DNA of 64,000 nucleotides, taken from assembly GCA_030695905.1 (NCBI GenBank), contig JAUYOL010000043.1, positions 998-64,997 of the forward strand. The letters run 5' to 3'. This document shows positions 1 through 64,000 of this stretch, in pieces; within the stretch, counting starts at the first letter, position 1, and every line of letters begins with the position of its first letter. The notes beneath the pieces were generated by a model. That model saw nothing but the letters and a program-made list of their open reading frames with translations, was not told the DNA's origin and ran no database searches. The position numbers were made by a program, and so were the translations under genes. The DNA is from Candidatus Omnitrophota bacterium. Lineage in GTDB: Bacteria > Omnitrophota > Gorgyraeia > 2-01-FULL-45-10.

Positions 1-1051
1 TGAATTCATAGCGATGCTTCTGCTCGGTATCGTCATATACGCGTCACGGTGGCATGCTGCGTATCCGGCCATCGCTGTGTATATGTTCGATGAATTTATC
101 AGGGTAGCGATGCTTTTTTTCCTGATGATCAACGTTATTAATAATGAAGATGATTTGAAGCAGGCAGCGGGCGTACTGGTATCGGTAATATTCATTTTGG
201 TTCTTTACGCATATTACAGATATAAGACCGAAGGGTTCGAATACGCCGTCCCAAGCGTTTATTATGTTGATAGAAATTTTTTCGCGGAGTCCATTGTAGC
301 TGTCCTGCCCCTGGCGTTCACATTTTATGAGGAAAGTATCAGCAAATGGAAAAAGATTTTATTTTTGGGAATAACAGGTGTTATGGCAGGAGGCATAATC
401 CTCACATACTCCAGAGGTGGCTTATTGGCAATGGTAATAGTATTGGCTGCTCTGTTTATTAAATCCCGGAAGAAAATTATGATGATAGTAACCGCAATTC
501 TGGTATTGATCATCTTCTTGCCGCATATAGGGGATAAATATACCGGACGAATGGGCACTATAGCAACATACGAGGAAGACCCTTCTGCCATGATAAGAAT
601 AGCGACATGGCGATCGGGCATAAATATGCTGGAGAAGCACACGTTGCTTGGAGTCGGCGCCGGTAATTTCAACGATCTCTTTATCGACTACGCTCCGCCG
701 GAAATGAAAAAATACGCTGACTATACGATGAGCATACATAATATGTTTTTACAGATCTTTAGCGAAACAGGCCTGCTTGGCGGAGGGCTTTTTATATTTA
801 TTATCATAAGCTCATTGTTGGGGCTTTTGCGATTGAGGAAAGATAATAATGCGCTTGAAAGCGACAAAAGAATGAATCTGGCGCTTCCTTATGCCTTGGG
901 CGTAAGTTTGATAGGTTTCTGCGGGGCGGGCTTCTTTTTACCCGGGGCCTATTACGGATACCAGTATATTATTGTCGCGTTACTCGTCGTGAGCAAGTTG
1001 ATATATACAGACAGGATAAAAACGCTGATAGCCGCAAAGGCCGTAAAATGA
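1..1051 (+). CDS. O-antigen ligase/Wzy-like polytopic membrane protein, 5' end outside window
   Basis: The ORF beginning at 14 stays open upstream to the window edge in the same frame. The hydrophobic profile is multi-TM. The motif [10 protein letters not shown] resembles the Wzy_C/O-antigen ligase signature. It is the first gene of a tightly packed EPS operon. Confidence 0.5.
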
Positions 1052-1563
1052 GAATTCTCGCAATACTATGTTATCAATTATTCGCTAAGCGCCTGCCGCG
1101 TTCATACGAATTTGGGGTTATAGGTGTATTGTCAAGATGGACGCGAAATGGCTTATGCAGGATGATTATTAAGGATGCGCCGCCGACAATATTTGTCGAA
1201 AGGGGCGCAGATTTCGGCAGCGGGAAGAACCTTGTTTTAAAAGAATACGCCTGCATAGGGGAAAATGCCAGATTTATGGGCGAAGGCAAAATTACGATAG
1301 GACGCCATGCGATGATGGGGCCGGATGTAATGATCATAACCAGTGATCACAAGATGAAAAAAGAAGGGTTTGATGGTTATGTGTCAAAGGATGTGGAGAT
1401 AGGCGACCATGCCTGGATAGGTGCCAGGGCCATTATCCTGAAGGGTGTGAAGATAGGAAAACATGGAGTGATTGGGGCCGGAGCCGTGGTTACATGCGAT
1501 GTACCGGATCATTCTATAGTTGGTGGCGTGCCAGCGAAAGTAATTAAATACCGGAGCGATTAG
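1048..1563 (+). CDS. Hexapeptide-repeat (left-handed beta-helix) sugar O-acetyltransferase, WbbJ/WcaF-like
   Basis: Repeated [LIV]G-x4 hexapeptides ([31 protein letters not shown]) and a C-terminal [10 protein letters not shown]. The ATGA overlap with the upstream gene implies translational coupling. Confidence 0.7.
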
Positions 1564-3813
1564 ATGCACATAGCTATTGTTAACGAAGCATATTTTAAAG
1601 ATTCAGGCATTCCTACTCATATCCGGGCGTATGTATCAGAACTGGCAATGCTCGGGAATAAAGTGAGCATATTTGCCACGGATGTAGAAAAATCCGGTAA
1701 TAATGGTTTAGTATCATTCGTCAAGGTTAGAAAAACGCACCATGTATTTTTTAAGATGTTGCTATTTTTTCGCGCAATTAAAGCGCATCTTCAAACAGGC
1801 AAGGTAGACATTATTCATGCGCATGATAGCATAGCGTTTATATCATGCTGGCTTGTTGGAAAAATATATAAAATACCAGTAGTATCCACGTGTCATGGAA
1901 CTATATATCAAAAAAATATAGCGCTTGACTATGGTTTCAGGCTAAGGGCGCTTTATAAAATTACAGACAGATTGGTCGCGTTACTTAGCGCCAGAGTAGT
2001 AGCTATTAGCAAAGAGGTAGGTAGTATTTTAGTCGCAATAGGAGCTAAGAATAGGAATATCAAGGTTATTCCGGGAATATATGAAAAGTCCATATTTTCT
2101 ATAGCTGATCAGCCGAAAGAGTTTAGAACCGGCAAGAGAACATGTTTATTTGTAGGAGCCTTGCGGCCGATAAAGGGAGTCGGATATTTAGTCGACGCTA
2201 TTCCAGAAGTCGTGAAAACCATAAAAGACTTTGAGTTACTGTTAATAGGTCCGGCCCAGAGCGATCAGAAGGAGAAGGTATTATCCCAAATCAATGCGTT
2301 AGGAATGGGGCGCTATATTAAATATATGGGTTATGTGGCAAAAAAGGAGTTAGCGGATTATTATATGAAAGCAGATCTTTTTATAGTGCCATCGCTCAAT
2401 GAGCCTCAAGGCCTGGTCATCCTGGAGGCGATGAGTTTTGCTCTGCCAGTGGTTGCTTCCAACATAGGGGGTATCCCTGATATGATAAAAGACGGCGTTA
2501 ATGGCCTGCTTGTCCCTCCCGGTGATTCCGGAGAAACTGCGCGAGCAATAATAAAAATATTGTCAGATAAATCGCTATATGAAGCATGTTCCCGCGGATC
2601 CTGGGCATACATGAATGATAACCCAAGCGAAAAAAATGCTGTTGACTTAGTTGCTCTTTACAATGATGCGATAAAGGAAAGCATTAATAGATGTCCACAA
2701 CGCGATGATAAAATAAAAGTTATGCATATACTTCTCAGTCTTGAATGCGGCGGTGCCGAAAAAGTGGCAGTGAATCTTATTAAAAAGTTAAATGGAGATA
2801 AATTCGACTTTTCGGTCTGTGTTTTGGATAGGACGGGAGCGCTTAAAGATGAATTGGGGGGCAGCATAAAAATAGAGTGCATGAACAGGAAAAGCGGATT
2901 TGATTTTTTATTACCCTTAAGATTGGCGAAAGCGATAAGAAGGACAGCCCCTGATGTAATACATATGCACAATTCCTCCGCTTTATTATACGGAACAATG
3001 GCAGCAAAGCTGGCTGGTTTTAATAATATGATTGTTACGCAGCATGGCAGCGTATTGGCAGAAAGCAAAAAGATGCAGTTGATCATAAAACAGCTTTCGA
3101 AAATAGTGGATAAGAATATAACGGTATCTTCTGACATAGAAGGGTATCTTAAAAAACATTTTGGGGTTAAGGGGGAGAAGGTTCATACGATCATAAATGG
3201 TATCGACGATCAGCTGCATAGACAGGATGCTGTGCAAAGAATAGTCGAAAGAAGAAAATTTGGCCTTGAAGACAAGGTAGTCATAGGTCATGTCGCTCGG
3301 TTATCACCGGAAAAAGATCAAAAAAACCTTTTGGAGGCCTTCGCCTTGGTGGCGGAACATATTGATAATGCCAATCTGGTAATCGTGGGAGACGGCCCAT
3401 CAAAGCGTGACTTAGAGGATATTGCCAAGAAGCTTAAGGTATGGGATAAAGTTATATTTATGGGGTTTCAAAGAGACATACAGGCTATGTTAAACATGTT
3501 TGATATGTTCGTGTTGTCATCCTCAAGGGAAGGAACGTCTCTGACACTTATAGAGGCCATGTCTACAAGCTTACCGGTTATAGCTACAAATGTCGGTGGC
3601 AATCCCAAGGTAGTAGACGATAAAAAAACAGGGTTAATAGTTCCGCCGCAAGATCCGTCCAGCCTGGCCCAGGCAATGATATATCTATGCAGAAATCCGA
3701 AAGATAGAGAAAATATGGGCATAGCAGGACGGCAGCGCGTGGTGGAGGGCTTTGGCCTGGGTAAGATGGCCGACAAGTATGCCGGCCTTTATACGGAGCT
3801 TGCAAATAAATGA
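1564..3813 (+). CDS. Two-domain glycosyltransferase (tandem GT4/GT-B modules in one 749-aa ORF)
   Basis: Two complete GT1/GT4-like units. Each has an E-x7-E type donor-binding region (EPQGLVILEAMSFALPVVAS and EGTSLTLIEAMSTSLPVIAT). The second module begins at MHILLSLECGGAEKV with no stop between them. Confidence 0.65.
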   Translation: MHIAIVNEAYFKDSGIPTHIRAYVSELAMLGNKVSIFATDVEKSGNNGLVSFVKVRKTHHVFFKMLLFFRAIKAHLQTGKVDIIHAHDSIAFISCWLVGKIYKIPVVSTCHGTIYQKNIALDYGFRLRALYKITDRLVALLSARVVAISKEVGSILVAIGAKNRNIKVIPGIYEKSIFSIADQPKEFRTGKRTCLFVGALRPIKGVGYLVDAIPEVVKTIKDFELLLIGPAQSDQKEKVLSQINALGMGRYIKYMGYVAKKELADYYMKADLFIVPSLNEPQGLVILEAMSFALPVVASNIGGIPDMIKDGVNGLLVPPGDSGETARAIIKILSDKSLYEACSRGSWAYMNDNPSEKNAVDLVALYNDAIKESINRCPQRDDKIKVMHILLSLECGGAEKVAVNLIKKLNGDKFDFSVCVLDRTGALKDELGGSIKIECMNRKSGFDFLLPLRLAKAIRRTAPDVIHMHNSSALLYGTMAAKLAGFNNMIVTQHGSVLAESKKMQLIIKQLSKIVDKNITVSSDIEGYLKKHFGVKGEKVHTIINGIDDQLHRQDAVQRIVERRKFGLEDKVVIGHVARLSPEKDQKNLLEAFALVAEHIDNANLVIVGDGPSKRDLEDIAKKLKVWDKVIFMGFQRDIQAMLNMFDMFVLSSSREGTSLTLIEAMSTSLPVIATNVGGNPKVVDDKKTGLIVPPQDPSSLAQAMIYLCRNPKDRENMGIAGRQRVVEGFGLGKMADKYAGLYTELANK

Positions 3814-6119
3814 AAGTTTTGGTATTTACAACATTATTTCCTAACAGCAAGATGCCGAATCACGGCATATTTGTCAAAACGAGAGTTAAGAACCTGGCAA
3901 AGGTATGTGATGTGCGGGTCATTGCGCCCATACCGCATTTTCCTAAAATAAATATAAATAAGAAATGGTTTAAGTTTAGCCAGGTCCCGACAGAGGAAGA
4001 GATAGATGGATTGAAGGTATATCATCCGCGCTACTTCGTAATGCCGAAATTCTGTCGGTCGCTCTATGCTTTTTTCATGTTTATAGATGTCCTAAGATTT
4101 GTGAAAAGGATTAAGAAAGAATTTGACTTTGATGTTATAGACGGGCATTTCATCTATCCGGATGGGCTTGCCGCGGTACTATTGGGGGCGGTTTTGAGAA
4201 AAAAGGTAATAGTTACGGCGAGAGGGACAGACATTAACTGGTATTCCAATTTTTGGATAATAAGAACCCTGATACGATATTGCCTGAAGAGGGCAGATGC
4301 TGTCATATCGGTAAATAGTGATCTAAAAAATAAGATGGTAGAATTAGGAATAGATGCAGATAAGATAAAAGTTATAAATAACGGAGTTGATTTTAGCAAA
4401 TTCTATGCTATGTCAAAAACAGAAGCGAAACGCGCTTTGGGCATAGCTAATAATAAAAAGGTGTTATTATCAGCCGGTAATCTTATCGAAACAAAAGGAT
4501 TTCATATTTTAATAAACGCTTTTTCGCTTATTAAAAATAAAGATGCCGTTCTCTATATTATAGGAGAAGGCCCTTATAGAAAAAATTTGGAAGCGCTTAT
4601 AGCAAGGGTCGGCTTGAAAGATAGAATAATGCTTGTTGGAGAGGTGCCGCATAATGAGCTTTATAAATGGTATTCTGCGGCTGATTTATTCTGCCTGACA
4701 AGTTTACGTGAGGGGTGGCCAAACGTCATACTTGAATCTTTATCCTGCGGTACACCGGCCCTTACTATGAATAAGTGGAGCCTATCCGAACTTATCGATA
4801 AAAACATGGGAATTTTGCTGGATTCTTATGAGCCGGTGACGATAGCTATGGCTATAGAAGTTGCCATAGACAGGCAGTGGGATGGGAAGAGTATAGCGGG
4901 TAATATGCAGAATTACAGCTGGGATGATACCACCAGTAAGTTATCGGAATTATTCAAAAAAACATTGCAAAGAGAAGATGTCTTATTTTTCTCATCAGAT
5001 GACTGGAATAGCGGCCTTAAGACGAGTAAATATCATATAGCAACCAGGCTGGCCAGGGATAGCAGGGTTTTCTTCATAAATTCTATAGGCTTAAGAACCC
5101 CATCTGTTACATCGCATGACTTTAAAAGAGTGATTGCGAAAATACGCGGATTTTTTAAAGGAGTCAAACAAATTAATAAGAATCTTTTTGTGTATACTCC
5201 GATAGCCGTTCCATTCCAGAAACATGGTTTTGTGCGATTTATGAATAATATGATAATAACCTTTCAAATAAAGATGATCATGCGCAGATTTAATATCAAA
5301 AGGCCAGCGGTATGGACATTTTTGCCGAATTCATTGGGCGTTATAAGAAAGATCGAAAGAAAACGCATTATCTATTATTGCGTCGATGATATGAGCGCGT
5401 TTAAAGGGGTTCCGGCAGATGTTATCAGCCGTCTGGATAGCGAGATGACAAGGCAGGCGGATATTGTATTTGCCGTTTCACAGGAGCTATTCAAAAAGAA
5501 GAAGGCAATAAATGAGAATACGTTTTATTCGCCTCACGGTGTTGACTTTGAACTTTTTAATAAGGCGGTGGTGGAAAAAGGTGTTATGAAACCGGCAGAT
5601 ATCGAAGATATAGGGCGCCCTATCATAGGATTCTACGGTCTGATATCCGGCGATTGGATAGATTATGATCTTATTCGTTTTCTTGCGCAAAAAAGGCCGG
5701 CTTGGTCATTTGTATTCGTAGGCAAGATAGATGCGGTTAAAGAAGGGCCGCCGAGGGCCAATAATATTTACTATTTGTCTGTGAAGCCCTATGAGGAACT
5801 ATACAAATACAGCCGTTTCTTTGATGTCGCGATGTTGCCATTTAATATAAATCAGCTTACCATGCATTCGCATCCTTTGAAGATACTTGAATATTTGTCA
5901 GCGGGCAAGCCGGTGGTTTCGATAGCAATTCCTGAAGTCATGAGATATGCCGATGTTATAGAAATAGCAGCCCGTTATGAAGAATTTTTAGATAAGATAG
6001 AAAGATCGCTTAAGCTTAACGACAGGAATGCTGTGGAGAGCCGTGTAAGATTTGCATCTTCCAACTCATGGGAAAAGAGATTCGATGAAATACAAAAAGC
6101 CATTGCTTATCACATGTAG
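3810..6119 (+). CDS. Two-domain glycosyltransferase (N-terminal GT4 module plus a second GT-B-like module)
   Basis: The N-terminal half carries a GT4 signature (REGWPNVILESLSCGTPAL). The C-terminal 380 aa forms a second GT-B-like domain. There is a 4-nt overlap with the upstream gene. Confidence 0.6.
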   Translation: MKVLVFTTLFPNSKMPNHGIFVKTRVKNLAKVCDVRVIAPIPHFPKININKKWFKFSQVPTEEEIDGLKVYHPRYFVMPKFCRSLYAFFMFIDVLRFVKRIKKEFDFDVIDGHFIYPDGLAAVLLGAVLRKKVIVTARGTDINWYSNFWIIRTLIRYCLKRADAVISVNSDLKNKMVELGIDADKIKVINNGVDFSKFYAMSKTEAKRALGIANNKKVLLSAGNLIETKGFHILINAFSLIKNKDAVLYIIGEGPYRKNLEALIARVGLKDRIMLVGEVPHNELYKWYSAADLFCLTSLREGWPNVILESLSCGTPALTMNKWSLSELIDKNMGILLDSYEPVTIAMAIEVAIDRQWDGKSIAGNMQNYSWDDTTSKLSELFKKTLQREDVLFFSSDDWNSGLKTSKYHIATRLARDSRVFFINSIGLRTPSVTSHDFKRVIAKIRGFFKGVKQINKNLFVYTPIAVPFQKHGFVRFMNNMIITFQIKMIMRRFNIKRPAVWTFLPNSLGVIRKIERKRIIYYCVDDMSAFKGVPADVISRLDSEMTRQADIVFAVSQELFKKKKAINENTFYSPHGVDFELFNKAVVEKGVMKPADIEDIGRPIIGFYGLISGDWIDYDLIRFLAQKRPAWSFVFVGKIDAVKEGPPRANNIYYLSVKPYEELYKYSRFFDVAMLPFNINQLTMHSHPLKILEYLSAGKPVVSIAIPEVMRYADVIEIAARYEEFLDKIERSLKLNDRNAVESRVRFASSNSWEKRFDEIQKAIAYHM

Positions 6120-8529
6120 TATTATTTTTGCGGGTTTAATCATTGCCAAGTGTGGAAATATGCCCGCGCTGGCTCAGGCAAGAGCGTTTATAGAAAAAGC
6201 CGAGCGGCATACACATGCGCTTCAGGGAATAAAAAATAAGGTTGACGCGGTAAAAGAGACATTTGAGGTCAAGGCGCCATCAATAAATATAGATGTGGAT
6301 GCCGCGAAGAACGGGCCTATCTACGGCGATCCGGAAGGGCTCGTGCGGGTCAAGGCACTTGAGGCAAAATTGCATAATATCGGGATAAAGAAAGACCACC
6401 CCAGAATATTCCTAGATCCTGATAATATAAATGTATGCAGGCAGCGTATCCTCAGGCGTCATCCGGCATTTAATAACATCATAGATCTTGCCGAGAAAGG
6501 CGATATTGTTAATCTGGCGTTCCTATATCTTATGAGGGAACATGATAATCCTGCTACAGCGTTACGGTGTTCAAAAGAGGTTATCAGGATGCTCGTGGAT
6601 AATGATCCTACGACCGGCGACAAAAGATTTGTCGGCAGAGAGATCGCCAAGATGGCGCTTGCCTTTGATTGGATATATAACGCCATGACAGATTCCCAGA
6701 GGAAGTATGTGGCCGAGAAATTATCTAACCTGGCAGGCATTAAAAAAAGAGCCAAAGCTATCAGGGAAGGATTAAAAGAGACGGGCGAGACATTTCATCG
6801 TGAGGACTGGATGTTTGATTCTTACCGGGCGTGGCCGGAAATTGCACTTGCGCACCATGTTCCGGATGCGGAATTTGTCTATAAATCGAGATGGAACCAT
6901 GATTGGTTTTGGGGAGACGCGGCGAGAATGTATGCGTATGCCGCAGACGGAACGCCTTTTGAGGGGTATTATGCAGGCGCGGATGGCGTAGATTGGTTTC
7001 TTGCGCTTAAGTCCGCTACCGGTATAAATTTAATAGACGGGGAAGATTACCCATGGTTTAAGAATACCGCTTACTATATATTCTATAGGCTGGATTTAGA
7101 GAGAGGGAGAGAGGCTTTACATCACGGTGTTACTATCGGAGGCGCTGGCTGTATTTCATATACAGAGGGATCGGTTGCATGGAAGATGAAAAAATTTTTA
7201 GGAAGGACCCTTCCCCTTGCCTACGAAAATCCATATATAAAATGGGTGGGCAATCATCAAATAGGTGTTTCGGATTGGATTCTTACAACGACCGGTTATG
7301 GCGGGCTGGAGGAGCTTGGCCCTATAGCAAGCGTCCTGTTTGATGACCTGCATGCCGAGAGTATTAGTCCTAATGATGCTGCGTATGAAAACTTTCCATA
7401 CGCAAAATTATTTTCGGGAGGAGATGAAGCGTATATGAGAAGTGGATGGACCGGGAAGCCCACGATAATTGGATTTAGATCCGCCCCTGCTTATACAAAA
7501 ACAAGTCATGGCGATTTTGATGTTAATACTTTTGTTATTTATAAGGATGGCGTCCTCGCTCCGGATTCAGGTGTTTACGATGCATATGTCGGCCAATCCA
7601 ATTATTTTTGCTACCAGAAGAATACAGCTGCCCATAATAATATTTTGGTGATAGACCCTTTTAGGCCTGATGAGCCAAAAAAGTTTGGGACAGCACCTGA
7701 TCCCGGAGGTGTTGATTTTGTTTTTACCAGAACCTTTGGCGCATCCAGCCGCTTTGGCAGGGAGGATGAATTTTTGCATAATCCACACGCGGATTGGGCG
7801 GATCTCGCGGCTTTTAAAACTACGCCAAATTATGATTATGTGGTGGGTAAGGCTAACAAGGCCTATAGAGACAGGCTGGATAAATATTATAGGACACTCG
7901 TATTTATAAGAAAAGGTAATGGTGGATATCTAATAGTTTATGATCAACTGAAACTAAAAAACAAAAATTATCAGATAAAATGGCTCCTTCACTTGGTAAC
8001 AGAGCCGGTTATAAAAGGTCAAATAGTAAAGAGTGAAGTGCCCGGCCACATAGAAATATATAAAGGTTATTATTTAAATGCTAAAAATGTATTTAATACG
8101 TCGAGCTTGTTTCTTAAAACGTTAAAACCGGAAAATTATCTTATCAGAAAAGTGGGCGGGTCGGGTTATGAATATTGGGTAGATGGCTCTAAGCCAAAGA
8201 ACTACCCTGTGGCTGATAGCGAGAAAAAAAGGATAGAGGAGCAGATGGGTGGAAAATGGCAGGAAGCCGGAACTTGGCGCATAGAGATTATGCCTCAAGA
8301 TAAAAGAGATCAGCACGATTTTATAAATGTATTTTATATAGGCGATGCCGATGAACAGCCAAATCCTAACGCCATCTCGCTAAAAGAGGATGCTTCAAGT
8401 TATATCATAAATATAGAGGATGAGCTTGCGCCGACAACTGTAACGTTTTTAAAGGGCGAAGAGCCCAAGGGAAGTATAATTATTAAAGATAAAATAAATG
8501 ATACCTTTCCCGATGTTAAGAAGAGATAA
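6085..8529 (+). CDS. Heparinase II/III-like (polysaccharide lyase-like) protein with N-terminal signal/anchor
   Basis: About 815 aa with a hydrophobic N-terminus (KPLLITCSIIFAGLIIA). The central alpha/alpha-toroid-like region has W/Y-rich motifs (NHDWFWGDAARMYAYAADG). The C-terminal beta-rich region (FIRKGNGGYLIVYDQLKLKN) resembles the Hepar_II_III domain. Start chosen at ATG 6085 (MKYKK), which overlaps the upstream gene end. Confidence 0.45.
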   Translation: MKYKKPLLITCSIIFAGLIIAKCGNMPALAQARAFIEKAERHTHALQGIKNKVDAVKETFEVKAPSINIDVDAAKNGPIYGDPEGLVRVKALEAKLHNIGIKKDHPRIFLDPDNINVCRQRILRRHPAFNNIIDLAEKGDIVNLAFLYLMREHDNPATALRCSKEVIRMLVDNDPTTGDKRFVGREIAKMALAFDWIYNAMTDSQRKYVAEKLSNLAGIKKRAKAIREGLKETGETFHREDWMFDSYRAWPEIALAHHVPDAEFVYKSRWNHDWFWGDAARMYAYAADGTPFEGYYAGADGVDWFLALKSATGINLIDGEDYPWFKNTAYYIFYRLDLERGREALHHGVTIGGAGCISYTEGSVAWKMKKFLGRTLPLAYENPYIKWVGNHQIGVSDWILTTTGYGGLEELGPIASVLFDDLHAESISPNDAAYENFPYAKLFSGGDEAYMRSGWTGKPTIIGFRSAPAYTKTSHGDFDVNTFVIYKDGVLAPDSGVYDAYVGQSNYFCYQKNTAAHNNILVIDPFRPDEPKKFGTAPDPGGVDFVFTRTFGASSRFGREDEFLHNPHADWADLAAFKTTPNYDYVVGKANKAYRDRLDKYYRTLVFIRKGNGGYLIVYDQLKLKNKNYQIKWLLHLVTEPVIKGQIVKSEVPGHIEIYKGYYLNAKNVFNTSSLFLKTLKPENYLIRKVGGSGYEYWVDGSKPKNYPVADSEKKRIEEQMGGKWQEAGTWRIEIMPQDKRDQHDFINVFYIGDADEQPNPNAISLKEDASSYIINIEDELAPTTVTFLKGEEPKGSIIIKDKINDTFPDVKKR

Positions 8530-8533
8530 TAAT

Positions 8534-9295
8534 ATGAGTTTATTAAGAAAGATAGAACAGTTATTTGGCAATTTCACAGTTCATAATGGTATCGTCGTAT
8601 TGACATATCATAGGGTGAATGATGCGCTCCCAAGATCTGCCCTCGTTGTGGACCCTAAAGAATTCTCAGCTCAAATGTTATTTTTGAGCGCCTATAGGAA
8701 TGCTTTTCAGATTATTGGAGTAGATGAGATGCTGGGATGGTTCAATCACGCGCCGATGAAGGATAATAAAAAGACTAAAATAGTGATAACATTTGATGAT
8801 GGATACAAGGATAATTATACTCATGCATTTCCTGTATTAAGAAAGTATTGTTTTCCCGCAACAATATTTTTGACCACAGGCCGTATAAATAGCGAGGGCA
8901 AGGAATATCTTAATACAAGTGAAATAGATGAAATGATGAGGGCGGGAATAACCTTTGGAGCGCATACGAGGACACATCCGTATCTGTCCAGGATAGATAC
9001 GAAGCAGATCAATGAGGAGCTGGCCGATTCGCATAGAGCCTTGGAAAATATTGCGGGTAAGCAGAGCGTACCCTTCTGCTATCCGTATGGAGATTATAAT
9101 GAATACGTAAAAAATACGGTAAAAGCAACCGGGTTTTCCTGCGCCTTTTCAGTAAGCCCGGGTATAAATTATCCCGGCCAGGATATCTTTGAGATAAAGA
9201 GGATAGATATTCTTGGTAATGATAATTTTTCATCGTTTAAATATAAGATAACGGATAAATATGAAAACTCTTGCGTACCACTCAATAGGGGATAG
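8534..9295 (+). CDS. Polysaccharide deacetylase (NodB homology domain)
   Basis: Motifs TFDDGYKDNY, GAHTRTHPYLS and CYPYGDYN, which are the NodB metal-binding and catalytic motifs. Confidence 0.7.
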   Translation: MSLLRKIEQLFGNFTVHNGIVVLTYHRVNDALPRSALVVDPKEFSAQMLFLSAYRNAFQIIGVDEMLGWFNHAPMKDNKKTKIVITFDDGYKDNYTHAFPVLRKYCFPATIFLTTGRINSEGKEYLNTSEIDEMMRAGITFGAHTRTHPYLSRIDTKQINEELADSHRALENIAGKQSVPFCYPYGDYNEYVKNTVKATGFSCAFSVSPGINYPGQDIFEIKRIDILGNDNFSSFKYKITDKYENSCVPLNRG

Positions 9296-9920
9296 CGTAG
9301 CCGAGATTGGAGCTGGCCTTTACTGTGTGCCTGAAGGAGATTTTAGGAGTCAGATGGAGTATCTGTCTGCATTAAAGGACAGGCCTTTGCTGACGTTTGA
9401 TGATGGAGACATAACCAATTATACCAAAGCGCTGCCTATTCTCAAAGAATTCGGGATGAGAGCGAGTTTTTTTATAATAGGAGAATGGGTAGGTAAAAAT
9501 GGATACATGGATTGGAGTCAGATAAAAAATTTGCAGGATAACGGAATGACTATTGGCGCGCATGGCATGACGCACAGGATATTAACAGAACTTAACGATG
9601 ACGAGCTATCTTATGAGTTAATGGAATCAAAACGCCTTCTGGAAGAGCATTTGGATTGTAGTATTGCCACGTTATCCATCCCCCGCGGTTTTTATAATAA
9701 AAGGGTTATGGATAAGGCCAAGGAGATTGGTTACGACACAATATTTACATCAGATGATAGGATTGTCATAAGATCCGATTGGGATTTAAATCGTTTTATG
9801 AATATAATTAATAACGGCCCTTCATTTATTGATAGAACCAAAAAATTTATAAAAAATTCAGCCAGAAGAACATTAGGCGATAAAAATTATGACAAGATAA
9901 GGTCGGGGCTATTAAAATGA
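9261..9920 (+). CDS. Polysaccharide deacetylase (NodB homology domain), second paralogue
   Basis: Motifs LTFDDGDITNY, GAHGMTHRIL and SIPRGFYN. It overlaps the preceding deacetylase gene. Confidence 0.7.
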   Translation: MKTLAYHSIGDSVAEIGAGLYCVPEGDFRSQMEYLSALKDRPLLTFDDGDITNYTKALPILKEFGMRASFFIIGEWVGKNGYMDWSQIKNLQDNGMTIGAHGMTHRILTELNDDELSYELMESKRLLEEHLDCSIATLSIPRGFYNKRVMDKAKEIGYDTIFTSDDRIVIRSDWDLNRFMNIINNGPSFIDRTKKFIKNSARRTLGDKNYDKIRSGLLK

Positions 9921-11074
9921 TAATAATTTTTTGGATATCGATTTTGATGCTTTTTTATACCTATATAGGGTATCCCATATATGTATTCGTCAGGGCAAAG
10001 CGCTATAAAAATGCTGTCTTAAAAGACGCCGATTTTAGGCCGAAGGTCTCTGTTATTATGTCCGCATATAATGAAGGATCGTATATAGAGAAGAAGATCA
10101 AAAACCTTCTGGAGTCCAGCTATCCTAAGGACGACTTAGAAACATTGGTCGGTTCAGACGGGTCGACAGACGCTACCGATCAGATACTTTCACGCATGGC
10201 AGACAAAAGAGTAAAGGTTTTTTGCTATAAAGATCGGCGTGGAAAGCCCAGCGTCCTGAATGACCTGGTCCTGCAGGCAACCGGCGAGATATTGGTATTC
10301 TGTGATGTGCGCCAATTATTTGAAAAAAGCGCCATATCGGAGCTGGTATCAAATTTTTCCGATGAGAATATCGGATGCGTAAGCGGCGAGCTCATTTTTA
10401 AAAGTCTTGCGCAGGACACAGAAATTGCAAAAGGCGTGGGTGCGTATTGGGATTATGAAAAGTTTATCAGAAGGTGTGAAAGCGCTGTCCATTCTATGGT
10501 GGGTGCCACAGGCGCTATATATGCTATAAGAAAAGCCCTGTATTTGCCTGTGCCTTCCGATATAGTTCTCGATGACGTGTATATACCGCTTAATATCTCC
10601 AGGATGGGGTATAGAACAATATTGGATCAGGACGCAAAGGCTTACGACAGGCCTGCCATGGAGACATCAGAAGAATATAGAAGGAAGGTGAGGACATTGG
10701 CCGGAAACTACCAGATATTTTCTATGTTCAAGGATCTATTGGTGCCATTTTTGAGACCGGTATCATTAGCGCTGGTATCACATAAATTATTCCGTGTTAT
10801 TGCGCCATTTTTCATGATATCGGTTTTTGTGAGTAATCTGTTTATGGCGATGGAGGGCTCATATATTTTATTCTTGATGGCACAAATCGCGTTTTATGCA
10901 CTGGCTATAGTGGGCGCCCTTACATGCCGGCAAAAAAATAAGAAGTTTGTCATCAAGATAGCATCGACAGCCTACATCTTCTGCTTTCTTAATTTTACGG
11001 CTATCGTAGGTCTTTACAGATTTTTATCCGGAAAACAGAAGATAGCATGGGAAAGGTCAGAAGTCCGTGGATAA
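9917..11074 (+). CDS. Family 2 glycosyltransferase with C-terminal transmembrane segments
   Basis: GT-A signatures VIMSAYNE and VGSDGSTD, a DxD-like LDDVYIP, and a C-terminal multi-TM region. Confidence 0.7.
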   Translation: MIIIFWISILMLFYTYIGYPIYVFVRAKRYKNAVLKDADFRPKVSVIMSAYNEGSYIEKKIKNLLESSYPKDDLETLVGSDGSTDATDQILSRMADKRVKVFCYKDRRGKPSVLNDLVLQATGEILVFCDVRQLFEKSAISELVSNFSDENIGCVSGELIFKSLAQDTEIAKGVGAYWDYEKFIRRCESAVHSMVGATGAIYAIRKALYLPVPSDIVLDDVYIPLNISRMGYRTILDQDAKAYDRPAMETSEEYRRKVRTLAGNYQIFSMFKDLLVPFLRPVSLALVSHKLFRVIAPFFMISVFVSNLFMAMEGSYILFLMAQIAFYALAIVGALTCRQKNKKFVIKIASTAYIFCFLNFTAIVGLYRFLSGKQKIAWERSEVRG

Positions 11075-11903
11075 TAAATTAAAAGTTATAATTAAATTTG
11101 CGGCATGCTTAGTGTTGTCTTTGATAGCGTATATTCCTACTATTTGGTGGATGATAGATAGGTGGTCGGCAAAAGAGTCTTATTATTCACATGGATTTTT
11201 GATCCCCATAATATCTGTATTTATAATGTGGCAGAAAAGAAGCGTTTTAGGCAAAATAAAAATATCCGGGAATATGCTGGGTCTATGGATTATCACATTA
11301 TGCCTATTAATCCATGTTGTATGCGCGGCTCTTCGGATATATTTTCTGTCGGGATTTACATTGATAATGCTGATTTATGGCATGGTTCTATTTTTCTTTG
11401 GCCTTGAGATGATCCGCAAGCTTACATTCCCGATACTTTTCCTGTTTGCGATGGTTCCGTTACCGCTTGCTATAATCGGCAATCTTACGGTCCAGCTCAA
11501 ACTTCTGGCTACTCAATTATCGGTTCTCACTCTTAATAAAATAGGGTTTCGTTGTATACAGGATGGCAGTTTTATAAGAATGCCGTCTTCGTTCATTGAG
11601 GTTGCGGCGCCATGCAGCGGTCTTCGCTCAATAATATCGCTTGTTACGCTGGGGCTGCTTTTTGCTTATGTTGTAAAAACATCATTTCTTAAGAAGAGCA
11701 TACTATTCTTATCGTCGTTTCCCATAGCTATAGCTACGAATGTAATGAGGATAACTATGGTTTCAATTGTTAATGATCTTTACGGGGGAAAGGTTGCTAT
11801 GGGTGTTTTTCATGATTTTACAGGGTTTCTGGTATTTGCGGCAGCGTTTCTCGGGCTCTTCGGAATTGCTCAACTTATAGGAGCGAAACAAATTGAAATT
11901 TGA
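11067..11903 (+). CDS. Exosortase (EpsH/Xrt family transpeptidase)
   Basis: An eight-TM protein with the conserved Cys/Arg active-site block VAAPCSGLRSIISL. A downstream Asn/Arg is also present. The locus contains PEP-CTERM proteins. Confidence 0.7.
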   Translation: MDNKLKVIIKFAACLVLSLIAYIPTIWWMIDRWSAKESYYSHGFLIPIISVFIMWQKRSVLGKIKISGNMLGLWIITLCLLIHVVCAALRIYFLSGFTLIMLIYGMVLFFFGLEMIRKLTFPILFLFAMVPLPLAIIGNLTVQLKLLATQLSVLTLNKIGFRCIQDGSFIRMPSSFIEVAAPCSGLRSIISLVTLGLLFAYVVKTSFLKKSILFLSSFPIAIATNVMRITMVSIVNDLYGGKVAMGVFHDFTGFLVFAAAFLGLFGIAQLIGAKQIEI

Positions 11904-12528
11904 TAAAAATACGATTGGATTTGTAGCGTTGATAGTTATGTTACTGGCGGCGAGCACGATCTCTTTGGGATTATTCAGCAGAGAGATGATCGCAAGCGAT
12001 AAGCTGGATGTGCATGCGTTTCCAATGGCGGTAGGGCAATGGCAGGGCAGGGAATTGCCTATCACGGAAAAAGAATATGATATACTGGAAACGCGAAATT
12101 TGATTTCGAGGGAATATACGAATCCTTCCGGAGATAAATTGTACCTGCTCATTATTTATTCCGAAACAAATAGGTCTGTGTTTCATCCTCCCGAGGTATG
12201 CATGATGGGGGGCGGGCTTACCATAACGGATAAACAGGTGGATAAAGTTGGGTTGGACAGCAAAGCATTCACGACAAATAAGATATTTGCCCAGAAGGGC
12301 CAGTTTAAAGAGATAATCCTTAACTCTTACAAGGCAGGCAATCTCCATACAAGCAATTTCTACCTCCAGCAAACGTATTTGGCACTTCACCAGATCTTCG
12401 GACGCAATGTTCCAGGCGCGACGCTTCGAGTTTCAATGGCTGTCGGACACAGCGAGCGCGCGGCATTAGCTACTCTCAAAGATTTCCTCAGTAAATCCGC
12501 CACCATACTTGATAAATTAAGCAGTTAA
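11893..12528 (+). CDS. Exosortase-associated EpsI-family protein (single N-terminal TM, periplasmic domain)
   Basis: Sits immediately downstream of and overlapping the exosortase gene. Has an N-terminal TM (IGFVALIVMLLAASTISLGLF). The conserved block VFHPPEVCMMGGG is reminiscent of the EpsI HxPExC motif. Confidence 0.5.
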   Translation: MKFDKNTIGFVALIVMLLAASTISLGLFSREMIASDKLDVHAFPMAVGQWQGRELPITEKEYDILETRNLISREYTNPSGDKLYLLIIYSETNRSVFHPPEVCMMGGGLTITDKQVDKVGLDSKAFTTNKIFAQKGQFKEIILNSYKAGNLHTSNFYLQQTYLALHQIFGRNVPGATLRVSMAVGHSERAALATLKDFLSKSATILDKLSS

Positions 12529-12574
12529 GCGCTGTCCATTCAACTCAACACGTTACCCAAGAAGTGTTGAATTT

Positions 12575-12602
12575 ATGACAATCACCTGTCAGGGATTGTC
12601 AT
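12575..12602. promoter_or_regulatory. Near-perfect 28-bp palindrome ATGACAATCAcctgtcaggGATTGTCAT, a candidate enhancer/UAS for a bEBP
   Basis: Seen directly in the sequence. Nine-bp arms flank an inner CCTG/CAGG palindrome. An extra TGTCAT half-site lies at 12607-12612. The centre lies about 125 bp upstream of the sigma-54 promoter. Confidence 0.4.
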
Positions 12603-12712
12603 AGTTTGTCATTGAACTTCATATAATGACTCCTACCTCGCATTCTAACTCATTGAACTGCAAGTAGTTACAGCTTAGTAATTTTACGAATTATTTATAC
12701 ATTAATGAAGAT

Positions 12713-12728
12713 TGGCACAGATATTGCT
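12713..12728 (+). promoter_or_regulatory. Sigma-54 (-24/-12) promoter TGGCACagataTTGCT
   Basis: Exact match to the TGGCAC-N5-TTGC consensus, with correct GG-N10-GC spacing. It sits upstream of the PEP-CTERM/sugar-transferase operon. A sigma-54 activator gene lies 4.7 kb downstream. Confidence 0.5.
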
Positions 12729-12752
12729 TATACAGTATGTGATGAAATAAAA

Positions 12753-12770
12753 GCCTGCCTACCGGCAGGC
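12753..12770 (+). repeat. GC-rich hairpin GCCTGCC-tacc-GGCAGGC in the 5' leader; copy 1 of a repeated palindromic element
   Basis: A 7-bp perfect stem followed by an AGGGAG RBS and TTTTTT. A near-identical 22-nt element lies at 35853-35876. Confidence 0.5.
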
Positions 12771-12784
12771 AGGGAGTGTTTTTT

Positions 12785-12901
12785 ATGAAGAAGATGATGG
12801 AGTCGTTAAAAGAGATTTTCGAAGAACTTAAACACGAGATAGATGTGTATATGACTATACAGAGATATGCCCGTCTTTCGAAGAAATACAAGAGCACATA
12901 A
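12785..12901 (+). CDS. Small upstream ORF (38 aa, MKKMMESLKEIFEELKHEIDVYMTIQRYARLSKKYKST)
   Basis: A strong RBS AGGGAG lies 8 nt upstream of the ATG. Its TAA stop is immediately followed, in the same frame, by ATG 12902. It is too short for the ORF track. Confidence 0.3.
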   Translation: MKKMMESLKEIFEELKHEIDVYMTIQRYARLSKKYKST

Positions 12902-13075
12902 ATGGCTGTAAGAAAAATAAAATCCGCAGCAAAATACATAGTCTACTTTGCTTTGCCGCCCTTGGTGCTTCTTTACGCCATAAACCTCTGTTATGCGCAG
13001 AGTGGCCACGAGGCTCGAGCGATAGTGCCCGAACCAAGCACTACGGCTCTTCTTGCCACCGGATTTATCGGGTAT

Positions 13076-13684
13076 ATGACAAGATTCGCCAGAAAGCATT
13101 TCCGCGAATTCAAGAGGATATTCGATAATGTTATAGCAGGTATGGGAATAGCTTTGGCAGCGCCTTTAATCCTATTTACAGCCGTTATCATTAAGGTGGT
13201 ATCACCAGGTCCGATATTCTATAAGCAAGAGAGGGTAGGGTGGGGTGGAAAGACGTTCTATATATATAAGTTAAGAACTATGCGCATAGACGCTGAAAAA
13301 AACACAGGTCCGATGTGGGCAAAAGAAGATGATCCGCGCCTGATAAGATTTGGCAAGCTTATCAGAAAGATGCATATAGATGAATTACCCCAATTATATA
13401 ACGTGCTAAAAGGCGAAATGAGTATTGTCGGCCCAAGGCCCGAGAGGCCCGTGTTTGTTGAGAAACTAAGTAAAGAAGTTATCGATTATCGGAAGAGAAT
13501 ACAGATAAGGCCCGGCATAACCGGCCTTGCTCAAGTATGGCACAGATATGACGAAACCATTGCTGATGTAAGGAAGAAAGTCAAATACGATCTCCTGTAT
13601 ATAAGAGAGATGTGTTTGATGGTTGATCTAAGAATTCTTTTGCGTACCGTAATAGTTGCTGCGTTAGGGAAAGGGGCAAGATAG
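13076..13684 (+). CDS. Undecaprenyl-phosphate sugar phosphotransferase (bacterial sugar transferase, EpsB/WbaP C-terminal-domain type), exosortase-system associated
   Basis: Motifs PGPIFYKQERVG, DELPQLYNVLKGEMSIVGPRPE and YDLLYI. The conservative start is at M59 (ATG 13076). The open frame extends upstream to ATG 12902 and encodes a signal peptide plus a PEP-CTERM-like segment (see findings). Confidence 0.7.
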   Translation: MTRFARKHFREFKRIFDNVIAGMGIALAAPLILFTAVIIKVVSPGPIFYKQERVGWGGKTFYIYKLRTMRIDAEKNTGPMWAKEDDPRLIRFGKLIRKMHIDELPQLYNVLKGEMSIVGPRPERPVFVEKLSKEVIDYRKRIQIRPGITGLAQVWHRYDETIADVRKKVKYDLLYIREMCLMVDLRILLRTVIVAALGKGAR

Positions 13685-13692
13685 GGAAGACT

Positions 13693-14391
13693 ATGAAAAA
13701 ACTAATATTTGCTTTTGTGTTAATGAGTATATTTGCTGCTCAAGCGTACGCAGACACTGCCGGCGGTCCGCATCTTTGGTTAAGCACAAATTCTAATCAA
13801 TTTAATGAAGGCGGGATCGGTTATGTAGGATCAACATCCGGCTGGAATGACGAAAGCTATGTCGCAAATAATATGCCGTTTACGATGTATTTATATAATA
13901 CGGCGCCAGAAAACAAAGGTACGGCTTATGATATAGGACTTATTGTGGCAGTTCATGGGGGTGATACCGATGGTAGCATTACGATAGCGGATGCATTTGG
14001 GGTGGAAGAAACGTTTACATATTCGGACTTTACGAGTACTAATCCATATCCAGGCGGAGGCCACGGCGTCTATGATGGCGGGAGCGATGGTATTTATGCA
14101 GTATTAAAGCCAAGCAATAGTATAGATCTTACTTATGATAATACTGGTAATGAGAATATAACGAGCACCGCTTCAAGTTGGACAAAATTTGTGGTAAAGA
14201 GTTCTTCTTTTTCAGAGGTCCACTTCGATGCCAGATCGTTTGGCGGAAGCAATGGTGTATTTTATAACCCTGCTTCACATGATGTAAATTGGCCTGGTGA
14301 CGGAGATCCGACCGTTCCGGAGCCGGCAACGCTGTCGCTCTTGGGGTTGGGATTGGCGGGGTTATTGAGATTTAGAAAAAGAAAAGTATAA
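13693..14391 (+). CDS. PEP-CTERM sorting-domain secreted protein
   Basis: N-terminal signal peptide MKKLIFAFVLMSIFAAQAYA. Gly/Asp/Thr-rich body. C-terminal VPEPATLSLLGLGLAGLLRFRKRKV, i.e. a PEP motif, a TM segment and a basic tail. Confidence 0.75.
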   Translation: MKKLIFAFVLMSIFAAQAYADTAGGPHLWLSTNSNQFNEGGIGYVGSTSGWNDESYVANNMPFTMYLYNTAPENKGTAYDIGLIVAVHGGDTDGSITIADAFGVEETFTYSDFTSTNPYPGGGHGVYDGGSDGIYAVLKPSNSIDLTYDNTGNENITSTASSWTKFVVKSSSFSEVHFDARSFGGSNGVFYNPASHDVNWPGDGDPTVPEPATLSLLGLGLAGLLRFRKRKV

Positions 14392-14428
14392 TTTTCAATA
14401 AAATTCAGTTATGAGAGGAGGTGAAATA

Positions 14429-15103
14429 ATGAAAAAAGTGTTATTAGTAGTAGCAGCTGTTATATTTCTAGCGGCAGGGAATGCATACGCAATCGTTCCC
14501 ACGATCGATGGCTTAATGACAAGCTTGACAGAATGGGATGGATCGCAGTTATTTGGCGGTGATTCAAACGAAGCCAGTATTTCCGATAGCTGGGATATAA
14601 AGAACATATTCATGAAAGTAGTGGCGGGTGACGGCTGGTACTTCAGGATGGATACATATGGAACGCCGACATTTTCCGGTGGACCGGGCTCTGAGGGTGA
14701 GGAAGCTGCATTCAAATTTTTTCTCGATATCAACAATGACGATACTAGCGATTATCTGATAGATTTGAATAATAGGAACTACACTGCTCTAGGAATAGTA
14801 TCCGTGTATACTGGAGAACCTGCATTCACAGAGTTAGGGATATTAGGCACCAGTAATGGTCTATCAAGTATAGTAGAGATGTATGTGCCCGATAGTCTAC
14901 TCTCAACGGATGTATTTTTTGACAATGTTGCTCTGAGTCCGTTTGGTCTGCGCGCGCGTCTCGATGGCAATGGAGATGAGCCGGACGATAGGTTGCCGGG
15001 GAGCGGCTACATCAAAACGCCCGAACCGGGCAGCGCTATGCTTCTTGGTATGGGGTTAATAGGGCTGGTTGGAAGGTTGTTTCGTAAAAAGGCTAAGGCA
15101 TAA
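14429..15103 (+). CDS. PEP-CTERM sorting-domain secreted protein
   Basis: RBS GGAGG before ATG 14429. Signal peptide MKKVLLVVAAVIFLAAGNAYA. C-terminal TPEPGSAMLLGMGLIGLVGRLFRKKAKA. Confidence 0.75.
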   Translation: MKKVLLVVAAVIFLAAGNAYAIVPTIDGLMTSLTEWDGSQLFGGDSNEASISDSWDIKNIFMKVVAGDGWYFRMDTYGTPTFSGGPGSEGEEAAFKFFLDINNDDTSDYLIDLNNRNYTALGIVSVYTGEPAFTELGILGTSNGLSSIVEMYVPDSLLSTDVFFDNVALSPFGLRARLDGNGDEPDDRLPGSGYIKTPEPGSAMLLGMGLIGLVGRLFRKKAKA

Positions 15104-15276
15104 TTCCGTATATAGCGTATAGTGCTTATAATGCAATACGCTATTACGGGAGGATGCTTGAACCAGTAAGCATGCTTATGTGGCGAGAGCATAAGGCCGA
15201 AAAGTGTTTTATGTTCTCCCACCGGACTTATAACTTATAATTACTTGGGGGAGAGTACTCTTTAGAAAAGAATTGA

Positions 15277-15308
15277 GGGGTAGGGATGTAAATTTCTACC
15301 CCTTTTTT
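15277..15308 (+). terminator. Rho-independent terminator (GGGGTAG...CTACCCC followed by TTTTTT) ending the PEP-CTERM operon
   Basis: A 7-bp GC-rich stem, a 13-nt loop and a T6 run, located 175 nt after the last PEP-CTERM gene. Confidence 0.5.
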
Positions 15309-15349
15309 CTTTACTTAGGCTATGCTTAGTATATAATATTGGGCTGACC

Positions 15350-16219
15350 ATGAAATACAATATTAGAAAAATCTGGATGGATTCTTTGGGCCTGATGATA
15401 AATCAGCCGATCATCATTATGCCATTTGTGTTAATAGCGTTTTTTGAGGCTCTTGCGCTGGAAGTAGTGTATTTTTCTACCAGACCCCCGATTCTGCCGA
15501 TAGCAGGCCCTGTAATAAAAAAATTGTTTGGAGAACAGTTTCTGCATTATCCGGCGTATCTTGTCAGTCTGTCGAAGTTATTTTATTATCTTCAAATAGT
15601 GATCTATATTATTGCCGGAGCGTTTCTCGTAGGTATTAGTGTAAATATTTTCAAGAATATCAAGGAGAAGCTTCCTGTAAGGGCCAAGGCCATGGTAAAA
15701 AACTCCTTAAAGAATTACGCATACTTTTTCGGCTATGCCCTTATTGTGGTATTCATGACATTCTTGCTAAAAAAGGTAGATGTCTATGTTTTTTCTAAAT
15801 TGTTTAAACTCGGATTGAAATTTTTGCCGCATATCCAGCCTCAAATTTATTCCATCTGCCTGATGATGGCTATATTTGTTTCAAATATTATCCTGCAGGC
15901 TTTTGTCATATTGACCATACCTATCATAGTCATAGATAAGATGCCGCTTTTAAAGGCATTTTTAAAAAGCATGTCCTTGGGTTTTCACAACTTCGGCGCG
16001 ATCATTGCGTTGATATTTTTACCTTTTTTAATATACCTGCCTATATCTGTTTTAAAAAGTGTTTCTGATGTTTTGATAAATAAAACCTTCCCGGAGATAA
16101 GCTTCTACATTACAGCCGCTGGAATAATAGCGTCAATATTTCTGGATTGTTTTATCATAATATGTATTTCACAGTTTTTGCTTATTAAGCAAAAAGAACC
16201 GCTTAAGAATACAGCATGA
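15350..16219 (+). CDS. Polytopic integral membrane protein of unknown function (about 8 predicted TM helices)
   Basis: The ORF is hydrophobic throughout and has no recognisable catalytic motif. An ATGA overlap with the downstream gene implies an operon. Confidence 0.4.
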   Translation: MKYNIRKIWMDSLGLMINQPIIIMPFVLIAFFEALALEVVYFSTRPPILPIAGPVIKKLFGEQFLHYPAYLVSLSKLFYYLQIVIYIIAGAFLVGISVNIFKNIKEKLPVRAKAMVKNSLKNYAYFFGYALIVVFMTFLLKKVDVYVFSKLFKLGLKFLPHIQPQIYSICLMMAIFVSNIILQAFVILTIPIIVIDKMPLLKAFLKSMSLGFHNFGAIIALIFLPFLIYLPISVLKSVSDVLINKTFPEISFYITAAGIIASIFLDCFIIICISQFLLIKQKEPLKNTA

Positions 16220-17091
16220 AGAAAATTATATTGATTTTAATATCGATTCTTGTGGCAATATTCGTTATCCTATCGGTCTTTGGGATGGGCGGTGAATACG
16301 AGGCAGAAAAATTGTTTTATCGGGCAATGAAGGTTAACTCAAAGATTACGATTAATCCTGATGTAGCTCCACCCGCGCTTCTTTTGGTCGTAGAGAATAA
16401 TCTTAATAAACTAATTACGAAATATCCAAAGGCCAATATAACAAAGACCGCTAACATAGCGCTTTTGGAATTCTATATAGCCCATAAAAACTATAACAAA
16501 GGCATGTCTTTGGCAGGCAGCATGATACAAACATATAAGGAAGATCTTTTCATCCTTAGCGTGGCTCAGTTCCTCAAGGGTGTTATATATGAGAAACAAA
16601 ATGATTGGTCACGTGCCCTTACAGAGTTTATTACGCTGCGGGATAAATATCCGAATACTCAGCTCGGCGTGCAGATACCTCTTTATATCGCAAAATACTA
16701 TGATACTAAGGGAGAGGACTCCAAGGCAATGGAAGCATATGGCCAGGCCCAGTCGTTCTACGAGAATATGGAGAAAGAATACGAAGGGAAGAATATGGGA
16801 TATATAGCTTCCGCTATGTTAATTCAAACATTTGTGAGCTCAAGAAATTATGAGAAAGCAGGAGCGTCTATAGAATATGCAATTGATAAATATTATAGCC
16901 AGATGGCTTTGGTTCAACTATTGCCGCTTGTGGAAAATATAATTGTTACAAAGCTGAAGAACTCCGAGAAGGCAGTAGATATCTATAATAATATTTTAGC
17001 GAAGTCGAAAGACGAAAAATTAAAAAAAGTTTTACAAAAAAGAATAGATGAGTTGACTGGCAAGGGTCCGGTTAGTGTTTCAAAAAGTTAG
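16216..17091 (+). CDS. N-terminally membrane-anchored alpha-helical (TPR-like) repeat protein, unknown function
   Basis: N-terminal TM IILILISILVAIFVILSVF followed by Y/A/K-rich helical repeats (AMEAYGQAQSFYENMEKEYEG). Confidence 0.35.
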   Translation: MKKIILILISILVAIFVILSVFGMGGEYEAEKLFYRAMKVNSKITINPDVAPPALLLVVENNLNKLITKYPKANITKTANIALLEFYIAHKNYNKGMSLAGSMIQTYKEDLFILSVAQFLKGVIYEKQNDWSRALTEFITLRDKYPNTQLGVQIPLYIAKYYDTKGEDSKAMEAYGQAQSFYENMEKEYEGKNMGYIASAMLIQTFVSSRNYEKAGASIEYAIDKYYSQMALVQLLPLVENIIVTKLKNSEKAVDIYNNILAKSKDEKLKKVLQKRIDELTGKGPVSVSKS

Positions 17092-17128
17092 AATCATTTC
17101 TCTTGCATAACATGATAAGTGTGATAAG

Positions 17129-17413
17129 ATGAGCAGGATTAGTAATACCGGCGAAAAAAATCGTTTTAAAAAATTGTCGTTGATGGGGAGAAAGTATAAC
17201 GGGATAATAAATGAAATATCTAATCCCATTGACGCGACAAATCGTTTTATAAATCTGGCTCTGCATAGTATTGGTGATAATTCGCAGGGACGGCAGTTTC
17301 TTCTGGAGTCGAAGCAGGGGATAAAGAAGACAGCAATGCTTCTCAAGAGACTGAACGATTATTCAAAAAAGATAGAGAGCGAGATTCGCGAAATGGTGGA
17401 CATGAATGAGTAA
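17129..17413 (+). CDS. Small hypothetical protein (94 aa), possibly co-translated with the downstream regulator
   Basis: Its stop overlaps the start of the sigma-54 activator gene (ATGAATGAGTAA). No SD and no recognisable domain. Confidence 0.2.
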   Translation: MSRISNTGEKNRFKKLSLMGRKYNGIINEISNPIDATNRFINLALHSIGDNSQGRQFLLESKQGIKKTAMLLKRLNDYSKKIESEIREMVDMNE

Positions 17414-18776
17414 ACCCCGCATTCTGATATTAAGCGAAGACAGACTTGACCAGAAGTCGCTTTATGAATTGATCCGCCACCATGGCTATGAGGCGGACAT
17501 CGCCAACTCTGCCGAAGAAGCCATCTCTTCACTCGAAGATAAGGTTTTTAACGTTATACTTGCCGATCTGGCTGCCGCAAAGAATGCCGAATCTATAAGG
17601 TCCATCAAATCCAAATCTCTTTCTACGGAAATAGTATTATTATCATCTTATGAAAACGTGCACGAAGAAATAAGCGGCCTTGTTTCCGATTGCCTTATAA
17701 GGCCGATTGAAGACAGAAAGATCATTAATTCAATAGAAAAAGCACTGCAGAAATTGCCACAGCAGAAAAGCAAGCCATCTTTTATTAAAAAATTTCTTCA
17801 TCCCCAAAACGATAATTTTTATGATCTGGTGGGCAAAGACCCATCCATGAAAGAAATATATTCTATAATAGAGCGCATATCCAGCACAAAAGCCACAATA
17901 TTATTGCGCGGAGAGAGCGGCACCGGCAAAAGAGTGATCGCTCGCGCTATCCATAAGGCTGATAAGAAAAGGCGCGATAAGCCCTTTATGGAAATATCCT
18001 GCGGCGCGCTCCCAAGAGAGATCATAGAAAGCGAGTTATTTGGCCATACAAAAGGGGCGTTTACAGGCGCTATAAATGACCGTAAAGGCCGCTTTGAACT
18101 TGCCCATGGCGGAACAGTGCTTTTGGACGATATAGATTCTTTTTCGCTGGATCTTCAGGTAAAACTATTAAGAGTGTTGCAGCATAAAGAATTCGAGCTC
18201 GTCGGTGACCACAAAACAATAAAAGTCGATGTCCGCTTTATAGTCTCCACGAATCAGGATCTGGAAAAATTGGTTGCGGAGAAAAAGTTCAGAGAAGACT
18301 TGTATTATCGCCTGAATGTAATATCGATACTTGTTCCACCCTTAAGGAAGCGCAAAGACGACCTGCCGCTATTAGTAGACCATCTTATAAACCTTTATTC
18401 CAAAGAAAATCATAAGAAGATAGAAGGTGTTTCAAAAGAGACGATGGATATTCTGATGAAATATGATTGGCCGGGTAATGTCAGGGAACTTGAAAATATA
18501 GTGGAGCGCGCAGTCATACTCGATACAGATAATATTATTGATAGTAACGATCTGCCGGGCATCCTTGTCAGGAACACGGTTCAGGCAGGTATTGCCGAAA
18601 GCGAAAATGCCGAATCGCTGAAAGACGCATTAAGAGAGCCTGAAAAAGTATATATACTTCAGGTGATGAAAGAGGTGAAGTGGAACAAGAAGAAGGCAGC
18701 AAAAAAATTAGGCGTGAACAGGACGACCCTGTATAATAAATTAAAAAAATATAATATTTTATCATCCCTTCAATAA
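17406..18776 (+). CDS. Sigma-54-dependent transcriptional activator (atypical receiver domain, AAA+ sigma-54 interaction domain, Fis-type HTH)
   Basis: Walker A GESGTGKRVIARAIH. GAFTGA loop motif (HTKGAFTGA). ELFGH. Arginine finger region. C-terminal HTH KKAAKKLGVNRTTLYNKLKKY. The receiver has SED in place of DD and LIRP in place of the K-P motif. Confidence 0.8.
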   Translation: MSKPRILILSEDRLDQKSLYELIRHHGYEADIANSAEEAISSLEDKVFNVILADLAAAKNAESIRSIKSKSLSTEIVLLSSYENVHEEISGLVSDCLIRPIEDRKIINSIEKALQKLPQQKSKPSFIKKFLHPQNDNFYDLVGKDPSMKEIYSIIERISSTKATILLRGESGTGKRVIARAIHKADKKRRDKPFMEISCGALPREIIESELFGHTKGAFTGAINDRKGRFELAHGGTVLLDDIDSFSLDLQVKLLRVLQHKEFELVGDHKTIKVDVRFIVSTNQDLEKLVAEKKFREDLYYRLNVISILVPPLRKRKDDLPLLVDHLINLYSKENHKKIEGVSKETMDILMKYDWPGNVRELENIVERAVILDTDNIIDSNDLPGILVRNTVQAGIAESENAESLKDALREPEKVYILQVMKEVKWNKKKAAKKLGVNRTTLYNKLKKYNILSSLQ

Positions 18777-18793
18777 ATTAGGCTTAATAATTA

Positions 18794-19837
18794 ATGTTTT
18801 ATAAAGATATCAACCTGTCGGATCTTGTAAATCTTGCCGAGTGGCAGAAAATACAGGATTCTTTTTCCGAAGTCCTCGAAGTTACATTAAGAACGATCTC
18901 TCTGGATGGCAAACTTCTCTCGCGTATAAGCCGTCCTTCCAGATACTGCACCGAAATACTCCCAAAATTTACAAATCTCAATAATATCTGCGGTGATAAC
19001 GCATCTGCCGGTGCCGCAAAAAAACTTTCCCAGATAGTTCAAGACGGAGGGAATTTTAAACTGCCTTTTGGCATAGATGTGTCTATCATTCCCATTAAAG
19101 CGATCGGCAATAAAGACGTAGCTTATATTATGGTGGGCCCGCTTATACTTAAAAGCCGCAAGGCGGAGTCAGAATACGCGGAAGAAGCTAAAAAAGCGGG
19201 GATCGATCCCGATACATTGATGGATGTGCTCATAGATATAAATGTCTTTTCCTATAATAAAGTTCACTCTATGACAAGCCTGATAAAAGATATATTTTCA
19301 CATATGGCACAAACGGAATATCATAAGAAGAGATTGGGGGAGATAGCTCCAGAGGTAGTAGAATTAGACCCTCTATTTTCAAAATATTATGAAGAGAAGA
19401 TATTAAGAGCTATGCTTAAGACGTGTTCTTTAGTTCTTAACGCGGACTCTGGTTCTATAATGACAGTTGATAAGGACACCAAAACTTTGCATATAAAAGC
19501 CGCTTCAAAGCTTGATAGTAAGATAATCAATAGTACAAGCATAAAAATAGGGGAGGGGATAGCCGGAATTGCGGTGGCCACTGCCATGCCCATAATATTG
19601 CCTAAGGATAAGGATAAGAACGGTATTTCAGATAAGATGAAAAGAAGCGGTATAAAGTCCTCTATGATAGTGCCATTTAATAAAGGCAGCGACCACGACG
19701 TCTATGGTGTTATCAATCTTAATATTACGCGAAAGAGCGCAGGTTTTTCTGAAAAAGATATCAATTTAGTAAAAGAGCTGGTCAATATGACCAGCATCGC
19801 GTTAATTCCGCTGTATAAAAAACCTTCAACTCAGTAA
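18794..19837 (+). CDS. PocR-like sensor domain plus GAF domain protein
   Basis: The N-terminal region has a PocR-like pattern (IQDSFSEV...ISLDGKLLS...SRYCTEI...ICGDNAS). The C-terminal region is GAF-like (IKIGEGIAGIAVATAMPIIL...VYGVINLN). Confidence 0.45.
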   Translation: MFYKDINLSDLVNLAEWQKIQDSFSEVLEVTLRTISLDGKLLSRISRPSRYCTEILPKFTNLNNICGDNASAGAAKKLSQIVQDGGNFKLPFGIDVSIIPIKAIGNKDVAYIMVGPLILKSRKAESEYAEEAKKAGIDPDTLMDVLIDINVFSYNKVHSMTSLIKDIFSHMAQTEYHKKRLGEIAPEVVELDPLFSKYYEEKILRAMLKTCSLVLNADSGSIMTVDKDTKTLHIKAASKLDSKIINSTSIKIGEGIAGIAVATAMPIILPKDKDKNGISDKMKRSGIKSSMIVPFNKGSDHDVYGVINLNITRKSAGFSEKDINLVKELVNMTSIALIPLYKKPSTQ

Positions 19838-20247
19838 GAAATAATTCCTTTCTTTTCCATCTCTTTTATCTCTTCTTCAGATGGGAGTTTTGGCTCTTTT
19901 CTGGGAATGGGACCGACAGCTAATTGTTTGGAGGCCTCTAATGCTTTTTGCTGCGCAAAAGCCTCGGCTCTATTAACGTTTCTGGTATGTTCCGCTTCCA
20001 ATTCCCGCTCAGCTGCTATTTTCCGTCTTTCTTCTAATTTCTCCATATCCTGGGTAGGGCGTATCGTGGTTGCAGTTGGTATGGCATATTCCATCTGCTG
20101 TATTTGCTCTGCCGGAGGCTTCTCTTTGGGCTCTGACAAATACGGAGCTACATTACGTAAGAAAAGCATGTTAGTGACCAGTAGCATCACTATTGTAAAA
20201 AGAGCTATTATGAGAGCGGCTATGATGACGATTTTTTTTATTTTCAT
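19831..20247 (-). CDS. Small bitopic membrane protein with a charged coiled-coil tail, last gene of the pilin-like operon
   Basis: N-terminal TM IVIIAALIIALFTIVMLLV followed by an E/K/R-rich helix. Confidence 0.35.
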   Translation of the reverse strand: MKIKKIVIIAALIIALFTIVMLLVTNMLFLRNVAPYLSEPKEKPPAEQIQQMEYAIPTATTIRPTQDMEKLEERRKIAAERELEAEHTRNVNRAEAFAQQKALEASKQLAVGPIPRKEPKLPSEEEIKEMEKKGIISY

Positions 20248-20266
20248 CGCGCTATTCCTATTGCTT

Positions 20267-21532
20267 TTAAGTTTCTGCCCACAAAATCTTTAGATATACT
20301 ATTCTATTGTTCGAATCCCTGGCAGGAGGGAAAAACGCGGGCGCGGAATCTTCAAATCTCTGATCGTAATTATAATCTTTCGTATAGCCGCTGACCTTTT
20401 GGCCAGTGCTCGCGTTGAATGTTCCTACCGCGCCTCTTTCGTCCTGTGTTATTCCGCCAAATAATGTCAACGTGCCCTTAACTACCGAAGTATAATTTTC
20501 CAGATAGAACGATTTATTTAGTGCGAGTATATATCCGTCTATCTCAAGATTATATGGTGCGGCGGAATCAATAACAACGTTGTTTCCGGAAACAATACCG
20601 AATATGTCGGTGCTTGACGGGTTGGTCCTGGGGTCATTAGCATATAAAATATTGCCTGTAATATAAATATTTTTACCGGTACCCTGGTTTCCTACGGTAA
20701 GTTGGCCGGACAATATACCGGAAATGTTTAAGTCGCCATTGTTGACAAAAAGCGCCCCGCTTGGCGGCACCGGCACATTATAGTTATCCCAATCTTTATC
20801 GGCATTTGTTACATTCATTGTGCCGTTTGACAAAAGCGTTACGGTTGAATCGCCTATTAGATATAACCCGTTGCTTTGTTGCGCGGAAGCGCTTAAACTG
20901 CTTAAGATGTCCGCCGATGTCGGCAGTCTTATATTAGGCGCGCCCAGGGTTAGCGATTCTCTGAAGTCCGGATTATCCAATGGAGGCGGCCCATGATAGT
21001 AATGTATGGAAGTGCTCACACTGCTGACCGGCCCCTCAAAGGTGGGGTCATCTATTATATTTAATTGGCCGTTGGTATGCATAGGGCCTCTTATAGCATC
21101 GCCGCCTATAAACCATATGCGGGATCCGCTGCGTATTTCCGTATCTGTTAGATAAATGTATCTGGAGTAGGACATCGCTCGGACTGTAAGCGATAGTGTT
21201 TTTGTTGAATTCTTGTAGGTTCCGGTGGAAGTTAATACATAGGTAGGGAAGACGCCGCCGCCGGTTTGGCTCACTATTACATTAAATGTTCCTGTGTTGC
21301 CGGAAGAAAGAGTGATCGTTCCGCCAGTGCCCATTGTGCTGCCTGAGCGTAACTCCACAAATTTCTTAGCCAGGCCTGCCTCCGCAAGATAGTAAGCGCG
21401 TATACCATCGGTTGCTCTGGCTGCCAGGGACAGATCTCCGGATGCTATAGCAGCCAGGCCTATTATTATAGCAAGAATTATCATTGCTATAACCAGCGCG
21501 AATATAAGGGCAAATCCTTCTCTTGTTTTCAT
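20267..21532 (-). CDS. PilX-N-domain minor pilin-like protein with a C-terminal Gly/Asn/Thr-rich beta-helix-like domain
   Basis: The N-terminus REGFALIFALVIAMIILAIIIGLAAIASGDLSLAARATDGIRAYYLAEAGL matches the PilX_N/GspK-like pattern. The C-terminal half contains parallel beta-helix-like repeats (NIYITGNILYANDPR, NVVIDSAAPYNLEIDGYILALN). Confidence 0.5.
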   Translation of the reverse strand: MKTREGFALIFALVIAMIILAIIIGLAAIASGDLSLAARATDGIRAYYLAEAGLAKKFVELRSGSTMGTGGTITLSSGNTGTFNVIVSQTGGGVFPTYVLTSTGTYKNSTKTLSLTVRAMSYSRYIYLTDTEIRSGSRIWFIGGDAIRGPMHTNGQLNIIDDPTFEGPVSSVSTSIHYYHGPPPLDNPDFRESLTLGAPNIRLPTSADILSSLSASAQQSNGLYLIGDSTVTLLSNGTMNVTNADKDWDNYNVPVPPSGALFVNNGDLNISGILSGQLTVGNQGTGKNIYITGNILYANDPRTNPSSTDIFGIVSGNNVVIDSAAPYNLEIDGYILALNKSFYLENYTSVVKGTLTLFGGITQDERGAVGTFNASTGQKVSGYTKDYNYDQRFEDSAPAFFPPARDSNNRIVYLKILWAET

Positions 21533-21539
21533 ATCTTCT

Positions 21540-22076
21540 TTATTTTGGAGTATTCCTTAAATTGACGTTTGTAGTGACAGACCCCACAGAGCTTCTACCG
21601 CCCCTTTGTTGCAACACAGAAACATAAATCGTGACCAATTGTTCATCGGCTGAAGGTTCGCTGAAGGTTAAGGTTACATTTGAATTTCCAGGTGGTGTGT
21701 ATATGACTTTCTGTGTCGGATTTTGCGTGGGGCTTTCATAGACTATAGTGTTATTGGTTAGAAAAAATTTTCTGACAATCGGGGGGTCATCGCCAGGTTG
21801 TATAAATTGTATCTCGGTGCTGGGCATGGCCGGGGTAGTGCTGGAGGGAGCCCCTGAGCGTAAGCCGAATGTTCCGGCCGGCTCTTTTACTCCACGGATC
21901 ATAGTAGCGAGTGCAATATTGATATCACGTTGAAGATTGTAAGTTGCAATACTGTCTGAATAGGCATTCTGGGTCAGCATAAAAGCGCCTATGGCGGAAA
22001 TGAATAAGAAGACAACAATAACGCTTGCTATAAGAAGCTCTGTTAAACTATGCGCTTTTCTACTCGTGATTATCAT
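21540..22076 (-). CDS. Type IV pilin-like / pseudopilin protein (atypical prepilin leader)
   Basis: RKAHSLTELLIASVIVVFLFISAIGAF contains a hydrophobic helix with Glu at +5 relative to a possible A|H cleavage site. Confidence 0.45.
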   Translation of the reverse strand: MIITSRKAHSLTELLIASVIVVFLFISAIGAFMLTQNAYSDSIATYNLQRDINIALATMIRGVKEPAGTFGLRSGAPSSTTPAMPSTEIQFIQPGDDPPIVRKFFLTNNTIVYESPTQNPTQKVIYTPPGNSNVTLTFSEPSADEQLVTIYVSVLQQRGGRSSVGSVTTNVNLRNTPK

Positions 22077-22080
22077 TTTC

Positions 22081-22506
22081 TTAATTTATCTGAGGTTCGT
22101 TGGCTATATATGTTCCTACATACTCACGCATGGTTCTGTTCGTACCGAATAGTATCTCGCTCCACTGCATTTCAACAATGACGCTCTTATAATAGCCGAG
22201 GTCCCCGGAAACAGTAACAATTCGCCTGCCTTTGAAATCATCGGCTGTATTATTGGGCGTGCCCCTGGTATCTATTGATACGCCATTGATGTTACTGCTT
22301 AGTATATTGGCAAAAGGTAATTTTCGCAATCTTTCTATTTCTTGCTGGGCGGCATATGCGGCTTGCGTTTTGTGTTTGGCATAGGAGGCGCTATATTTGC
22401 CTACGATAAGGGTATTTACGGCGCTTAGCCATATGATGATGAGGATGAATATGCTGACGACGGCCTCTGTCAGCGTGAAACTTTTACGGGAGAAGAGTTT
22501 CATCAT
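22081..22506 (-). CDS. Type IV pilin-like / pseudopilin protein
   Basis: MMKLFSRKSFTLTEAVVSIFILIIIWLSAV contains a prepilin-like S|FTLTE with Glu at +5. It is the first gene of a four-gene operon. Confidence 0.5.
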   Translation of the reverse strand: MMKLFSRKSFTLTEAVVSIFILIIIWLSAVNTLIVGKYSASYAKHKTQAAYAAQQEIERLRKLPFANILSSNINGVSIDTRGTPNNTADDFKGRRIVTVSGDLGYYKSVIVEMQWSEILFGTNRTMREYVGTYIANEPQIN

Positions 22507-22512
22507 GCAGTG

Positions 22513-22541
22513 ATTATACACACGGGCAGATATGAATGCAA
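22513..22541 (-). promoter_or_regulatory. Sigma-70-type promoter TTGCAT-17-TATAAT placing the TSS at the ATG of the pilin-like gene (a leaderless mRNA)
   Basis: On the - strand the sequence reads TTGCATtcatatctgcccgtgtgTATAATcactgcATG. The -10 element ends 6 nt before ATG 22506. Confidence 0.35.
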
Positions 22542-22548
22542 GAAAAAA

Positions 22549-22577
22549 TTGACAAGCGGATTATCAAAGTGTATATT
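22549..22577 (+). promoter_or_regulatory. Sigma-70-type promoter TTGACA-17-TATATT for the DUF134 gene
   Basis: Perfect -35 element, 17-nt spacer, TATATT -10 element, about 55 nt upstream of ATG 22636. Confidence 0.4.
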
Positions 22578-22635
22578 ATGGGTATATACTCAAAACATAA
22601 CCTGTGAATAATTTTTATAAAATAGGTATTTAGAT

Positions 22636-22938
22636 ATGTCCGGCAGGCCGAAAATACATAGGATCGTTAGCAGAGAACCCAATACGAAACAGTTTAGTCC
22701 GCGGGGGACAAGGGGCAGGCCGGGCTATAATCAATTAAAGGTTGAGGAACTTGAAGCAATAAGGTTGTCAGACCATATGGGCTTAAAACAGGCCGAGGCG
22801 GCCAAGTGCATGGGGATAAGCCAACAGACATTCTCAAGGATATTAAGAAACGCCAGGAAATGCCTGGCAGAAGCCCTGGTTTTGGGCCATATCATAAAGG
22901 TTAATGGGGGAGTCTTCAAAATTGAGAAATGGACCTAA
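22636..22938 (+). CDS. DUF134/UPF0251-family predicted DNA-binding protein (sigma-70 region-4-like HTH)
   Basis: Family pattern FSPRG...L..EELEAIRLSDHMGLKQAEAAKCMGISQQTFSRILRNARKCLAEAL...GG. Confidence 0.6.
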   Translation: MSGRPKIHRIVSREPNTKQFSPRGTRGRPGYNQLKVEELEAIRLSDHMGLKQAEAAKCMGISQQTFSRILRNARKCLAEALVLGHIIKVNGGVFKIEKWT

Positions 22939-23065
22939 AATAGCTATCCTGGCAATTCTTTTAGTAGTTACTGCAACTGCATTGACAGGTTGCGTGTCAA
23001 TTCCGATCCCAAGTTCAATTCCGCTACCAAGCCAGATCCCTATAGTTAACTGGTTTCTAGTATAA
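22904..23065 (+). CDS. Tiny putative lipoprotein (53 aa) with a Pro-rich mature peptide, overlapping the DUF134 gene end
   Basis: ATG 22904 in another frame gives MGESSKLRNGPKIAILAILLVVTATALTGCVSIPIPSSIPLPSQIPIVNWFLV. It has a classic signal peptide and LTGC lipobox. It is too short for the ORF track. Confidence 0.3.
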   Translation: MGESSKLRNGPKIAILAILLVVTATALTGCVSIPIPSSIPLPSQIPIVNWFLV

Positions 23066-23158
23066 GCATACCCATAAAGACCGTTATAAATCCATTCTTG
23101 GCCCAATAGAGAACGTCCTATAATATATCTTATGTTAACTTGGCCTATTGAAAGTAAT

Positions 23159-23177
23159 AGCCACAAGTATCTGTGGC
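23159..23177. terminator. Hairpin GCCACA-agtatc-TGTGGC between convergent genes (candidate bidirectional terminator)
   Basis: Perfect 6-bp inverted repeat with T/A-rich flanks on both strands. It lies between the lipoprotein/DUF134 unit (+) and rluB-like gene (-). Confidence 0.3.
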
Positions 23178-23231
23178 TCAATGTGTTATATTATAATGTA
23201 AATTATATGTGGATAACTACTAATTCTACTT

Positions 23232-23981
23232 CTATTTGATAAGTTTGGATATTCTTGGCGGAGCTTCTTTTAATTCTAACCACTTTCCTGGCTTTAGCGA
23301 TCCAAGCTCAAATGGTCCGAACCGGGTCCTTATAAGACGTTTTACAGGCCTATTTAATGCCCCAAATAGGCGCCGTATTTCACGATTTTTACCTCCCCTG
23401 AGGCTTATCTCAACCCAAGTGAAATCATCGTTTTTAGATAGTATCCTTAGGCCTGTAGGCTGTGTTTTTTCACCGCGGCCGATATCTAAGCCCATTTTTA
23501 GGATATCCTTGATTTCACTGTCCATAATCTGGCCCATTATTTGAACCTCATAAGTGCGGCTGATTTCATAATGCGGATCTGTAAGCAGATTGCCGAATTT
23601 AGTATCGTTTGTGAATATTAATAAGCCTTCAGAGTCTAAGTCCAGGCGGCCTACCGGAAACATCCACCCATCCACATCATTAAGAAACTCATAAACCGTG
23701 GGCCTGTTAAGCTCATCTTTGCGGGTAGTTACATAGCCGGCAGGCTTATGTAATAAAATATACCTTTTTTTGGCTCTTGAAATAGGCTTTTCGTTTACCA
23801 GTATTTTATCGGAATTTCTTATTATGCGGCCAGGGTCGGTGACAGTTTTTCCATTTATTTTTACCTTCCCCGCCATTACAAGCCCAAGCGCTTGTTTTCT
23901 TGAGCAAAAACCCGACTTTGATATTGTTCGGATTATATTCTTTGATAGGCTTTTTTTGTGGTGCTTACTGCGGCTATTCAT
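23232..23981 (-). CDS. rluB: rRNA pseudouridine synthase, RsuA/RluB family, with N-terminal S4 domain
   Basis: S4-like N-terminus (SKNIIRTISKSGFCSRKQALGLVMAGKVKING). Catalytic motif PVGRLDLDSEGLLIFTND. Confidence 0.7.
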   Translation of the reverse strand: MNSRSKHHKKSLSKNIIRTISKSGFCSRKQALGLVMAGKVKINGKTVTDPGRIIRNSDKILVNEKPISRAKKRYILLHKPAGYVTTRKDELNRPTVYEFLNDVDGWMFPVGRLDLDSEGLLIFTNDTKFGNLLTDPHYEISRTYEVQIMGQIMDSEIKDILKMGLDIGRGEKTQPTGLRILSKNDDFTWVEISLRGGKNREIRRLFGALNRPVKRLIRTRFGPFELGSLKPGKWLELKEAPPRISKLIK

Positions 23982-24062
23982 CGCTTTTATTGTGTTATTT
24001 TCACTATTTTGCCTCTCCCCCGCCCGTTTTTACCCCCTCCCCCGGTATGAAAATGTGAGTTT

Positions 24063-25058
24063 TTATAGGGATTTTATCGCGGTTAATGCAATATAGGCTA
24101 ATGCGGAAATTATCGCGGAACACGGTATTGTAAGAACCCAGGCCCATATTATCCGACCTGCTACTCCCCACTTGACCGCACTCATTCGTTTAAGGGAGCC
24201 TATGCCCATAATGGCTCCGGTAATGGTATGGGTCGTGCTTACAGGAATGCCGAATGCGGATGACATAAATAGCGTAGCGGCTGCCCCTGATTCGGCGCAG
24301 AATCCATCTACAGGTTTAAGTTTTGCGACTTTTTGTCCCATCGTTTTTACTATACGCCACCCGCCAAACATTGTGCCAAGCGCTATTGCGGTATGACATA
24401 TTATGACTACCCAAAAAGGTATATGAAATGTGGTCCCTAACACACCCGCGCTAAAAAGGAGGCTTGCGATAATTCCCATCGTCTTTTGCGCATCATTTCC
24501 GCCATGACCAAGGCTATACAGTGCCGCGGAAAATAATTGACCTTTCCTAAATATATGATCAACTTGCGATGGAACGCTTTTTCGGAATATCCAGTAAACG
24601 AGTATGCCGAATACCAGGCCTAAAATAAGCCCCAAGACTGGGGATATTACTATAAATATCGCAGTTTTTATAATACCGTTCCAGACTAAAGATGAGCTCC
24701 CTGCCTTTACTAAAGCGGATCCTATCATACCGCCTATGAGAGCATGCGATGAGCTTGTGGGTAGGCCAAGGTACCATGTGATAATGTTCCAGCCGCATGC
24801 GCCAACAAGCGTGCCGAATATTATGTTGTTATCTACTATGGCTATGTCTATAATCCCCTTGCCTATAGTGTTTGCAACGTGAAGACCGAAGAATAGGAAT
24901 GCTACAAAATTAAAGAACGCGGCCCATATGACCGCATATCGCGGTGACAATACACGCGTGGAAACTATAGTGGCTATGGAATTGGCTGAATCATGAAAAC
25001 CATTCAAGAAGTCAAATAGGAGGGCTAAAAAAATCAGGAATAATACGGCAAGTGTCAT
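24063..25058 (-). CDS. pit: Inorganic phosphate transporter, PiT family
   Basis: Multi-TM protein. Motifs NGFHDSANSIAT and GHGGNDAQKTMGII are the duplicated PHO4 signature. Confidence 0.75.
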   Translation of the reverse strand: MTLAVLFLIFLALLFDFLNGFHDSANSIATIVSTRVLSPRYAVIWAAFFNFVAFLFFGLHVANTIGKGIIDIAIVDNNIIFGTLVGACGWNIITWYLGLPTSSSHALIGGMIGSALVKAGSSSLVWNGIIKTAIFIVISPVLGLILGLVFGILVYWIFRKSVPSQVDHIFRKGQLFSAALYSLGHGGNDAQKTMGIIASLLFSAGVLGTTFHIPFWVVIICHTAIALGTMFGGWRIVKTMGQKVAKLKPVDGFCAESGAAATLFMSSAFGIPVSTTHTITGAIMGIGSLKRMSAVKWGVAGRIIWAWVLTIPCSAIISALAYIALTAIKSL

Positions 25059-25064
25059 TATTAT

Positions 25065-25691
25065 TTATGCTTGTTTTACAAGTATATTCTGCACTATATG
25101 TGCGACGTCTTCACAGATGTCGAGAACCGTTTCAGCGTCTTGATATATATCTTTCCACTTTATTAAAGCTATTGGGTCTTTTTCAGTCTCAAAAAGTTTT
25201 GCAAGCATCTGATCCCTCATAGAATCACCAACATTTTCAAGACGATTGACCTCAACGCAGGATTCCGTAACGGATCTCATATTTTTTGCATTACGCAAAC
25301 CTTTTATAGCGCATTCCACCGCGCGAACCGATTCGTCTATTACCGAAGCGAATTCTATCAGATTTTTATTTCCGCCGGTTACGTTATAGACTCTTAACCG
25401 GTTTATGATCGTGTAAAGCATGTCAATAATATCATCAAGCTCTTTTGCGAGCGCATGAATATCTTCACGGTCAAACGGCGTGATGAATGTCTTGTTAAGG
25501 CGTTCCAGTATTTCATGAGTTACTTCGTCGCCGTCGTGCTCCAGTTGGTGCATCTTCTCCAGGGATTTTTCATCAATGATATTTTGAGATACTAGTTCTT
25601 TGAAGCAACCGGCGGCTTCTACCGCATAGTGGGCCTGTTTTTCGAAAAGGTCAAAAAAATTAAAATCTTTTGGCAGGAACTTAAAAAACAT
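25065..25691 (-). CDS. DUF47/PhoU-like Pit accessory protein
   Basis: About 208 aa, helical. Its N-terminus FLPKDFNFFDLFEKQAHYAVEAAGCFKELV is typical of Pit-associated DUF47 proteins. RBS GAGGAG. Lies directly upstream of pit. Confidence 0.6.
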   Translation of the reverse strand: MFFKFLPKDFNFFDLFEKQAHYAVEAAGCFKELVSQNIIDEKSLEKMHQLEHDGDEVTHEILERLNKTFITPFDREDIHALAKELDDIIDMLYTIINRLRVYNVTGGNKNLIEFASVIDESVRAVECAIKGLRNAKNMRSVTESCVEVNRLENVGDSMRDQMLAKLFETEKDPIALIKWKDIYQDAETVLDICEDVAHIVQNILVKQA

Positions 25692-25774
25692 ATTGCTCTC
25701 CTCGATGATATTGTTAGTGAAATATAAATTACATTATCATTATAGGGAGCAAAATATGCGGTGTCAAGGTATTA

Positions 25775-26437
25775 TTAGTTTGAAAGCGTTTTTTTTCTAC
25801 TCTTTTCTTTGCGCGCTCTCCAGAATTCTATAAATACCGGCATTGCAGAAACAACCATTATGCCTAATATCGCCAGCGTGAAGTTATTTTTGATAACAGG
25901 CGCATTTCCGAAAAAGTATCCGCATGCTAAAAATATCGCAACCCATAAAAATCCACCTACTACGTTGTAAATAATGAATTTAAGATAACTCATACTTCCT
26001 ATGCCTGCGACGAAAGGGGCGAAAGTTCTTACTATAGGAATAAACCTCGCTAATATTATGGTCTTGCCACCGTATTTTTCAAAGAAGCGGTGGGTCTTGT
26101 CTATGTGTTCAGGTTTCAAAAAACGCCCATGGCCATATTTTAATATCTCATGTCCTAAAAATTTTCCTACTGCATAGTTTACGGTGTCTCCGATAACGGC
26201 GGCGCTTACAAGAACCGCAAAAAGCCACCATGGATTGAATATTTCCATTGCCGCAAGAGTACCTACGGCAAAAATAAGCGAATCTCCGGGAAGAAAAGGT
26301 GTTATTACAAGTCCTGTTTCGGCAAATATTATAAGGAATAGGAATAGGTATACCCAGTTACCGTAATTTTGAACGATTATACCGAGGTATCTGTCGAAGT
26401 GAAAAATTGTTTCTACTATATTTACGATGTATTCCAT
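25775..26437 (-). CDS. DedA-family (SNARE-associated) membrane protein
   Basis: Motif LIIFAETGLVITPFLPGDSLIFAVG and the downstream G-rich TM segments typical of DedA. Confidence 0.7.
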   Translation of the reverse strand: MEYIVNIVETIFHFDRYLGIIVQNYGNWVYLFLFLIIFAETGLVITPFLPGDSLIFAVGTLAAMEIFNPWWLFAVLVSAAVIGDTVNYAVGKFLGHEILKYGHGRFLKPEHIDKTHRFFEKYGGKTIILARFIPIVRTFAPFVAGIGSMSYLKFIIYNVVGGFLWVAIFLACGYFFGNAPVIKNNFTLAILGIMVVSAMPVFIEFWRARKEKSRKKTLSN

Positions 26438-26505
26438 ATTTTTTAGTTCCTAAATATTATGTGATAGGTGTAGCGTATCACAACCAACATTTTTGTCAAT
26501 AAGGA

Positions 26506-27174
26506 TTATCTTAATTTTTCCGGATGATGTTTAACAACTTCCGCCTCGACCATGTAAATTACATCCTCGGCTATATTTGTGGCATGGTCACATATGCGTT
26601 CCAGGAATCTGGCAATCAGTAGGAGCTGTACAGCCAGCGGGCTTGTGGAGCCATCCTTTACCATGTAGTCCTCTATTAGTTCTTTTTGTATAAGATTGCG
26701 TAGTTTGTCAGCTTCGGGGTCTGATAGCATGACATTCTTTGCCATATTGACATCGCCCCTTATGAAAGAGTCTATCGCGGCCTTCACCATGTTTTGAGCA
26801 ATAGCGGCAAGCTTAGGCAGGTCCACCAGGGGCTTTAATAGAGGCTTATCTACGATCTCGAGAGCACGCTGTGCTATATCTACAGCTATATCCGCAATGC
26901 GCTCAAGTTCAGTATTTAGCTTCATTCCGGTTGTAATGAATCTAAGGTCTTTGGCCATAGGTTGATATCTTGCGATCAGATCTATGCATTTTTCATCTAT
27001 TGACAGCTCGAGTTCGTCTATTTTTACGTCATTTTCAATGACGCTTTTTGCGGCGTTGGTATCCCGGTTTTTAAGCGCCTCAAATGCCTTATATATAGCT
27101 TCTTCGGCAAATGCCCCCATTCTTAAGATGTCTTTATTTAAATCTTTTAACGCTTCGTCGAAATGCCTTTCCAT
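26506..27174 (-). CDS. phoU: Phosphate signalling complex protein PhoU
   Basis: Two PhoU repeats (DELELSIDEKCIDLIARYQPMAKDLRFI and ERICDHATNIAEDVIYMVEAE). Start set at MERHF, which has RBS GGAAGAGG; the ORF track began 12 codons earlier. Confidence 0.75.
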   Translation of the reverse strand: MERHFDEALKDLNKDILRMGAFAEEAIYKAFEALKNRDTNAAKSVIENDVKIDELELSIDEKCIDLIARYQPMAKDLRFITTGMKLNTELERIADIAVDIAQRALEIVDKPLLKPLVDLPKLAAIAQNMVKAAIDSFIRGDVNMAKNVMLSDPEADKLRNLIQKELIEDYMVKDGSTSPLAVQLLLIARFLERICDHATNIAEDVIYMVEAEVVKHHPEKLR

Positions 27175-27202
27175 TTTACACCTCTTCCCTTCCCTTTTTG
27201 TT

Positions 27203-27955
27203 TTATCCAAATCTGCCTGTTATGTAATCCTCAGTTTTTTTATCTCTTGGCCTTGTAAATATATCTTCAGTTTTACCGAACTCGACAAGCTCGCCCAATA
27301 ACATGAAGCCTGTTTCATCCGAAACCCTGGCCGCCTGCTGCATATTATGCGTAACTATTATTATAGTATAATCTTTTTTAAGTTGCTGCATCAACTCTTC
27401 TATTCTTAGCGTGGCTATCGGGTCGAGTGCGGAACAGGGCTCATCCATCAATAGAACCTCGGATTTAATCGCGATAAGCCGCGCTATGCAGAGTCTTTGT
27501 TTTTGTTCGAGCGACAGCCTTAAGGCGCTTGTCTTTAATTTATCTTTCAATTCATCCCATAGAAGCACCGACGCCAGGCTCTCTTCCACCAGGGCATCCA
27601 ATTTGCCCTTCTTCGCTATGTGATGTATTCTCGGTCCAAATGCCACATTTTCGTATATACTCAATGGAAAAGGGTTGGGCCTTTGGAATACCATGCCCAC
27701 TCTTTTTCGGAGCCCAACAAGATCTACTTTTTCGCCATATATGCTCATGTCATCCACTTCGACGGACCCTGTGATCCTTGCGTCTTCCACAAGGTCATTC
27801 ATCCTGTTGATGCATCTTAAAAGCGTCGATTTACCGCAGCCTGAAGAGCCTATCATTGCGGTGATGCACTTTTCTTTTATCGACATGTTAACGTTGATAA
27901 GCGCATGGAACTTATCATAAAATAAATTCAGGTTTGTTGTTCTAATTTTGCTCAT
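27203..27955 (-). CDS. pstB: Phosphate ABC transporter ATP-binding protein PstB (copy 2)
   Basis: Walker [13 protein letters not shown] signature [16 protein letters not shown], and the C-terminal [10 protein letters not shown] typical of PstB. Confidence 0.85.
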
Positions 27956-28707
27956 CCGAACCTACCCGTTATATAGTCGTTGGTCTTCTTATTCGAAGGC
28001 GCGGTAAAGATTTTATCAGTAGTATCTATTTCGACAAGTTCTCCCATAAGGAAAAAAGCCGTTCTTGTACCGACTCTTGCCGCTTGCTTGGTATTATTTG
28101 TAACCAGCACTATAGTCTTTGTTTTCTTTAATTCAACCATAGACTCTTCCACTTTCGCTGTAGATATCGGGTCGAGGCCGGAGCACGGCTCATCAAATAG
28201 CACCACATCCGGATTTAGCGCCAGGGTTCTTGATATGCAAAGCCTTTGTTGCTGGCCCCCGGAGAGCTTAAGGCCCGATGAGCCGAGCCTGTCTTTAACC
28301 TCATCCCATAGAAATGATGTTTTTAACGCGTTCTCAACTATCGAATCCAGCTTTTTTTTATTATGTGTACCTGCCATCCTGGGCCCATATGCCACATTAT
28401 CATATATCGAAAGCGGCAATGGGATAGGAAGCGCAAATATCATACCAACTCTTTTTCTTAATTCTTCCGGAGACATTTGGCTGTATATATCTTTTCCGCC
28501 GATAAGGATGTTTCCGATGACTTTTATAGTATCCTCGATATCGTTAAGCCTGTTTAAACTTCTCAAAAAAGATGTCTTACCGCTGTTAGACGGCCCTATA
28601 ATGCTGAGAATTTCATTCTCTTTAATATCTATGGACACATTCTTAAGCGCCTGGACGCTGCCAAAGTTTATGCTTAGGTTTTTTACGCTTATTATATTCT
28701 TTACCAT
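27952..28707 (-). CDS. pstB: Phosphate ABC transporter ATP-binding protein PstB (copy 1)
   Basis: Walker [10 protein letters not shown], signature [16 protein letters not shown], and C-terminal [10 protein letters not shown]. Confidence 0.85.
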
Positions 28708-29546
28708 TTCTTCCTTCGAAATTTCGCCCTTATTATTACCGCCGCGAGATTCATTATTATTACAAGCCCCACGAGAACGAGTGCGGTGCCGTATCTATAA
28801 CTTTCGCTTATGTTCGGTATCTGTGTTGATATTATGTACAAGTGATATGGCAGCGCCATAGCCTGATCAAAAACGCTATTTGGAATATTGGGAAGATAAA
28901 ATGCCGCGACTGTAAATAATATAGGCGCGGTTTCGCCCGCGACACGTCCTATGCTAAGAATGGCGCCCGTTAGAATTCCGGGAAGCGCGAATGGCAATAC
29001 CGAATGCCTTATAGTCTGCCATCTCGTTGTGCCTAAAGACAGGCTCACCTCTCTGAAAGATTTAGGAACCGCGCGCAGCGCTTCCCTGGTGGTGGTGATA
29101 ATAACAGGCAGTGTCATTATGCCCAAAGTGAGCGACCCGGATATTATAGATACGCCGAATTTAAAAAATATTACAAAAAGGCTTAGTCCGAAAAGCCCAT
29201 AAACTACCGAAGAAACTCCTGCGAGATTTATTATTGCCAGATTGATCATTCTGGTCAGCGTGTTATCCTTTGCGTATTCATTCAGGTAGATAGCCGCCAT
29301 AACTCCTATCGGAAGCGAGAAGGCTATTGAACCTATCACAAGATAAAAGGTTCCTATTATGGCCGGGAATATTCCGCCGGCGCGCATGCCGTCCCGCGGC
29401 ATAGAAAATAGAAATTCCCACGTTATGGCTGTCCATCCTTTCGATATGATTAAGAATACTATAAATATGACCGGGACCACTACGAGCAGCGTCGCCACCA
29501 ATAGCGTTGTAAATCCTATCTTTTCTTTTAAGCGGACGTCTATCAC
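28701..29546 (-). CDS. pstA: Phosphate ABC transporter permease PstA
   Basis: Six-TM permease with EAA-like loop (REALRAVPKSFREVSLSLGTTRWQTI). Operon position is after pstC. Confidence 0.8.
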   Translation of the reverse strand: MIDVRLKEKIGFTTLLVATLLVVVPVIFIVFLIISKGWTAITWEFLFSMPRDGMRAGGIFPAIIGTFYLVIGSIAFSLPIGVMAAIYLNEYAKDNTLTRMINLAIINLAGVSSVVYGLFGLSLFVIFFKFGVSIISGSLTLGIMTLPVIITTTREALRAVPKSFREVSLSLGTTRWQTIRHSVLPFALPGILTGAILSIGRVAGETAPILFTVAAFYLPNIPNSVFDQAMALPYHLYIISTQIPNISESYRYGTALVLVGLVIIMNLAAVIIRAKFRRKKW

Positions 29547-30418
29547 TTCTTCTCCTTATTAAGAAAAAGATCTGCCGTAACATTTATCGCAAAAGATATA
29601 ACAAAAAGCACTATGCCTATTGCGAATAAAGCATAATAGTGTTCGCTGCCTCTTACCGTTTCGCCCATTTCGGCGGCTATCGTGGCTGTTAATGTCCGTA
29701 CAGGCCTTAAGAATGTGTGCGGTATTACCGCTGCATTTCCGGTTATCATCATTACAGCCATCGTCTCCCCTATTACCCTGCCTATACCCAGCATGGACGC
29801 CGCTATTATTCCCGGCAAAGCTCCGTGCATAACTACCCTATAAAGGGTTTGCCAGTGTGTTGCCCCCAAGGCAATCGCGCCTTCTTTGTATTGCCGTGGC
29901 ACAGCGTTTATCGCGTCTTCAGATATGCTTATTATCGTAGGAAGGGCCATGAATGCAAGCATGATAGAGCCGGATAGGGCCGTTAACCCAGTCGGTATCT
30001 TAAATATAAATTTTATAAATGGCACCAAGGTCACCATTCCTATAAAACCTAGCACTACGGAAGGTATGGCGGATAATATTTCCACGCAGGATTTGAGGGC
30101 GTCGCGCACCTTGGGCGATGCAACATCCGCTATATAGAACGCAGAGCATATCCCTAACGGCACCGATATCAGCACAGCGCCTAATGTAACAAGTAAAGAT
30201 CCTAGTATAAGAGGAAGTATCCCGAGTTTTGGCGGGTCGGAAATCGGGTACCAAAATTTGCCGCTTACGAATTCCCACAAGGAGACGTGCTTAAAAAGCG
30301 ATATGCCTTCTTTTAGAAGAAATACGAATATTAGTAAAACAAACACTATAGAAGCTATTCCGCTCAAGAATATAAGTTTTTCTATAATGAATTCTTTTAT
30401 TCTATTTGCTATTGTCAT
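29543..30418 (-). CDS. pstC: Phosphate ABC transporter permease PstC
   Basis: Permease with EAA loop (EDAINAVPRQYKEGAIALGATHWQTL). Operon position is after pstS. Confidence 0.8.
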   Translation of the reverse strand: MTIANRIKEFIIEKLIFLSGIASIVFVLLIFVFLLKEGISLFKHVSLWEFVSGKFWYPISDPPKLGILPLILGSLLVTLGAVLISVPLGICSAFYIADVASPKVRDALKSCVEILSAIPSVVLGFIGMVTLVPFIKFIFKIPTGLTALSGSIMLAFMALPTIISISEDAINAVPRQYKEGAIALGATHWQTLYRVVMHGALPGIIAASMLGIGRVIGETMAVMMITGNAAVIPHTFLRPVRTLTATIAAEMGETVRGSEHYYALFAIGIVLFVISFAINVTADLFLNKEKK

Positions 30419-31272
30419 TTAATCGGTACAAAGTCCAGTTTTTTTACTATCTCCTGCCCTTCGTCGGAATGTACAAAGCTTATAAAATCTTTTATCGAGC
30501 CTTTGGGCTGCCCATTTGTGCACATATAGAGCGGCCTTGAGATGGGATATGCATTGCTCTTTACGCTCTCTATGTCGGGTTCCGTAAACGGGCCATGGTT
30601 AGATTTACCCACGGCTATGGTTTTTTGCTTGGGGCTAATGTAGCCCATGCCGTAATAGCCTATCGCGTTTTCGTTATTTGCTATCTCATCCGCTATAGCC
30701 TGCGAAGACGGCATTAGAAGAGCTGATGGCGAAAATTCTTCGGGCCCTTTCGGATTCCCGTTTCTCAATACATGTTCCTTGAAAAATATATGTGTCCCCG
30801 AATTTACTTCTCTGGACAGTATGACTATCGGCATATTTTTACCACCTACAGTTTGCCAATTATCGATGTTGCCCATAAATATATCTTTCAGCTGGTCGAG
30901 TGTTAAATTTTTTACCGGATTCTTAGGATTGACTACTACAGCGAGGCCGTCGAGCGCTACTATGTCTTGAACTGGCTTAATGCCCTTGTTTTCGGCCTGT
31001 TTAATCTCCTTATCGGCCATTGCGCGCGAAGATTCGGCTATGTCGCATGTTCCGCTTATTAAGGCTGCTATACCCGTTCCTGATCCTCCGCCCGTTATTG
31101 ATATGTTAATATCGGGATGGAGCTTGTTGAACTCCTCGGCCCATCCCTGCCCTAAATTCACCATTGTGTCAGAGCCTTTTATCTGGATGGTATCTTCAGC
31201 ATAAGAAGTTACGGTTATCGATAGTATCGCCGCGGCCATAGCGATTGTTTGTAAATATTTTCTCATATGCAT
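30415..31272 (-). CDS. pstS: Phosphate-binding periplasmic protein PstS
   Basis: Signal peptide followed by PBP-fold motifs (GSDTMVNLGQ, GGGSGTGIAAL, SREVNSGT). Confidence 0.8.
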   Translation of the reverse strand: MHMRKYLQTIAMAAAILSITVTSYAEDTIQIKGSDTMVNLGQGWAEEFNKLHPDINISITGGGSGTGIAALISGTCDIAESSRAMADKEIKQAENKGIKPVQDIVALDGLAVVVNPKNPVKNLTLDQLKDIFMGNIDNWQTVGGKNMPIVILSREVNSGTHIFFKEHVLRNGNPKGPEEFSPSALLMPSSQAIADEIANNENAIGYYGMGYISPKQKTIAVGKSNHGPFTEPDIESVKSNAYPISRPLYMCTNGQPKGSIKDFISFVHSDEGQEIVKKLDFVPIK

Positions 31273-31281
31273 ATTCTCCTT

Positions 31282-31935
31282 TTAGAACGCGATCTTAATT
31301 TTTGTGCCAAGCACATTCGTATTATTCCATTTGTCTCCCCTGATTCTGTTACCCTTTAGCATATAAAATATGTCGAATTTTACATTTTTTGTCAGGTCGA
31401 ATTCTATTCCCGATGCAAATCTATTTTCGTTAAAACCGGTGCTGTCAGATGATATAAATATTTCATCCGAAGCATAAGGTGAAACCTTAATTTTTGCGAT
31501 GTCCATAGGAAGCTTAATAGAGAACTTATTTCGGTAACGGACGGAGTCATTCTTAAATCTGAAATGACGATATTCGAGCCGGTTTCGGTCATCTATTTTG
31601 AATTTCCATAGATCAAATTTTAGGGTGGCAGTTGCGTTGGGTTGATCCTCTTCTCTCCATTTGTGCTTGTATTTTTCGAGAACCAAACGATAGCCCAGCC
31701 CGATGTCCAGTCTCTTATCAAAACCAAAAATGAATCCCCAGTCATAATGTTGATAATAAAATTCACCCGCATTTTCACCGAAGCGAAATTCCTGCTCCAT
31801 GAAGAATTTCACATCCTTAGCTATCTTTACTTCCTCGACATCCGTATTCCATATCTGAAAATCGCCGTTTTCATAGGCGTAGGCGTTAGCACCTATCGAT
31901 GCTATCAGCGCCACAATGCACAACATCTTCTTCAT
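31282..31935 (-). CDS. Small outer-membrane beta-barrel protein (C-terminal Phe), first gene of the pst operon; possibly a Pi-starvation porin/OMP
   Basis: Start reassigned to MKKMLCIVALIASIGANAYA (signal peptide, RBS GGAGG/AAGGAAG). Alternating amphipathic beta strands. Ends ...KIKIAF. Confidence 0.4.
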   Translation of the reverse strand: MKKMLCIVALIASIGANAYAYENGDFQIWNTDVEEVKIAKDVKFFMEQEFRFGENAGEFYYQHYDWGFIFGFDKRLDIGLGYRLVLEKYKHKWREEDQPNATATLKFDLWKFKIDDRNRLEYRHFRFKNDSVRYRNKFSIKLPMDIAKIKVSPYASDEIFISSDSTGFNENRFASGIEFDLTKNVKFDIFYMLKGNRIRGDKWNNTNVLGTKIKIAF

Positions 31936-32007
31936 ATACTTCCTTTCTGCCTCCATATGGGCTTTTCTACTTCTTGAGGAAGTATACGATATCAATGTGA
32001 CAGAATC

Positions 32008-32024
32008 TTTAAGGGTTTGTGAAT
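32008..32024 (-). promoter_or_regulatory. Candidate PhoP/PhoB box: direct repeat TTCACA-cataa-TTCACA with 11-bp phasing
   Basis: On the - strand TTCACAcataaTTCACAaaccc lies 75-90 nt upstream of the OMP-pstS operon start. It matches the Gram-positive PhoP consensus TT(A/T/C)ACA-N5-TT(A/T/C)ACA. A CTGTCAC lies a further 20 nt downstream. Confidence 0.4.
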
Positions 32025-32050
32025 TATGTGTGAATCTAAAAGGCATGGCC

Positions 32051-33820
32051 TTAAACCGTTGGTATAGTGAAGCTGAATATAGAGCCGTTGCCGGGCGCGG
32101 ATTTTACCCAAACTTCCCCGCCGTGCGCCTGGATTATGTGTTTTACTATCGAAAGCCCAAGTCCCGTGCCGCCAAGTTCCCTCGAGCGAGCCTTATCCAC
32201 ACGATAGAAGCGCTCGAATATTCTGGGTAAATCTTTTTCGGGTATACCTATTCCGGTGTCTGAGACATCCAGCTTAACGAAACCGTTATCCTGGGAGCCG
32301 TGTATTTTTATAGACCCTTCTTTCGGAGTGTATTTTATCGCATTGTCCATTAAATTTAATACAGCCTGGGTAAGCCTGCTTTCATCTGCCAGTACCTTCG
32401 GCAGGTTTCCTGGAATATCTATCGTTATATTAATAGATTTGTCATGGGCCGATTTTTTCAATATTTCCAAGACTTTTGTCACAACTATCTTTGAGTCAAT
32501 TGACAGGAGGACCATCTTCATCTTGCCAGATTCTATTCTGGAAATATCCAGCAGATCGTCTATTAATTTCGCCAGCCGGTCGCTCTCGCGATATATGATA
32601 TTTATAAAATCCATCGCGTGCGGCTTGTCCTCAATGGCGCCCCCAAGCAGTGTCTCGGAATATCCTTTTATATTGGAAAGAGGGGTTCGTAATTCATGAG
32701 ACACATTTGCGACAAAATCCTGCCTGACGCGTTCAAGACGCTTTAATTCCGTTATATCGTGGAAGACCAGGATTATGCCTTCCATAGTGCCATTCTTTAT
32801 TATAGGAACGCCGCTTATCCTCACAATCTTTTCTTCAGGCGTGTTTGTCGCTATCTCGGTTATTAGCGCATTTTTTTCTCTCATTATGCGGTCTACCATA
32901 TCCTGTATATCATTGTTTCTCACCACCTCTATAAGCCGCTTGCCTTCGGCTGAAGAATCGATGAAAAATAGTTTTCTCAAAGACGGATTAATCATGATTA
33001 TGTTGCCGCTTTTATCGGTCAATATCACTCCTTCAAACATGCTCGATATAACAGCGTCCAATTTTGCCTCTTCATAAGAGATCTTTCCCGCTTTGTTCTC
33101 TACCTCTTCCGCCATGTAATTTAATGCTTCCGCTAAAGCGCCTATCTCATCATTTGATTGTTTATATATTCTTTTTGAAAAATTCCCTTTTGCCATTTGT
33201 TTAGCCACATCAGACATTTCAGACAAAGGCTTGGAGATCATTATCGATATAATGGCGCCCAAGATAAGTGTTAGTATAATGGCGAGAACCAAGGCAACAG
33301 CTATTATCTTTTGTATTTTTAGTTCGATAAGTTCTATTTCAGATAGCGGCATGGCAAGTCGTAAAAACCCCATCGAGCCATTTTCGCCCAGGGGCGTGGC
33401 CATATATAACATGTGGGTTTTTCTGGTTGTGCTGAATCGCTTGCTTTCACCAAATTCTCTTTTTAACGCATCCTGAATTTCAGGCCTTTTCATGTGATTT
33501 TCTACATCACGCAGATCACTTCCGGCCAACTCGGAGTCACCGGTAACTATGCCATCAGGGCTTATTATAGTCGCTCTTACATCAAGAGATTTTCCGATCC
33601 GGTTTGCGAGCATAGACGCATTGGCAGGACCTATACTTGATCTAAGTTCATTTTCTATTAAGTTTTTGTTTAAGAGTAGATCGTGCTTAAGGCTGTATTT
33701 TATGCGTTGTTCAAGATATTCTTTTAGGTGGTCATTTATGTAGAAATACAGAACAGCAAGTACCAAAAATATAATTAAGCAGAAAATTGAGGTGAGTTTC
33801 CAGGAAAGTTTAATTTTCAT
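32051..33820 (-). CDS. phoR: Phosphate regulon sensor histidine kinase PhoR-like (TM, HAMP, PAS, HisKA, HATPase)
   Basis: H-box HELRTPLSNIKGYSETL. N, G1 and G2 boxes (DNAIKYT, DTGIGI, GGTGLGLSIV). Two TM helices and a PAS region. Confidence 0.75.
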   Translation of the reverse strand: MKIKLSWKLTSIFCLIIFLVLAVLYFYINDHLKEYLEQRIKYSLKHDLLLNKNLIENELRSSIGPANASMLANRIGKSLDVRATIISPDGIVTGDSELAGSDLRDVENHMKRPEIQDALKREFGESKRFSTTRKTHMLYMATPLGENGSMGFLRLAMPLSEIELIELKIQKIIAVALVLAIILTLILGAIISIMISKPLSEMSDVAKQMAKGNFSKRIYKQSNDEIGALAEALNYMAEEVENKAGKISYEEAKLDAVISSMFEGVILTDKSGNIIMINPSLRKLFFIDSSAEGKRLIEVVRNNDIQDMVDRIMREKNALITEIATNTPEEKIVRISGVPIIKNGTMEGIILVFHDITELKRLERVRQDFVANVSHELRTPLSNIKGYSETLLGGAIEDKPHAMDFINIIYRESDRLAKLIDDLLDISRIESGKMKMVLLSIDSKIVVTKVLEILKKSAHDKSINITIDIPGNLPKVLADESRLTQAVLNLMDNAIKYTPKEGSIKIHGSQDNGFVKLDVSDTGIGIPEKDLPRIFERFYRVDKARSRELGGTGLGLSIVKHIIQAHGGEVWVKSAPGNGSIFSFTIPTV

Positions 33821-34505
33821 CAGCCTCTCTAATCCTATAGCCCATTCCCCTTACAGTTTCGATCATATCTCCTGCTTTCCCAAGCTTTTCCCTCAGTTTC
33901 TTTACGTGTGTATCTATGGTCCTGGTATTTATCATAGTATCGATATTCCATACATCATTGAGTAGCTTATCTCTATCCTGCACCCTTCCCTGTCTTTCCA
34001 TTAGAGTCAAGAGCAGTCTAAATTCCATATTGGTAAGCGCTACATCTTTATTTTTAACAGTTACTCTATGTTTTGGAATATCTACAGATATGTCACCTAT
34101 GGTTATCAACTCTTTCTTTTGCTCGTCTGTCTTACCCCTTTTTAATATAGCCTTTATCCTTAATACAAGTTCTCTGGGGCTGAATGGCTTTACCATATAA
34201 TCATCGGCTCCAAGCTCAAGGCCAACTATTTTGTCAACCTCTTCGCCTTTGGCTGTAAGCATTATTATCGGCATATTTCTGGTTTTCGGGTATTGTTTTA
34301 TTTTGCGGCATACCTCGAATCCGTCGATGCCGGGCAGCATTATATCGAGAATCATAAGATCAAAGGCCTGTTTTTCAAGGATAGATATGGCCTCTTCACC
34401 TGTTTTTACTGTTGTGCAGTCATATCCGGCCTTTTCCAGGTTATACCGGATAAGTTTGGCTATATTTTTTTCATCCTCGACTATCAATATGCGCACTTTG
34501 GGCAT
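33810..34505 (-). CDS. phoB: OmpR/PhoB-family response regulator (receiver plus winged helix)
   Basis: RILIVEDE...DLMILDIMLPGIDG...MLTAKGEE...DDYMVKPF. The C-terminal winged helix contains TVRGMGYRI. Start at MPKVRIL. Confidence 0.8.
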   Translation of the reverse strand: MPKVRILIVEDEKNIAKLIRYNLEKAGYDCTTVKTGEEAISILEKQAFDLMILDIMLPGIDGFEVCRKIKQYPKTRNMPIIMLTAKGEEVDKIVGLELGADDYMVKPFSPRELVLRIKAILKRGKTDEQKKELITIGDISVDIPKHRVTVKNKDVALTNMEFRLLLTLMERQGRVQDRDKLLNDVWNIDTMINTRTIDTHVKKLREKLGKAGDMIETVRGMGYRIREADEN

Positions 34506-34613
34506 CGTATTTTTCTTCCTGTTAATTCGTATCATAGCATACAAACAGTGTATGTCAAATTTGTTTTTTACCCCATATATGATATACTTATTACTACAAA
34601 AAAGGACTAAAAA

Positions 34614-35852
34614 ATGAAGAATGTTATAGCGTTGATTTTGGGCGGTGGGCAGGGCAAGAGGCTCTTCCCTCTTACAATGGTCAGGTCAAAACCGGCTGTC
34701 CCGATAGGGGGTAAATACCGCCTTATAGATATGCCCATAAGTAATTGTCTGCACTCGGATATAAAGAGTATTTATGTGCTAACACAGTTTAACTCCGAGT
34801 CTTTAAATAACCACATAAATGCTACCTATCGTTTCGATTTCTTTTCAAGGGCATTTGTCAGGATACTTGCCGCCGAACAGACTCTGGAGGGCGCCAACTG
34901 GTTCCAGGGCACAGCCGATGCTGTCAGGAAAAACATACTCCATCTTAATCTTCGCAATAATGACCAGGATATTCTGATACTTTCCGGCGACCATATATAC
35001 GATATGGATTATCACGAATTGATACACTTTCACAGGGCCAAGAACGCCGATTTCACGGTTTCTGTTGTGCCTGTATGCTCAGATGAAGTTAAAGAACTGG
35101 GTATATTAAAACTGGCCGGCAATAAGCGTATCACTAAATTTAAGGAAAAACCGAATACGCCGGCAGAGTTAAGGAATTTGAAATTTAAGAGCTCAAAAAA
35201 TTCTAAATGTCCGTATCTTGCCTCAATGGGAGTCTATGTCTTCAAGGCCAGCGCCCTTAAGAAAGCGCTTGAGGGTAATGATACGGATTTTGGCCGTGAA
35301 GTCATACCTCATTCGATAAAGAAGTTTAAAGGTTTTGGGTATATATTTGAGGGCTATTGGAAAGACATAGGAACGATAAAGTCTTTTTATGAAGTTAATC
35401 TGGAGATAGCCGCCTCAAAGCCTAATCTGGCGTTTTTGTACAAAGGCCGTGTATTTACCAGGCCCAGGTTTCTCTCCCCCTCCAGAATCTCCAATTGTCG
35501 TATAGAGCAGGCACTGATCACCGAAGGCTGTGTAATCAATGATGCCGAGATAAAACACTCCACAATCGGACTGCGAAGCATTATAGGAAAGGGATGTAAG
35601 ATAAGTAAGAGCGTTATAATGGGCTCTGATTATTATGAAGATTCTCACGGTAAGGAAGCGGTAAAGATAGGTATAGGAGATGGTTCGACCATTGAGAACG
35701 CGATAATAGACAAAAATGCCAGGATAGGCAAAAACGTGATAATAAAAAATATAAATAATATTAAGAATATAGACGACAGCTGTTATTATATTAGAGATGG
35801 AATAGTAGTGATACCGAAGAATATGGTTATAAAGGACGGCACTAAGATTTAG
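34614..35852 (+). CDS. glgC: Glucose-1-phosphate adenylyltransferase
   Basis: N-terminal LILGGGQGKRLFPLT...KPAVPIGGKYRLID is the NTP-transferase G-loop. The C-terminal left-handed beta-helix carries hexapeptide repeats. Confidence 0.8.
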   Translation: MKNVIALILGGGQGKRLFPLTMVRSKPAVPIGGKYRLIDMPISNCLHSDIKSIYVLTQFNSESLNNHINATYRFDFFSRAFVRILAAEQTLEGANWFQGTADAVRKNILHLNLRNNDQDILILSGDHIYDMDYHELIHFHRAKNADFTVSVVPVCSDEVKELGILKLAGNKRITKFKEKPNTPAELRNLKFKSSKNSKCPYLASMGVYVFKASALKKALEGNDTDFGREVIPHSIKKFKGFGYIFEGYWKDIGTIKSFYEVNLEIAASKPNLAFLYKGRVFTRPRFLSPSRISNCRIEQALITEGCVINDAEIKHSTIGLRSIIGKGCKISKSVIMGSDYYEDSHGKEAVKIGIGDGSTIENAIIDKNARIGKNVIIKNINNIKNIDDSCYYIRDGIVVIPKNMVIKDGTKI

Positions 35853-35876
35853 ATTGCCTGCCGGTCAGGCAGGCTT
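35853..35876. repeat. Copy 2 of the palindromic element (TGCCTGCCGGTcAGGCAGGCTT), overlapping the stop codon of the radical SAM gene and lying 4 nt after the glgC stop
   Basis: A 7-bp stem GCCTGCC/GGCAGGC identical to the copy at 12753-12770. The two copies differ by a single inserted base in the loop. Confidence 0.45.
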
Positions 35877-36749
35877 CGCTTCGCTCGCAATGACGGTCAT
35901 GATTTTGTTGATAGTTCCTATCTTGTCTAAAGCCCACAATGGGGCGATGTGACTTTCTTTATCTCCCTGCCCTGTCAATCTTTGGATAATCACATCCGGC
36001 CCAAGGTGCCTAAGAAATTCGCATACCAGGTCCACATATTCATTCTGCTCCAATAGCTTTATCTTTCCCTCATCGTATAATTTTTCGAGCTTACTTCCCT
36101 TTAATATGTGAAGAACGTGTATCTTTATGCCGTCTATCTTAAGCCCTGCAAGGGTTTTGGCGGTTTCTATAATATCTTCTTTTGTTTCTCCGGGTAGTCC
36201 CAATATTACGTGCGCGGATACCGGAATATCAAATTGCCTCGTGACCCTGACCGCTTGCAAGAAATCCGAAAATGCATGCCCTCTATTTATCAGTTTAAGC
36301 GTCTTATTATGGATAGATTGAAGTCCATATTCTATCCATACTTCATATTTATCCTTATATGAAGATATGAGTCTCAGTTTTTCTTTGTCTACCTCGTCCG
36401 GACGCGTGCCTATCGATATTCCGACGATATCGTTAAAATCAAGAACTCCGTCATAAACGCTCTTTAGCTTGGCCGACGGCGCATAAGTGTTTGTGAATGC
36501 CTGAAAATAGGCTATGAATTTTTTCGCGCCTTCCCTTTCTTTTAGATAATCCATGCGCGTCTGAAGCTGTTCTCTTACATTATATTTTTTATTTATATAT
36601 GATGCCCGAGAGCCGCTGAAATTGCAGTATAGACAGCCTTCTGCGCCCTTAGTTCCATCGCGATTAGGGCATGTAAATCCCGCGTCGATGGCTATGCGGT
36701 AGACCTTACAGCCGTATTTGGTTTTTAAATAATCGCTGTATAGCTTCAA
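35865..36749 (-). CDS. Radical SAM protein, TIGR01212 family
   Basis: Motif FTCPNRDGTKGAEGCLYCN (CxxxxxxxxxCxxC variant), characteristic of TIGR01212. Confidence 0.65.
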   Translation of the reverse strand: MKLYSDYLKTKYGCKVYRIAIDAGFTCPNRDGTKGAEGCLYCNFSGSRASYINKKYNVREQLQTRMDYLKEREGAKKFIAYFQAFTNTYAPSAKLKSVYDGVLDFNDIVGISIGTRPDEVDKEKLRLISSYKDKYEVWIEYGLQSIHNKTLKLINRGHAFSDFLQAVRVTRQFDIPVSAHVILGLPGETKEDIIETAKTLAGLKIDGIKIHVLHILKGSKLEKLYDEGKIKLLEQNEYVDLVCEFLRHLGPDVIIQRLTGQGDKESHIAPLWALDKIGTINKIMTVIASEAKPA

Positions 36750-38585
36750 CTATTTTTCCCTTCGCAGCTTCTCTATCCATATCATGAGTATCGATATGGC
36801 TGCCGGAGTTACTCCCGATATGCGTGAAGCCTGGCCCAGATTTATAGGCCTTATATTGGTTAACTTTTCCTTTATTTCGTTTGAAAGGCCGTGTATAGAC
36901 TTGTAGTCTATATTTTTCGGGACTTTTATCCTCTCGAGCTTATCAAATCTTCCTATGTCACTAAGCTGCCTCTTTATGAATCCCTCATACTTAATCTCTA
37001 TCTCCACCTCATTTATTTCGTCAATAGTGAGACCGCTATTTACAGGCCGGCCCTGACAGGCCGAGGCCGCAGAATTTACGGTCCCGGTCTGGGAAACGGT
37101 TTCATGATACGATACGCCGGGTCGCCTCAATACCTTTTCAAGTCTCGTCTCTTTTAATCTCTTTATCTCGCTTTCGATATTTTCTTTCTTTTTCATAACG
37201 GCCGCATATATTTTTTCATTGACCAGGCCTATTTGATAACCTATAGGTGTAAGCCTTAAGTCGGCATTGTCTTCTCTTAGTATGAGGCGGTATTCAACCC
37301 TTGAGGTGAACATTCTGTAAGGTTCTTTCGTCCCCTTTGTCACAAGATCATCTATGAGGACACCTATATAGGCTTGTGAGCGATCCAGTATAAGTGGTTT
37401 TTTGCCGGCAACTTTAAAGGCCGCGTTTATTCCTGCCATGAGCCCGAGGCTTGCCGCTTCTTCGTATCCTGTGGTGCCGTTTATCTGTCCGGCCAGGTAT
37501 AGGCCCGATATTGATTTTGTTTCCAGCGTGGGAAGTAACTGTGTAGGGTCAACGTAATCGTATTCGATGCCGTAGCCCGGCCTCGTAATAGATGCATTCT
37601 CCAGCCCTTCAATTGAGTGGACTATCTTTTCCTGCACATCTACAGGAAGGCTTGTGGATATGCCGTTCGGGTAGTATTCGTTTGTATTTAGCCCCTCCGG
37701 CTCTACAAATATGTGGTGCCTGTCGCGATCAGGAAAGCGATGTATCTTATCTTCTATAGAAGGACAATAGCGTACGCCCGTACCTTTTATCTTGCCGGTA
37801 AACAGCGGAGACCTGTCAAGGTTCGACCTTATGATGTCATGCGTATTTTTATTGGTGTAGGTTATGTAGCACGGCAGTTGGTCAGAGACGACTCTTTTAG
37901 TTTGAAATGAAAATGGCCTGATATCGCTATCGCCATGCTGGGCGGTCATCTTTTCAAAATGTATGGTCCTGCCGTCCAATCGCGCGCAGGTTCCGGTCTT
38001 GAGGCGGCCCATATTAAGTCCAAGCCTTTCCAGCGCCGCTGATAATCCTTTCGAAGGCTCTTCACCCGCCCTACCACCCTCAAAATGCTCCATTCCTATA
38101 TGTATAACGCCGTTTAGAAATGTCCCGGGTGTGACTATCAATGTCTTGCAGTAATATATTTCGCCTAAGGAAGTCTTAATCGCGTTAACAATACCACCTT
38201 CTACTATAATGTCTTCAACCATGCCCTGCCTTACTTCCAGATTTGGCTGGCCCTCTATTACGGATTTCATATATAATCGGTATGCGTGCCTGTCTATCTG
38301 GGCCCTTGTAGATCTTACAGCAGGGCCTTTCCTTGTATTTAGGAGCCTGAATTGTATAGCAGTGGCATCGGTAGCCTTGGCCATCTGCCCGCCAAGAGCG
38401 TCTATCTCTTTTACGAGTTGCCCCTTAGCAAGGCCGCCTATGGCAGGATTGCATGACATATGGCCTATGGTATCGACATTCATTGTTACAAGAAGCGTCT
38501 TGCATCCCAATCGAGCCGATGCCAGGGCCGCTTCGCATCCAGCGTGGCCTGCGCCTATGATTATTACGTCGTATTTTTGGTTCAT
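36750..38585 (-). CDS. mnmG: tRNA uridine 5-carboxymethylaminomethyl modification enzyme MnmG (GidA)
   Basis: N-terminal FAD motif YDVIIIGAGHAGCEAALASARLG. Full-length homology pattern, 611 aa. Confidence 0.9.
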   Translation of the reverse strand: MNQKYDVIIIGAGHAGCEAALASARLGCKTLLVTMNVDTIGHMSCNPAIGGLAKGQLVKEIDALGGQMAKATDATAIQFRLLNTRKGPAVRSTRAQIDRHAYRLYMKSVIEGQPNLEVRQGMVEDIIVEGGIVNAIKTSLGEIYYCKTLIVTPGTFLNGVIHIGMEHFEGGRAGEEPSKGLSAALERLGLNMGRLKTGTCARLDGRTIHFEKMTAQHGDSDIRPFSFQTKRVVSDQLPCYITYTNKNTHDIIRSNLDRSPLFTGKIKGTGVRYCPSIEDKIHRFPDRDRHHIFVEPEGLNTNEYYPNGISTSLPVDVQEKIVHSIEGLENASITRPGYGIEYDYVDPTQLLPTLETKSISGLYLAGQINGTTGYEEAASLGLMAGINAAFKVAGKKPLILDRSQAYIGVLIDDLVTKGTKEPYRMFTSRVEYRLILREDNADLRLTPIGYQIGLVNEKIYAAVMKKKENIESEIKRLKETRLEKVLRRPGVSYHETVSQTGTVNSAASACQGRPVNSGLTIDEINEVEIEIKYEGFIKRQLSDIGRFDKLERIKVPKNIDYKSIHGLSNEIKEKLTNIRPINLGQASRISGVTPAAISILMIWIEKLRREK

Positions 38586-38624
38586 AGCCTAAGTATTTTA
38601 GCGCGAATCCACTCGGATTACAAC

Positions 38625-38653
38625 TTGCTTTTTAGCGTTTTTTGGGGTATACT
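38625..38653 (+). promoter_or_regulatory. Sigma-70-type promoter TTGCTT-17-TATACT pointing into the mnmG-LOG intergenic region
   Basis: Exact 17-nt spacer. The predicted TSS coincides with the first G of a long hairpin at 38660. Confidence 0.35.
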
Positions 38654-38659
38654 ATTATT

Positions 38660-38740
38660 GGATGACAACAACATATTAACCCGTTCTCGGGTTTAAAGGT
38701 ACAAGTTACCTACAATGAGTTGTTGCCATCCTTTTTATTT
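38660..38740 (+). ncRNA. Candidate small RNA of about 80 nt: a 13-bp stem GGATGACAACAAC/GTTGTTGCCATCC enclosing the inner hairpin AACCCG-ttct-CGGGTT, followed by TTTTTATTT
   Basis: A promoter, a nested hairpin and a U-tract lie in the intergenic region between two - strand genes. No + strand CDS is present to be terminated. Confidence 0.3.
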
Positions 38741-38750
38741 GTAGGCATCC

Positions 38751-39410
38751 CTAAGTGGAGCAGATTTTGTAGAACTCGTTTATTGCGGCAAGCACTTCCT
38801 GAGGTTTATCTGCAACTGAAAATATTTTCAAATCCTTCTGGTCTATCGTTCCCTGAGTCAAGAGCGTTCCCTTTATCCATGATATGAGGCCCTTCCAGTA
38901 CTCTTTCCCCACTAATATTACAGGAAAAGGATCTACTCGCTCGGTCTGAACAAGCGTTATGGCTTCAAATAGCTCATCTAAGGTGCCGAACCCTCCGGGA
39001 AATACGACAAACGCCTTGGAGTACTTCGCGAACATTACCTTTCTGCAGAAAAAATATTTGAATTCAAGAAGTTTTGTGACATATCTATTAGGTTTCTGCA
39101 TTATCGGGATAAGTATGTTGAGGCCTATGGACTCTCCGCCGGCTTTTTTAGCCCCTTTGTTTCCCGCTTCCATTATGCCATGACCGGCGCCGGTAATGAC
39201 CGCATATCCATTTTTGGCAAGTAAGCACGCGGTATCTTCCGCTATCTTGTAGAATCTTTTTGTAGAAGCGGCATTGTTTTGAGCTGAGCCGAATATAGAT
39301 ACAGCCTTTTTAAGGCTTGAAAGTTCCTCGAATCCGTCAACGAATTCACTCATTATGCGGAATATGCGCCACGGGTCTTCTTTTATGAAGTCATTCTTCA
39401 GGAAAGTCAT
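38751..39410 (-). CDS. LOG-family protein (TIGR00730; cytokinin riboside 5'-monophosphate phosphoribohydrolase-like)
   Basis: Motifs GAGHGIMEAGNKGA and PGGFGTLDELFEAITLVQT. Confidence 0.7.
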   Translation of the reverse strand: MTFLKNDFIKEDPWRIFRIMSEFVDGFEELSSLKKAVSIFGSAQNNAASTKRFYKIAEDTACLLAKNGYAVITGAGHGIMEAGNKGAKKAGGESIGLNILIPIMQKPNRYVTKLLEFKYFFCRKVMFAKYSKAFVVFPGGFGTLDELFEAITLVQTERVDPFPVILVGKEYWKGLISWIKGTLLTQGTIDQKDLKIFSVADKPQEVLAAINEFYKICST

Positions 39411-39413
39411 TTA

Positions 39414-40544
39414 TTAGAGCTTCTTTACGGAGTCGTATGTGCCGTATGGATTTTGTTCTTTATCCTGATTGAGAGAGTCTAGTACCCATTCCCCGTCAAC
39501 TACAAATTTATATCTGTATTTTCCCGGGGTAAGGGTATATCGTTTTTCCCACAGGCCTTCGGCAGTGCGCAAGAGGCGGCTTTCGTCGTTCATCTTCCAA
39601 TGGTTAAAGTCTCCCACTATGTATACATCTTTTGCCGCAGGCGCGTTTAAATGAAACGCGGTATCTCTTTCGGCAGGTTCTTGCGTTGGCTGTATAGCGG
39701 GGATTCTCGTTGCTTGCGGTAATACAGCTTCTTCCGGCTTGAAAGCGCATTCAGCCAGAGCTTTTTTAAATTCCTCCGCCCCCTCCATCCTTATGACCTC
39801 ATGCGCAAGGGCTGTATAATCTATCGCGCCGTTGGATCTATTATCGAATTGCGTTACCGTGACGCCCTTGGCAACGGCCTTTTTTAGAGTTACGTTCAGT
39901 CTTATCACCGTTTCCAGAGTCTGTTCTTTGAAGAACGCTTTTATCTCGTCCAGTACGGTCTGTGAATATTTAATTCTTCTATCAAATAATGTGGCAAGCG
40001 CCTTAACTGATGGTGAATGGCCTATGTTTATCTTTATCAACTCTATCATGCCAAGCAATTTTCCTACGCCCATAAGCGAGAACGCGCTCATATCTATGGG
40101 CACTACGACAAGCTCCGCGGCGCGCAAAGCATTGAAGGTCAAGAATCCGAGGCTTGGAGGGCAGTCTATTACAACGTAGTCGTAGTTAAGCTGTGTTGAA
40201 TATATCGCCTCATGAAGTTTTGATACAGCGCCTTCGGTATCTTTTAATTCCTGCTCAAGTGTGCTTAATAGTATATTTGATGGTATGATATCGAGATTTT
40301 CCGTTACCCTGATGATGCAGTCGAGTATCGGCTTTCTTTTTTCCTCGTTATCCGTGAGAATATTATATATAGACTTATCCGCGGGCTGGCTTATCATTCC
40401 CAGGCCGAATGTAGCGTGCGCCTGAGGGTCGAGATCTATTAGTAAGACTTTTTTTCCTAAGTTTGCTATTGCGCCGGCGAGATTTATTGCAGTTGTGGTT
40501 TTGCCGCATCCACCTTTTTGATTTGCTATCGCTATCCTGTTCAT
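39414..40544 (-). CDS. ParA/MinD-family P-loop ATPase fused to a C-terminal CBM48 (AMPK-beta-type glycogen-binding) domain
   Basis: N-terminal deviant Walker A KGGCGKTTTAINLAGA and a ParA fold (DCPPSLG). The C-terminal 90 aa VYIVGDFNHWKMNDESRLLRTAEGLWEKRYTLTPGKYRYKFVVDGEWVLD match the glycogen-binding-domain pattern. Confidence 0.6.
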   Translation of the reverse strand: MNRIAIANQKGGCGKTTTAINLAGAIANLGKKVLLIDLDPQAHATFGLGMISQPADKSIYNILTDNEEKRKPILDCIIRVTENLDIIPSNILLSTLEQELKDTEGAVSKLHEAIYSTQLNYDYVVIDCPPSLGFLTFNALRAAELVVVPIDMSAFSLMGVGKLLGMIELIKINIGHSPSVKALATLFDRRIKYSQTVLDEIKAFFKEQTLETVIRLNVTLKKAVAKGVTVTQFDNRSNGAIDYTALAHEVIRMEGAEEFKKALAECAFKPEEAVLPQATRIPAIQPTQEPAERDTAFHLNAPAAKDVYIVGDFNHWKMNDESRLLRTAEGLWEKRYTLTPGKYRYKFVVDGEWVLDSLNQDKEQNPYGTYDSVKKL

Positions 40545-40620
40545 ACCTAAGGCCTCCGAATTTGCGCTCCCTATATAACAAGGATAAATTTATATCAAAT
40601 ATATACTAAAAATGAGCAAA

Positions 40621-41421
40621 TTACAAATGTTTTTTGCAAAACTCAACGCCATTTTCAAATATAGCCAGGCCGTCACCGTCTCCTCTATGGCTGCTACGTG
40701 TCCATCTGGGGTGTTGTAAATAACTTATATGCCTCTCAGGGTGGGGCATCAGGCCTAGTATACGTCCGGTTTTATCGCATATTCCCGCAATATTCTCGAC
40801 GGAGCCGTTAGGATTATATGGAAAACCCTTTGTGTTTCCATATTCGTCCGCATATTTAAAAACGATCATTCCGTTCTTTTTCAGATATTCCAGCGTCTTC
40901 TTATCTTTTGGTATGAACTTCCCTTCTCCATGCGCAACAGGCAGATAGATTATTTCTTTCATATCTTTTGTCCATACACATTTCGTCCTCCGCCCTCCGC
41001 TCCCCCGCTTTAAATACACCCATCGGTCCTCGAATCTTGCGGAATCATTAAGCGTGAGAGTCGATTCTATGGACTTGAAATCTCCGGAAATATTCGGTAG
41101 AAGGCCGCTTTTTACAAGTATCTGAAAGCCGTTGCATATTCCTATTATAAGTTTCCCATCCTTTATAAATTTCTGGACATCATCTTCTATGCCGAATTTT
41201 AATTCATTAGCGAGTATCTTGCCGCTGGCTATATCATCGCCATAGCTAAAGCCTCCCGGGATCGCAAGGATCTGATAGTCGGATAATTTTTTTTCATCTC
41301 TCGTTAACTGATTTATATGCACAAGCTCGGTGATCGCGCCGGCATTTTCAAAAGCAAACGCGGTCTCCTTATCGCAATTTGTCCCGGCTGTTCTTAAGAC
41401 TATAACTTTTATTTTAGGCAT
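40621..41421 (-). CDS. purQ: Phosphoribosylformylglycinamidine synthase subunit PurQ (glutaminase)
   Basis: Motifs PGGFSYGDD, GICNGFQIL (nucleophile Cys) and HGEGKF. Confidence 0.8.
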   Translation of the reverse strand: MPKIKVIVLRTAGTNCDKETAFAFENAGAITELVHINQLTRDEKKLSDYQILAIPGGFSYGDDIASGKILANELKFGIEDDVQKFIKDGKLIIGICNGFQILVKSGLLPNISGDFKSIESTLTLNDSARFEDRWVYLKRGSGGRRTKCVWTKDMKEIIYLPVAHGEGKFIPKDKKTLEYLKKNGMIVFKYADEYGNTKGFPYNPNGSVENIAGICDKTGRILGLMPHPERHISYLQHPRWTRSSHRGDGDGLAIFENGVEFCKKHL

Positions 41422-41422
41422 T

Positions 41423-44311
41423 TTATATATTCTTAAACGTGCTCTGCCAGCTTGATTTTAACGTGTCTATGCCGGCATTGACCGCCAATTTGTTTTTATG
41501 GTCATATATCTTTAAAAACCTGTCTTTGGCGGTATTGCCAAGCTTCCATACGGGCACCTTGCCCATAATTTTTAAAAATATTTTTTCATTTTTTACTTCC
41601 ACTACAAATCTTGTATTTGATTCTGAGAACAAAAGTATTTCACTCGCAAAGATGCCCTGCTCGAACGGTTTACTTTTAAATCCAAACTGAATCTTCATAC
41701 CAAGCGAGCCGGCAAATGCCATCTCTGCTAAGGCTACCGCTATGCCGCCATCCGAACAGTCATGGCATGACGCGACGCATCCTGACCAGATAGCCTTTGT
41801 CAGAGTGTCCATTACGCGTTTGCCATAGAAGGGATTCACTTTCGGGACTTTGTTTCCTGTGTAACCGTACATCTTGTAGTATTGCGATCCGCCCAACTCT
41901 TCATGCGTAAGGCCCACTACATAGATTGGGTTGCCGGGTTTTTTCGCGTCCATCGTGACCGCCTTACTCACATCATCCATAACGGCTATCGCGGATATCA
42001 GCAGGGTTGGCGGTATGGATATGGTCTCTCTGCCGGTGGAGTATTCATTGTTTAAGCTGTCTTTACCCGATATAAACGGCACGCCGTAAACTTTTGCTAT
42101 ATCATAACAGGCGCGTGACGCCCTCACCAGCCCGCTTAACCTATCCGGTTTATCGGTATTTCCCCAGCAGAAATTATCCAGGACAGCGCACCTGCTTATA
42201 TCGCCGCCAACAGATACTATTTGCCTCAAGGCTTCGTCAATGGCGCTTGCGGCCATCCAGTATGGATCTATCTTTCCATAATCTATATTTATCCCACAGC
42301 TTAATATTATGCCTTTTTTGGATGAGAGAACGGGCCTTGTTATGCAGGCGTCGCCGGGAGCGTCATTTTTTACGCCTTGAAGAGGCTTGAGCACGCTGCC
42401 GCCCTGCACCTCATGGTCATATTGGCGTATTATCCACTCTTTCGACGCTATGTTCGGCATTGATAAGAGCCGGATCAGGTCTTGGGTGAAATCTTTTTTA
42501 TTTTTTAATCTCGGCTCTTTATGCCGCGGCTTCTCCCACACCGCTTTTCTAATCAGATCGGGCCCGCCGTTATGCAGGAAATCGACATCGAGATTGCATA
42601 CGCACTCGCCGTGATAAAATAACCTAAGATGTTTCGTTCCGGTAAAGCGTCCTATGACCGTGGCCTCTACATTCTCTTTTTCAAAAATTGATATCAGTTC
42701 ATCGATCTTATCCGGGCTGACGGCAAGCACCATCCTCTCCTGCGCTTCCGATATCCAGCTTTCGGTGTATGTCAGCCCTTTGTACTTAAGAGGGATCTTT
42801 TCAAGATCAACATCAGCGCCTAACTCCTCTCCCATCTCGCCCACCGCGCTGGAAAGCCCGCCGGCGCCGCAATCCGTTATAGCGTTGTATAGCCCTTTAT
42901 CGCGCGCCTGAAGTATCGTATCTGTTACCTTCTTTTCCATTATCGGATTGCCTATCTGTACAGCAGAACCCGATAGCTCCTGTGACTCGTGTGTAAGCTC
43001 TCCGGAAGAGAATGTTGCTCCATGGATGCCGTCCCTCCCGGTGCGGCCGCCAACGACAACAACCAGGTCGCCGATATTTACCTTCTTGAATGACATTTCC
43101 TTGGGTAGAATGCCTACATTTCCGCAAAATACGAGTGGGTTGCCGACGAAGCGCTCATCGAACAAGACAGCGCCGTTGGAAGTAGGTATACCCATCCTGT
43201 TTCCATAGTCCCTTACTCCGGATACGACCCCTTTCATTATCCTTTTTGGGTGTAACGCGCCTTTTGGCAGTTTTTTATAAGGATAATCTGTAGGGCCAAA
43301 GCAGAATATATCTGTGTTTATGATAGGTTTTGCGCCAAGTCCCGTGCCAAGGGGGTCTCTTATAACGCCTCCTATGCCGGTTCCGGCGCCTCCGTAAGGC
43401 TCAAGCGCCGAAGGATGGTTATGCGTCTCTACCTTGAAGCATATATCGTATTTGTCGTCGAACTTGATGACACCTGAATTGTCTTTGAATACGGATACAC
43501 ACCATGGTTTTGCCAGCTCCTTAGTCACTTTCATTACAGTGGACTTCAGCAGATTATCGATATGTTCAGCCTTGCCGCCTGAAAGATGCTCCTTATCCCT
43601 GTATTCAATCTTTCCCCTGAACGTCTTGTGCTTGCAGTGCTCGGACCATGTTTGGGCCAATGTCTCAAGCTCGCAATCCGTGGGATCTTTTTTAAGATCT
43701 TGAAAATACTTTTGTATGGCCCGCATCTCTTCCAAATTGAGGAATAGATGCCCTTTTTTCGATATCTCTTTTAACCTTTTATCGTTTGCCTTGAGCATAT
43801 CGACATGAATGAGCTTGAACTGGTATGGCGGCGGCTCAGGATATATCGAGGATAGTTTTTTTACTATATGCTGGATGACTTTATTGTAGAGGAGTTTCTC
43901 TGCTATCGAACGGATTTGGCTTTCGGATAATTTACCTTTAATAAGGTATTTTTTTGCGGTCCTAACTTCTCTTACTCCCTTTATTCCCAGGTCCTGTATC
44001 GCTTTTTTGGCGCTCTCTTCGACAGGATCCATAACACCGGGATTATAGGCAACTTCGACTGCCTTGAATTCCTTTTCATTGCAGACGCTTCCATTAAAAG
44101 AATATTCCTGCGTGACAGGATCTATCAAAAGTTCTTCGGATATTTTTTTTATATCAATTTCGTTTATATCCCCCTCGAGGAGGTAGACATATACGAACTT
44201 TACTTCCTCGACCTTATTTTTAAAGCCAAGGTCTAGTATATCTTTTTTTACGCTTTCACCGACGGCGTCATAAAATCCGTCTTTTTCGCGAACCTCAACC
44301 CTGTAAAGCAT
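41423..44311 (-). CDS. purL: Phosphoribosylformylglycinamidine synthase PurL with two N-terminal PurS-like modules (a PurS-PurS-PurL fusion)
   Basis: Two PurS-like repeats of about 85 aa each (MLYRVEVREKDG... and VEVAYNPGVMDP...). These are followed by a canonical PurL (AIR-synthase-related domains, GGAGTGIGG region). 962 aa. Confidence 0.8.
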   Translation of the reverse strand: MLYRVEVREKDGFYDAVGESVKKDILDLGFKNKVEEVKFVYVYLLEGDINEIDIKKISEELLIDPVTQEYSFNGSVCNEKEFKAVEVAYNPGVMDPVEESAKKAIQDLGIKGVREVRTAKKYLIKGKLSESQIRSIAEKLLYNKVIQHIVKKLSSIYPEPPPYQFKLIHVDMLKANDKRLKEISKKGHLFLNLEEMRAIQKYFQDLKKDPTDCELETLAQTWSEHCKHKTFRGKIEYRDKEHLSGGKAEHIDNLLKSTVMKVTKELAKPWCVSVFKDNSGVIKFDDKYDICFKVETHNHPSALEPYGGAGTGIGGVIRDPLGTGLGAKPIINTDIFCFGPTDYPYKKLPKGALHPKRIMKGVVSGVRDYGNRMGIPTSNGAVLFDERFVGNPLVFCGNVGILPKEMSFKKVNIGDLVVVVGGRTGRDGIHGATFSSGELTHESQELSGSAVQIGNPIMEKKVTDTILQARDKGLYNAITDCGAGGLSSAVGEMGEELGADVDLEKIPLKYKGLTYTESWISEAQERMVLAVSPDKIDELISIFEKENVEATVIGRFTGTKHLRLFYHGECVCNLDVDFLHNGGPDLIRKAVWEKPRHKEPRLKNKKDFTQDLIRLLSMPNIASKEWIIRQYDHEVQGGSVLKPLQGVKNDAPGDACITRPVLSSKKGIILSCGINIDYGKIDPYWMAASAIDEALRQIVSVGGDISRCAVLDNFCWGNTDKPDRLSGLVRASRACYDIAKVYGVPFISGKDSLNNEYSTGRETISIPPTLLISAIAVMDDVSKAVTMDAKKPGNPIYVVGLTHEELGGSQYYKMYGYTGNKVPKVNPFYGKRVMDTLTKAIWSGCVASCHDCSDGGIAVALAEMAFAGSLGMKIQFGFKSKPFEQGIFASEILLFSESNTRFVVEVKNEKIFLKIMGKVPVWKLGNTAKDRFLKIYDHKNKLAVNAGIDTLKSSWQSTFKNI

Positions 44312-44314
44312 TAC

Positions 44315-45856
44315 TTATTCCCACTCTATAGTCGCGGGCGGCTTTGAGCTGATGTCGTAAGCCACTCTATTTACGCCCTTGACCTCATTTATTATTCTAT
44401 TTGAGATCCTGCCCAGTACCTCATGCGGTATCTTTGCCCAATCTGCCGTCATACCGTCCAGGCTCGTCACTGCCCTGAGAGCTACTACGTTTTCGTATGT
44501 TCTCTCATCGCCCATTACACCGACGCTCTTTATCGGCAAAAGCACCGCGAATGCCTGCCATATCTTATCGTACAGGCCCTCTTTCTGTATGGTATCGATA
44601 AACCTGTCATCAACTTCCCTTAAGATGTCGCAGCGTTCTTTAGTCACCTCTCCCAATATCCTTACCGCCAGGCCCGGCCCCGGGAATGGATGGCGGCCCA
44701 AAACCTCCGGATGCATTCCAAGTTCTTTTCCGACGCTCCTAACCTCATCCTTGAACAGGTACTTGAGAGGCTCGACAAGTTTTAAATTCATCCTTTTGGG
44801 CAGGCCACCAACATTGTGATGCGTCTTTATCGTGGCGCTTGGCCCGCCGAACGCGGAACGCGATTCTATCAGATCAGGATAAAGTGTTCCTTGGGCGAGA
44901 AAATCTACCGAACCTATCTTTTTCGCTTCACGCTCAAATATGCGTATAAACATTTTGCCTATTATTTTTCGTTTCTTTTCAGGGTCCTCAACACCTTTAA
45001 GCGCGCTTAAAAATTCTTTGGACGCGTCCACGCATTTCAAATTTATCTTAAAATGTTTTTGGAATATCTCTTTTACGCGCCTGGCTTCGTTCTTGCGCAA
45101 AAGTCCGTTATCGACGAATATGCAGATAAGCCTGTGCCCTATGGCTTTATTTATCAGTATAGCGGCGACGGATGAATCAACGCCGCCCGATAACCCCAAA
45201 ACTATTTTTTTATTGCCGACAGTCTTACGGATCTGGGTAACAGTCTCTTTGACAAAAGACTTCATTGACCAATCGCCTCTTGCGGCGCAGATATCTTTTA
45301 AGAAATTCTTTATTATTGTCTTGCCGAATTTCGTATGCGCTACCTCGGGATGGAATTGCACTCCATATAGTTTCTTTTTAAAATCCGCGAACGCGGCGAT
45401 GGGGGTATTTTTGGACAGCGCGACACGTTTAAAATTTTTAGGCATCCTTTTTACTTTGTCGCCGTGACTCATCCATGTTACACTCTCACGCGGAACATTT
45501 TTAAATATATATTTGTGGTCCGTAACCGTAAGTGTCGCTCTGCCGTATTCCCTCGACCGTGACCTTGTGACTTCTCCGCCTAATAGTTTCGTCATCAGCT
45601 GCATGCCGTAGCATATACCCAGCACCGGTATGCCTAAAGATAACAGCCTTGCGTCGCAGGTGGGCGCTGACTTCGCGTAAACGCTTGCCGGCCCTCCGGA
45701 AAGTATTATGCCCTTCGTCTCTTCCGGGTTTATCAAGTTTATATCTATGGTAGGCGGGACTATTTCGCAGAATACATTATTTTCCCTGACCTTTCGCGCG
45801 ATCAGCTGATTATACTGTGATCCAAAATCTATGATGAGTATAGTTTCTTTCGGCAT
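44315..45856 (-). CDS. guaA: GMP synthase (glutamine-hydrolysing)
   Basis: GATase region with CYGMQ. ATP-PPase motif SGGVDSSV. C-terminal ...PPATIEWE. Confidence 0.9.
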
Positions 45857-47257
45857 CTATGATATACCTTTGCAGAGACGCTTTTCCAGCGCCTTTTTAT
45901 ACGGCGGCTTGCATATAGTTGTAGGATAATTTCCGGTAAAGCAGGCTGTGCAGAATTCTTCTTTAGGAAGCATCATGGAGCTTAACATACCTTCGAGGCT
46001 TAAGTATTTTAAGCTGTCCACGCCTATAAACTGCTGTATCTCTTCGATGGAGTGGTTCGCCGCGACCAGCTCTTTCTTGGTGGGGAAGTCTATGCCATAA
46101 AAACATGGGCTGATTAACGGCGGACAACTGACTCGCATATGAATCTCGACAACTCCCGCTTCCCTCAAGGCCCTTACACGGCTGCGCGAAGTAGTTCCTC
46201 GCACGATAGAATCTTCGACTATAACAATGCGCTTGCCTTTCAGCACATCGCGTATCGGATTCAGTTTTACCTTTACCTTAAAGTCCCTTATCAGCTGGCT
46301 TGGCTGGATAAAAGTTCTTCCTATGTAGTGGTTTCTTACATATGCCATCTCAAGCGGTATGCCCGATGCCTCGGAGTATCCTAAAGCGGCATAGTTGCCG
46401 GAGTCGGGTATGGGCATTACAAAATCAGCCTGAGTTGGATATTCTTTCGCGAGAGCCTTGCCAAGATTTTTTCTGGCCAGATAAACGCTCTTTGTGAATA
46501 TGTTGCTGTCTGGCCTCGCGAAATATATATATTCGAATATGCAGAATGCGTGTCTGGCAGCGGGAGGCTGCTTAAGAGATGTTAAACCGTTTTTATCTAT
46601 TATGACTACCTCGCCCGGATCGACATCTCTTATGTATGTAGCGCCTATCATATCAAGGGCACAGGTTTCACTTGCGACAACGTAGGCATTATCGATCTTT
46701 CCTATGCAAAGCGGACGGAAGCCAAAAGGATCGCGTGTAGCATAAATGGCGTCATTCAACATGAGCACAAACGAGTAAGCGCCCTGCATCTTCGACAGTA
46801 TCGGGACTATCTTCTGTTTGTAGTTATTAAGGTGGTCCTTTACCAGGAAGTGAACTATTAATTCTGAATCCATAGTCGTTTGCAGTATTGAACCGGAATC
46901 CTCGAGCTCATTCCTTAACTCGACGGAATTGGTCAGGTTTCCATTATGAGCGACTGCTATGAAGCCTTTTTTATGGTTTATTAGTAGCGGCTGGACGTTT
47001 TTGGCTATGCTTGAACCGGTTGTGGAATATCTTACATGGCCTATAGCTATAGGGCCTTTCAGTTTCTTTAAACTTTCTTCTGTAAATACGTTTCCGACAA
47101 GGCCCATTCCTTTTTGCATATGGACCTTCTTGTAGTCATAGCTTGCTATGCCGGCCGATTCTTCGCCGCGGTGTTGAAGAGCATAAAGCGCTAAATACGC
47201 CAGCCGCGCTGCGTCTTTATGTCCGTGTATTCCTACGACTCCGCAGTATTCTTTCAT
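45857..47257 (-). CDS. purF: Amidophosphoribosyltransferase
   Basis: N-terminal MKEYCGVVGI (Cys nucleophile after the initiator Met), a PRPP-binding motif, and C-terminal Fe-S cysteines. Confidence 0.9.
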   Translation of the reverse strand: MKEYCGVVGIHGHKDAARLAYLALYALQHRGEESAGIASYDYKKVHMQKGMGLVGNVFTEESLKKLKGPIAIGHVRYSTTGSSIAKNVQPLLINHKKGFIAVAHNGNLTNSVELRNELEDSGSILQTTMDSELIVHFLVKDHLNNYKQKIVPILSKMQGAYSFVLMLNDAIYATRDPFGFRPLCIGKIDNAYVVASETCALDMIGATYIRDVDPGEVVIIDKNGLTSLKQPPAARHAFCIFEYIYFARPDSNIFTKSVYLARKNLGKALAKEYPTQADFVMPIPDSGNYAALGYSEASGIPLEMAYVRNHYIGRTFIQPSQLIRDFKVKVKLNPIRDVLKGKRIVIVEDSIVRGTTSRSRVRALREAGVVEIHMRVSCPPLISPCFYGIDFPTKKELVAANHSIEEIQQFIGVDSLKYLSLEGMLSSMMLPKEEFCTACFTGNYPTTICKPPYKKALEKRLCKGIS

Positions 47258-48828
47258 TTATTACCTTTATTCTTTGCGTGATATTCTTGAAGCGATGTTA
47301 CCGACATCTTCGGTTTCTTTATAAGGTTCTCTATGCCGTTTACCGTGGCCTGCGCCCCCGATACGGTCGTTATAAGCGCTATATTATAGAGAATGGCGTT
47401 GGACCTGATTTTAATCTCATCTTCCTTTGTTGTCTTGCCGGAAGGTGTATTTATCAAAAGTGATACTTTTCCGTCCTTCATAAGGTCTATTATATTCGGC
47501 CTGCCCTCATGCAGCTTCGGCAGGATTTGAACATCTATGTCGTTGCTCTTTAATGCATCCGCGGTACCGCTGGTCGCCATTATCTTAAATCCTAAGTCCG
47601 CCAGTTTCTTTGCGACGAATATAATGTTTCTTTTATCCTGATTTTTTACGCTTATGAATACATTGCCCTTAGTAGGCATCTTCTGCCCCGCTGCGATCTG
47701 GCTCTTTGCGTATGCTGACCCGAATGTGGTGTCTATCCCCATTACTTCGCCGGTAGACTTCATCTCAGGCCCGAGGATAGCGTCTACGCCAGGGAATCTT
47801 ATGAACGGGAATACGGATTCCTTTACCGTAACATAATTTATAGTCTTTTCCTTTGTAAAGCCCAGCTCTTTCAGCGTCTTTCCCATCATTATCTTTGTCG
47901 CGAGCTTTGCTAAGGGCACGCCCATTGCTTTACTTACAAAGGGAACCGTTCTGGATGCCCTGGGATTAACCTCAAGGATAAAGACTATATTATTTTTTAC
48001 GGCATACTGAATATTCATCAGCCCCTTCACGTCCAGTTCTTTGGCCATAGCGTAAGTGTTTTTTCGGATAATGTCTATAATGTCTTTCCCCAGGGTGTGT
48101 GGCGGTAGCACCATTGCGCTGTCTCCCGAATGTATGCCGGCTTCCTCAATATGTTCCAATATCCCCCCGATTACGCAAGTCTCGCCATCAGCTATAGCGT
48201 CAACATCGACTTCTATCGCGTCTTCCAGGAATTTGTCTATCAGGATAGGCCTTTCGGGAGATGCCTCTACCGCTCTCTCCATGTAATCGGATAGGCTCTT
48301 CTCGTCATAGACTATCTCCATTGCTCTTCCACCTAATACGAATGAGGGCCTGACAACTACAGGATAGCCTATCCTCTCAGCGACTTTTTTTGCTTCTTCG
48401 GATGATATAGCGGTTCCATTGTCCGGTTGGACCAATTTAAGCTTCTTAAGCATCTGTTGAAATCTTTTTCTGTCTTCGGCAATATCGATTGAATCTGGGC
48501 TGGTTCCGAGGATATTTAATCCCGCTTTGGCAAGCGGCCCCGATATATTCAATGGAGTCTGGCCGCCGAATTGAACTATCGCGCCTATAGGCTTTTCAAT
48601 ATCTACTATACTTAAAACATCCTCTACAGTGAGCGGCTCGAAATAAAGCTTGTCTGATGTGTCGTAGTCGGTGGAGACAGTCTCCGGGTTACAGTTTATC
48701 ATTATGCTCTCGTAGCCTTCCTCTTTTAAGGCATAAGAAGCATGGCAGCAGCAGTAGTCGAACTCTATGCCCTGCCCTATCCTGTTTGGCCCACCGCCGA
48801 GTATTAGGACCTTCTTTTTAGCACCCAT
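47254..48828 (-). CDS. carB: Carbamoyl-phosphate synthase large subunit, C-terminal half (separately encoded)
   Basis: Starts KKVLILGGGPNRIGQGIEFDYCCCHA, which is the second ATP-grasp repeat of CarB. It ends with an MGS-like domain. 524 aa. Confidence 0.8.
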   Translation of the reverse strand: MGAKKKVLILGGGPNRIGQGIEFDYCCCHASYALKEEGYESIMINCNPETVSTDYDTSDKLYFEPLTVEDVLSIVDIEKPIGAIVQFGGQTPLNISGPLAKAGLNILGTSPDSIDIAEDRKRFQQMLKKLKLVQPDNGTAISSEEAKKVAERIGYPVVVRPSFVLGGRAMEIVYDEKSLSDYMERAVEASPERPILIDKFLEDAIEVDVDAIADGETCVIGGILEHIEEAGIHSGDSAMVLPPHTLGKDIIDIIRKNTYAMAKELDVKGLMNIQYAVKNNIVFILEVNPRASRTVPFVSKAMGVPLAKLATKIMMGKTLKELGFTKEKTINYVTVKESVFPFIRFPGVDAILGPEMKSTGEVMGIDTTFGSAYAKSQIAAGQKMPTKGNVFISVKNQDKRNIIFVAKKLADLGFKIMATSGTADALKSNDIDVQILPKLHEGRPNIIDLMKDGKVSLLINTPSGKTTKEDEIKIRSNAILYNIALITTVSGAQATVNGIENLIKKPKMSVTSLQEYHAKNKGNK

Positions 48829-49061
48829 TTTTTATTCCTATACCTCTGCTACTCTATGATACTATGCCCTTAAAACACAATCGGCCAGCGGAGGTGACAA
48901 TTCTCCCTGGCCACAATTTTTACGTTGTGCAATGCGTTACTTGCTATGTAATTTTGCTGCTCCTTTACGATAGACATCCAGTTTTTCCATATGTGAATTC
49001 ATATTTTATCATGCCTATCGCGGCGTGTCAAGTGACGAAGTTTAGCGCCGGACCCAATCAT

Positions 49062-49436
49062 TTATTCTCCGCTTATGAATTTTCTAAAATCTTCCATTGC
49101 GGTTTTGAATGTTTGTGGATTGGTTTGCCAGTCGATATATCTTGGCATCTGTGTAACCCATTCTTCAAAGAGCGCCCATCTTAATTTAGCCATCTGCGCC
49201 TGTTCTTCGCTTAAGCCAAGATTGCCCTTTATGCTGGGCTGCATAGTCGGAAGATTGGAATTTCCTTTGTAATTTCTTATTGGGGTGACTTTGCCCGTAA
49301 GCATATTATATTTTGACGGTATCTGCACGCCCGCGATCTCATAATTTACCGTGCGTATAAATAGGGACTTGTATGAAATAGCGATAAGCGCAAACAAGCC
49401 CAGTGTTACCAGCGCCGGAATCATAATTTTCTTCAT
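49062..49436 (-). CDS. Hypothetical N-terminally anchored/secreted protein
   Basis: N-terminal TM/signal IMIPALVTLGLFALIAISY. No recognisable domain. Confidence 0.3.
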   Translation of the reverse strand: MKKIMIPALVTLGLFALIAISYKSLFIRTVNYEIAGVQIPSKYNMLTGKVTPIRNYKGNSNLPTMQPSIKGNLGLSEEQAQMAKLRWALFEEWVTQMPRYIDWQTNPQTFKTAMEDFRKFISGE

Positions 49437-49446
49437 ATTTTTCTCC

Positions 49447-50172
49447 TTAATTTAGCATCTCTATTTTGTACAGGTCGCTGTACGTCCCGGTTACCCATAA
49501 ATTCATTCCATCCCACGCTACGCCGGTGGTCTTCTTTACGGGTGACTTGAAATATCCTAATATATCAAATGTGTCGGCATCAACCTTATAAACTTTATTA
49601 TCGTACCAGGAGCTTACCCATAAGCTTTTTCCGTCCCATGCTATCTGGCAAGGCTCCTGTATATTATCTATTCCGTGTCTATTTAAGATGTTAAACTCAT
49701 CATCCATTTTCAAGAGATGAAATTTGGTGCCGGCAATAGACCTCGTCCAGGTTATTACAAATAGATTTTTCCCGTTCCAAACAGCTCCGGTTGGGTGTGC
49801 CGGAGCAAGCAGCGCTTCTTTTTCCACTGCCATATTGTTGTTTTCAATACGAGTTGTGTATATCTTCTTTGAGTCCCAATCCGTAACTATATATACGTCT
49901 TTGCTTCTGGATGTTACGGCCTCAGTAAAAGTACCGACAGGTTTTATTTCTGCGGATACTTTACCGCTGCCTGGATCGACCACCCACGTCATGCCTTTAA
50001 GCCCGTTCGCGACCCAGATGTTTTTACCGTCGAAGTACAGCCCTTCGTGATACCACGTCGGTATTTCCACCCTGGCCACAACCTTGGTCTTTATAAGGTT
50101 ATCTTCTTTGGGGGAAAATCCGCAAAGGCAAAATATAAGCGCTGTAAAAGTTAAAAATTTTAAGGTCTTCAT
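49447..50172 (-). CDS. Secreted beta-propeller protein, possibly a bacterial/plant-type glutaminyl cyclase-like protein
   Basis: Signal peptide plus repeated W-x-G/LWV blade motifs (GKNIWVANG, GKNLFVITW, GKSLWVSSW, GMNLWVTG). The family assignment is tentative. Confidence 0.3.
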   Translation of the reverse strand: MKTLKFLTFTALIFCLCGFSPKEDNLIKTKVVARVEIPTWYHEGLYFDGKNIWVANGLKGMTWVVDPGSGKVSAEIKPVGTFTEAVTSRSKDVYIVTDWDSKKIYTTRIENNNMAVEKEALLAPAHPTGAVWNGKNLFVITWTRSIAGTKFHLLKMDDEFNILNRHGIDNIQEPCQIAWDGKSLWVSSWYDNKVYKVDADTFDILGYFKSPVKKTTGVAWDGMNLWVTGTYSDLYKIEMLN

Positions 50173-50174
50173 TC

Positions 50175-50864
50175 TTAAAATTTGTAATAAATTCCGCTCG
50201 ATAACGAAGTCTCATCTATAAAATGGCCTTCGACGCTTAAGTACGTATTTTTTGTGATTTTAACGTCGCAGCCTATGACTACGCCGGTATAGTATGCCGG
50301 CGGGCGGTTTTTTCTGTCGATATCATTTGTCTTTTGAATCAAGTTCCCATAGGATAATTTGGCGCCGGCAAAAGGCGTCATTCTGCCTATCTCCCTGGAA
50401 GAGACAAGCGACACCTGCCAGTCTTCATATATTGCCATGCGTTTGTCGCCGTTTAAATTTCTGTTGGCAGGATGCGTGCTTGTGTGTTGAAAACCGGTCA
50501 CCACGCGTACCTTATTTTTATCGTCATCAAGTACCCGCAGCCTGAAGCCATACCCTCCCGCCAAACCGTAATTGTGGTCTACTTTAGGATGGACGCCTCC
50601 TTTTTCCCGGACGTTGCCAAATCCGATCTTTCCGTCAAGGGTAAGCCAATCGAAGACGCCATATGACAAGGTGTAGTAATTCTGTAAGCTTTTGATGTTT
50701 CCGTAGGAGTTGCTCAGGTCGTGTTTGAATACGCTGTTGTTCTGATATCCGGTAATATATTTACCCTTGTAGGGTATATTTGTTCCGTCGGTGGGTGCCG
50801 CGTGGATATTTATGGAACATAGCAAGAACAAAATAATAACGCCATATACAATATATTTGCGCAT
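50175..50864 (-). CDS. Small outer-membrane beta-barrel protein (signal peptide, C-terminal YYKF)
   Basis: Signal peptide MRKYIVYGVIILFLLCSINIHA. Alternating-hydrophobic beta strands. Terminal aromatic Phe. Confidence 0.35.
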   Translation of the reverse strand: MRKYIVYGVIILFLLCSINIHAAPTDGTNIPYKGKYITGYQNNSVFKHDLSNSYGNIKSLQNYYTLSYGVFDWLTLDGKIGFGNVREKGGVHPKVDHNYGLAGGYGFRLRVLDDDKNKVRVVTGFQHTSTHPANRNLNGDKRMAIYEDWQVSLVSSREIGRMTPFAGAKLSYGNLIQKTNDIDRKNRPPAYYTGVVIGCDVKITKNTYLSVEGHFIDETSLSSGIYYKF

Positions 50865-50882
50865 ATGGCGTATTTTACTATA

Positions 50883-52547
50883 TTACCTATCGTATGTCGA
50901 GTAATAATACGGTGTGTGTGCCTTGAATTCGGCGGCGCATGTATCAACTAGTTTAAAATCTGGCTCTATACTCTTGGATTTTCTTAAAGCCCTTATTTCG
51001 TTCTCATCTTTACCCAACAGCATAGCGAGTTGCTTATCGCTGAATCCGTATTGTTTGGCATGGACAAGAAGACTGTCCGCTATATTGTCCTTATGTTTTA
51101 TTATCTGGCCTTCAAGCTCTATTATCTCTTTTATGTTATGCAGAAACCATCTGTCTATTTTTGTCATCTCGTATATTTTCTCTATATCGATAGACGCTCG
51201 TAAAGCGTCGCCTATGTAAAATACTCTCTCGGCGCAAGGCGTCCTTAGTTTTTCGTAAATCATATTTAATGTATCTTCACTTGCCTTTACATTTCCGAGA
51301 CAATCTTTGAAAAGCATGGTTTCAAGCCCGCTCTTTTTAATTTCCAGTGAGCGCAACCCTTTCTGCAGGGATTCCTTAAACGTTCTTCCGATAGACATTG
51401 CCTCTCCGACCGATTTCATCGATACTGTAAGCGTGGGGTCAGCAAGCGGAAATTTCTCGAATGTAAACCTCGGTATCTTCACCACGCAATAATCTATAGA
51501 AGGTTCAAAGCATGCAGGCGTCTCTTTTGTGATATCATTAGGTATTTCATCAAGAGTGTAGCCTACCGCCAACTTTGCGGCTATCTTTGCTATGGGAAAA
51601 CCCGTAGCTTTTGATGCCAAAGACGAGCTTCTCGAGACTCTTGGGTTCATCTCTATGACTACCATTCGGCCTGTATCGGGATTTACCGCAAACTGTATAT
51701 TCGATCCGCCGGTCTCAACCCCTATCTCCCTGATGCAGGCTATTGAAGCGTCCCTCATCTTCTGATATTCCCTATCGGTGAGTGTCTGTATGGGCGCTAC
51801 AGTGATAGAGTCACCTGTATGCACTCCCATTGGATCGAAGTTCTCAATAGAACATATTACAACGACGTTATCTTTCTTATCGCGCATTACCTCGAGCTCG
51901 AACTCCTTCCAGCCTATTACAGATTCTTCAACCAATATTTCGCTTATCATGCTGGATTCAAGTCCTATCTTGGCGCGTTCCCTGAATTCTTCTATATTAT
52001 AAGCCACACTACCGCCGGTGCCTCCAAGCGTAAAACTCGGCCTTATTATCACAGGAAAGCCTATCTTCTCCGCAACCACGCACGCCGTCTTTAAATCATA
52101 TGCCTTATCGCTTCTTGGAAGATCGAGGCCGATCTTTTGCATAGCTTCCTTGAATAAACGCCTGTCTTCACCCTTCTTTATGGATTTTATGTCGGCTCCT
52201 ATGGTCTCTACCTTGTATTTTTTTAAGATTCCTTTTTCGGCAAGGCCTATCGTAGTGTTAAGCGCGGTCTGGCCGCCAAGGGTCGGCAGCAGCGCGTCAG
52301 GCCTTTCCTTTTCGATGATCTTTTCTATCGCTTCTACGGTTATCGGCTCAATATATGTTCTGTCTGCCATTTCCGGATCCGTCATGATTGTAGCCGGATT
52401 CGAATTGACCAATATTATTTTATAGCCATCCTGCCTCAGGACCTTACATGCCTGTGAACCTGAATAATCAAATTCGCACGCCTGGCCTATTACTATGGGC
52501 CCGGAGCCGATTATCAATATCTTCTTTATGTCAGTTCTTTTAGGCAT
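50883..52547 (-). CDS. carB: Carbamoyl-phosphate synthase large subunit, N-terminal half (separately encoded)
   Basis: Starts [28 protein letters not shown], which is the first ATP-grasp repeat of CarB. 554 aa, including the oligomerisation domain. Confidence 0.8.
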
Positions 52548-53619
52548 GTTTCTTCATCATTTCCTTAAAATTTTCGAATAGATACTTAGCATCATGAGGA
52601 CCCGGGCTGCACTCGGGGTGGAATTGGACAGAAAATATGGGCAGCTTCTTGTGCCTGATGCCCTCCAGCGTCTTGTCGTTCAGGTTCATGTGGGTAATTT
52701 CCAGCTCTTTTTTGTTTAATGTGTCTATGTCAACGCAGTAACCGTGATTTTGGACAGTTATGGCAACTTTTCCGGTCTTCAAATCCTTTACCGGCTGATT
52801 TCCGCCGTGATGTCCGAACTTTAGCTTATAAGTCTTGCCTCCAAATGCCTGGCCTAACATCTGATGTCCTAAGCATATTCCGAATATGGGAACCTTGCCG
52901 ATAAGTTCCCGTACCGTCTTTACTATGTATTGCAACGCTGCCGGGTCCCCCGGCCCGTTTGATAATAGGACGCCATGTGGTTTATGATCCAAGATCTCTT
53001 TGCTGGTAGCCGTTGCCGGCAAAACCATTACCTTGCAGTCGTTTTTTGCCAACTCTCGCAGCATGTTATATTTAACACCGCAATCGAGTACTACAACTTT
53101 GAATTTTCCTTTATTACTCCACTCGTAGCCTTTTTGCGCCACTACCTCTTTGACAAGGTCTCGTCCTTCAAGCCCAGGTGAGGCTTTTGCTTTGTCTATC
53201 AGACTCTTTTCGTTGAAATCAACCGTTGATAATATTGCTTTCATTGCGCCGGCTTCTCTGATATGCAGAGTGAGAGAGCGCGTATCGATGCCTTCTATGC
53301 CTAAGATATCAAATTCTTTTAAATATTCACCAAGGGATTTTTTAGAACGCCAGCTGCTGGCTATTTTTGAACATTCTTTGACTATGAAGCCCTCGACAAA
53401 AGGCTTGCGAGATTCCACGTCCTCGTCATTTACGCCGTAATTGCCTATCAAAGGATAGGTCATAGTTACCATCTGACCTTTGTAGGATGGGTCTGTGAGG
53501 ATCTCCTGGTAGCCCGCCATACTTGTATTAAAAACCACTTCCGCGCATCTTTCGCCGGCGGCGCCGAAAGACTTGCCTTTGTAGATCTTACCGTCTTCTA
53601 ACGCGAGTATCGCATTCAT
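52540..53619 (-). CDS. carA: Carbamoyl-phosphate synthase small subunit
   Basis: The N-terminal CPSase small-chain domain is followed by a class I GATase (GICLGHQ, HGGNQP). Confidence 0.9.
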
Positions 53620-55229
53620 TTCTGGGCTTTTCCGTACTTCAACGCGGCTGTTATAAAATCCCTGAAGAGGGGATGCGGCCTGTCCGGCTTCGATTTAAAT
53701 TCCGGATGGTATTGAACCGCTATAAAATATGGATGTTTTGTTATTTCCACGGTCTCAACGAGATTTTTCTTGGGATAAATACCGGAGAATGTCATGCCTT
53801 TTTTCTCCAACAAACCTTTGTATTTGTTATTAAATTCATATCTGTGCCGATGTCTTTCAAGCACCAGCCCCTTTTTATAGGCCTTATGCGCGAGACTGCC
53901 CTTCTTTATTCTGCAGGGATAAACACCCAAGCGCATTGTGCCGCCCATATCTTTTATGTGTTTTTGTTCCTCAAGCAGGCTTATAACGGGGTGTTTAGAT
54001 TTTTTATCGAACTCCGTTGAATTAGCATTTTTCAGTCTGCATACGTTTCGCGAAAATTCTATTACCGCGCACTGCATGCCAAGGCATAGTCCAAGGAACG
54101 GGATATTGTTTTCCCTGGCGTATCTTATAGCTTCAACCTTACCTTCTATCCCTCGATATCCAAATCCCCCCGGCACCAGTATTCCGGATACATCATCTAA
54201 GAGGTTCCCAATGCCATGTTTTTCTATCTCCTCGGAATCTATCTTCTTTATTGTAACCTTGGCATCATTATATATGCCGGCATGTACCAGCGATTCATAT
54301 ATGGATTTATAGGCGTCCTGTAAACCTATATATTTCCCTACGACGGCGACTGTGACCTTGTGCCGCGGATGTATTGCCCTTTCAACAACGAATTTTGCCC
54401 AATCTTTGAGGTCAGTTGACCTGGATTTTAATTTAAAATGATCAAGTATTATCTTGTCCAGCCCTTGTTCTTTGAAGATAAGAGGAACCTGATAAATAGA
54501 TTCCGCGTCCCTGGCTTCTATTACGGAGGCTTTATTGACATTGCAGAATAATGATATCTTTTCCTTCACGTCGTCCGAGAGCGCCTTCTCTGTCCTGCAA
54601 ATAAGAATATCGGGCTGGATGCCTATCTCGCGCAATTTCCCCACGCTATGCTGCGTAGGCTTTGTCTTTATCTCTTCTGCGCTGCGAACGTAAGGTATGA
54701 GAGTGAGGTGCACGTATAGGGCATTATGATATCCGACTTCAAGCCTGAACTGCCTGGCAGCTTCTAAGAACGGGAGGCTCTCTATATCTCCCACAGTTCC
54801 GCCTATCTCGACTATCAGTATCTCGGCGTTTGAAACTTGTGCGGCTTTTCTTACCCGGTCTTTTATTTCATTTGTAATATGCGGTATTACCTGGATAGTC
54901 TTACCGAGATAATCGCCGCGTCTTTCTCTGGCTATTACCGCGTTATAGACCTGGCCGGTAGTTGCGTTAGAGAATTTTGTTGTTTCGGTATTGATAAATC
55001 TTTCGTAATGGCCGAGGTCAAGATCCGTTTCAGCGCCATCTTCTGTCACATAAACTTCCCCATGCTGATAAGGATTCATTGTGCCCGGGTCAACATTAAT
55101 GTAGGGATCGAGTTTCATCATCGCAACCCTGAAGCCGCGTGATTCCATAATCTTGCCTATGGATGCTGAAGCGATGCCTTTACCCAGACTTGATATAACA
55201 CCACCGGTAGTAAAAATGTACTTTGTCAT
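53616..55229 (-). CDS. pyrG: CTP synthase
   Basis: N-terminal [17 protein letters not shown]. GATase region GLCLGMQ. 537 aa. Confidence 0.9.
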
Positions 55230-55253
55230 GCTTTTCTTCCCTTTATGCTTATC

Positions 55254-55315
55254 AAAAAAATAGCGTTTTTTTTTAGGCCGGGATTATCCGGTTTTCAAAA
55301 AAAACGCTATTTTTT
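55254..55315 (-). terminator. 62-bp perfect palindrome (A7-TAGCG-T9 ... A8-CGCTA-T6) enclosing a CCGG-GATTAT-CCGG hairpin, sitting in the pyrG leader; a candidate attenuator/intrinsic terminator
   Basis: On the - strand transcript a 13-bp stem UAGCGU8/A8CGCUA is followed by U7. Ten nt later come the pyrG RBS AAGGGAAG and the ATG. A TTGACA-16-TGnTACAAT promoter lies at 55347-55374 (- strand), upstream of the structure. Confidence 0.4.
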
Positions 55316-55376
55316 AAAACGTTAGTTCTTCGTTGAACCTGCGATGATTGTATCACAACGTTTTAAATTGTCAATA

Positions 55377-55775
55377 TTATTTTTGCGCGAACTTTTTTGC
55401 TACGCGCCTCTCTTTATTTTTATTGTAAAGCTTTTCGCCCAACCACTCTCTGGCTAACGTATCCTTATCGACGCCTTTTTCTTTCCAGTCGTATTCCATA
55501 ATAACGGCTGTCTTAAGGACTTTCCATACGGGTTCGCTTAAAAGATTCGGCTTCTTTTCATATAATCTGTCCAATTTTTTACAATAAAACGGAGCGTCTT
55601 TGGATATCGTAACGCCCTGTTTTTTTACATCTTTAATAAAATCCTTAGCAAGCTGAATTCGCGCTTTTTTATCTACCTTTAGCCAATCGTTTCCTGTGAC
55701 GGGTTTGCCTTGAGCGAACGCAAGCCCTGCGCAAAAAGCAATTATAAGTAGTGCAGATATTATTTTTCTCATCAT
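55377..55775 (-). CDS. Small secreted protein of unknown function
   Basis: RBS GGAGG. Signal peptide MMRKIISALLIIAFCAGLAFA. Lys-rich mature part. Confidence 0.35.
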   Translation of the reverse strand: MMRKIISALLIIAFCAGLAFAQGKPVTGNDWLKVDKKARIQLAKDFIKDVKKQGVTISKDAPFYCKKLDRLYEKKPNLLSEPVWKVLKTAVIMEYDWKEKGVDKDTLAREWLGEKLYNKNKERRVAKKFAQK

Positions 55776-55828
55776 TTCCTCCGGTTAGTATGTTAGATGA
55801 TACCGCTTTTGGATACTTTAGTCAATAT

Positions 55829-57274
55829 CTATAGACAGGGTAGAGAAGATTCGCCGGCAAGGTATTTGTCAATATTGTGCGCCCCGCGGCGGCCCTCTGA
55901 GATGGCCCACACTATAAGCGACTGCCCTCTTCGCATATCGCCGGCGGCAAATACACCTTTATGTGAGGTCATATAGTCTTCGCCCGTTTTGACATTACCC
56001 CTGTTGTCAAATTCAACTTTTAATTCGCGCAATAGATTGTTGTGTTCAGGGTGAACAAAGCCTATGGCAAGTATCACAAGATCTGCATCTATTTCAAACT
56101 CGCTGCCCGGGATCTCTTTCATGATGGGGCAATTTTTCTCGTCTTTCTGGGAAAAATCAAGTTTGACGCAATGGGCCTTTTTGACATTTCCGTTTTGGCC
56201 GGTAAATTTTTTAGTGAGAACGGCCCACTGGCGTTCGCCGCCTTCCTCATGGCTTGTGGACACCTTGAATAGAATAGGATATTTTGGCCATGGAAAATCG
56301 GGCGTTCTGCATTCGGCGGGCTTGCCCAAGACTTCTACCTGCATAACACATGATGCCCCCTGTCTGTGCGCCGTCCCTACGCAATCAGCCCCCGTGTCTC
56401 CGCCGCCTATTATAAGGACCTTTTTATCTTTTGCGTTTATGAGTTCTTCGCGTGGTATTTTATTGCCGGCCACAACGCGGTTTGCCTGTATAAGGTAATC
56501 CATAGCAAAGTGTATGCCTTTTAATTCTCTTCCCTCAACTTTCAGGTCTCGTGGCTGTCTTGACCCGCCGGAAAGGCATATTGCATCGAAATTTTTTAAT
56601 ATCTTTTCAGTTTTATGATCGGTGCCGACATTAGTGGACAAAATAAATTGGATTCCTTCTTTCTTTAGAATATTAATGCGGCGGTCTATGATCTTTTTTT
56701 CGAGTTTGAAGTCAGGAATGCCGTAGCGTAATATTCCGCCAGGCCTGTCATCTTTTTCAAATACTGTAACCTTGTGCCCCGCTTTATTGAGCTGGTCCGC
56801 GCAGGATAGCCCGGCGGGGCCGGAGCCTATTACGGCCACGGATTTTCCTGTGCGTTTTTTTGGAGGCCTTGGTTTGATATAGTTTGAATTAAATGCCCAT
56901 TCTATTATCGAAAGCTCGTTATCTCTTATTGTAACAGACTCATCGTTAATGCCAAGAACGCATGCGTATTCGCACGGAGCCGGGCATATTCTGCCTGTTA
57001 TTTCGGGCAGATTATTTGTTGCGTTTAGAAGTTCGAAAGCTTTTTCCCATTCGCCATGAAAAACAAGGTCGTTCCATTCCGGTATATAATTGCAGACCGG
57101 GCAACCCCAGTGGCAGAAAGGCGTTCCGCAATCCATGCATCTTGAGGCCTGTTCTTCGGAATCCTTCTCGTTGCGCAGCTTGGCTACCCACTCGTGATCC
57201 TGCACCCTCTCGCACACAGGCCGGTAAGGCAATCCCTCTCTCTTTACTTTTAGGAAACCCTTAGGGTCACCCAT
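55829..57274 (-). CDS. gltD: Glutamate synthase (NADPH) small subunit
   Basis: N-terminal 4Fe-4S cysteine clusters, followed by an FAD/NAD(P)-binding motif VAVIGSGPAGL and a second Rossmann motif VLIIGGGDTGADC. Confidence 0.85.
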   Translation of the reverse strand: MGDPKGFLKVKREGLPYRPVCERVQDHEWVAKLRNEKDSEEQASRCMDCGTPFCHWGCPVCNYIPEWNDLVFHGEWEKAFELLNATNNLPEITGRICPAPCEYACVLGINDESVTIRDNELSIIEWAFNSNYIKPRPPKKRTGKSVAVIGSGPAGLSCADQLNKAGHKVTVFEKDDRPGGILRYGIPDFKLEKKIIDRRINILKKEGIQFILSTNVGTDHKTEKILKNFDAICLSGGSRQPRDLKVEGRELKGIHFAMDYLIQANRVVAGNKIPREELINAKDKKVLIIGGGDTGADCVGTAHRQGASCVMQVEVLGKPAECRTPDFPWPKYPILFKVSTSHEEGGERQWAVLTKKFTGQNGNVKKAHCVKLDFSQKDEKNCPIMKEIPGSEFEIDADLVILAIGFVHPEHNNLLRELKVEFDNRGNVKTGEDYMTSHKGVFAAGDMRRGQSLIVWAISEGRRGAHNIDKYLAGESSLPCL

Positions 57275-60200
57275 CCGACACCTCCGACAGGTCCATCTTC
57301 TCCTCGGCTTTTCTTGCCTGAAGTATGCGCTTGTATTCAGTAGGCATTATCTTGACAAAATATTTCTTCTCTTTATAGAAGCTGTCCAGTATCTTTTTGG
57401 CGACATGGCTTTTAGTGTATCTTGTATGGTTAAGCAAAAGGTGTTTTATGGCTTCCTCGTCCTCTGTAGTCAATTTTTCAAGCTCTACCATGCTCATATT
57501 GCATTTGTCTTTGAAAGACTTGTCCCTGTCGAATACATATGCTATGCCGCCCGACATGCCAGCGGCAAAGTTTCTACCGGTTCTGCCCAATATGACGACT
57601 CTTCCGCCGGTCATATATTCACAGCCGTGGTCTCCGACACCTTCTACGACAGCGTTTAAGCCCGAATTTCGTATACAGAACCTTTCGCCGGACACGCCTC
57701 TTATATATGCCTCGCCCGAAATAGCCCCATAGAATGTCGTATTGCCGATAACTATATTTTCTTCGGATTTGTAGGTTGCTCCGTTATCGGGATAGATAAT
57801 TATTTTCCCCCCGGATATGCCTTTGCCTACATAGTCATTTGCCATTCCTTCTAATTCGAATGTAGCTCCTTTTGCCAGAAAGGCTCCAAAACTCTGTCCG
57901 GCGATACCATTAAATTTACAGTTAATAGTATTTTCGGGCAGGCCTTCCTCGCCATATCTTCGGCATACCTCTCCGCTGAGCATTGCGCCCGTTGTTCTAT
58001 TGGTATTATTTATGGATAGTTTTATATTTACCGTATTTTTATTTTCGAGCGCGTCTTTGGCCATTTCAATCAGCTTGATGTCCAGTACGCGTTCAATATT
58101 ATGATTCTGTTTCTTCATGCAGCGTATATCCACACCTTGCGGGACATCAGGTTTAAATAAAATCTTTGAGAAATCTATATCTTTACCTTTCCAGGGTAGC
58201 GCAGATTTATCTGACTCCAGAAGATCCGTTCTCCCGGTCAATTCCTCTAAGGTTCTCACGCCCAGCCGAGCCATTATTTCACGTAATTCTTGCGATACAA
58301 ATTTGAAGTAGTTTATAAGATATTCGGATTTTCCTTTAAACCTTTTCCTTAATATATCATCCTGTGTCGCCACGCCCACAGAACAATTATTTAAATGGCA
58401 GTGCCGCAACATTACGCATCCTAATATAATAAGGGCTGCTGTGCAGAAACCAAATTCTTCAGCCCCTAAAATAGCTGCTATGGCCACGTCCCGGCCCGTA
58501 CGCATCTGCCCATCCGTCTGAAGCCTTACCCTGCTTCTCAAATCGTTAAGCACGAGCGTCTGATGTGTTTCTGACAGTCCTAATTCCCATGGAAGTCCCG
58601 CATGTTTTATCGAGCTCAATGGCGACGCGCCTGTTCCACCGTCTCCACCCGAAATAAGTATCATATCGGCATGCCCTTTCGCGACGCCTGCCGCTATAGT
58701 GCCCACGCCTATCTCCGAAACAAGTTTTACGCTTATGCGCGCGCGCGGATTGGCGTTCTTCAGGTCAAATATAAGTTGTGCCAGATCTTCTATTGAATAT
58801 ATGTCGTGATGGGGAGGCGGCGATATAAGTGTCACGCCCGGTGTGGTGTAGCGTATCTTTGCTATAGTCGCGCTTACCTTATGGCCGGGTAGTTGTCCTC
58901 CCTCTCCCGGCTTTGCTCCTTGCGATATCTTTATCTGCAGCTCATCGGCATTAACCAAATAGTTTGCGGTTACACCGAATCTTCCGGATGCAACCTGTTT
59001 TATTGAACTTCGCGCCGAATCGCCGTTTGGCAGAGGCGTGAATCTTGCAGGGTCTTCTCCGCCCTCTCCGGTATTGGACCTGCCTCCGAGTTTATTCATA
59101 GCTATGGCTATAGCCTCATGGGTCTCTTTGCTTATCGAGCCGAAACTCATCGCTCCTGTCGCAAAGTGCCTGACGATAGACTCTATGGGCTCAACCTCTT
59201 CTATAGGTATGCCATTTTGATCTTTAAATTTTAAGAGGCTTCTTAATGTGCATGGATTTTTAGACTGGTCATTTATTGACCTGGCAAATTCCTTATATTT
59301 TTCATAGTCATTACTCCATGTCGCGTCCTGCAGTTTGGATATAGATTCCGGATTCCATAGATGGAATTCTCCGTCGCGCTTCCACTGGTATAGCCCGCCC
59401 GTTTTTAGATATGGCTCTTCAGTATTCTTTGCAAAAGCATCTTTATGCCTGAGGATCGCCTCTTTAGCTATTATTTCAAATCCTATGCCGCCTATTCTTG
59501 AAACCGTTCCGGTAAAACACGCATCTACTACTTCATTGCCTAAGCCCATCGCCTCGAATATCTGGGCGCCTCTGTAGCTTTGTAATTTAGATATTCCCAT
59601 TTTTGACAAAACTTTTAGTATGCCTTTTTCCACACTCTTTATATAGTTATACCGGCCGTCCTTTTGACTGATGTCGAGTTCGCCTTCATCTATAAGTTGT
59701 CGTACAGCCTCATAGACAAGATATGGATTAATACAATCGGCTCCATATCCGAATAGAAGCGCAAAATGATGAACCTCTCGCGGTTCCGCGCTTTCAACTA
59801 TAATGCCTATCTGTGTTCTGAGCGCGTTTCGTATAAGATGGTGGTGCACCGTGGCGGTTGCCAATAGCGCAGGTATGCTGGCAAATTCCTTGCTGACACC
59901 TCGGTCACTCAAGACTATAAATGTATAACCGTTCTTAATCGCGCTTACAACTTCTTTACATATTACATCGAGCCTCTTCTTCAGTTCTTTCTCACCCGAG
60001 GCTTTGAACAATATGGAGATCGTCTTGGTTTTAAAGTTATTGAGTTTGATACCTTGTATCTTTAGAAGGTCGTCATCTGTCAGGATAGGATGTTTTAATC
60101 TTATCTTGTGACAATGCTTTTCGGATTCGCTCAGAAGGTTCTTCTCTGGGCCTATGTAGCTTTCCAGACTCATTACAAGCTCTTCTCTTATCGGGTCTAT

Positions 60201-61793
60201 GGCCGGATTCGTAACCTGTGCGAATAATTGCTTAAAATATGTATATAGAAGCTGCGGGCCTTTTGAAAGGATCGCGTGCGGCGTATCATTTCCCATGGAG
60301 CCGACCGGCTCCTGGCCGTTTTGCGCCATAGGCTTGATAATCACTTTTAAGTCTTCTCTTGAGTATCCAAACGCCTTCATTTGTGTCTGCAGATCTCCGA
60401 TTTTTTTGTTATTCTTTTTTGCCGGAAGTTTATCAAATTCAATTAGGCTGTTTTTTAGCCAGGTTTCATATGGTTGTCTGTCCGAGGCCTCTTTTTTTAT
60501 CTGAGAGTCATCTATTATTTTACCTATCTTCGTGTCTATATAAAACATCTTGCCCGGTTCCAGCCTGCCGGACGTCAGGATATCTTTGGCTGCTATATCG
60601 AGCACTCCGACCTCTGAAGCCATAACAACAAGGCCTTCTTTTGTGACAATGTAGCGCGCCGGCCTTAGACCGTTCCTGTCAAGTACGGCTCCTATGCTTA
60701 CGCCGTCGGTAAAAGCGATGGCCGCCGGACCATCCCATGGCTCCATAAGGCAGGCGTGATATTTGTAAAAATTTCTAAGCTTTCTATCCATGAGAGCGCT
60801 CTGCTCCCAGGCGTCCGGTATAAGCATCATCATCGCGTGATGTATAGGCCTTCCGGCGAGAACAAGCAGCTCGAACGCGTTATCTATTGCGGCGGAGTCG
60901 CTCCCGCCAGGTACTATTACGGGGAATACCTTCTTTATATCTTTGCCAAATAGGTCCGATTTTAACAGGCCTTCCCTGGCGCGCATCCAATTAATATTGC
61001 CCCTCAAAGTATTTATTTCGCCATTGTGAGCAAGAAATCTGAACGGCTGCGACAGGTCCCACGTGGGGAATGTGTTGGTGCTATAGCGTGAATGGACCAG
61101 GCATATGGAGCTTTTAACGTCTTTATCCTGCAGATCCGAAAAGAAGCCCTCCATCTGGTGAGGCATTAAAAGGCCTTTATAAGAAAAAGTCCTGCTCGAA
61201 AAATTCGTTATATAGAAGAAAGACCTCTGTTTGATGCAGGATTCCCGGATGGTATTCTCAATCTTTTTTCTCGTTATATACAGCGTTCTTTCAAAATCTA
61301 TGCCACAGGCCGGATTTGAATCCGCCCTCTTTATAAAAGGCTGCTCCATTACAGGCTGCGTATTTTTTGCTGTTATGCCTATATCAGAATTTTCCACAGG
61401 CACGCTTCTCCATCCAAGCAGCGTGAGTCCTTCCTTTTTTATGATCTGTGAGATGGCTTCTTTGCAGAATGTGCGGTCCTTTTCATCTGCCGGCAAAAAT
61501 ACCAAGCCTGTGCCGTATTCACCCTTGTCCGGCAAATCTATCTTTATCTTTTTGCATTCTTTAACAAAAAATTCATGCGGGATCTGTATTAGTATCCCGG
61601 CTCCATCTCCCGTTTTTGGGTCAGAGCCTGTCGCTCCACGGTGAGCCAATCGCCGCAAGACTTCGAGTCCTTGAGATACTATGCGGTTGGATGCTTTGCC
61701 CTTTACGTCACAGACGAACCCTACGCCGCACGAGTCATGCTCGAAAGCCGGGTCGTATAGCCCTTGTTTTTTTGGTAAATAGTGATATTCCAT
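57267..61793 (-). CDS. gltB: Glutamate synthase large subunit
   Basis: N-terminal Ntn amidotransferase CGVGFV. An FMN-binding central domain. A C-terminal GXGXG beta-helix region. 1508 aa. Confidence 0.9.
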   Translation of the reverse strand: MEYHYLPKKQGLYDPAFEHDSCGVGFVCDVKGKASNRIVSQGLEVLRRLAHRGATGSDPKTGDGAGILIQIPHEFFVKECKKIKIDLPDKGEYGTGLVFLPADEKDRTFCKEAISQIIKKEGLTLLGWRSVPVENSDIGITAKNTQPVMEQPFIKRADSNPACGIDFERTLYITRKKIENTIRESCIKQRSFFYITNFSSRTFSYKGLLMPHQMEGFFSDLQDKDVKSSICLVHSRYSTNTFPTWDLSQPFRFLAHNGEINTLRGNINWMRAREGLLKSDLFGKDIKKVFPVIVPGGSDSAAIDNAFELLVLAGRPIHHAMMMLIPDAWEQSALMDRKLRNFYKYHACLMEPWDGPAAIAFTDGVSIGAVLDRNGLRPARYIVTKEGLVVMASEVGVLDIAAKDILTSGRLEPGKMFYIDTKIGKIIDDSQIKKEASDRQPYETWLKNSLIEFDKLPAKKNNKKIGDLQTQMKAFGYSREDLKVIIKPMAQNGQEPVGSMGNDTPHAILSKGPQLLYTYFKQLFAQVTNPAIDPIREELVMSLESYIGPEKNLLSESEKHCHKIRLKHPILTDDDLLKIQGIKLNNFKTKTISILFKASGEKELKKRLDVICKEVVSAIKNGYTFIVLSDRGVSKEFASIPALLATATVHHHLIRNALRTQIGIIVESAEPREVHHFALLFGYGADCINPYLVYEAVRQLIDEGELDISQKDGRYNYIKSVEKGILKVLSKMGISKLQSYRGAQIFEAMGLGNEVVDACFTGTVSRIGGIGFEIIAKEAILRHKDAFAKNTEEPYLKTGGLYQWKRDGEFHLWNPESISKLQDATWSNDYEKYKEFARSINDQSKNPCTLRSLLKFKDQNGIPIEEVEPIESIVRHFATGAMSFGSISKETHEAIAIAMNKLGGRSNTGEGGEDPARFTPLPNGDSARSSIKQVASGRFGVTANYLVNADELQIKISQGAKPGEGGQLPGHKVSATIAKIRYTTPGVTLISPPPHHDIYSIEDLAQLIFDLKNANPRARISVKLVSEIGVGTIAAGVAKGHADMILISGGDGGTGASPLSSIKHAGLPWELGLSETHQTLVLNDLRSRVRLQTDGQMRTGRDVAIAAILGAEEFGFCTAALIILGCVMLRHCHLNNCSVGVATQDDILRKRFKGKSEYLINYFKFVSQELREIMARLGVRTLEELTGRTDLLESDKSALPWKGKDIDFSKILFKPDVPQGVDIRCMKKQNHNIERVLDIKLIEMAKDALENKNTVNIKLSINNTNRTTGAMLSGEVCRRYGEEGLPENTINCKFNGIAGQSFGAFLAKGATFELEGMANDYVGKGISGGKIIIYPDNGATYKSEENIVIGNTTFYGAISGEAYIRGVSGERFCIRNSGLNAVVEGVGDHGCEYMTGGRVVILGRTGRNFAAGMSGGIAYVFDRDKSFKDKCNMSMVELEKLTTEDEEAIKHLLLNHTRYTKSHVAKKILDSFYKEKKYFVKIMPTEYKRILQARKAEEKMDLSEVSDG

Positions 61794-61902
61794 GTTTACA
61801 AATTCCGTTTATTAGAGTTTATTGCATAGAATTTAAGCGGGCAAAAAGAAAGCAAATAGGCGCTCAACTTAGTTTAAGCAATTAAACCTAAATCGAACGC
61901 CT

Positions 61903-61931
61903 ATAATACAATAATGCAAGTCAATTTGCAA
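61903..61931 (-). promoter_or_regulatory. Sigma-70-type promoter TTGCAA-17-TATTAT upstream of gltB
   Basis: Both hexamers are present on the - strand with a 17-nt spacer, about 110 nt upstream of the gltB ATG. Confidence 0.3.
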
Positions 61932-61947
61932 GCTTTTTGATAGGCAT

Positions 61948-64000
61948 CTATTTTATAAAAAGCATCTCTCTGTATTTCGGCAGGTCCCAATGCTCGTCGG
62001 AAACTACGCATTCGAGCGCGTCAGCGTGCTTCCTTATATGTTCCATCAGAGGTTTTAGTTCTTCAAAATAAATCTTTGCCCTCTCTTCATGATGCAGTTT
62101 CTGTGCGCGATCCAGTAGATCTGTCATTTCGTGCAGATTGCGCCTTACATAGTAAATCTTCTGCGCGATCTCCGCCAAATGCTTCTTCTGGTCATCGAGG
62201 GTTCTTTTGTCTATTTTAACTCCGCCGGTTTTTGCCAAAATTACCAGCTTATTGAGATTGCCGGATAGTAATTTTTGATACTCATAACCGGCAGGCACAA
62301 CGCTTGCATTTACCATTTCGTTAAGTGTCTGAGCCTCGATCTCAATAGTTGTATTATAAGTATGTACCCAGATATGATAACGGGCGACGATCTCTTCTTT
62401 TGAGAATACTTTGTATTTTTCAAATAGCGCTATATTATTCTTGTCTATAAGCGCTTCGAGAGATTGATAGGTGGATGCCACATTGGGCAACCCTCTTTTT
62501 TTTGCTTCCTTAATCCACTCGGGCGCATAGTTATTACCTTCGAATCTGACATTCTTTGTTTCCTTGGCCAGCCTCGCTATTACTCGAAGAGTGGCTGTGC
62601 CGAAATCTTTTCCTTTGGACTCTTTCCTGATCTCGCCCGCAACATAGTCGAGGGAATCGGCGATTATCGTGTTGATAATAGCTATAGGAGTCGATATATT
62701 TTGCGAAGATCCGACAGCTCTGAATTCAAATTTATTTCCTGTGAACGCGAATGGTGATGTGCGGTTCCTGTCAGTCGTGTCTTTGTTAAACTGCGGAAGG
62801 CGCGCAATGCCAAGGTCTATTATATCTCGCTTGGAAATTTTATTTTTAACACCCTTCTCTATCATATCAAGGATGCCGGTCAGCTGTTCTCCCAGAAAAG
62901 CGCTTATAATGGCCGGTGGCGCTTCGTTAGCTCCAAGACGATGCTCATTGCCTGCCATCGCTACGCTTGCACGCAGCAGATCAGCATGTAGGTAGACAGC
63001 CCTTAAAACCGCTACGAGGACGGTCAGGAATTGTAGATTGTCTTCAGGTGTATCTCCCGGATTCAAAAGGTTATTTCCTTTATCATCAGCGAGCGACCAG
63101 TTGAGGTGCTTGCCGCTCCCATTTATTCCCGCGAATGGTTTTTCGTGGAGCAAGCATACCATGTTATGCCGTAACGCAACTTTTTTCATGAGTTCCATGA
63201 GAAGCTGATTGTGGTCAGCGGCTATGTTCGATTCTTCGAATATCGGAGCGAACTCATACTGATGAGGCGCGACTTCGTTATGCCTTGTCATTACCGGTAT
63301 GCCTAATTTATATGCTTCTTCAGCGACTTCAAACATGAAATTTACGACACGTTCTTTGATGGCGCCAAAATACTGGTCTTCAAGCTGCTGTCCCTTTGGC
63401 GAGGGGGCTCCTATCAGAGTCCTCCCCGTTAATAATAGATCCTGCCTCAAATTATAGTAGTTTTTATCTATAAGGAAATATTCCTGCTCCGGACCGCATG
63501 TGGACACCACTTTCTTCACATCTTTATGCCCGAAAAGTTTCAGAAGATTGACCGCTGCCTTGCTAAGCGCTTCATCAGATCGTAAAAGCGGCAGCTTCTT
63601 ATCAAGAGCTTCTCCGTGATAAGATATGAATATGGTAGGTATGCAGAGTGTGTTACCGAGCGTAGATTCTATTATGAAAGCCGGGCTCGAAGGATCCCAT
63701 GCGGTATAACCGCGCGCCTCGAATGTGGCGCGTATTCCGCCTGACGGAAAACTGCTTGCGTCCGGCTCGCCCTGGATTAATTTAGATCCGGAAAACTTCT
63801 CTATTACCTTACCCGGTTTCACAAAAGAGATAAAGCTGTCATGCTTTTCCGCCGTAAGTCCTGTCATGGGCTGGAACCAATGAGTATAATAGGTAGCGCC
63901 CTTTGCCATTGCCCATTCTTTCATGGCGTCAGCTATTTCATTTGCCTGCTCTAGAGTTATAGTTACGCCCTCGGACATCCAGCGCTTAAAGGCATCGAAT
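61948..64000 (-). CDS. glnN: Glutamine synthetase type III (GlnN), 5' end outside window
   Basis: GSIII-specific N-terminal region (ATYYTHWFQPMTGLTAEKHDSF) and catalytic-domain motifs. The frame remains open upstream of the first in-window ATG to the window edge. Confidence 0.8.
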   Translation of the reverse strand, partial: FDAFKRWMSEGVTITLEQANEIADAMKEWAMAKGATYYTHWFQPMTGLTAEKHDSFISFVKPGKVIEKFSGSKLIQGEPDASSFPSGGIRATFEARGYTAWDPSSPAFIIESTLGNTLCIPTIFISYHGEALDKKLPLLRSDEALSKAAVNLLKLFGHKDVKKVVSTCGPEQEYFLIDKNYYNLRQDLLLTGRTLIGAPSPKGQQLEDQYFGAIKERVVNFMFEVAEEAYKLGIPVMTRHNEVAPHQYEFAPIFEESNIAADHNQLLMELMKKVALRHNMVCLLHEKPFAGINGSGKHLNWSLADDKGNNLLNPGDTPEDNLQFLTVLVAVLRAVYLHADLLRASVAMAGNEHRLGANEAPPAIISAFLGEQLTGILDMIEKGVKNKISKRDIIDLGIARLPQFNKDTTDRNRTSPFAFTGNKFEFRAVGSSQNISTPIAIINTIIADSLDYVAGEIRKESKGKDFGTATLRVIARLAKETKNVRFEGNNYAPEWIKEAKKRGLPNVASTYQSLEALIDKNNIALFEKYKVFSKEEIVARYHIWVHTYNTTIEIEAQTLNEMVNASVVPAGYEYQKLLSGNLNKLVILAKTGGVKIDKRTLDDQKKHLAEIAQKIYYVRRNLHEMTDLLDRAQKLHHEERAKIYFEELKPLMEHIRKHADALECVVSDEHWDLPKYREMLFIK

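Follow-up and report, generated by a model that had tools for sequence, protein, structure and literature searches.

Exosortases were predicted in 2006, and the reaction that they carry out, its acceptor and the constant placement of these enzymes in polysaccharide loci are still unexplained. Their recognition signals are defined as C-terminal, and we know of no exosortase that takes a substrate in which a 190-residue cytoplasmic domain lies past the basic cluster. Among the closest described counterparts of the locus reported here is the system of protein sorting by PEP-CTERM and exosortase (EpsH, XrtA; Haft et al. 2006, PMC1569441). The sigma-54 wiring of PEP-CTERM genes is likewise already known, from PrsK/PrsR/PrsT in Proteobacteria, the only group for which Haft and colleagues reported the enhancer motif (PMC1569441), and from an RpoN-dependent PEP-CTERM gene in Aquincola (PMC9850573). 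Moreover, the EpsW-EpsZ pair of Myxococcus xanthus provides a case in which a small partner protein activates the initiating transferase of a polysaccharide pathway (PMC12802240).

The window analysed here is a stretch of 64,000 nucleotides (64 kb) from an uncultured Omnitrophota bacterium, which we compared with 9 close and about 8 more distant orthologous loci; most of the elements described below are conserved among them. We read positions 12529-13684 as the regulatory stretch and the two leading genes of an operon that depends on sigma-54 and lies within an exosortase exopolysaccharide locus. It encodes a small protein, a priming sugar transferase and, as cargo, two PEP-CTERM proteins, all of them, like the neighbouring genes named below, on the forward strand. 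The priming transferase carries what resembles an exosortase recognition signal at its N-terminus, and such a signal on the polysaccharide-initiating enzyme would link polysaccharide synthesis and protein sorting physically, in a concrete way that can be tested. Taken together our observations suggest a physical tie between the protein-sorting enzyme and the initiation of slime-polysaccharide synthesis. Our literature searches found nothing on a PEP-CTERM-transferase fusion, and both the N-terminal exosortase tag on a priming enzyme and the 38-aa mini-protein that accompanies it appear to be undescribed.

Upstream of the control region lie an EpsH-family exosortase (11067..11903; TIGR02602 8TM_EpsH, 172.5 bits against a cut-off of 105.6), which at 176.6 bits stays below the XrtA cut-off of 208 and fits no named subtype, and the exosortase-associated protein EpsI (11893..12528; TIGR02914, 76.7 bits, cut-off 42.8), the final gene ahead of the regulatory region 12529-12784. 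We presume this exosortase to be the partner of the transferase's PEP module. The exosortase-EpsI pair directly precedes the transferase gene in 8 of the 8 close loci whose contigs reach upstream, with three genes inserted between them in L087. On the other side, sharing the transferase operon, follow a PepA-like PEP-CTERM cargo protein (13693..14391; TIGR02595, 27.1 bits, with floc_PepA at 38.8 bits under its cut-off) and a second cargo protein (14411..15103) with the tail KTPEPGSAMLLGMGLIGLVGRLFRKKAKA. A terminator-like hairpin of 13 pairs with a T-run (15275..15304, forward strand) is the probable end of the operon, and a sigma-70-like promoter (15310-15337) comes after it, both of these coming from consensus scans only.

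Sigma-54 promoter, enhancer and regulatory cassette

All the elements that the earlier note lists are present at the positions given there. It had proposed a sigma-54 promoter with a palindromic upstream activator sequence, and conservation bears this out. The -24/-12 element TGGCACagataTTGCT (12713-12728, forward strand; TGGCAC-N5-TTGCT) is an exact consensus match, with its GG and GC dinucleotides correctly spaced, and it is the sole exact match in the 64 kb. Because shuffled sequences are expected to hold 0.11 such matches, with at least one in 10 of 100 shuffles, the match by itself is suggestive only; what makes it convincing is that all 9 close loci keep the element as TGGCAY-N5-WTGCTTATA and that 7 more distant ones (L001-L005, L007 and L008) have it too, which gives 16 related loci in all. 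Transcription is predicted to start near 12739. No further sigma-54 promoters or enhancer copies were found in the intergenic DNA of the window, and rpoN is absent among the window ORFs scanned. Matches with one or two mismatches fall where ORFs of at least 120 aa mainly run on the opposite strand.

The upstream activator sequence (12574..12612, unstranded) had been described as a 28-bp near-perfect palindrome. Its two 10-nt arms, TATGACAATC and GATTGTCATA (12574-12603), are indeed 100% complementary, but 10 non-palindromic bases lie between them so that the palindrome is not continuous, and the element is better described as an array of TGACA/TGTCA half-sites, TGACA-N6-TGTCA-N5-TGTCA-N5-TGTCA (12576-12611), for which shuffles give an expectation of 0.00 matches. 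Such half-sites recur every 10-11 bp in 12529-12784. The enhancer core GATTGTCATrGTwTGTCAT is kept in most of the 9 loci and the distance from the last half-site to TGGCAC is 106 bp in 8 of them and 107 bp in the other, whereas the sequence between enhancer and promoter is far less conserved, with few invariant columns in our alignment of the region (A2). These putative enhancer repeats lie in the range, ~100-200 bp upstream, that is looked for with sigma-54 promoters. Midway from enhancer to promoter stands an IHF-like core, CAA-N4-TTR (CAAgtagTTA, 12661..12670, unstranded), in which A138, A142, T144 and T145 of alignment A2 are invariant and whose pattern is present by eye in 7 loci; judged from the consensus WATCAANNNNTTR, this is a candidate IHF site. 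Further upstream, a conserved box TGTCCA-N7-TCAACAC-N12-GTGTTGA (12532..12573, unstranded) holds a second inverted repeat, AACTCAACAC / GTGTTGAATT (12542-12573), and is kept in L001 and in 8 of the 9 aligned loci, the stretch available for L090 not covering it. The box may be the site of a second regulator or a distal part of the enhancer.

The sigma-54 activator that the earlier note had singled out as candidate regulator (17406-18776) has a receiver domain, an AAA+ domain with GAFTGA and an HTH_8 domain, and finds AtoC/NtrC-type matches at E = 1e-113. Its candidacy is strengthened by its place in a conserved cassette (15350..19837), made up of a 289-aa membrane protein, a TPR protein, a 94-aa protein, the activator and a PocR-GAF protein, which is syntenic with the promoter in 8 loci (L001, L002 in part, L007, L081 and L085-L088). 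Similar to the Prs and Aquincola systems, an enhancer motif and a -24/-12 element stand ahead of PEP-CTERM genes, with an NtrC-type regulator and a TPR protein nearby. However, the phylum is a different one, the enhancer here consists of TGTCA repeats where that of Prs is TTTACA, the promoter would drive the priming transferase besides cargo genes, and a search of 15350-20300 found no PrsK-type histidine kinase, the PocR-GAF protein and the 94-aa protein being there instead. Nor can the regulators be equated with their Prs namesakes: the activator reaches 333.9 bits with the PrsR model TIGR02915 (cut-off 502.6), its best match being generic AtoC, and the TPR protein stays below cut-off and has no PrsT match. 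That an exosortase locus is wired to sigma-54, as had been claimed, is supported by the conserved promoter, but the wiring is not new (Haft 2006, PMC1569441). What the present locus contributes is that sigma-54 control of exosortase systems extends past Proteobacteria, with a different enhancer sequence.

An N-terminal PEP-CTERM-type module on the priming transferase

The priming transferase (12902-13684) is a protein of 260 aa with a Bac_transf body from about residue 68. Residues 1-32 (12902..12997) form a signal peptide with a basic n-region, a hydrophobic core and a terminal CYA32, for which cleavage is predicted before Q33; a C/S-Y/F-A-Q motif at its end is conserved among homologues, the peptide is under purifying selection (pN 0.13-0.28 versus pS 0.60-0.86), and residues 2-30 are helical in the AlphaFold model. 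Separated from it by a 9-residue spacer is a PEP-CTERM-type module (residues 42-72, 13025..13117) consisting of VPEP (PEP at residues 43-45, 13028-13036), a TM helix with G54 and G57, and the basic cluster FARKHFREFKR. This module passes two curated cut-offs marginally (PF07589, 21.5 bits against 20.7; TIGR02595, 20.4 bits against 16), and only 13 of 39 transferase family members reach E <= 0.01 with TIGR02595. Additional support comes from the residues themselves, as P43, E44, G54, G57 and R64 do not vary across 39 sequences and the register is that of 43 local cargo tails, an HMM of which matches the transferase module at E = 1.2e-4. Run against 4663 ORFs, the same HMM found no other N-terminal or internal module, barring near-C-terminal matches and secondary matches in cargo proteins, and in the reverse search a profile of the module recovered roughly 100 canonical C-terminal PEP-CTERM proteins. 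In comparison with L089 the module has a pN of 0.01 and a pS of 0.78.

These data uphold the proposal that translation starts at 12902, with the signal peptide and the PEP-CTERM-like segment both conserved, under purifying selection and, for the segment, above two curated cut-offs. Its counter-proposal was that the transferase starts at M59 (13076) and that the upstream frame is a separate, tiny signal-peptide plus PEP-CTERM peptide. An ATG is present at 13076, close to where PglC-like enzymes begin; however, the frame runs from 12902 to 13076 with no stop codon, homologues have M, I, V or L at position 59, the module's conserved basic cluster occupies residues 59-72, and zero homologues are called from position 59. 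M59, a variable residue within a conserved module, can be ruled out as the true start, and we give the separate peptide next to no credence.

The remainder of the protein (13103..13684) is a PglC-like small phosphoglycosyl transferase core with a re-entrant helix and a catalytic domain bearing the Asp160-Glu161 dyad (PF02397, 214.8 bits; D160-E161 invariant). Bac_transf core, re-entrant helix and DE dyad align end to end with PglC (PDB 8e37, 8g1n), residues 7-182 of 8e37 falling on transferase residues 68-251 with DELPQL matched. Since PglC begins at transferase residue 62-68, the first 61 residues are an add-on, and whereas PglC has no TM helices they contribute one true TM helix besides a signal peptide, so that the transferase is no longer purely monotopic. 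The hydrophobic helices beyond the re-entrant one are residues 2-30 and about 45-60. AlphaFold models of the transferase are mediocre (pLDDT 70-71, below 50 in the PEP linker), and what they supplied was helices and confidence values, not contacts. The catalytic domain, and the priming role in an exosortase-linked polysaccharide locus, are also those of the TIGR03013 XrtA/PEP-CTERM glycosyltransferase and of the large monotopic transferases WbaP and WcaJ. However, the transferase matches only positions 239-443 of the 443 in TIGR03013 (264.4 bits, below the cut-off of 393.35), and the signal peptide and PEP module replace an N-terminal half made of four TM helices plus a DUF.

Set against the PEP-CTERM system, the transferase has the Pro-Glu-Pro, the Gly-patterned TM helix, the basic cluster, the N-terminal signal peptide and HMM scores above curated cut-offs, and its gene is near those for an exosortase, EpsI and polysaccharide synthesis. 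It departs from that system in that the signal is not at the extreme C-terminus (residues 42-72 of 260, followed by the 190-residue cytoplasmic enzyme) and the 'cargo' is ~10 residues here and zero in relatives beginning M-PEP, besides the local exosortase fitting no named subtype. The family holds at least 120 close homologues and about 37 clusters at 50% identity. The MAGs concerned are labelled as Omnitrophota, as Planctomycetota, anammox Brocadiaceae among them, or as one of a few other taxa, and in all 120 top homologues PEP lies within the first 110 residues. At one end of its range stand P0167 and P0209 with a complete cargo domain ahead of PEP (in P0167 a choice-of-anchor N domain, 53.8 bits, cut-off 40), and at the other the M-PEP starts (25 of 120, plus L008, L016 and L026); PEP/TM/basic alone is always kept, persisting with no signal peptide in Omnitrophota and Planctomycetota representatives. 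The family thereby offers natural variants with full cargo, a short spacer or zero N-terminal extension. Among the matches listed, 6 of 11 PEP-bearing GTDB loci have an exosortase no more than 7 kb away, against 5 of 69 others, the control set being listed GTDB matches to the whole-protein alignment, mostly ordinary transferases. In the PEP-bearing L005, L014, L016, L026 and L052, no exosortase was found within the 7-kb flank.

Possible roles of the module

We consider it reasonably probable that a sigma-54 operon, served by an activator and an IHF-like bend, supplies a transferase whose N-terminal PEP module is recognised by the exosortase, with the 38-aa protein as its partner or regulator. 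The NtrC-type activator, encoded 4.5 kb downstream, would bind the half-site array, and a DNA bend at the IHF-like box would bring it to sigma-54 polymerase at TGGCAC-N5-TTGCT, with a start near 12739. Ribosomes would begin at ATG 12785, make a 38-residue helical cytoplasmic protein, stop at the TAA and restart at ATG 12902. The transferase would insert with a cleavable signal peptide, leaving ~10 periplasmic residues and PEP at the outer face, then one TM helix, the basic cluster inside, and, in the cytoplasm, the re-entrant helix and the catalytic domain of the PglC-like core. The topology would match that of an exosortase substrate, the enzyme standing where a substrate has its short C-terminal tail. 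The exosortase whose gene lies immediately upstream would then recognise PEP/TM/basic and hold (or clip) the priming enzyme at the sorting machine, and polysaccharide initiation and PEP-CTERM sorting would thereby be coupled in space and stoichiometry. The tag would most likely serve to dock the transferase on the exosortase or to make it available for processing by that enzyme, and since the M-PEP forms have nothing to sort, cleavage cannot be the conserved function.

It could also be that PEP/TM/basic is a mere membrane anchor, a relic of the fusion of a cargo gene with a small transferase, which stabilises or orients the enzyme (e.g. through dimerisation) and has no current dealings with the exosortase. 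The full-cargo forms P0167 and P0209 do show a fusion origin, the five PEP-bearing loci with no exosortase in the flank and the M-PEP forms with nothing to be sorted are in keeping with an anchor, and alignments with TIGR03025 and WbaP show that large monotopic transferases, too, have additional TM helices at the N-terminus. However, a plain anchor would need neither the invariance of P43, E44, G54 and G57 in cargo-tail register nor a pN of 0.01, and it would leave the survival of the module after signal-peptide loss in representatives of two phyla and the position of the gene directly after exosortase-EpsI in 8 of 8 close loci (with the insertion in L087) as points against it; we regard it as unlikely. 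A further reading, a true cleaved substrate in which a cut at PEP activates, releases or turns over the priming enzyme in a zymogen-like manner, and in which long forms deliver their N-terminal cargo 1:1 with the enzyme, draws on the real cargo domains ahead of PEP in those forms, on the selection acting on signal peptide and spacer in the window lineage, and on a topology identical to that of substrates. Yet M-PEP is the very start of 25 of 120 close homologues and of several Planctomycetota proteins, which leaves nothing to cut off, and since a cut enzyme keeps its TM helix and basic cluster only a small change would be expected, which makes this reading distinctly improbable in our view. 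More speculatively, and still improbably, the docked transferase might be a permanent pseudo-substrate in the exosortase groove (the 'leaving group' in long forms), its undecaprenyl-phosphate-linked sugar being handed to the exosortase as the PEP-CTERM acceptor while the 38-aa protein gates the complex. Were this so, it would reveal what the acceptor is and how the exosortase pathway is physically organised.

The 38-residue protein and its leader

The ORF ahead of the transferase had been described as a 38-codon uORF ending in TAA before the in-frame ATG 12902. Its coordinates and frame stand (12785..12901; ATG 12785, and TAA 12899-12901 abutted in the same frame by ATG 12902), but it is more than a leader: it encodes a conserved small protein, MKKMMESLKEIFEELKHEIDVYMTIQRYARLSKKYKST, that is fused to the transferase in some genomes, and its substitution pattern (pS 0.76 versus pN 0.25, with pN < pS in 45 of 45 pairs) argues that it is a real protein gene under purifying selection. 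A search with the 41-aa first row of the alignment returned 34 stand-alone homologues of 34-61 aa, for which no Pfam family was found and whose contigs match those of transferase homologues in the 6 comparable cases. These define an unannotated 38-aa protein family linked to the priming enzyme. The motif EIKKxIDVYLxIQRYxR is kept across loci whose transferases are only about 62-87% identical, and in-frame fusions occur in 9 of the 120 best-matching transferase homologues and in one locus, the 38-aa segment being modelled by AlphaFold in the fused form as a helix with pLDDT 92-93. The alignment of orthologous loci that the earlier note had called for shows the promoter and the PEP extension conserved and the junction between the two genes variable: 5 loci have TAAATG, three are offset by +2, +4 or +5 nt, one has an ATGA overlap and one a fusion. 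With TAAATG in five independent loci, a sequencing error or pseudogene break at TAA 12899 is ruled out.

The TAA-ATG junction suggests that the small protein is translationally coupled to the transferase, which probably depends on this coupling because there is no obvious Shine-Dalgarno ahead of ATG 12902. This is also what would be expected if the 38-codon ORF were purely a translational device, a leader that loads ribosomes onto a leaderless or short-leader mRNA and whose peptide has no function, and in L081, L084, L085 and L086 the small-protein ATG lies 14-16 nt past the -12 element, giving a near-leaderless mRNA there. However, the strong selection at the amino-acid level, the motif kept across divergent loci, the natural fusions with the transferase and the confidently predicted helix all speak against a functionless peptide, and we hold it to be very unlikely. 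Similar to EpsW, the small protein would be a cytoplasmic protein acting directly on the priming enzyme; EpsW, however, belongs to the single-domain response regulators, is phosphorylated and has about 120 aa, in contrast to a 38-aa helix of no known family. From the gene fusion and translational coupling only, we infer that the 38-aa protein may interact with the transferase.

In the leader itself, the AGGGAG ribosome-binding site reported after the hairpin is found at 12771..12776 (forward strand), 8 nt ahead of ATG 12785, with the counterpart AAGGAGtgttttttATG in L089 and purine-rich equivalents in L087, L088 and L090. A relic mini-ORF ATG-AAA-TAA (12742..12750, forward strand) aligns in A2 with the small-protein start codon of L081, L084, L085 and L086. 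The GC hairpin GCCTGCC-tacc-GGCAGGC (12753..12770, forward strand; centroid -14.9 kcal/mol, z -2.2) is present as the earlier note had reported, but it is not a conserved regulatory part, being missing from 8 of the 8 other aligned loci, one of them at 85% protein identity, and it is a leader insertion specific to this strain. That it might be a conserved attenuator or riboswitch is likewise ruled out by its absence elsewhere and by the lack of an Rfam match (best rpfG, 15.9 versus 75.9 bits). The hairpin scores as terminator-like on both strands, and its stem recurs at 35856-35874 between convergent genes, where it serves as an inter-gene terminator.

A PEP-CTERM-like tag on a priming transferase

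In the window (gene identities by NCBIfam and Pfam), the exosortase polysaccharide cluster runs from a Wzy-like protein through an acetyltransferase, two double GT4 proteins, an 825-aa protein, two deacetylases and a GT2 to the exosortase (11067-11903) and EpsI (11893-12528). A 256-bp intergenic region then precedes a 38-aa ORF (12785-12901, + strand) and the priming enzyme, a 260-aa PglC-like small phosphoglycosyl transferase (12902-13684, +). Two PEP-CTERM proteins follow (13693-14391 and 14411-15103), then a terminator-like hairpin (15275-15304) and a sigma-70-like promoter, after which come a 289-aa membrane protein, a TPR protein, a 94-aa protein, a sigma-54 activator (17406-18776) and a PocR-GAF protein. 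The other genes are of the housekeeping type, for Pst/PhoU/PhoR-PhoB, GOGAT, GS and the synthesis of purines and pyrimidines, and the closest relatives are MAGs labelled Candidatus Omnitrophota.

The transferase shares with PglC (PDB 8e37) its core and DE dyad, PglC residues 7-182 aligning to residues 68-251, and differs in carrying residues 1-61, which by this alignment are an add-on. Among 39 aligned homologues the extension opens with a basic n-region, followed by a hydrophobic core that ends in (C/S)(Y/F)A-Q; after a spacer that is short and variable comes the PEP part, where P43, E44, (P45), G54, G57, A63 and R64 are invariant, as is the basic run FARKRFREFKR, which passes into KRxFD, where the core starts. 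The signal peptide and PEP-CTERM-like segment that the earlier note had read in frame from 12902 are thus both conserved, and pN/pS values against the close orthologous locus L089 of 0.13/0.86 (signal peptide and spacer) and 0.01/0.78 (PEP module) point to strong selection on the amino acid sequence. The same note's alternative, a transferase starting at M59 (13076), is refuted, since that residue is not conserved in the 39 homologues. V42, directly before PEP, is a GTG codon (13025-13027), and an internal start there would yield exactly the M-PEP form of 219-aa relatives.

The module scores above the cut-offs of the two curated PEP-CTERM models, TIGR02595 (20.4 bits vs 16) and PF07589 (21.5 vs 20.7), and TIGR02595 reaches E <= 0.01 in 13/39 transferase relatives. 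When an HMM built from 43 cargo tails of the compared loci was run on 4663 ORFs, transferase modules were the only N-terminal or internal matches at E < 0.01 (window E = 1.2e-4), while the few remaining non-terminal ones fall in cargo proteins, either close to the C-terminus or as secondary matches. The HMM likewise matched 119 of 120 transferase homologues. In the reverse direction, 1.84 billion representative proteins were searched with a 39-position profile of the transferase's module, and of the 135 matches ~37 were transferase-linked and ~98 ordinary PEP-CTERM tails aligned over positions 2-27. Neither a PEP-CTERM signal on a phosphoglycosyl transferase nor the 38-aa family turned up in full-text literature searches, and NCBIfam has no model for the one or the other. 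An N-terminal sorting tag on a priming enzyme is a new variant and bears directly on the function of exosortase and the reason for its tie to polysaccharide synthesis.

Range of forms and proposed link to exosortase

All of the best 120 homologues have PEP within their first 110 residues, together with a signal peptide in 86, an M-PEP start in 25 and a fused small protein in nine. M-PEP starts recur in the Planctomycetota loci L008, L016 and L026 (PDP in L052), and in the close orthologous locus L081 an M-PEP-type gene without any signal-peptide coding region is seen directly in the DNA. At the other extreme, ~50 residues separate signal peptide from PEP in loci L002-L004, 77 residues precede PEP in the relative P0164 and a domain of ~260 aa does so in P0209, while P0167 has a complete choice-of-anchor N domain (NF038141, 53.8 bits vs 40), then PEP-CTERM (21.8 bits), then the transferase. 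Given this gradation from M-PEP to full cargo domain, the most likely origin of the family is that a PEP-CTERM cargo gene became fused to the small transferase downstream of it and that the cargo was lost afterwards. PEP, TM helix and basic run are never lost, and all forms converge on the same predicted mature topology, in which the periplasmic tail is short or missing, PEP lies at the outer face, a single TM helix follows with the basic run inside, and the enzyme is in the cytoplasm.

P0167, P0209 and P0164, all from the exhaustive search, have an entire extracytoplasmic domain joined through PEP-CTERM to the transferase and are in effect a cargo protein and a priming enzyme in one polypeptide. 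Other long predicted proteins (P0155, P0159, P0166, P0169 and similar) contain 2-10 PEP-CTERM-like stretches. P0159, made of near-identical repeats, and P0169 have a new signal peptide after each basic tail, as if several PEP-CTERM genes in tandem had been called as a single one; the cause may be read-through of stop codons or gene calling with the wrong genetic code.

Among the GTDB matches listed, an exosortase lies within 7 kb of 6/11 PEP-bearing vs 5/69 PEP-less transferase loci (initial counts among these matches, 5/10 vs 6/70; Fisher test, p = 0.003). We somewhat favour the reading that the adjacent exosortase recognises the module and tethers (or clips) the priming enzyme, which would couple polysaccharide initiation to sorting. 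The five PEP-bearing loci with no exosortase nearby would instead suit a module that is purely an anchor or a relic, which we consider rather doubtful, and obligatory cleavage is unlikelier still as the conserved function because M-PEP forms leave nothing to remove.

The small protein and its leader

As claimed, a 38-codon ORF ends in TAA (12899-12901) with ATG 12902 next in the same frame, opening the 260-codon ORF. The label uORF held only in part, however, as pN/pS, homologues and fusions mark this ORF as a protein gene. Its pattern, MKKxxExLxxxxxEIKKxIDVYLxIQRYxRxSRK, occurs in all loci looked at; pS is 0.76 and pN 0.25 over ten loci, with pN < pS in 45/45 pairs and codon-position differences of 0.31, 0.17 and 0.58, a bias without counterpart in the other two frames. 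A profile search gave 34 stand-alone homologues of 34-61 aa, none with a Pfam family and only two with any name ('hypothetical protein'); in six cases the longest contig is exactly as long as one that bears a transferase homologue. The TAAATG junction is conserved in part, recurring in the window, L083, L086, L089 and L090, which rules out the TAA as a sequencing error; elsewhere we find TAA + 2 nt (L081), TAG + 4 nt (L087), TAA + 5 nt (L088), an ATGA overlap (L085) and an in-frame fusion (L084, and nine of the 120 best homologues). By Rosetta-stone logic these natural fusions argue that small protein and transferase work together; in one, P0040, the small-protein segment is a predicted helix (pLDDT 92-93). 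EpsW-EpsZ, likewise a small protein paired with an initiating transferase, is a precedent for activation of the latter (PMC12802240).

A leader whose role is independent of the peptide would fit relatives (L081, L084, L085, L086) in which the small-protein ATG stands only 14-16 nt after the -12 GC, so that their mRNA would be near-leaderless, but it clashes with the amino acid conservation and the fusions and seems to us quite improbable. Where those relatives start, the window retains a relic ATG-AAA-TAA (12742-12750), and its small protein begins at a new Shine-Dalgarno-led ATG. The ribosome-binding site proposed in the earlier note is there, AGGGAG 8 nt before ATG 12785 and directly 3' of the hairpin GCCTGCC-tacc-GGCAGGC (12753-12770; -14.9 kcal/mol, z -2.2). 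That hairpin, also correctly noted, is missing from the other eight aligned loci, L089 (85% protein identity) reading GATATTA-AAGGAGTGTTTTTTATG in its place; the stem scores terminator-like on both strands, the leader has no Rfam match, and the element looks like a recently inserted terminator-type palindrome. The same stem recurs at 35856-35874 between convergent genes (34614-35852, +; 35865-36749, -); it is probably a terminator acting in both directions, or else a small palindromic repeat of which a copy also came to lie in the sigma-54 leader.

Predicted sigma-54 control and the surrounding genes

All positions given in the earlier note held up. The proposed -24/-12 element, TGGCACagataTTGCT at 12713-12728, is the sole exact TGGCAC-N5-TTGCW match in 64 kb (shuffle expectation 0.11 exact, 1.46 at one mismatch), which alone is suggestive and not proof of a promoter. 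The proposed palindrome has perfect 10-nt arms, TATGACAATC / GATTGTCATA (12574-12603), although a 10-nt gap separates them; they belong to an array TGACA-N6-TGTCA-N5-TGTCA-N5-TGTCA (12576-12611), absent from all 100 shuffles with 2 mismatches allowed. We aligned the intergenic regions of nine orthologous loci (L081, L083-L090; transferases 64-86% identical to the window's); as L083 begins inside the leader, the nine compared are the other eight plus the window. TGGCAY-N5-WTGCTTATA is kept in 9/9, GATTGTCATrGTwTGTCAT in most (partly degenerate in L084 and L085), and the last half-site stands 106 bp from TGGCAC in eight and 107 bp in one, so that element, array and spacing are conserved as a unit, in support of a sigma-54 promoter. 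The DNA between is far less conserved, with few invariant columns, among them a midway CAA-N4-TTR fitting the IHF core consensus (ATCAAtcacTTA in L086). There is another inverted repeat at 12542-12573, AACTCAACAC / GTGTTGAATT, and a conserved box TGTCCA-N7-TCAACAC-N12-GTGTTGA (12532-12573), directly 3' of the EpsI stop codon, could be a second regulator site; it is kept in 8/9 aligned loci and L001, the L090 stretch not reaching it. In distant loci of the GTDB scan the -24/-12 element precedes the transferase exactly (L002, L003), with one mismatch (L001, L004, L005) or with two (L007), and L008 (Brocadiaceae) has CGGCAC-N5-TTGCT. In L087 three opposite-strand genes (3935-5494; a 23S rRNA-intervening-sequence protein and two ORF6N-domain proteins) sit between EpsI and the regulatory region, with enhancer, promoter and small-protein gene intact.

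The activator at 17406-18776, already suspected as the regulator, carries GAFTGA and is the natural candidate, since its cassette (membrane, TPR, ~100-aa, activator and PocR-GAF proteins) is syntenic in L001, L002 (partly), L007, L081 and L085-L088. With 334 bits vs 503 it does not qualify as a PrsR equivalog; PrsK and PrsT are both absent, and no rpoN gene was found within the 64-kb window. That sigma-54 controls PEP-CTERM genes has been established before, and here a known theme appears in a new phylum: a motif with a -24/-12 site was described upstream of 99/167 proteobacterial PEP-CTERM genes and stated to be found only in Proteobacteria (Haft 2006, PMC1569441), and an RpoN-dependent PEP-CTERM gene was demonstrated in Aquincola (PMC9850573). 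The 94-aa ORF (17129-17413) overlapping the start of the activator gene has no Pfam or NCBIfam match and is conserved in synteny in seven loci (L001, L002, L081, L085-L088; E = 1e-9 to 1e-45); in our reading, IINEISNPIDAT within it may resemble the H-box of a histidine kinase, minus the histidine. Further 5', the glycosyltransferases at 1564-3813 and 3810-6119 are unusually long (749 and 769 aa), the former being two complete GT4 modules in tandem. The 825-aa ORF (6052-8529) of the polysaccharide cluster has no Pfam match, and related loci have, upstream within the cluster and at or near the corresponding position, a large ORF of 669-1040 aa that carries GH123 glycoside-hydrolase domains.

Follow-up and report, generated by a model that had tools for sequence, protein, structure and literature searches.

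The DNA analysed here, a 64,000-nt stretch of a Candidatus Omnitrophota genome (the window), carries a potential RNA element in the 165-bp spacer between mnmG (36750-38585, - strand; TIGR00136 match, 870 bits) and a TIGR00730/LOG-family gene (38751-39410, - strand). The question raised by this locus is whether the element encodes an RNA of its own or, alternatively, serves its neighbors as a terminator, an antisense regulator, a segment of their mRNA or a DNA site. An earlier note had placed both flanking genes on the - strand, as we also found, and had proposed a + strand gene, complete with promoter and terminator, for a small RNA (sRNA) of ~80 nt that contains no ORF. Comparative evidence supports that proposal, with transcription predicted from sequence, and we consider it likely, at a probability of roughly 0.8, that the element is a real, independently transcribed + strand gene for a structured sRNA. 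Features of the element are collected in Table 1.

Table 1. Features of the sRNA element and of the adjoining mnmG promoter-like site in the window.
Feature	Position	Strand	Basis and remarks
-35 hexamer TTGCTT	38625-38630	+	Read in sequence; conserved cTTGc in homologue alignment
-10 element GTATACT (hexamer TATACT at 38648-38653)	38647-38653	+	Read in sequence; homologue alignment
Putative +1 and P1 5' arm GGAUGACAACAAC	38660-38672	+	A38665 in invariant A·C mismatch; pairs 11-13 covary
Junction J1/2 AUAUU	38673-38677	+	5-8 nt in homologues, with 1-2 nt indels; sequence varies
P2 hairpin AACCCG-UUCU-CGGGUU	38678-38693	+	Folding and covariation
Junction J2/3 UAA	38694-38696	+	Homologue alignment
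P3 hairpin AGGUA-CAAGU-UACCU	38697-38711	+	Folding
Junction J3/1 ACAAUGA	38712-38718	+	Homologue alignment
P1 3' arm GUUGUUGCCAUCC	38719-38731	+	C38726 faces A38665
T-tract TTTTTATTT	38732-38740	+	With P1, predicted intrinsic terminator; would mark RNA 3' end
mnmG promoter-like site TTGTAA-17-TAAAAT	38595-38623	-	Promoter scan; back-to-back with sRNA -35, outside RNA

In the window, GGATGACAACAAC (38660-38672) pairs with GTTGTTGCCATCC (38719-38731) to form a 13-bp stem, P1, and the T-tract follows this stem directly, as had been stated before. The stem had been described as containing one G-U pair; its length was correct, but the + strand has an A·C mismatch at the odd pair (A38665·C38726), which becomes a G·U pair on the - strand only. 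Similarly, the 6-bp hairpin inside the stem (P2, AACCCG-TTCT-CGGGTT) had been recognized, but a second enclosed hairpin (P3, AGGTA-CAAGT-TACCT) had been overlooked. Since P1 encloses two hairpins, the RNA would form a Y-shaped three-way junction. Folding of positions 38661-38741 of the + strand gave -24.4 kcal/mol (z = -4.6), with none of 200 shuffled sequences being equally stable, and z-scores for the window and the homologues tried ranged from -4.6 to -5.9. The element occurs as a single copy within the 64-kb window.

Upstream of P1, the earlier note had described a strong sigma-70-like promoter (TTGCTT-17-TATACT) with its predicted start on the first base of the stem. Both hexamers and the 17-nt spacing are indeed present, and G38660, the seventh nucleotide past the -10 hexamer, opens P1. 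However, the word "strong" was an overstatement, since the site matches consensus at only 8 of 12 positions (3/6 in the -35 and 5/6 in the -10 hexamer), i.e., below the threshold of our promoter scan, which consequently did not include it. The case for an sRNA promoter is made by its conservation in all 78 homologues examined and not by its match to consensus.

Omnitrophota is a large phylum known almost entirely from metagenome-assembled genomes (MAGs), and the closest relatives of the window's LOG protein all came from Candidatus Omnitrophota MAGs. A scan of GTDB species genomes guided by the LOG protein produced 80 loci, 22 of which have LOG followed by mnmG, and the element was present in the LOG-mnmG spacer (142-652 bp) at 22 of these 22. 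Since these loci were found through a protein, the sample is unbiased with respect to the RNA. In the window and the 22 genome homologues, P1 shows no variation in its outer 10 bp, and column identity averages 86%. When metagenome contigs were searched with a DNA pattern made up of only the two outer P1 10-mers, 107 matches in 103 stretches were obtained. About 67 of the metagenome loci are true members that have the same interior and flanks, and ~40 of the 107 matches were discarded as chance because the interior and flanks of the RNA were missing; in this metagenome set, invariance of the outer P1 10-mers is built in by the search pattern. The total came to 90 loci and 68 distinct RNA sequences with a core of ~72 nt.

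A covariance model, R1, was built from the 68 distinct + strand sequences and found exactly one copy per locus in the 90 loci, with scores of 60-95 bits. No convincing R1 match was obtained near LOG in more distant Omnitrophota (L026-L042) or in other phyla. These results suggest that the RNA family is confined, as far as sampled, to one Candidatus Omnitrophota clade. A marginal R1 match (19.5 bits, E = 0.004) was seen in an unrelated uncultured bacterium (L066, 3806-3893); its junction layout is similar, its P1 sequence is different, and it is probably due to chance.

Promoter and terminator features were counted in the 78 distinct instances with complete flanks. TTGnnn followed after 16-17 nt by TATACT (72/78) or TATAAT (6/78) was found in every one of them, and the distance from the -10 hexamer to G+1 was 6-7 nt in 77 instances and 10 nt in one. 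In the alignment, a GTATA core is invariant and the C that follows is nearly so; the sequence between the two hexamers drifts. We propose that a sigma-70-type promoter of this form (TTGCTT-17-TATACT in the window) would start transcription at or near G38660. At the other end of the element, P1 leads directly into a T-tract (at least 6 T in the first 9 nt) in 65 of the 78 homologues. The remaining 13 have a separate GC-rich hairpin and T-run no more than 70 nt downstream on the same strand, preceded by a single-stranded, AU-rich linker, and their predicted RNAs are ~115-135 nt long. On the opposite strand, these 13 downstream hairpins have an A-run before them and no T-run after them, which indicates that they are unidirectional terminators. 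In the window, P1 and its U-tract would end transcription and release a compact RNA of ~75-80 nt. A terminator scan missed P1 because its "loop" is a 46-nt, branched insert.

The alternative against which the sRNA had originally been set, namely that the element is only the - strand terminator of the LOG gene, fails: that strand reads GUCAUCC AAUAAUAGUAUAC at this point, and the stem is followed there by AAUAAUAG and not by a U-tract. We therefore rejected the element as a mere LOG terminator. In a broader form, the element would be a terminator, unidirectional or bidirectional, that lies between convergent or tandem genes and yields no RNA product. A stable stem lying between an A-run and a T-run, just past the LOG stop codon, is in keeping with this idea, and the GC-containing stem followed by TTTTTATTT on the transcribed strand resembles Rho-independent terminators in general. 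However, there is no + strand gene upstream to be terminated, as mnmG lies on the - strand, and the - strand stem lacks the U-tract; moreover, a promoter dedicated to the element lies 7 nt upstream of the stem. Whereas the stems of terminators usually drift without constraint, P1 keeps 10 invariant bp and encloses 46 nt arranged in two covarying hairpins, with the conserved promoter travelling along. Even in the 13 members where a separate hairpin takes the place of P1 as terminator, P1 does not vary. Considering these points, we regard a terminator without an RNA product as extremely improbable.

Alignment of orthologous spacers had been suggested as a check for compensatory base changes, and when this was done such changes were found in both inner hairpins. 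Among the 68 distinct sequences, 92.4-92.7% of cells pair under the three-helix model and 11-12 of 24 pairs change on both sides, and no measure attained its observed value in any of 500 column shuffles. When the 3' partners were slid as a control, pairing amounted to only 23-48%. A model-fitted alignment agreed with the first alignment on both pairing and covariation. P2 is well supported, with 4 of 6 pairs changing on both sides (e.g., CCCG/CGGG to CCAG/CUGG, UCCG/CGGA, or CCGG/CCGG), and its loop is UUNN with few exceptions, among them the longer UCAAU or UUAAU loops of L025, L082, and L093. In P3, two-sided changes were seen at each of the 5 pairs of the model-fitted alignment (e.g., GGCAC/GUGCC and GGUUC/UAACC), in few sequences per pair. 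For P1, covariation supports the inner three pairs only (pairs 11-13); the outer ten have no such support because they never vary. No loop-loop covariation between P2 and P3 was seen by eye in the homologue alignment.

The junctions J1/2, J2/3, and J3/1 vary in both length and sequence, with indels of 1-2 nt that exclude a conserved reading frame. A mechanical ORF of 78 aa (38460-38696) covers the promoter and half of the RNA. A mini-ORF starting from AUG38662 (MTTTY in the window) was also considered and rejected, since neither its stop position nor its frame is conserved and L019 reads through.

The invariance of the outer P1 arms raises the possibility of an element acting at the DNA level, in which the 10-mers GGATGACAAC and GTTGCCATCC would be protein-bound half-sites of an imperfect inverted repeat, e.g., an operator of the divergent mnmG and sRNA promoters. 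No position of either arm varies, not even the asymmetric one, which is more like sequence-specific recognition than pairing alone, and the first arm starts at the putative +1. Conversely, compensatory changes in P2, P3, and inner P1 show selection on single-strand folding, half-sites separated by 46 bp would have an unusual spacing, and a target search with the P1 10-mer revealed no enrichment elsewhere in the window (16 matches with at most two mismatches vs 13.9 expected). An operator thus seems very improbable to us.

A further question is which of the two strands carries the functional RNA. Read on the + strand, the invariant pair 6-72 is an A·C; on the - strand it becomes a G·U, and the same is true of pair 22-35 in 37 of 68 cells. 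At pair 11-67, 26 of the 68 sequences have a G·U on the + strand. Base-pair chemistry fails to single out the + strand and slightly favors the - strand. On one reading, the functional molecule would be a structured 3'-UTR or intercistronic element of a LOG-mnmG mRNA, such as a stabilizer or processing site, with the + strand promoter and T-tract being incidental. Indeed, 96.6% of cells pair on the - strand compared with 92.4% on the + strand, RNAalifold returned -26.75 vs -22.65 kcal/mol, and minimum free energies were -31 kcal/mol (z = -4.1) for a 101-nt - strand segment and -24.4 kcal/mol for the + strand segment, although at 81 nt the latter is of different length. G·U pairs are, in addition, a common recognition feature, and the invariant odd pair would be one of these instead of an A·C mismatch. 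Even so, a functional - strand would leave unexplained the fixed-distance + strand promoter in 78 of 78 homologues, the + strand terminators of the 13 homologues without a T-tract, and both the inverted modules and the loci without LOG or mnmG that are described below. R1 scored 93 bits on the + strand of the window and 35 bits on the - strand, which is weak evidence given that the model was trained on + strand sequences. We therefore chose the + strand on its promoter and terminator anatomy, base-pair counts being indecisive, and consider it improbable that the - strand is the functional molecule. It is possible that the A·C pair is a selected recognition feature of the + strand RNA, or that the - strand copy also matters.

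Genomic context bears on both the autonomy of the gene and its function. In ~95% of loci, the RNA gene lies in the LOG-mnmG spacer, antisense to both genes; it is convergent with the unit formed by a ParA-like gene and LOG and is usually divergent from mnmG. The ParA/MinD-type ATPase gene upstream of LOG in the window (39414-40544, - strand) has an AMPK1_CBM/CBM48-like carbohydrate-binding domain fused at its C-terminus. In at least three lineages (L014, L099/L172, and L159), promoter, RNA, and terminator are inverted together, as one module, relative to LOG->mnmG. These inverted loci belong to three different RNA subtypes, and the nearest relatives of each are in the usual orientation. Furthermore, a variant class (L113, L136, L143/L176, L123, L164, L167, L180, and L097) has no mnmG, and LOG stands beside the RNA only in L167 and L180. 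This class keeps the promoter, P1, and P2, and P3 is either missing or has an A-rich linker or a small, unrelated hairpin in its place; P3 is dispensable. In the three variant loci that lack LOG and have enough flanking sequence (L113, L136, and L143/L176), the RNA is still convergent with the same ParA-like ATPase gene as in the window. A promoter at fixed distance, a constant same-strand terminator, and a module that flips and moves as one together indicate an independent transcription unit.

Since the usual arrangement is antisense, a cis-acting role must also be weighed, in which the RNA would pair or collide with - strand read-through from LOG into mnmG and thereby set the co-expression of mnmG with LOG. 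Its identity would be unchanged and only its function would differ, the route being either RNase III cleavage of the duplex or transcriptional interference. Cis-encoded antisense RNAs lie opposite intercistronic or 3'-UTR regions, and the present RNA likewise has structured hairpins, lies opposite two genes of the same direction in ~95% of loci, and in some genomes overlaps the region that an mnmG or read-through transcript crosses. The LOG stop codon of the window is just 19 nt away from the element and, because the stem on the - strand is followed by AAUAAUAG and lacks a U-tract, LOG transcripts probably enter it. In six genomes (L003, L006, L007, L011, L017, and L019), the mnmG ATG is ~10-25 nt from the sRNA -35 hexamer; there is no room for a separate mnmG promoter, and the mnmG mRNA must start within or past the sRNA gene and contain its antisense. 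That the - strand copy folds even better would fit selection on both transcripts.

Several observations oppose such a role. Cis-antisense RNAs have a fixed position relative to their target, whereas the orientation of this RNA varies; at the inverted loci (L014, L099/L172, and L159) it is sense, and its terminator would block read-through. The variant class persists without mnmG nearby and, at several loci, without LOG. At many loci, the window among them, mnmG has its own promoter-like site downstream of the sRNA gene. Finally, an antisense role alone would require neither invariant helices nor covarying hairpins. Taken together, we think it unlikely, but worth keeping in mind, that the RNA is a cis-antisense regulator, and we regard this as the chief competitor of a protein-bound or trans-acting RNA.

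Additional features of the spacers were noted. The mnmG promoter-like sites end 6-9 nt before the mnmG ATG. The window has TAAAAT-9 nt-ATG, and relatives (L010, L012, L013, L014, L024, and L028) have TTGACC-17-TATAAT-8 nt-ATG, sites of this type being found in relatives whose spacers are longer. The short distance suggests that the mnmG mRNA may be leaderless, or nearly so, in this Omnitrophota clade. In L016, L018, and L023, LOG and the RNA gene are separated by an inserted gene, which encodes a single-domain response-regulator receiver of 126 aa; that of L018 (3151-3531) matches PF00072 at 1e-30, and the RNA module downstream is intact. The 567-bp LOG-mnmG spacer of L009 (3140-3707) contains several GGGGTCTGACCC / GGGTCAGACCCC palindromic motifs and repeated AACCTGGTTAGATACGAC segments that resemble a small repeat or MITE-like insertion. 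Lastly, GGATGCCTACAA (38739-38750, - strand), located right past the LOG stop codon, repeats in part and in direct orientation (10/12) the P1 arm GGATGGCAACAA, which begins after another 19 nt; this repeat was seen in the window only and may be due to chance.

The RNA was compared to known families and systems. The Rfam covariance search that had been proposed earlier was run, and the RNA matches no catalogued family: among the 4227 covariance models of Rfam 15, nothing reached gathering score over the whole window and nothing was found at E <= 10 in positions 38400-38950. ARAGORN detected no tRNA or tmRNA gene in the window. There were no phage or plasmid matches to the element, and a repeat or mobile element was rejected on this basis and on its single copy in the window. 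Three viral contigs matched the P1 pattern, but the promoter and interior were missing and these matches look like chance. Literature on Omnitrophota sRNAs or motifs yielded no description of this RNA, and we know of no lineage-specific noncoding RNAs described in Omnitrophota. Judged by sequence comparison, this is a new RNA family of an ordinary kind, which would work like a stand-alone bacterial sRNA gene and not like a tRNA-like RNA: it has its own conserved promoter, a same-strand terminator, and no conserved reading frame. As far as the evidence goes, it does not represent a new kind of biology.

A riboswitch or other cis-acting leader does not agree with the data, since the next feature on the same strand is the end of the convergent LOG gene in ~95% of loci. 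In addition, riboswitches have a conserved junction core and variable stems, whereas the junctions of this RNA vary and P1 is invariant. Among the closest known systems are trans-acting sRNA genes (e.g., Hfq-dependent ones), which have their own sigma-70 promoter and a Rho-independent terminator. Like these, the Omnitrophota gene is stand-alone and intergenic, has a conserved promoter, and would produce an RNA of ~75-135 nt that ends in a hairpin with a U-tail and contains no ORF. In the variant class, an AU- or A-rich single-stranded linker precedes a canonical terminator. Unlike trans-acting sRNAs, however, its invariant nucleotides lie inside helices P1 and P2 and no conserved unpaired seed is visible, and the "terminator" stem of most members doubles as the closing helix of a three-way junction. 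Y RNAs and other small RNAs bound by proteins have a conserved terminal stem built from their 5' and 3' ends. The RNA described here recalls these in its length (~70-110 nt), a terminal helix made from both ends, invariant sequence with a non-Watson-Crick feature, a variable interior, and a 3' U-tail, a likeness that serves as a lead only. In contrast to Y RNAs, it has no tRNA-like module, its sequence is unrelated, and it matches nothing in Rfam, which includes Y_RNA and the bacterial YrlA.

With respect to function, we tentatively favor, at somewhat less than even odds, an RNA that acts in trans and whose invariant P1 helix and P2 loop would be read sequence-specifically by a protein partner. 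We propose that the RNA would fold into a three-way junction composed of the 13-bp P1 with its invariant A·C, P2 with a UUNN tetraloop, and P3. Reading by a protein is preferred over seed pairing because the invariant nucleotides are helical and the junctions drift, and the invariance of P1 in the 13 members that have a separate terminator is a further point in its favor. A more speculative extension, which we hold to be rather improbable, is that the RNA is a clade-wide "housekeeping" component of a ribonucleoprotein, with a dedicated protein that reads the A·C-bearing terminal helix and the UUNN loop, perhaps tied in function to the neighboring tRNA-U34 modification genes (mnmG, mnmL), or else that both strands are functional as a sense hairpin in a LOG-mnmG mRNA and an antisense sRNA. 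The P2 loop triplets UUC, UUU, and UUG are the anticodons of MnmG substrate tRNAs. The UUA loops and the 4-nt loop size, however, speak against simple anticodon mimicry by this loop.

As a compact set of 68 sequences with a promoter, a terminator, and covariation in two helices, the family is suited to RNA family databases and would improve the annotation of MAGs. Promoter and terminator usage in Omnitrophota can also be read directly from the family, and its invariant A·C helix and very stable site beside mnmG and LOG are handles for finding a partner or target.

Two further features of the window were recorded. In E. coli, the replication origin adjoins mnmG. An origin at the element was rejected, since the GC skew changes sign near 20-24 kb and not at 38.6 kb, and the genes to either side of the element share one strand. 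Around 20000-24000, the skew is +0.03 to +0.19 on the left and about -0.03 to -0.11 on the right, and the cumulative skew peaks near 22 kb; the sign change may mark a replication landmark or simply reflect a change of gene strand. At 55255-55315, between the - strand ORFs 55377-55775 and 53616-55229, there is an AT-rich inverted repeat with 30-nt arms (83% complementary), a 1-nt gap, and flanking A and T runs, which is probably a long terminator hairpin.
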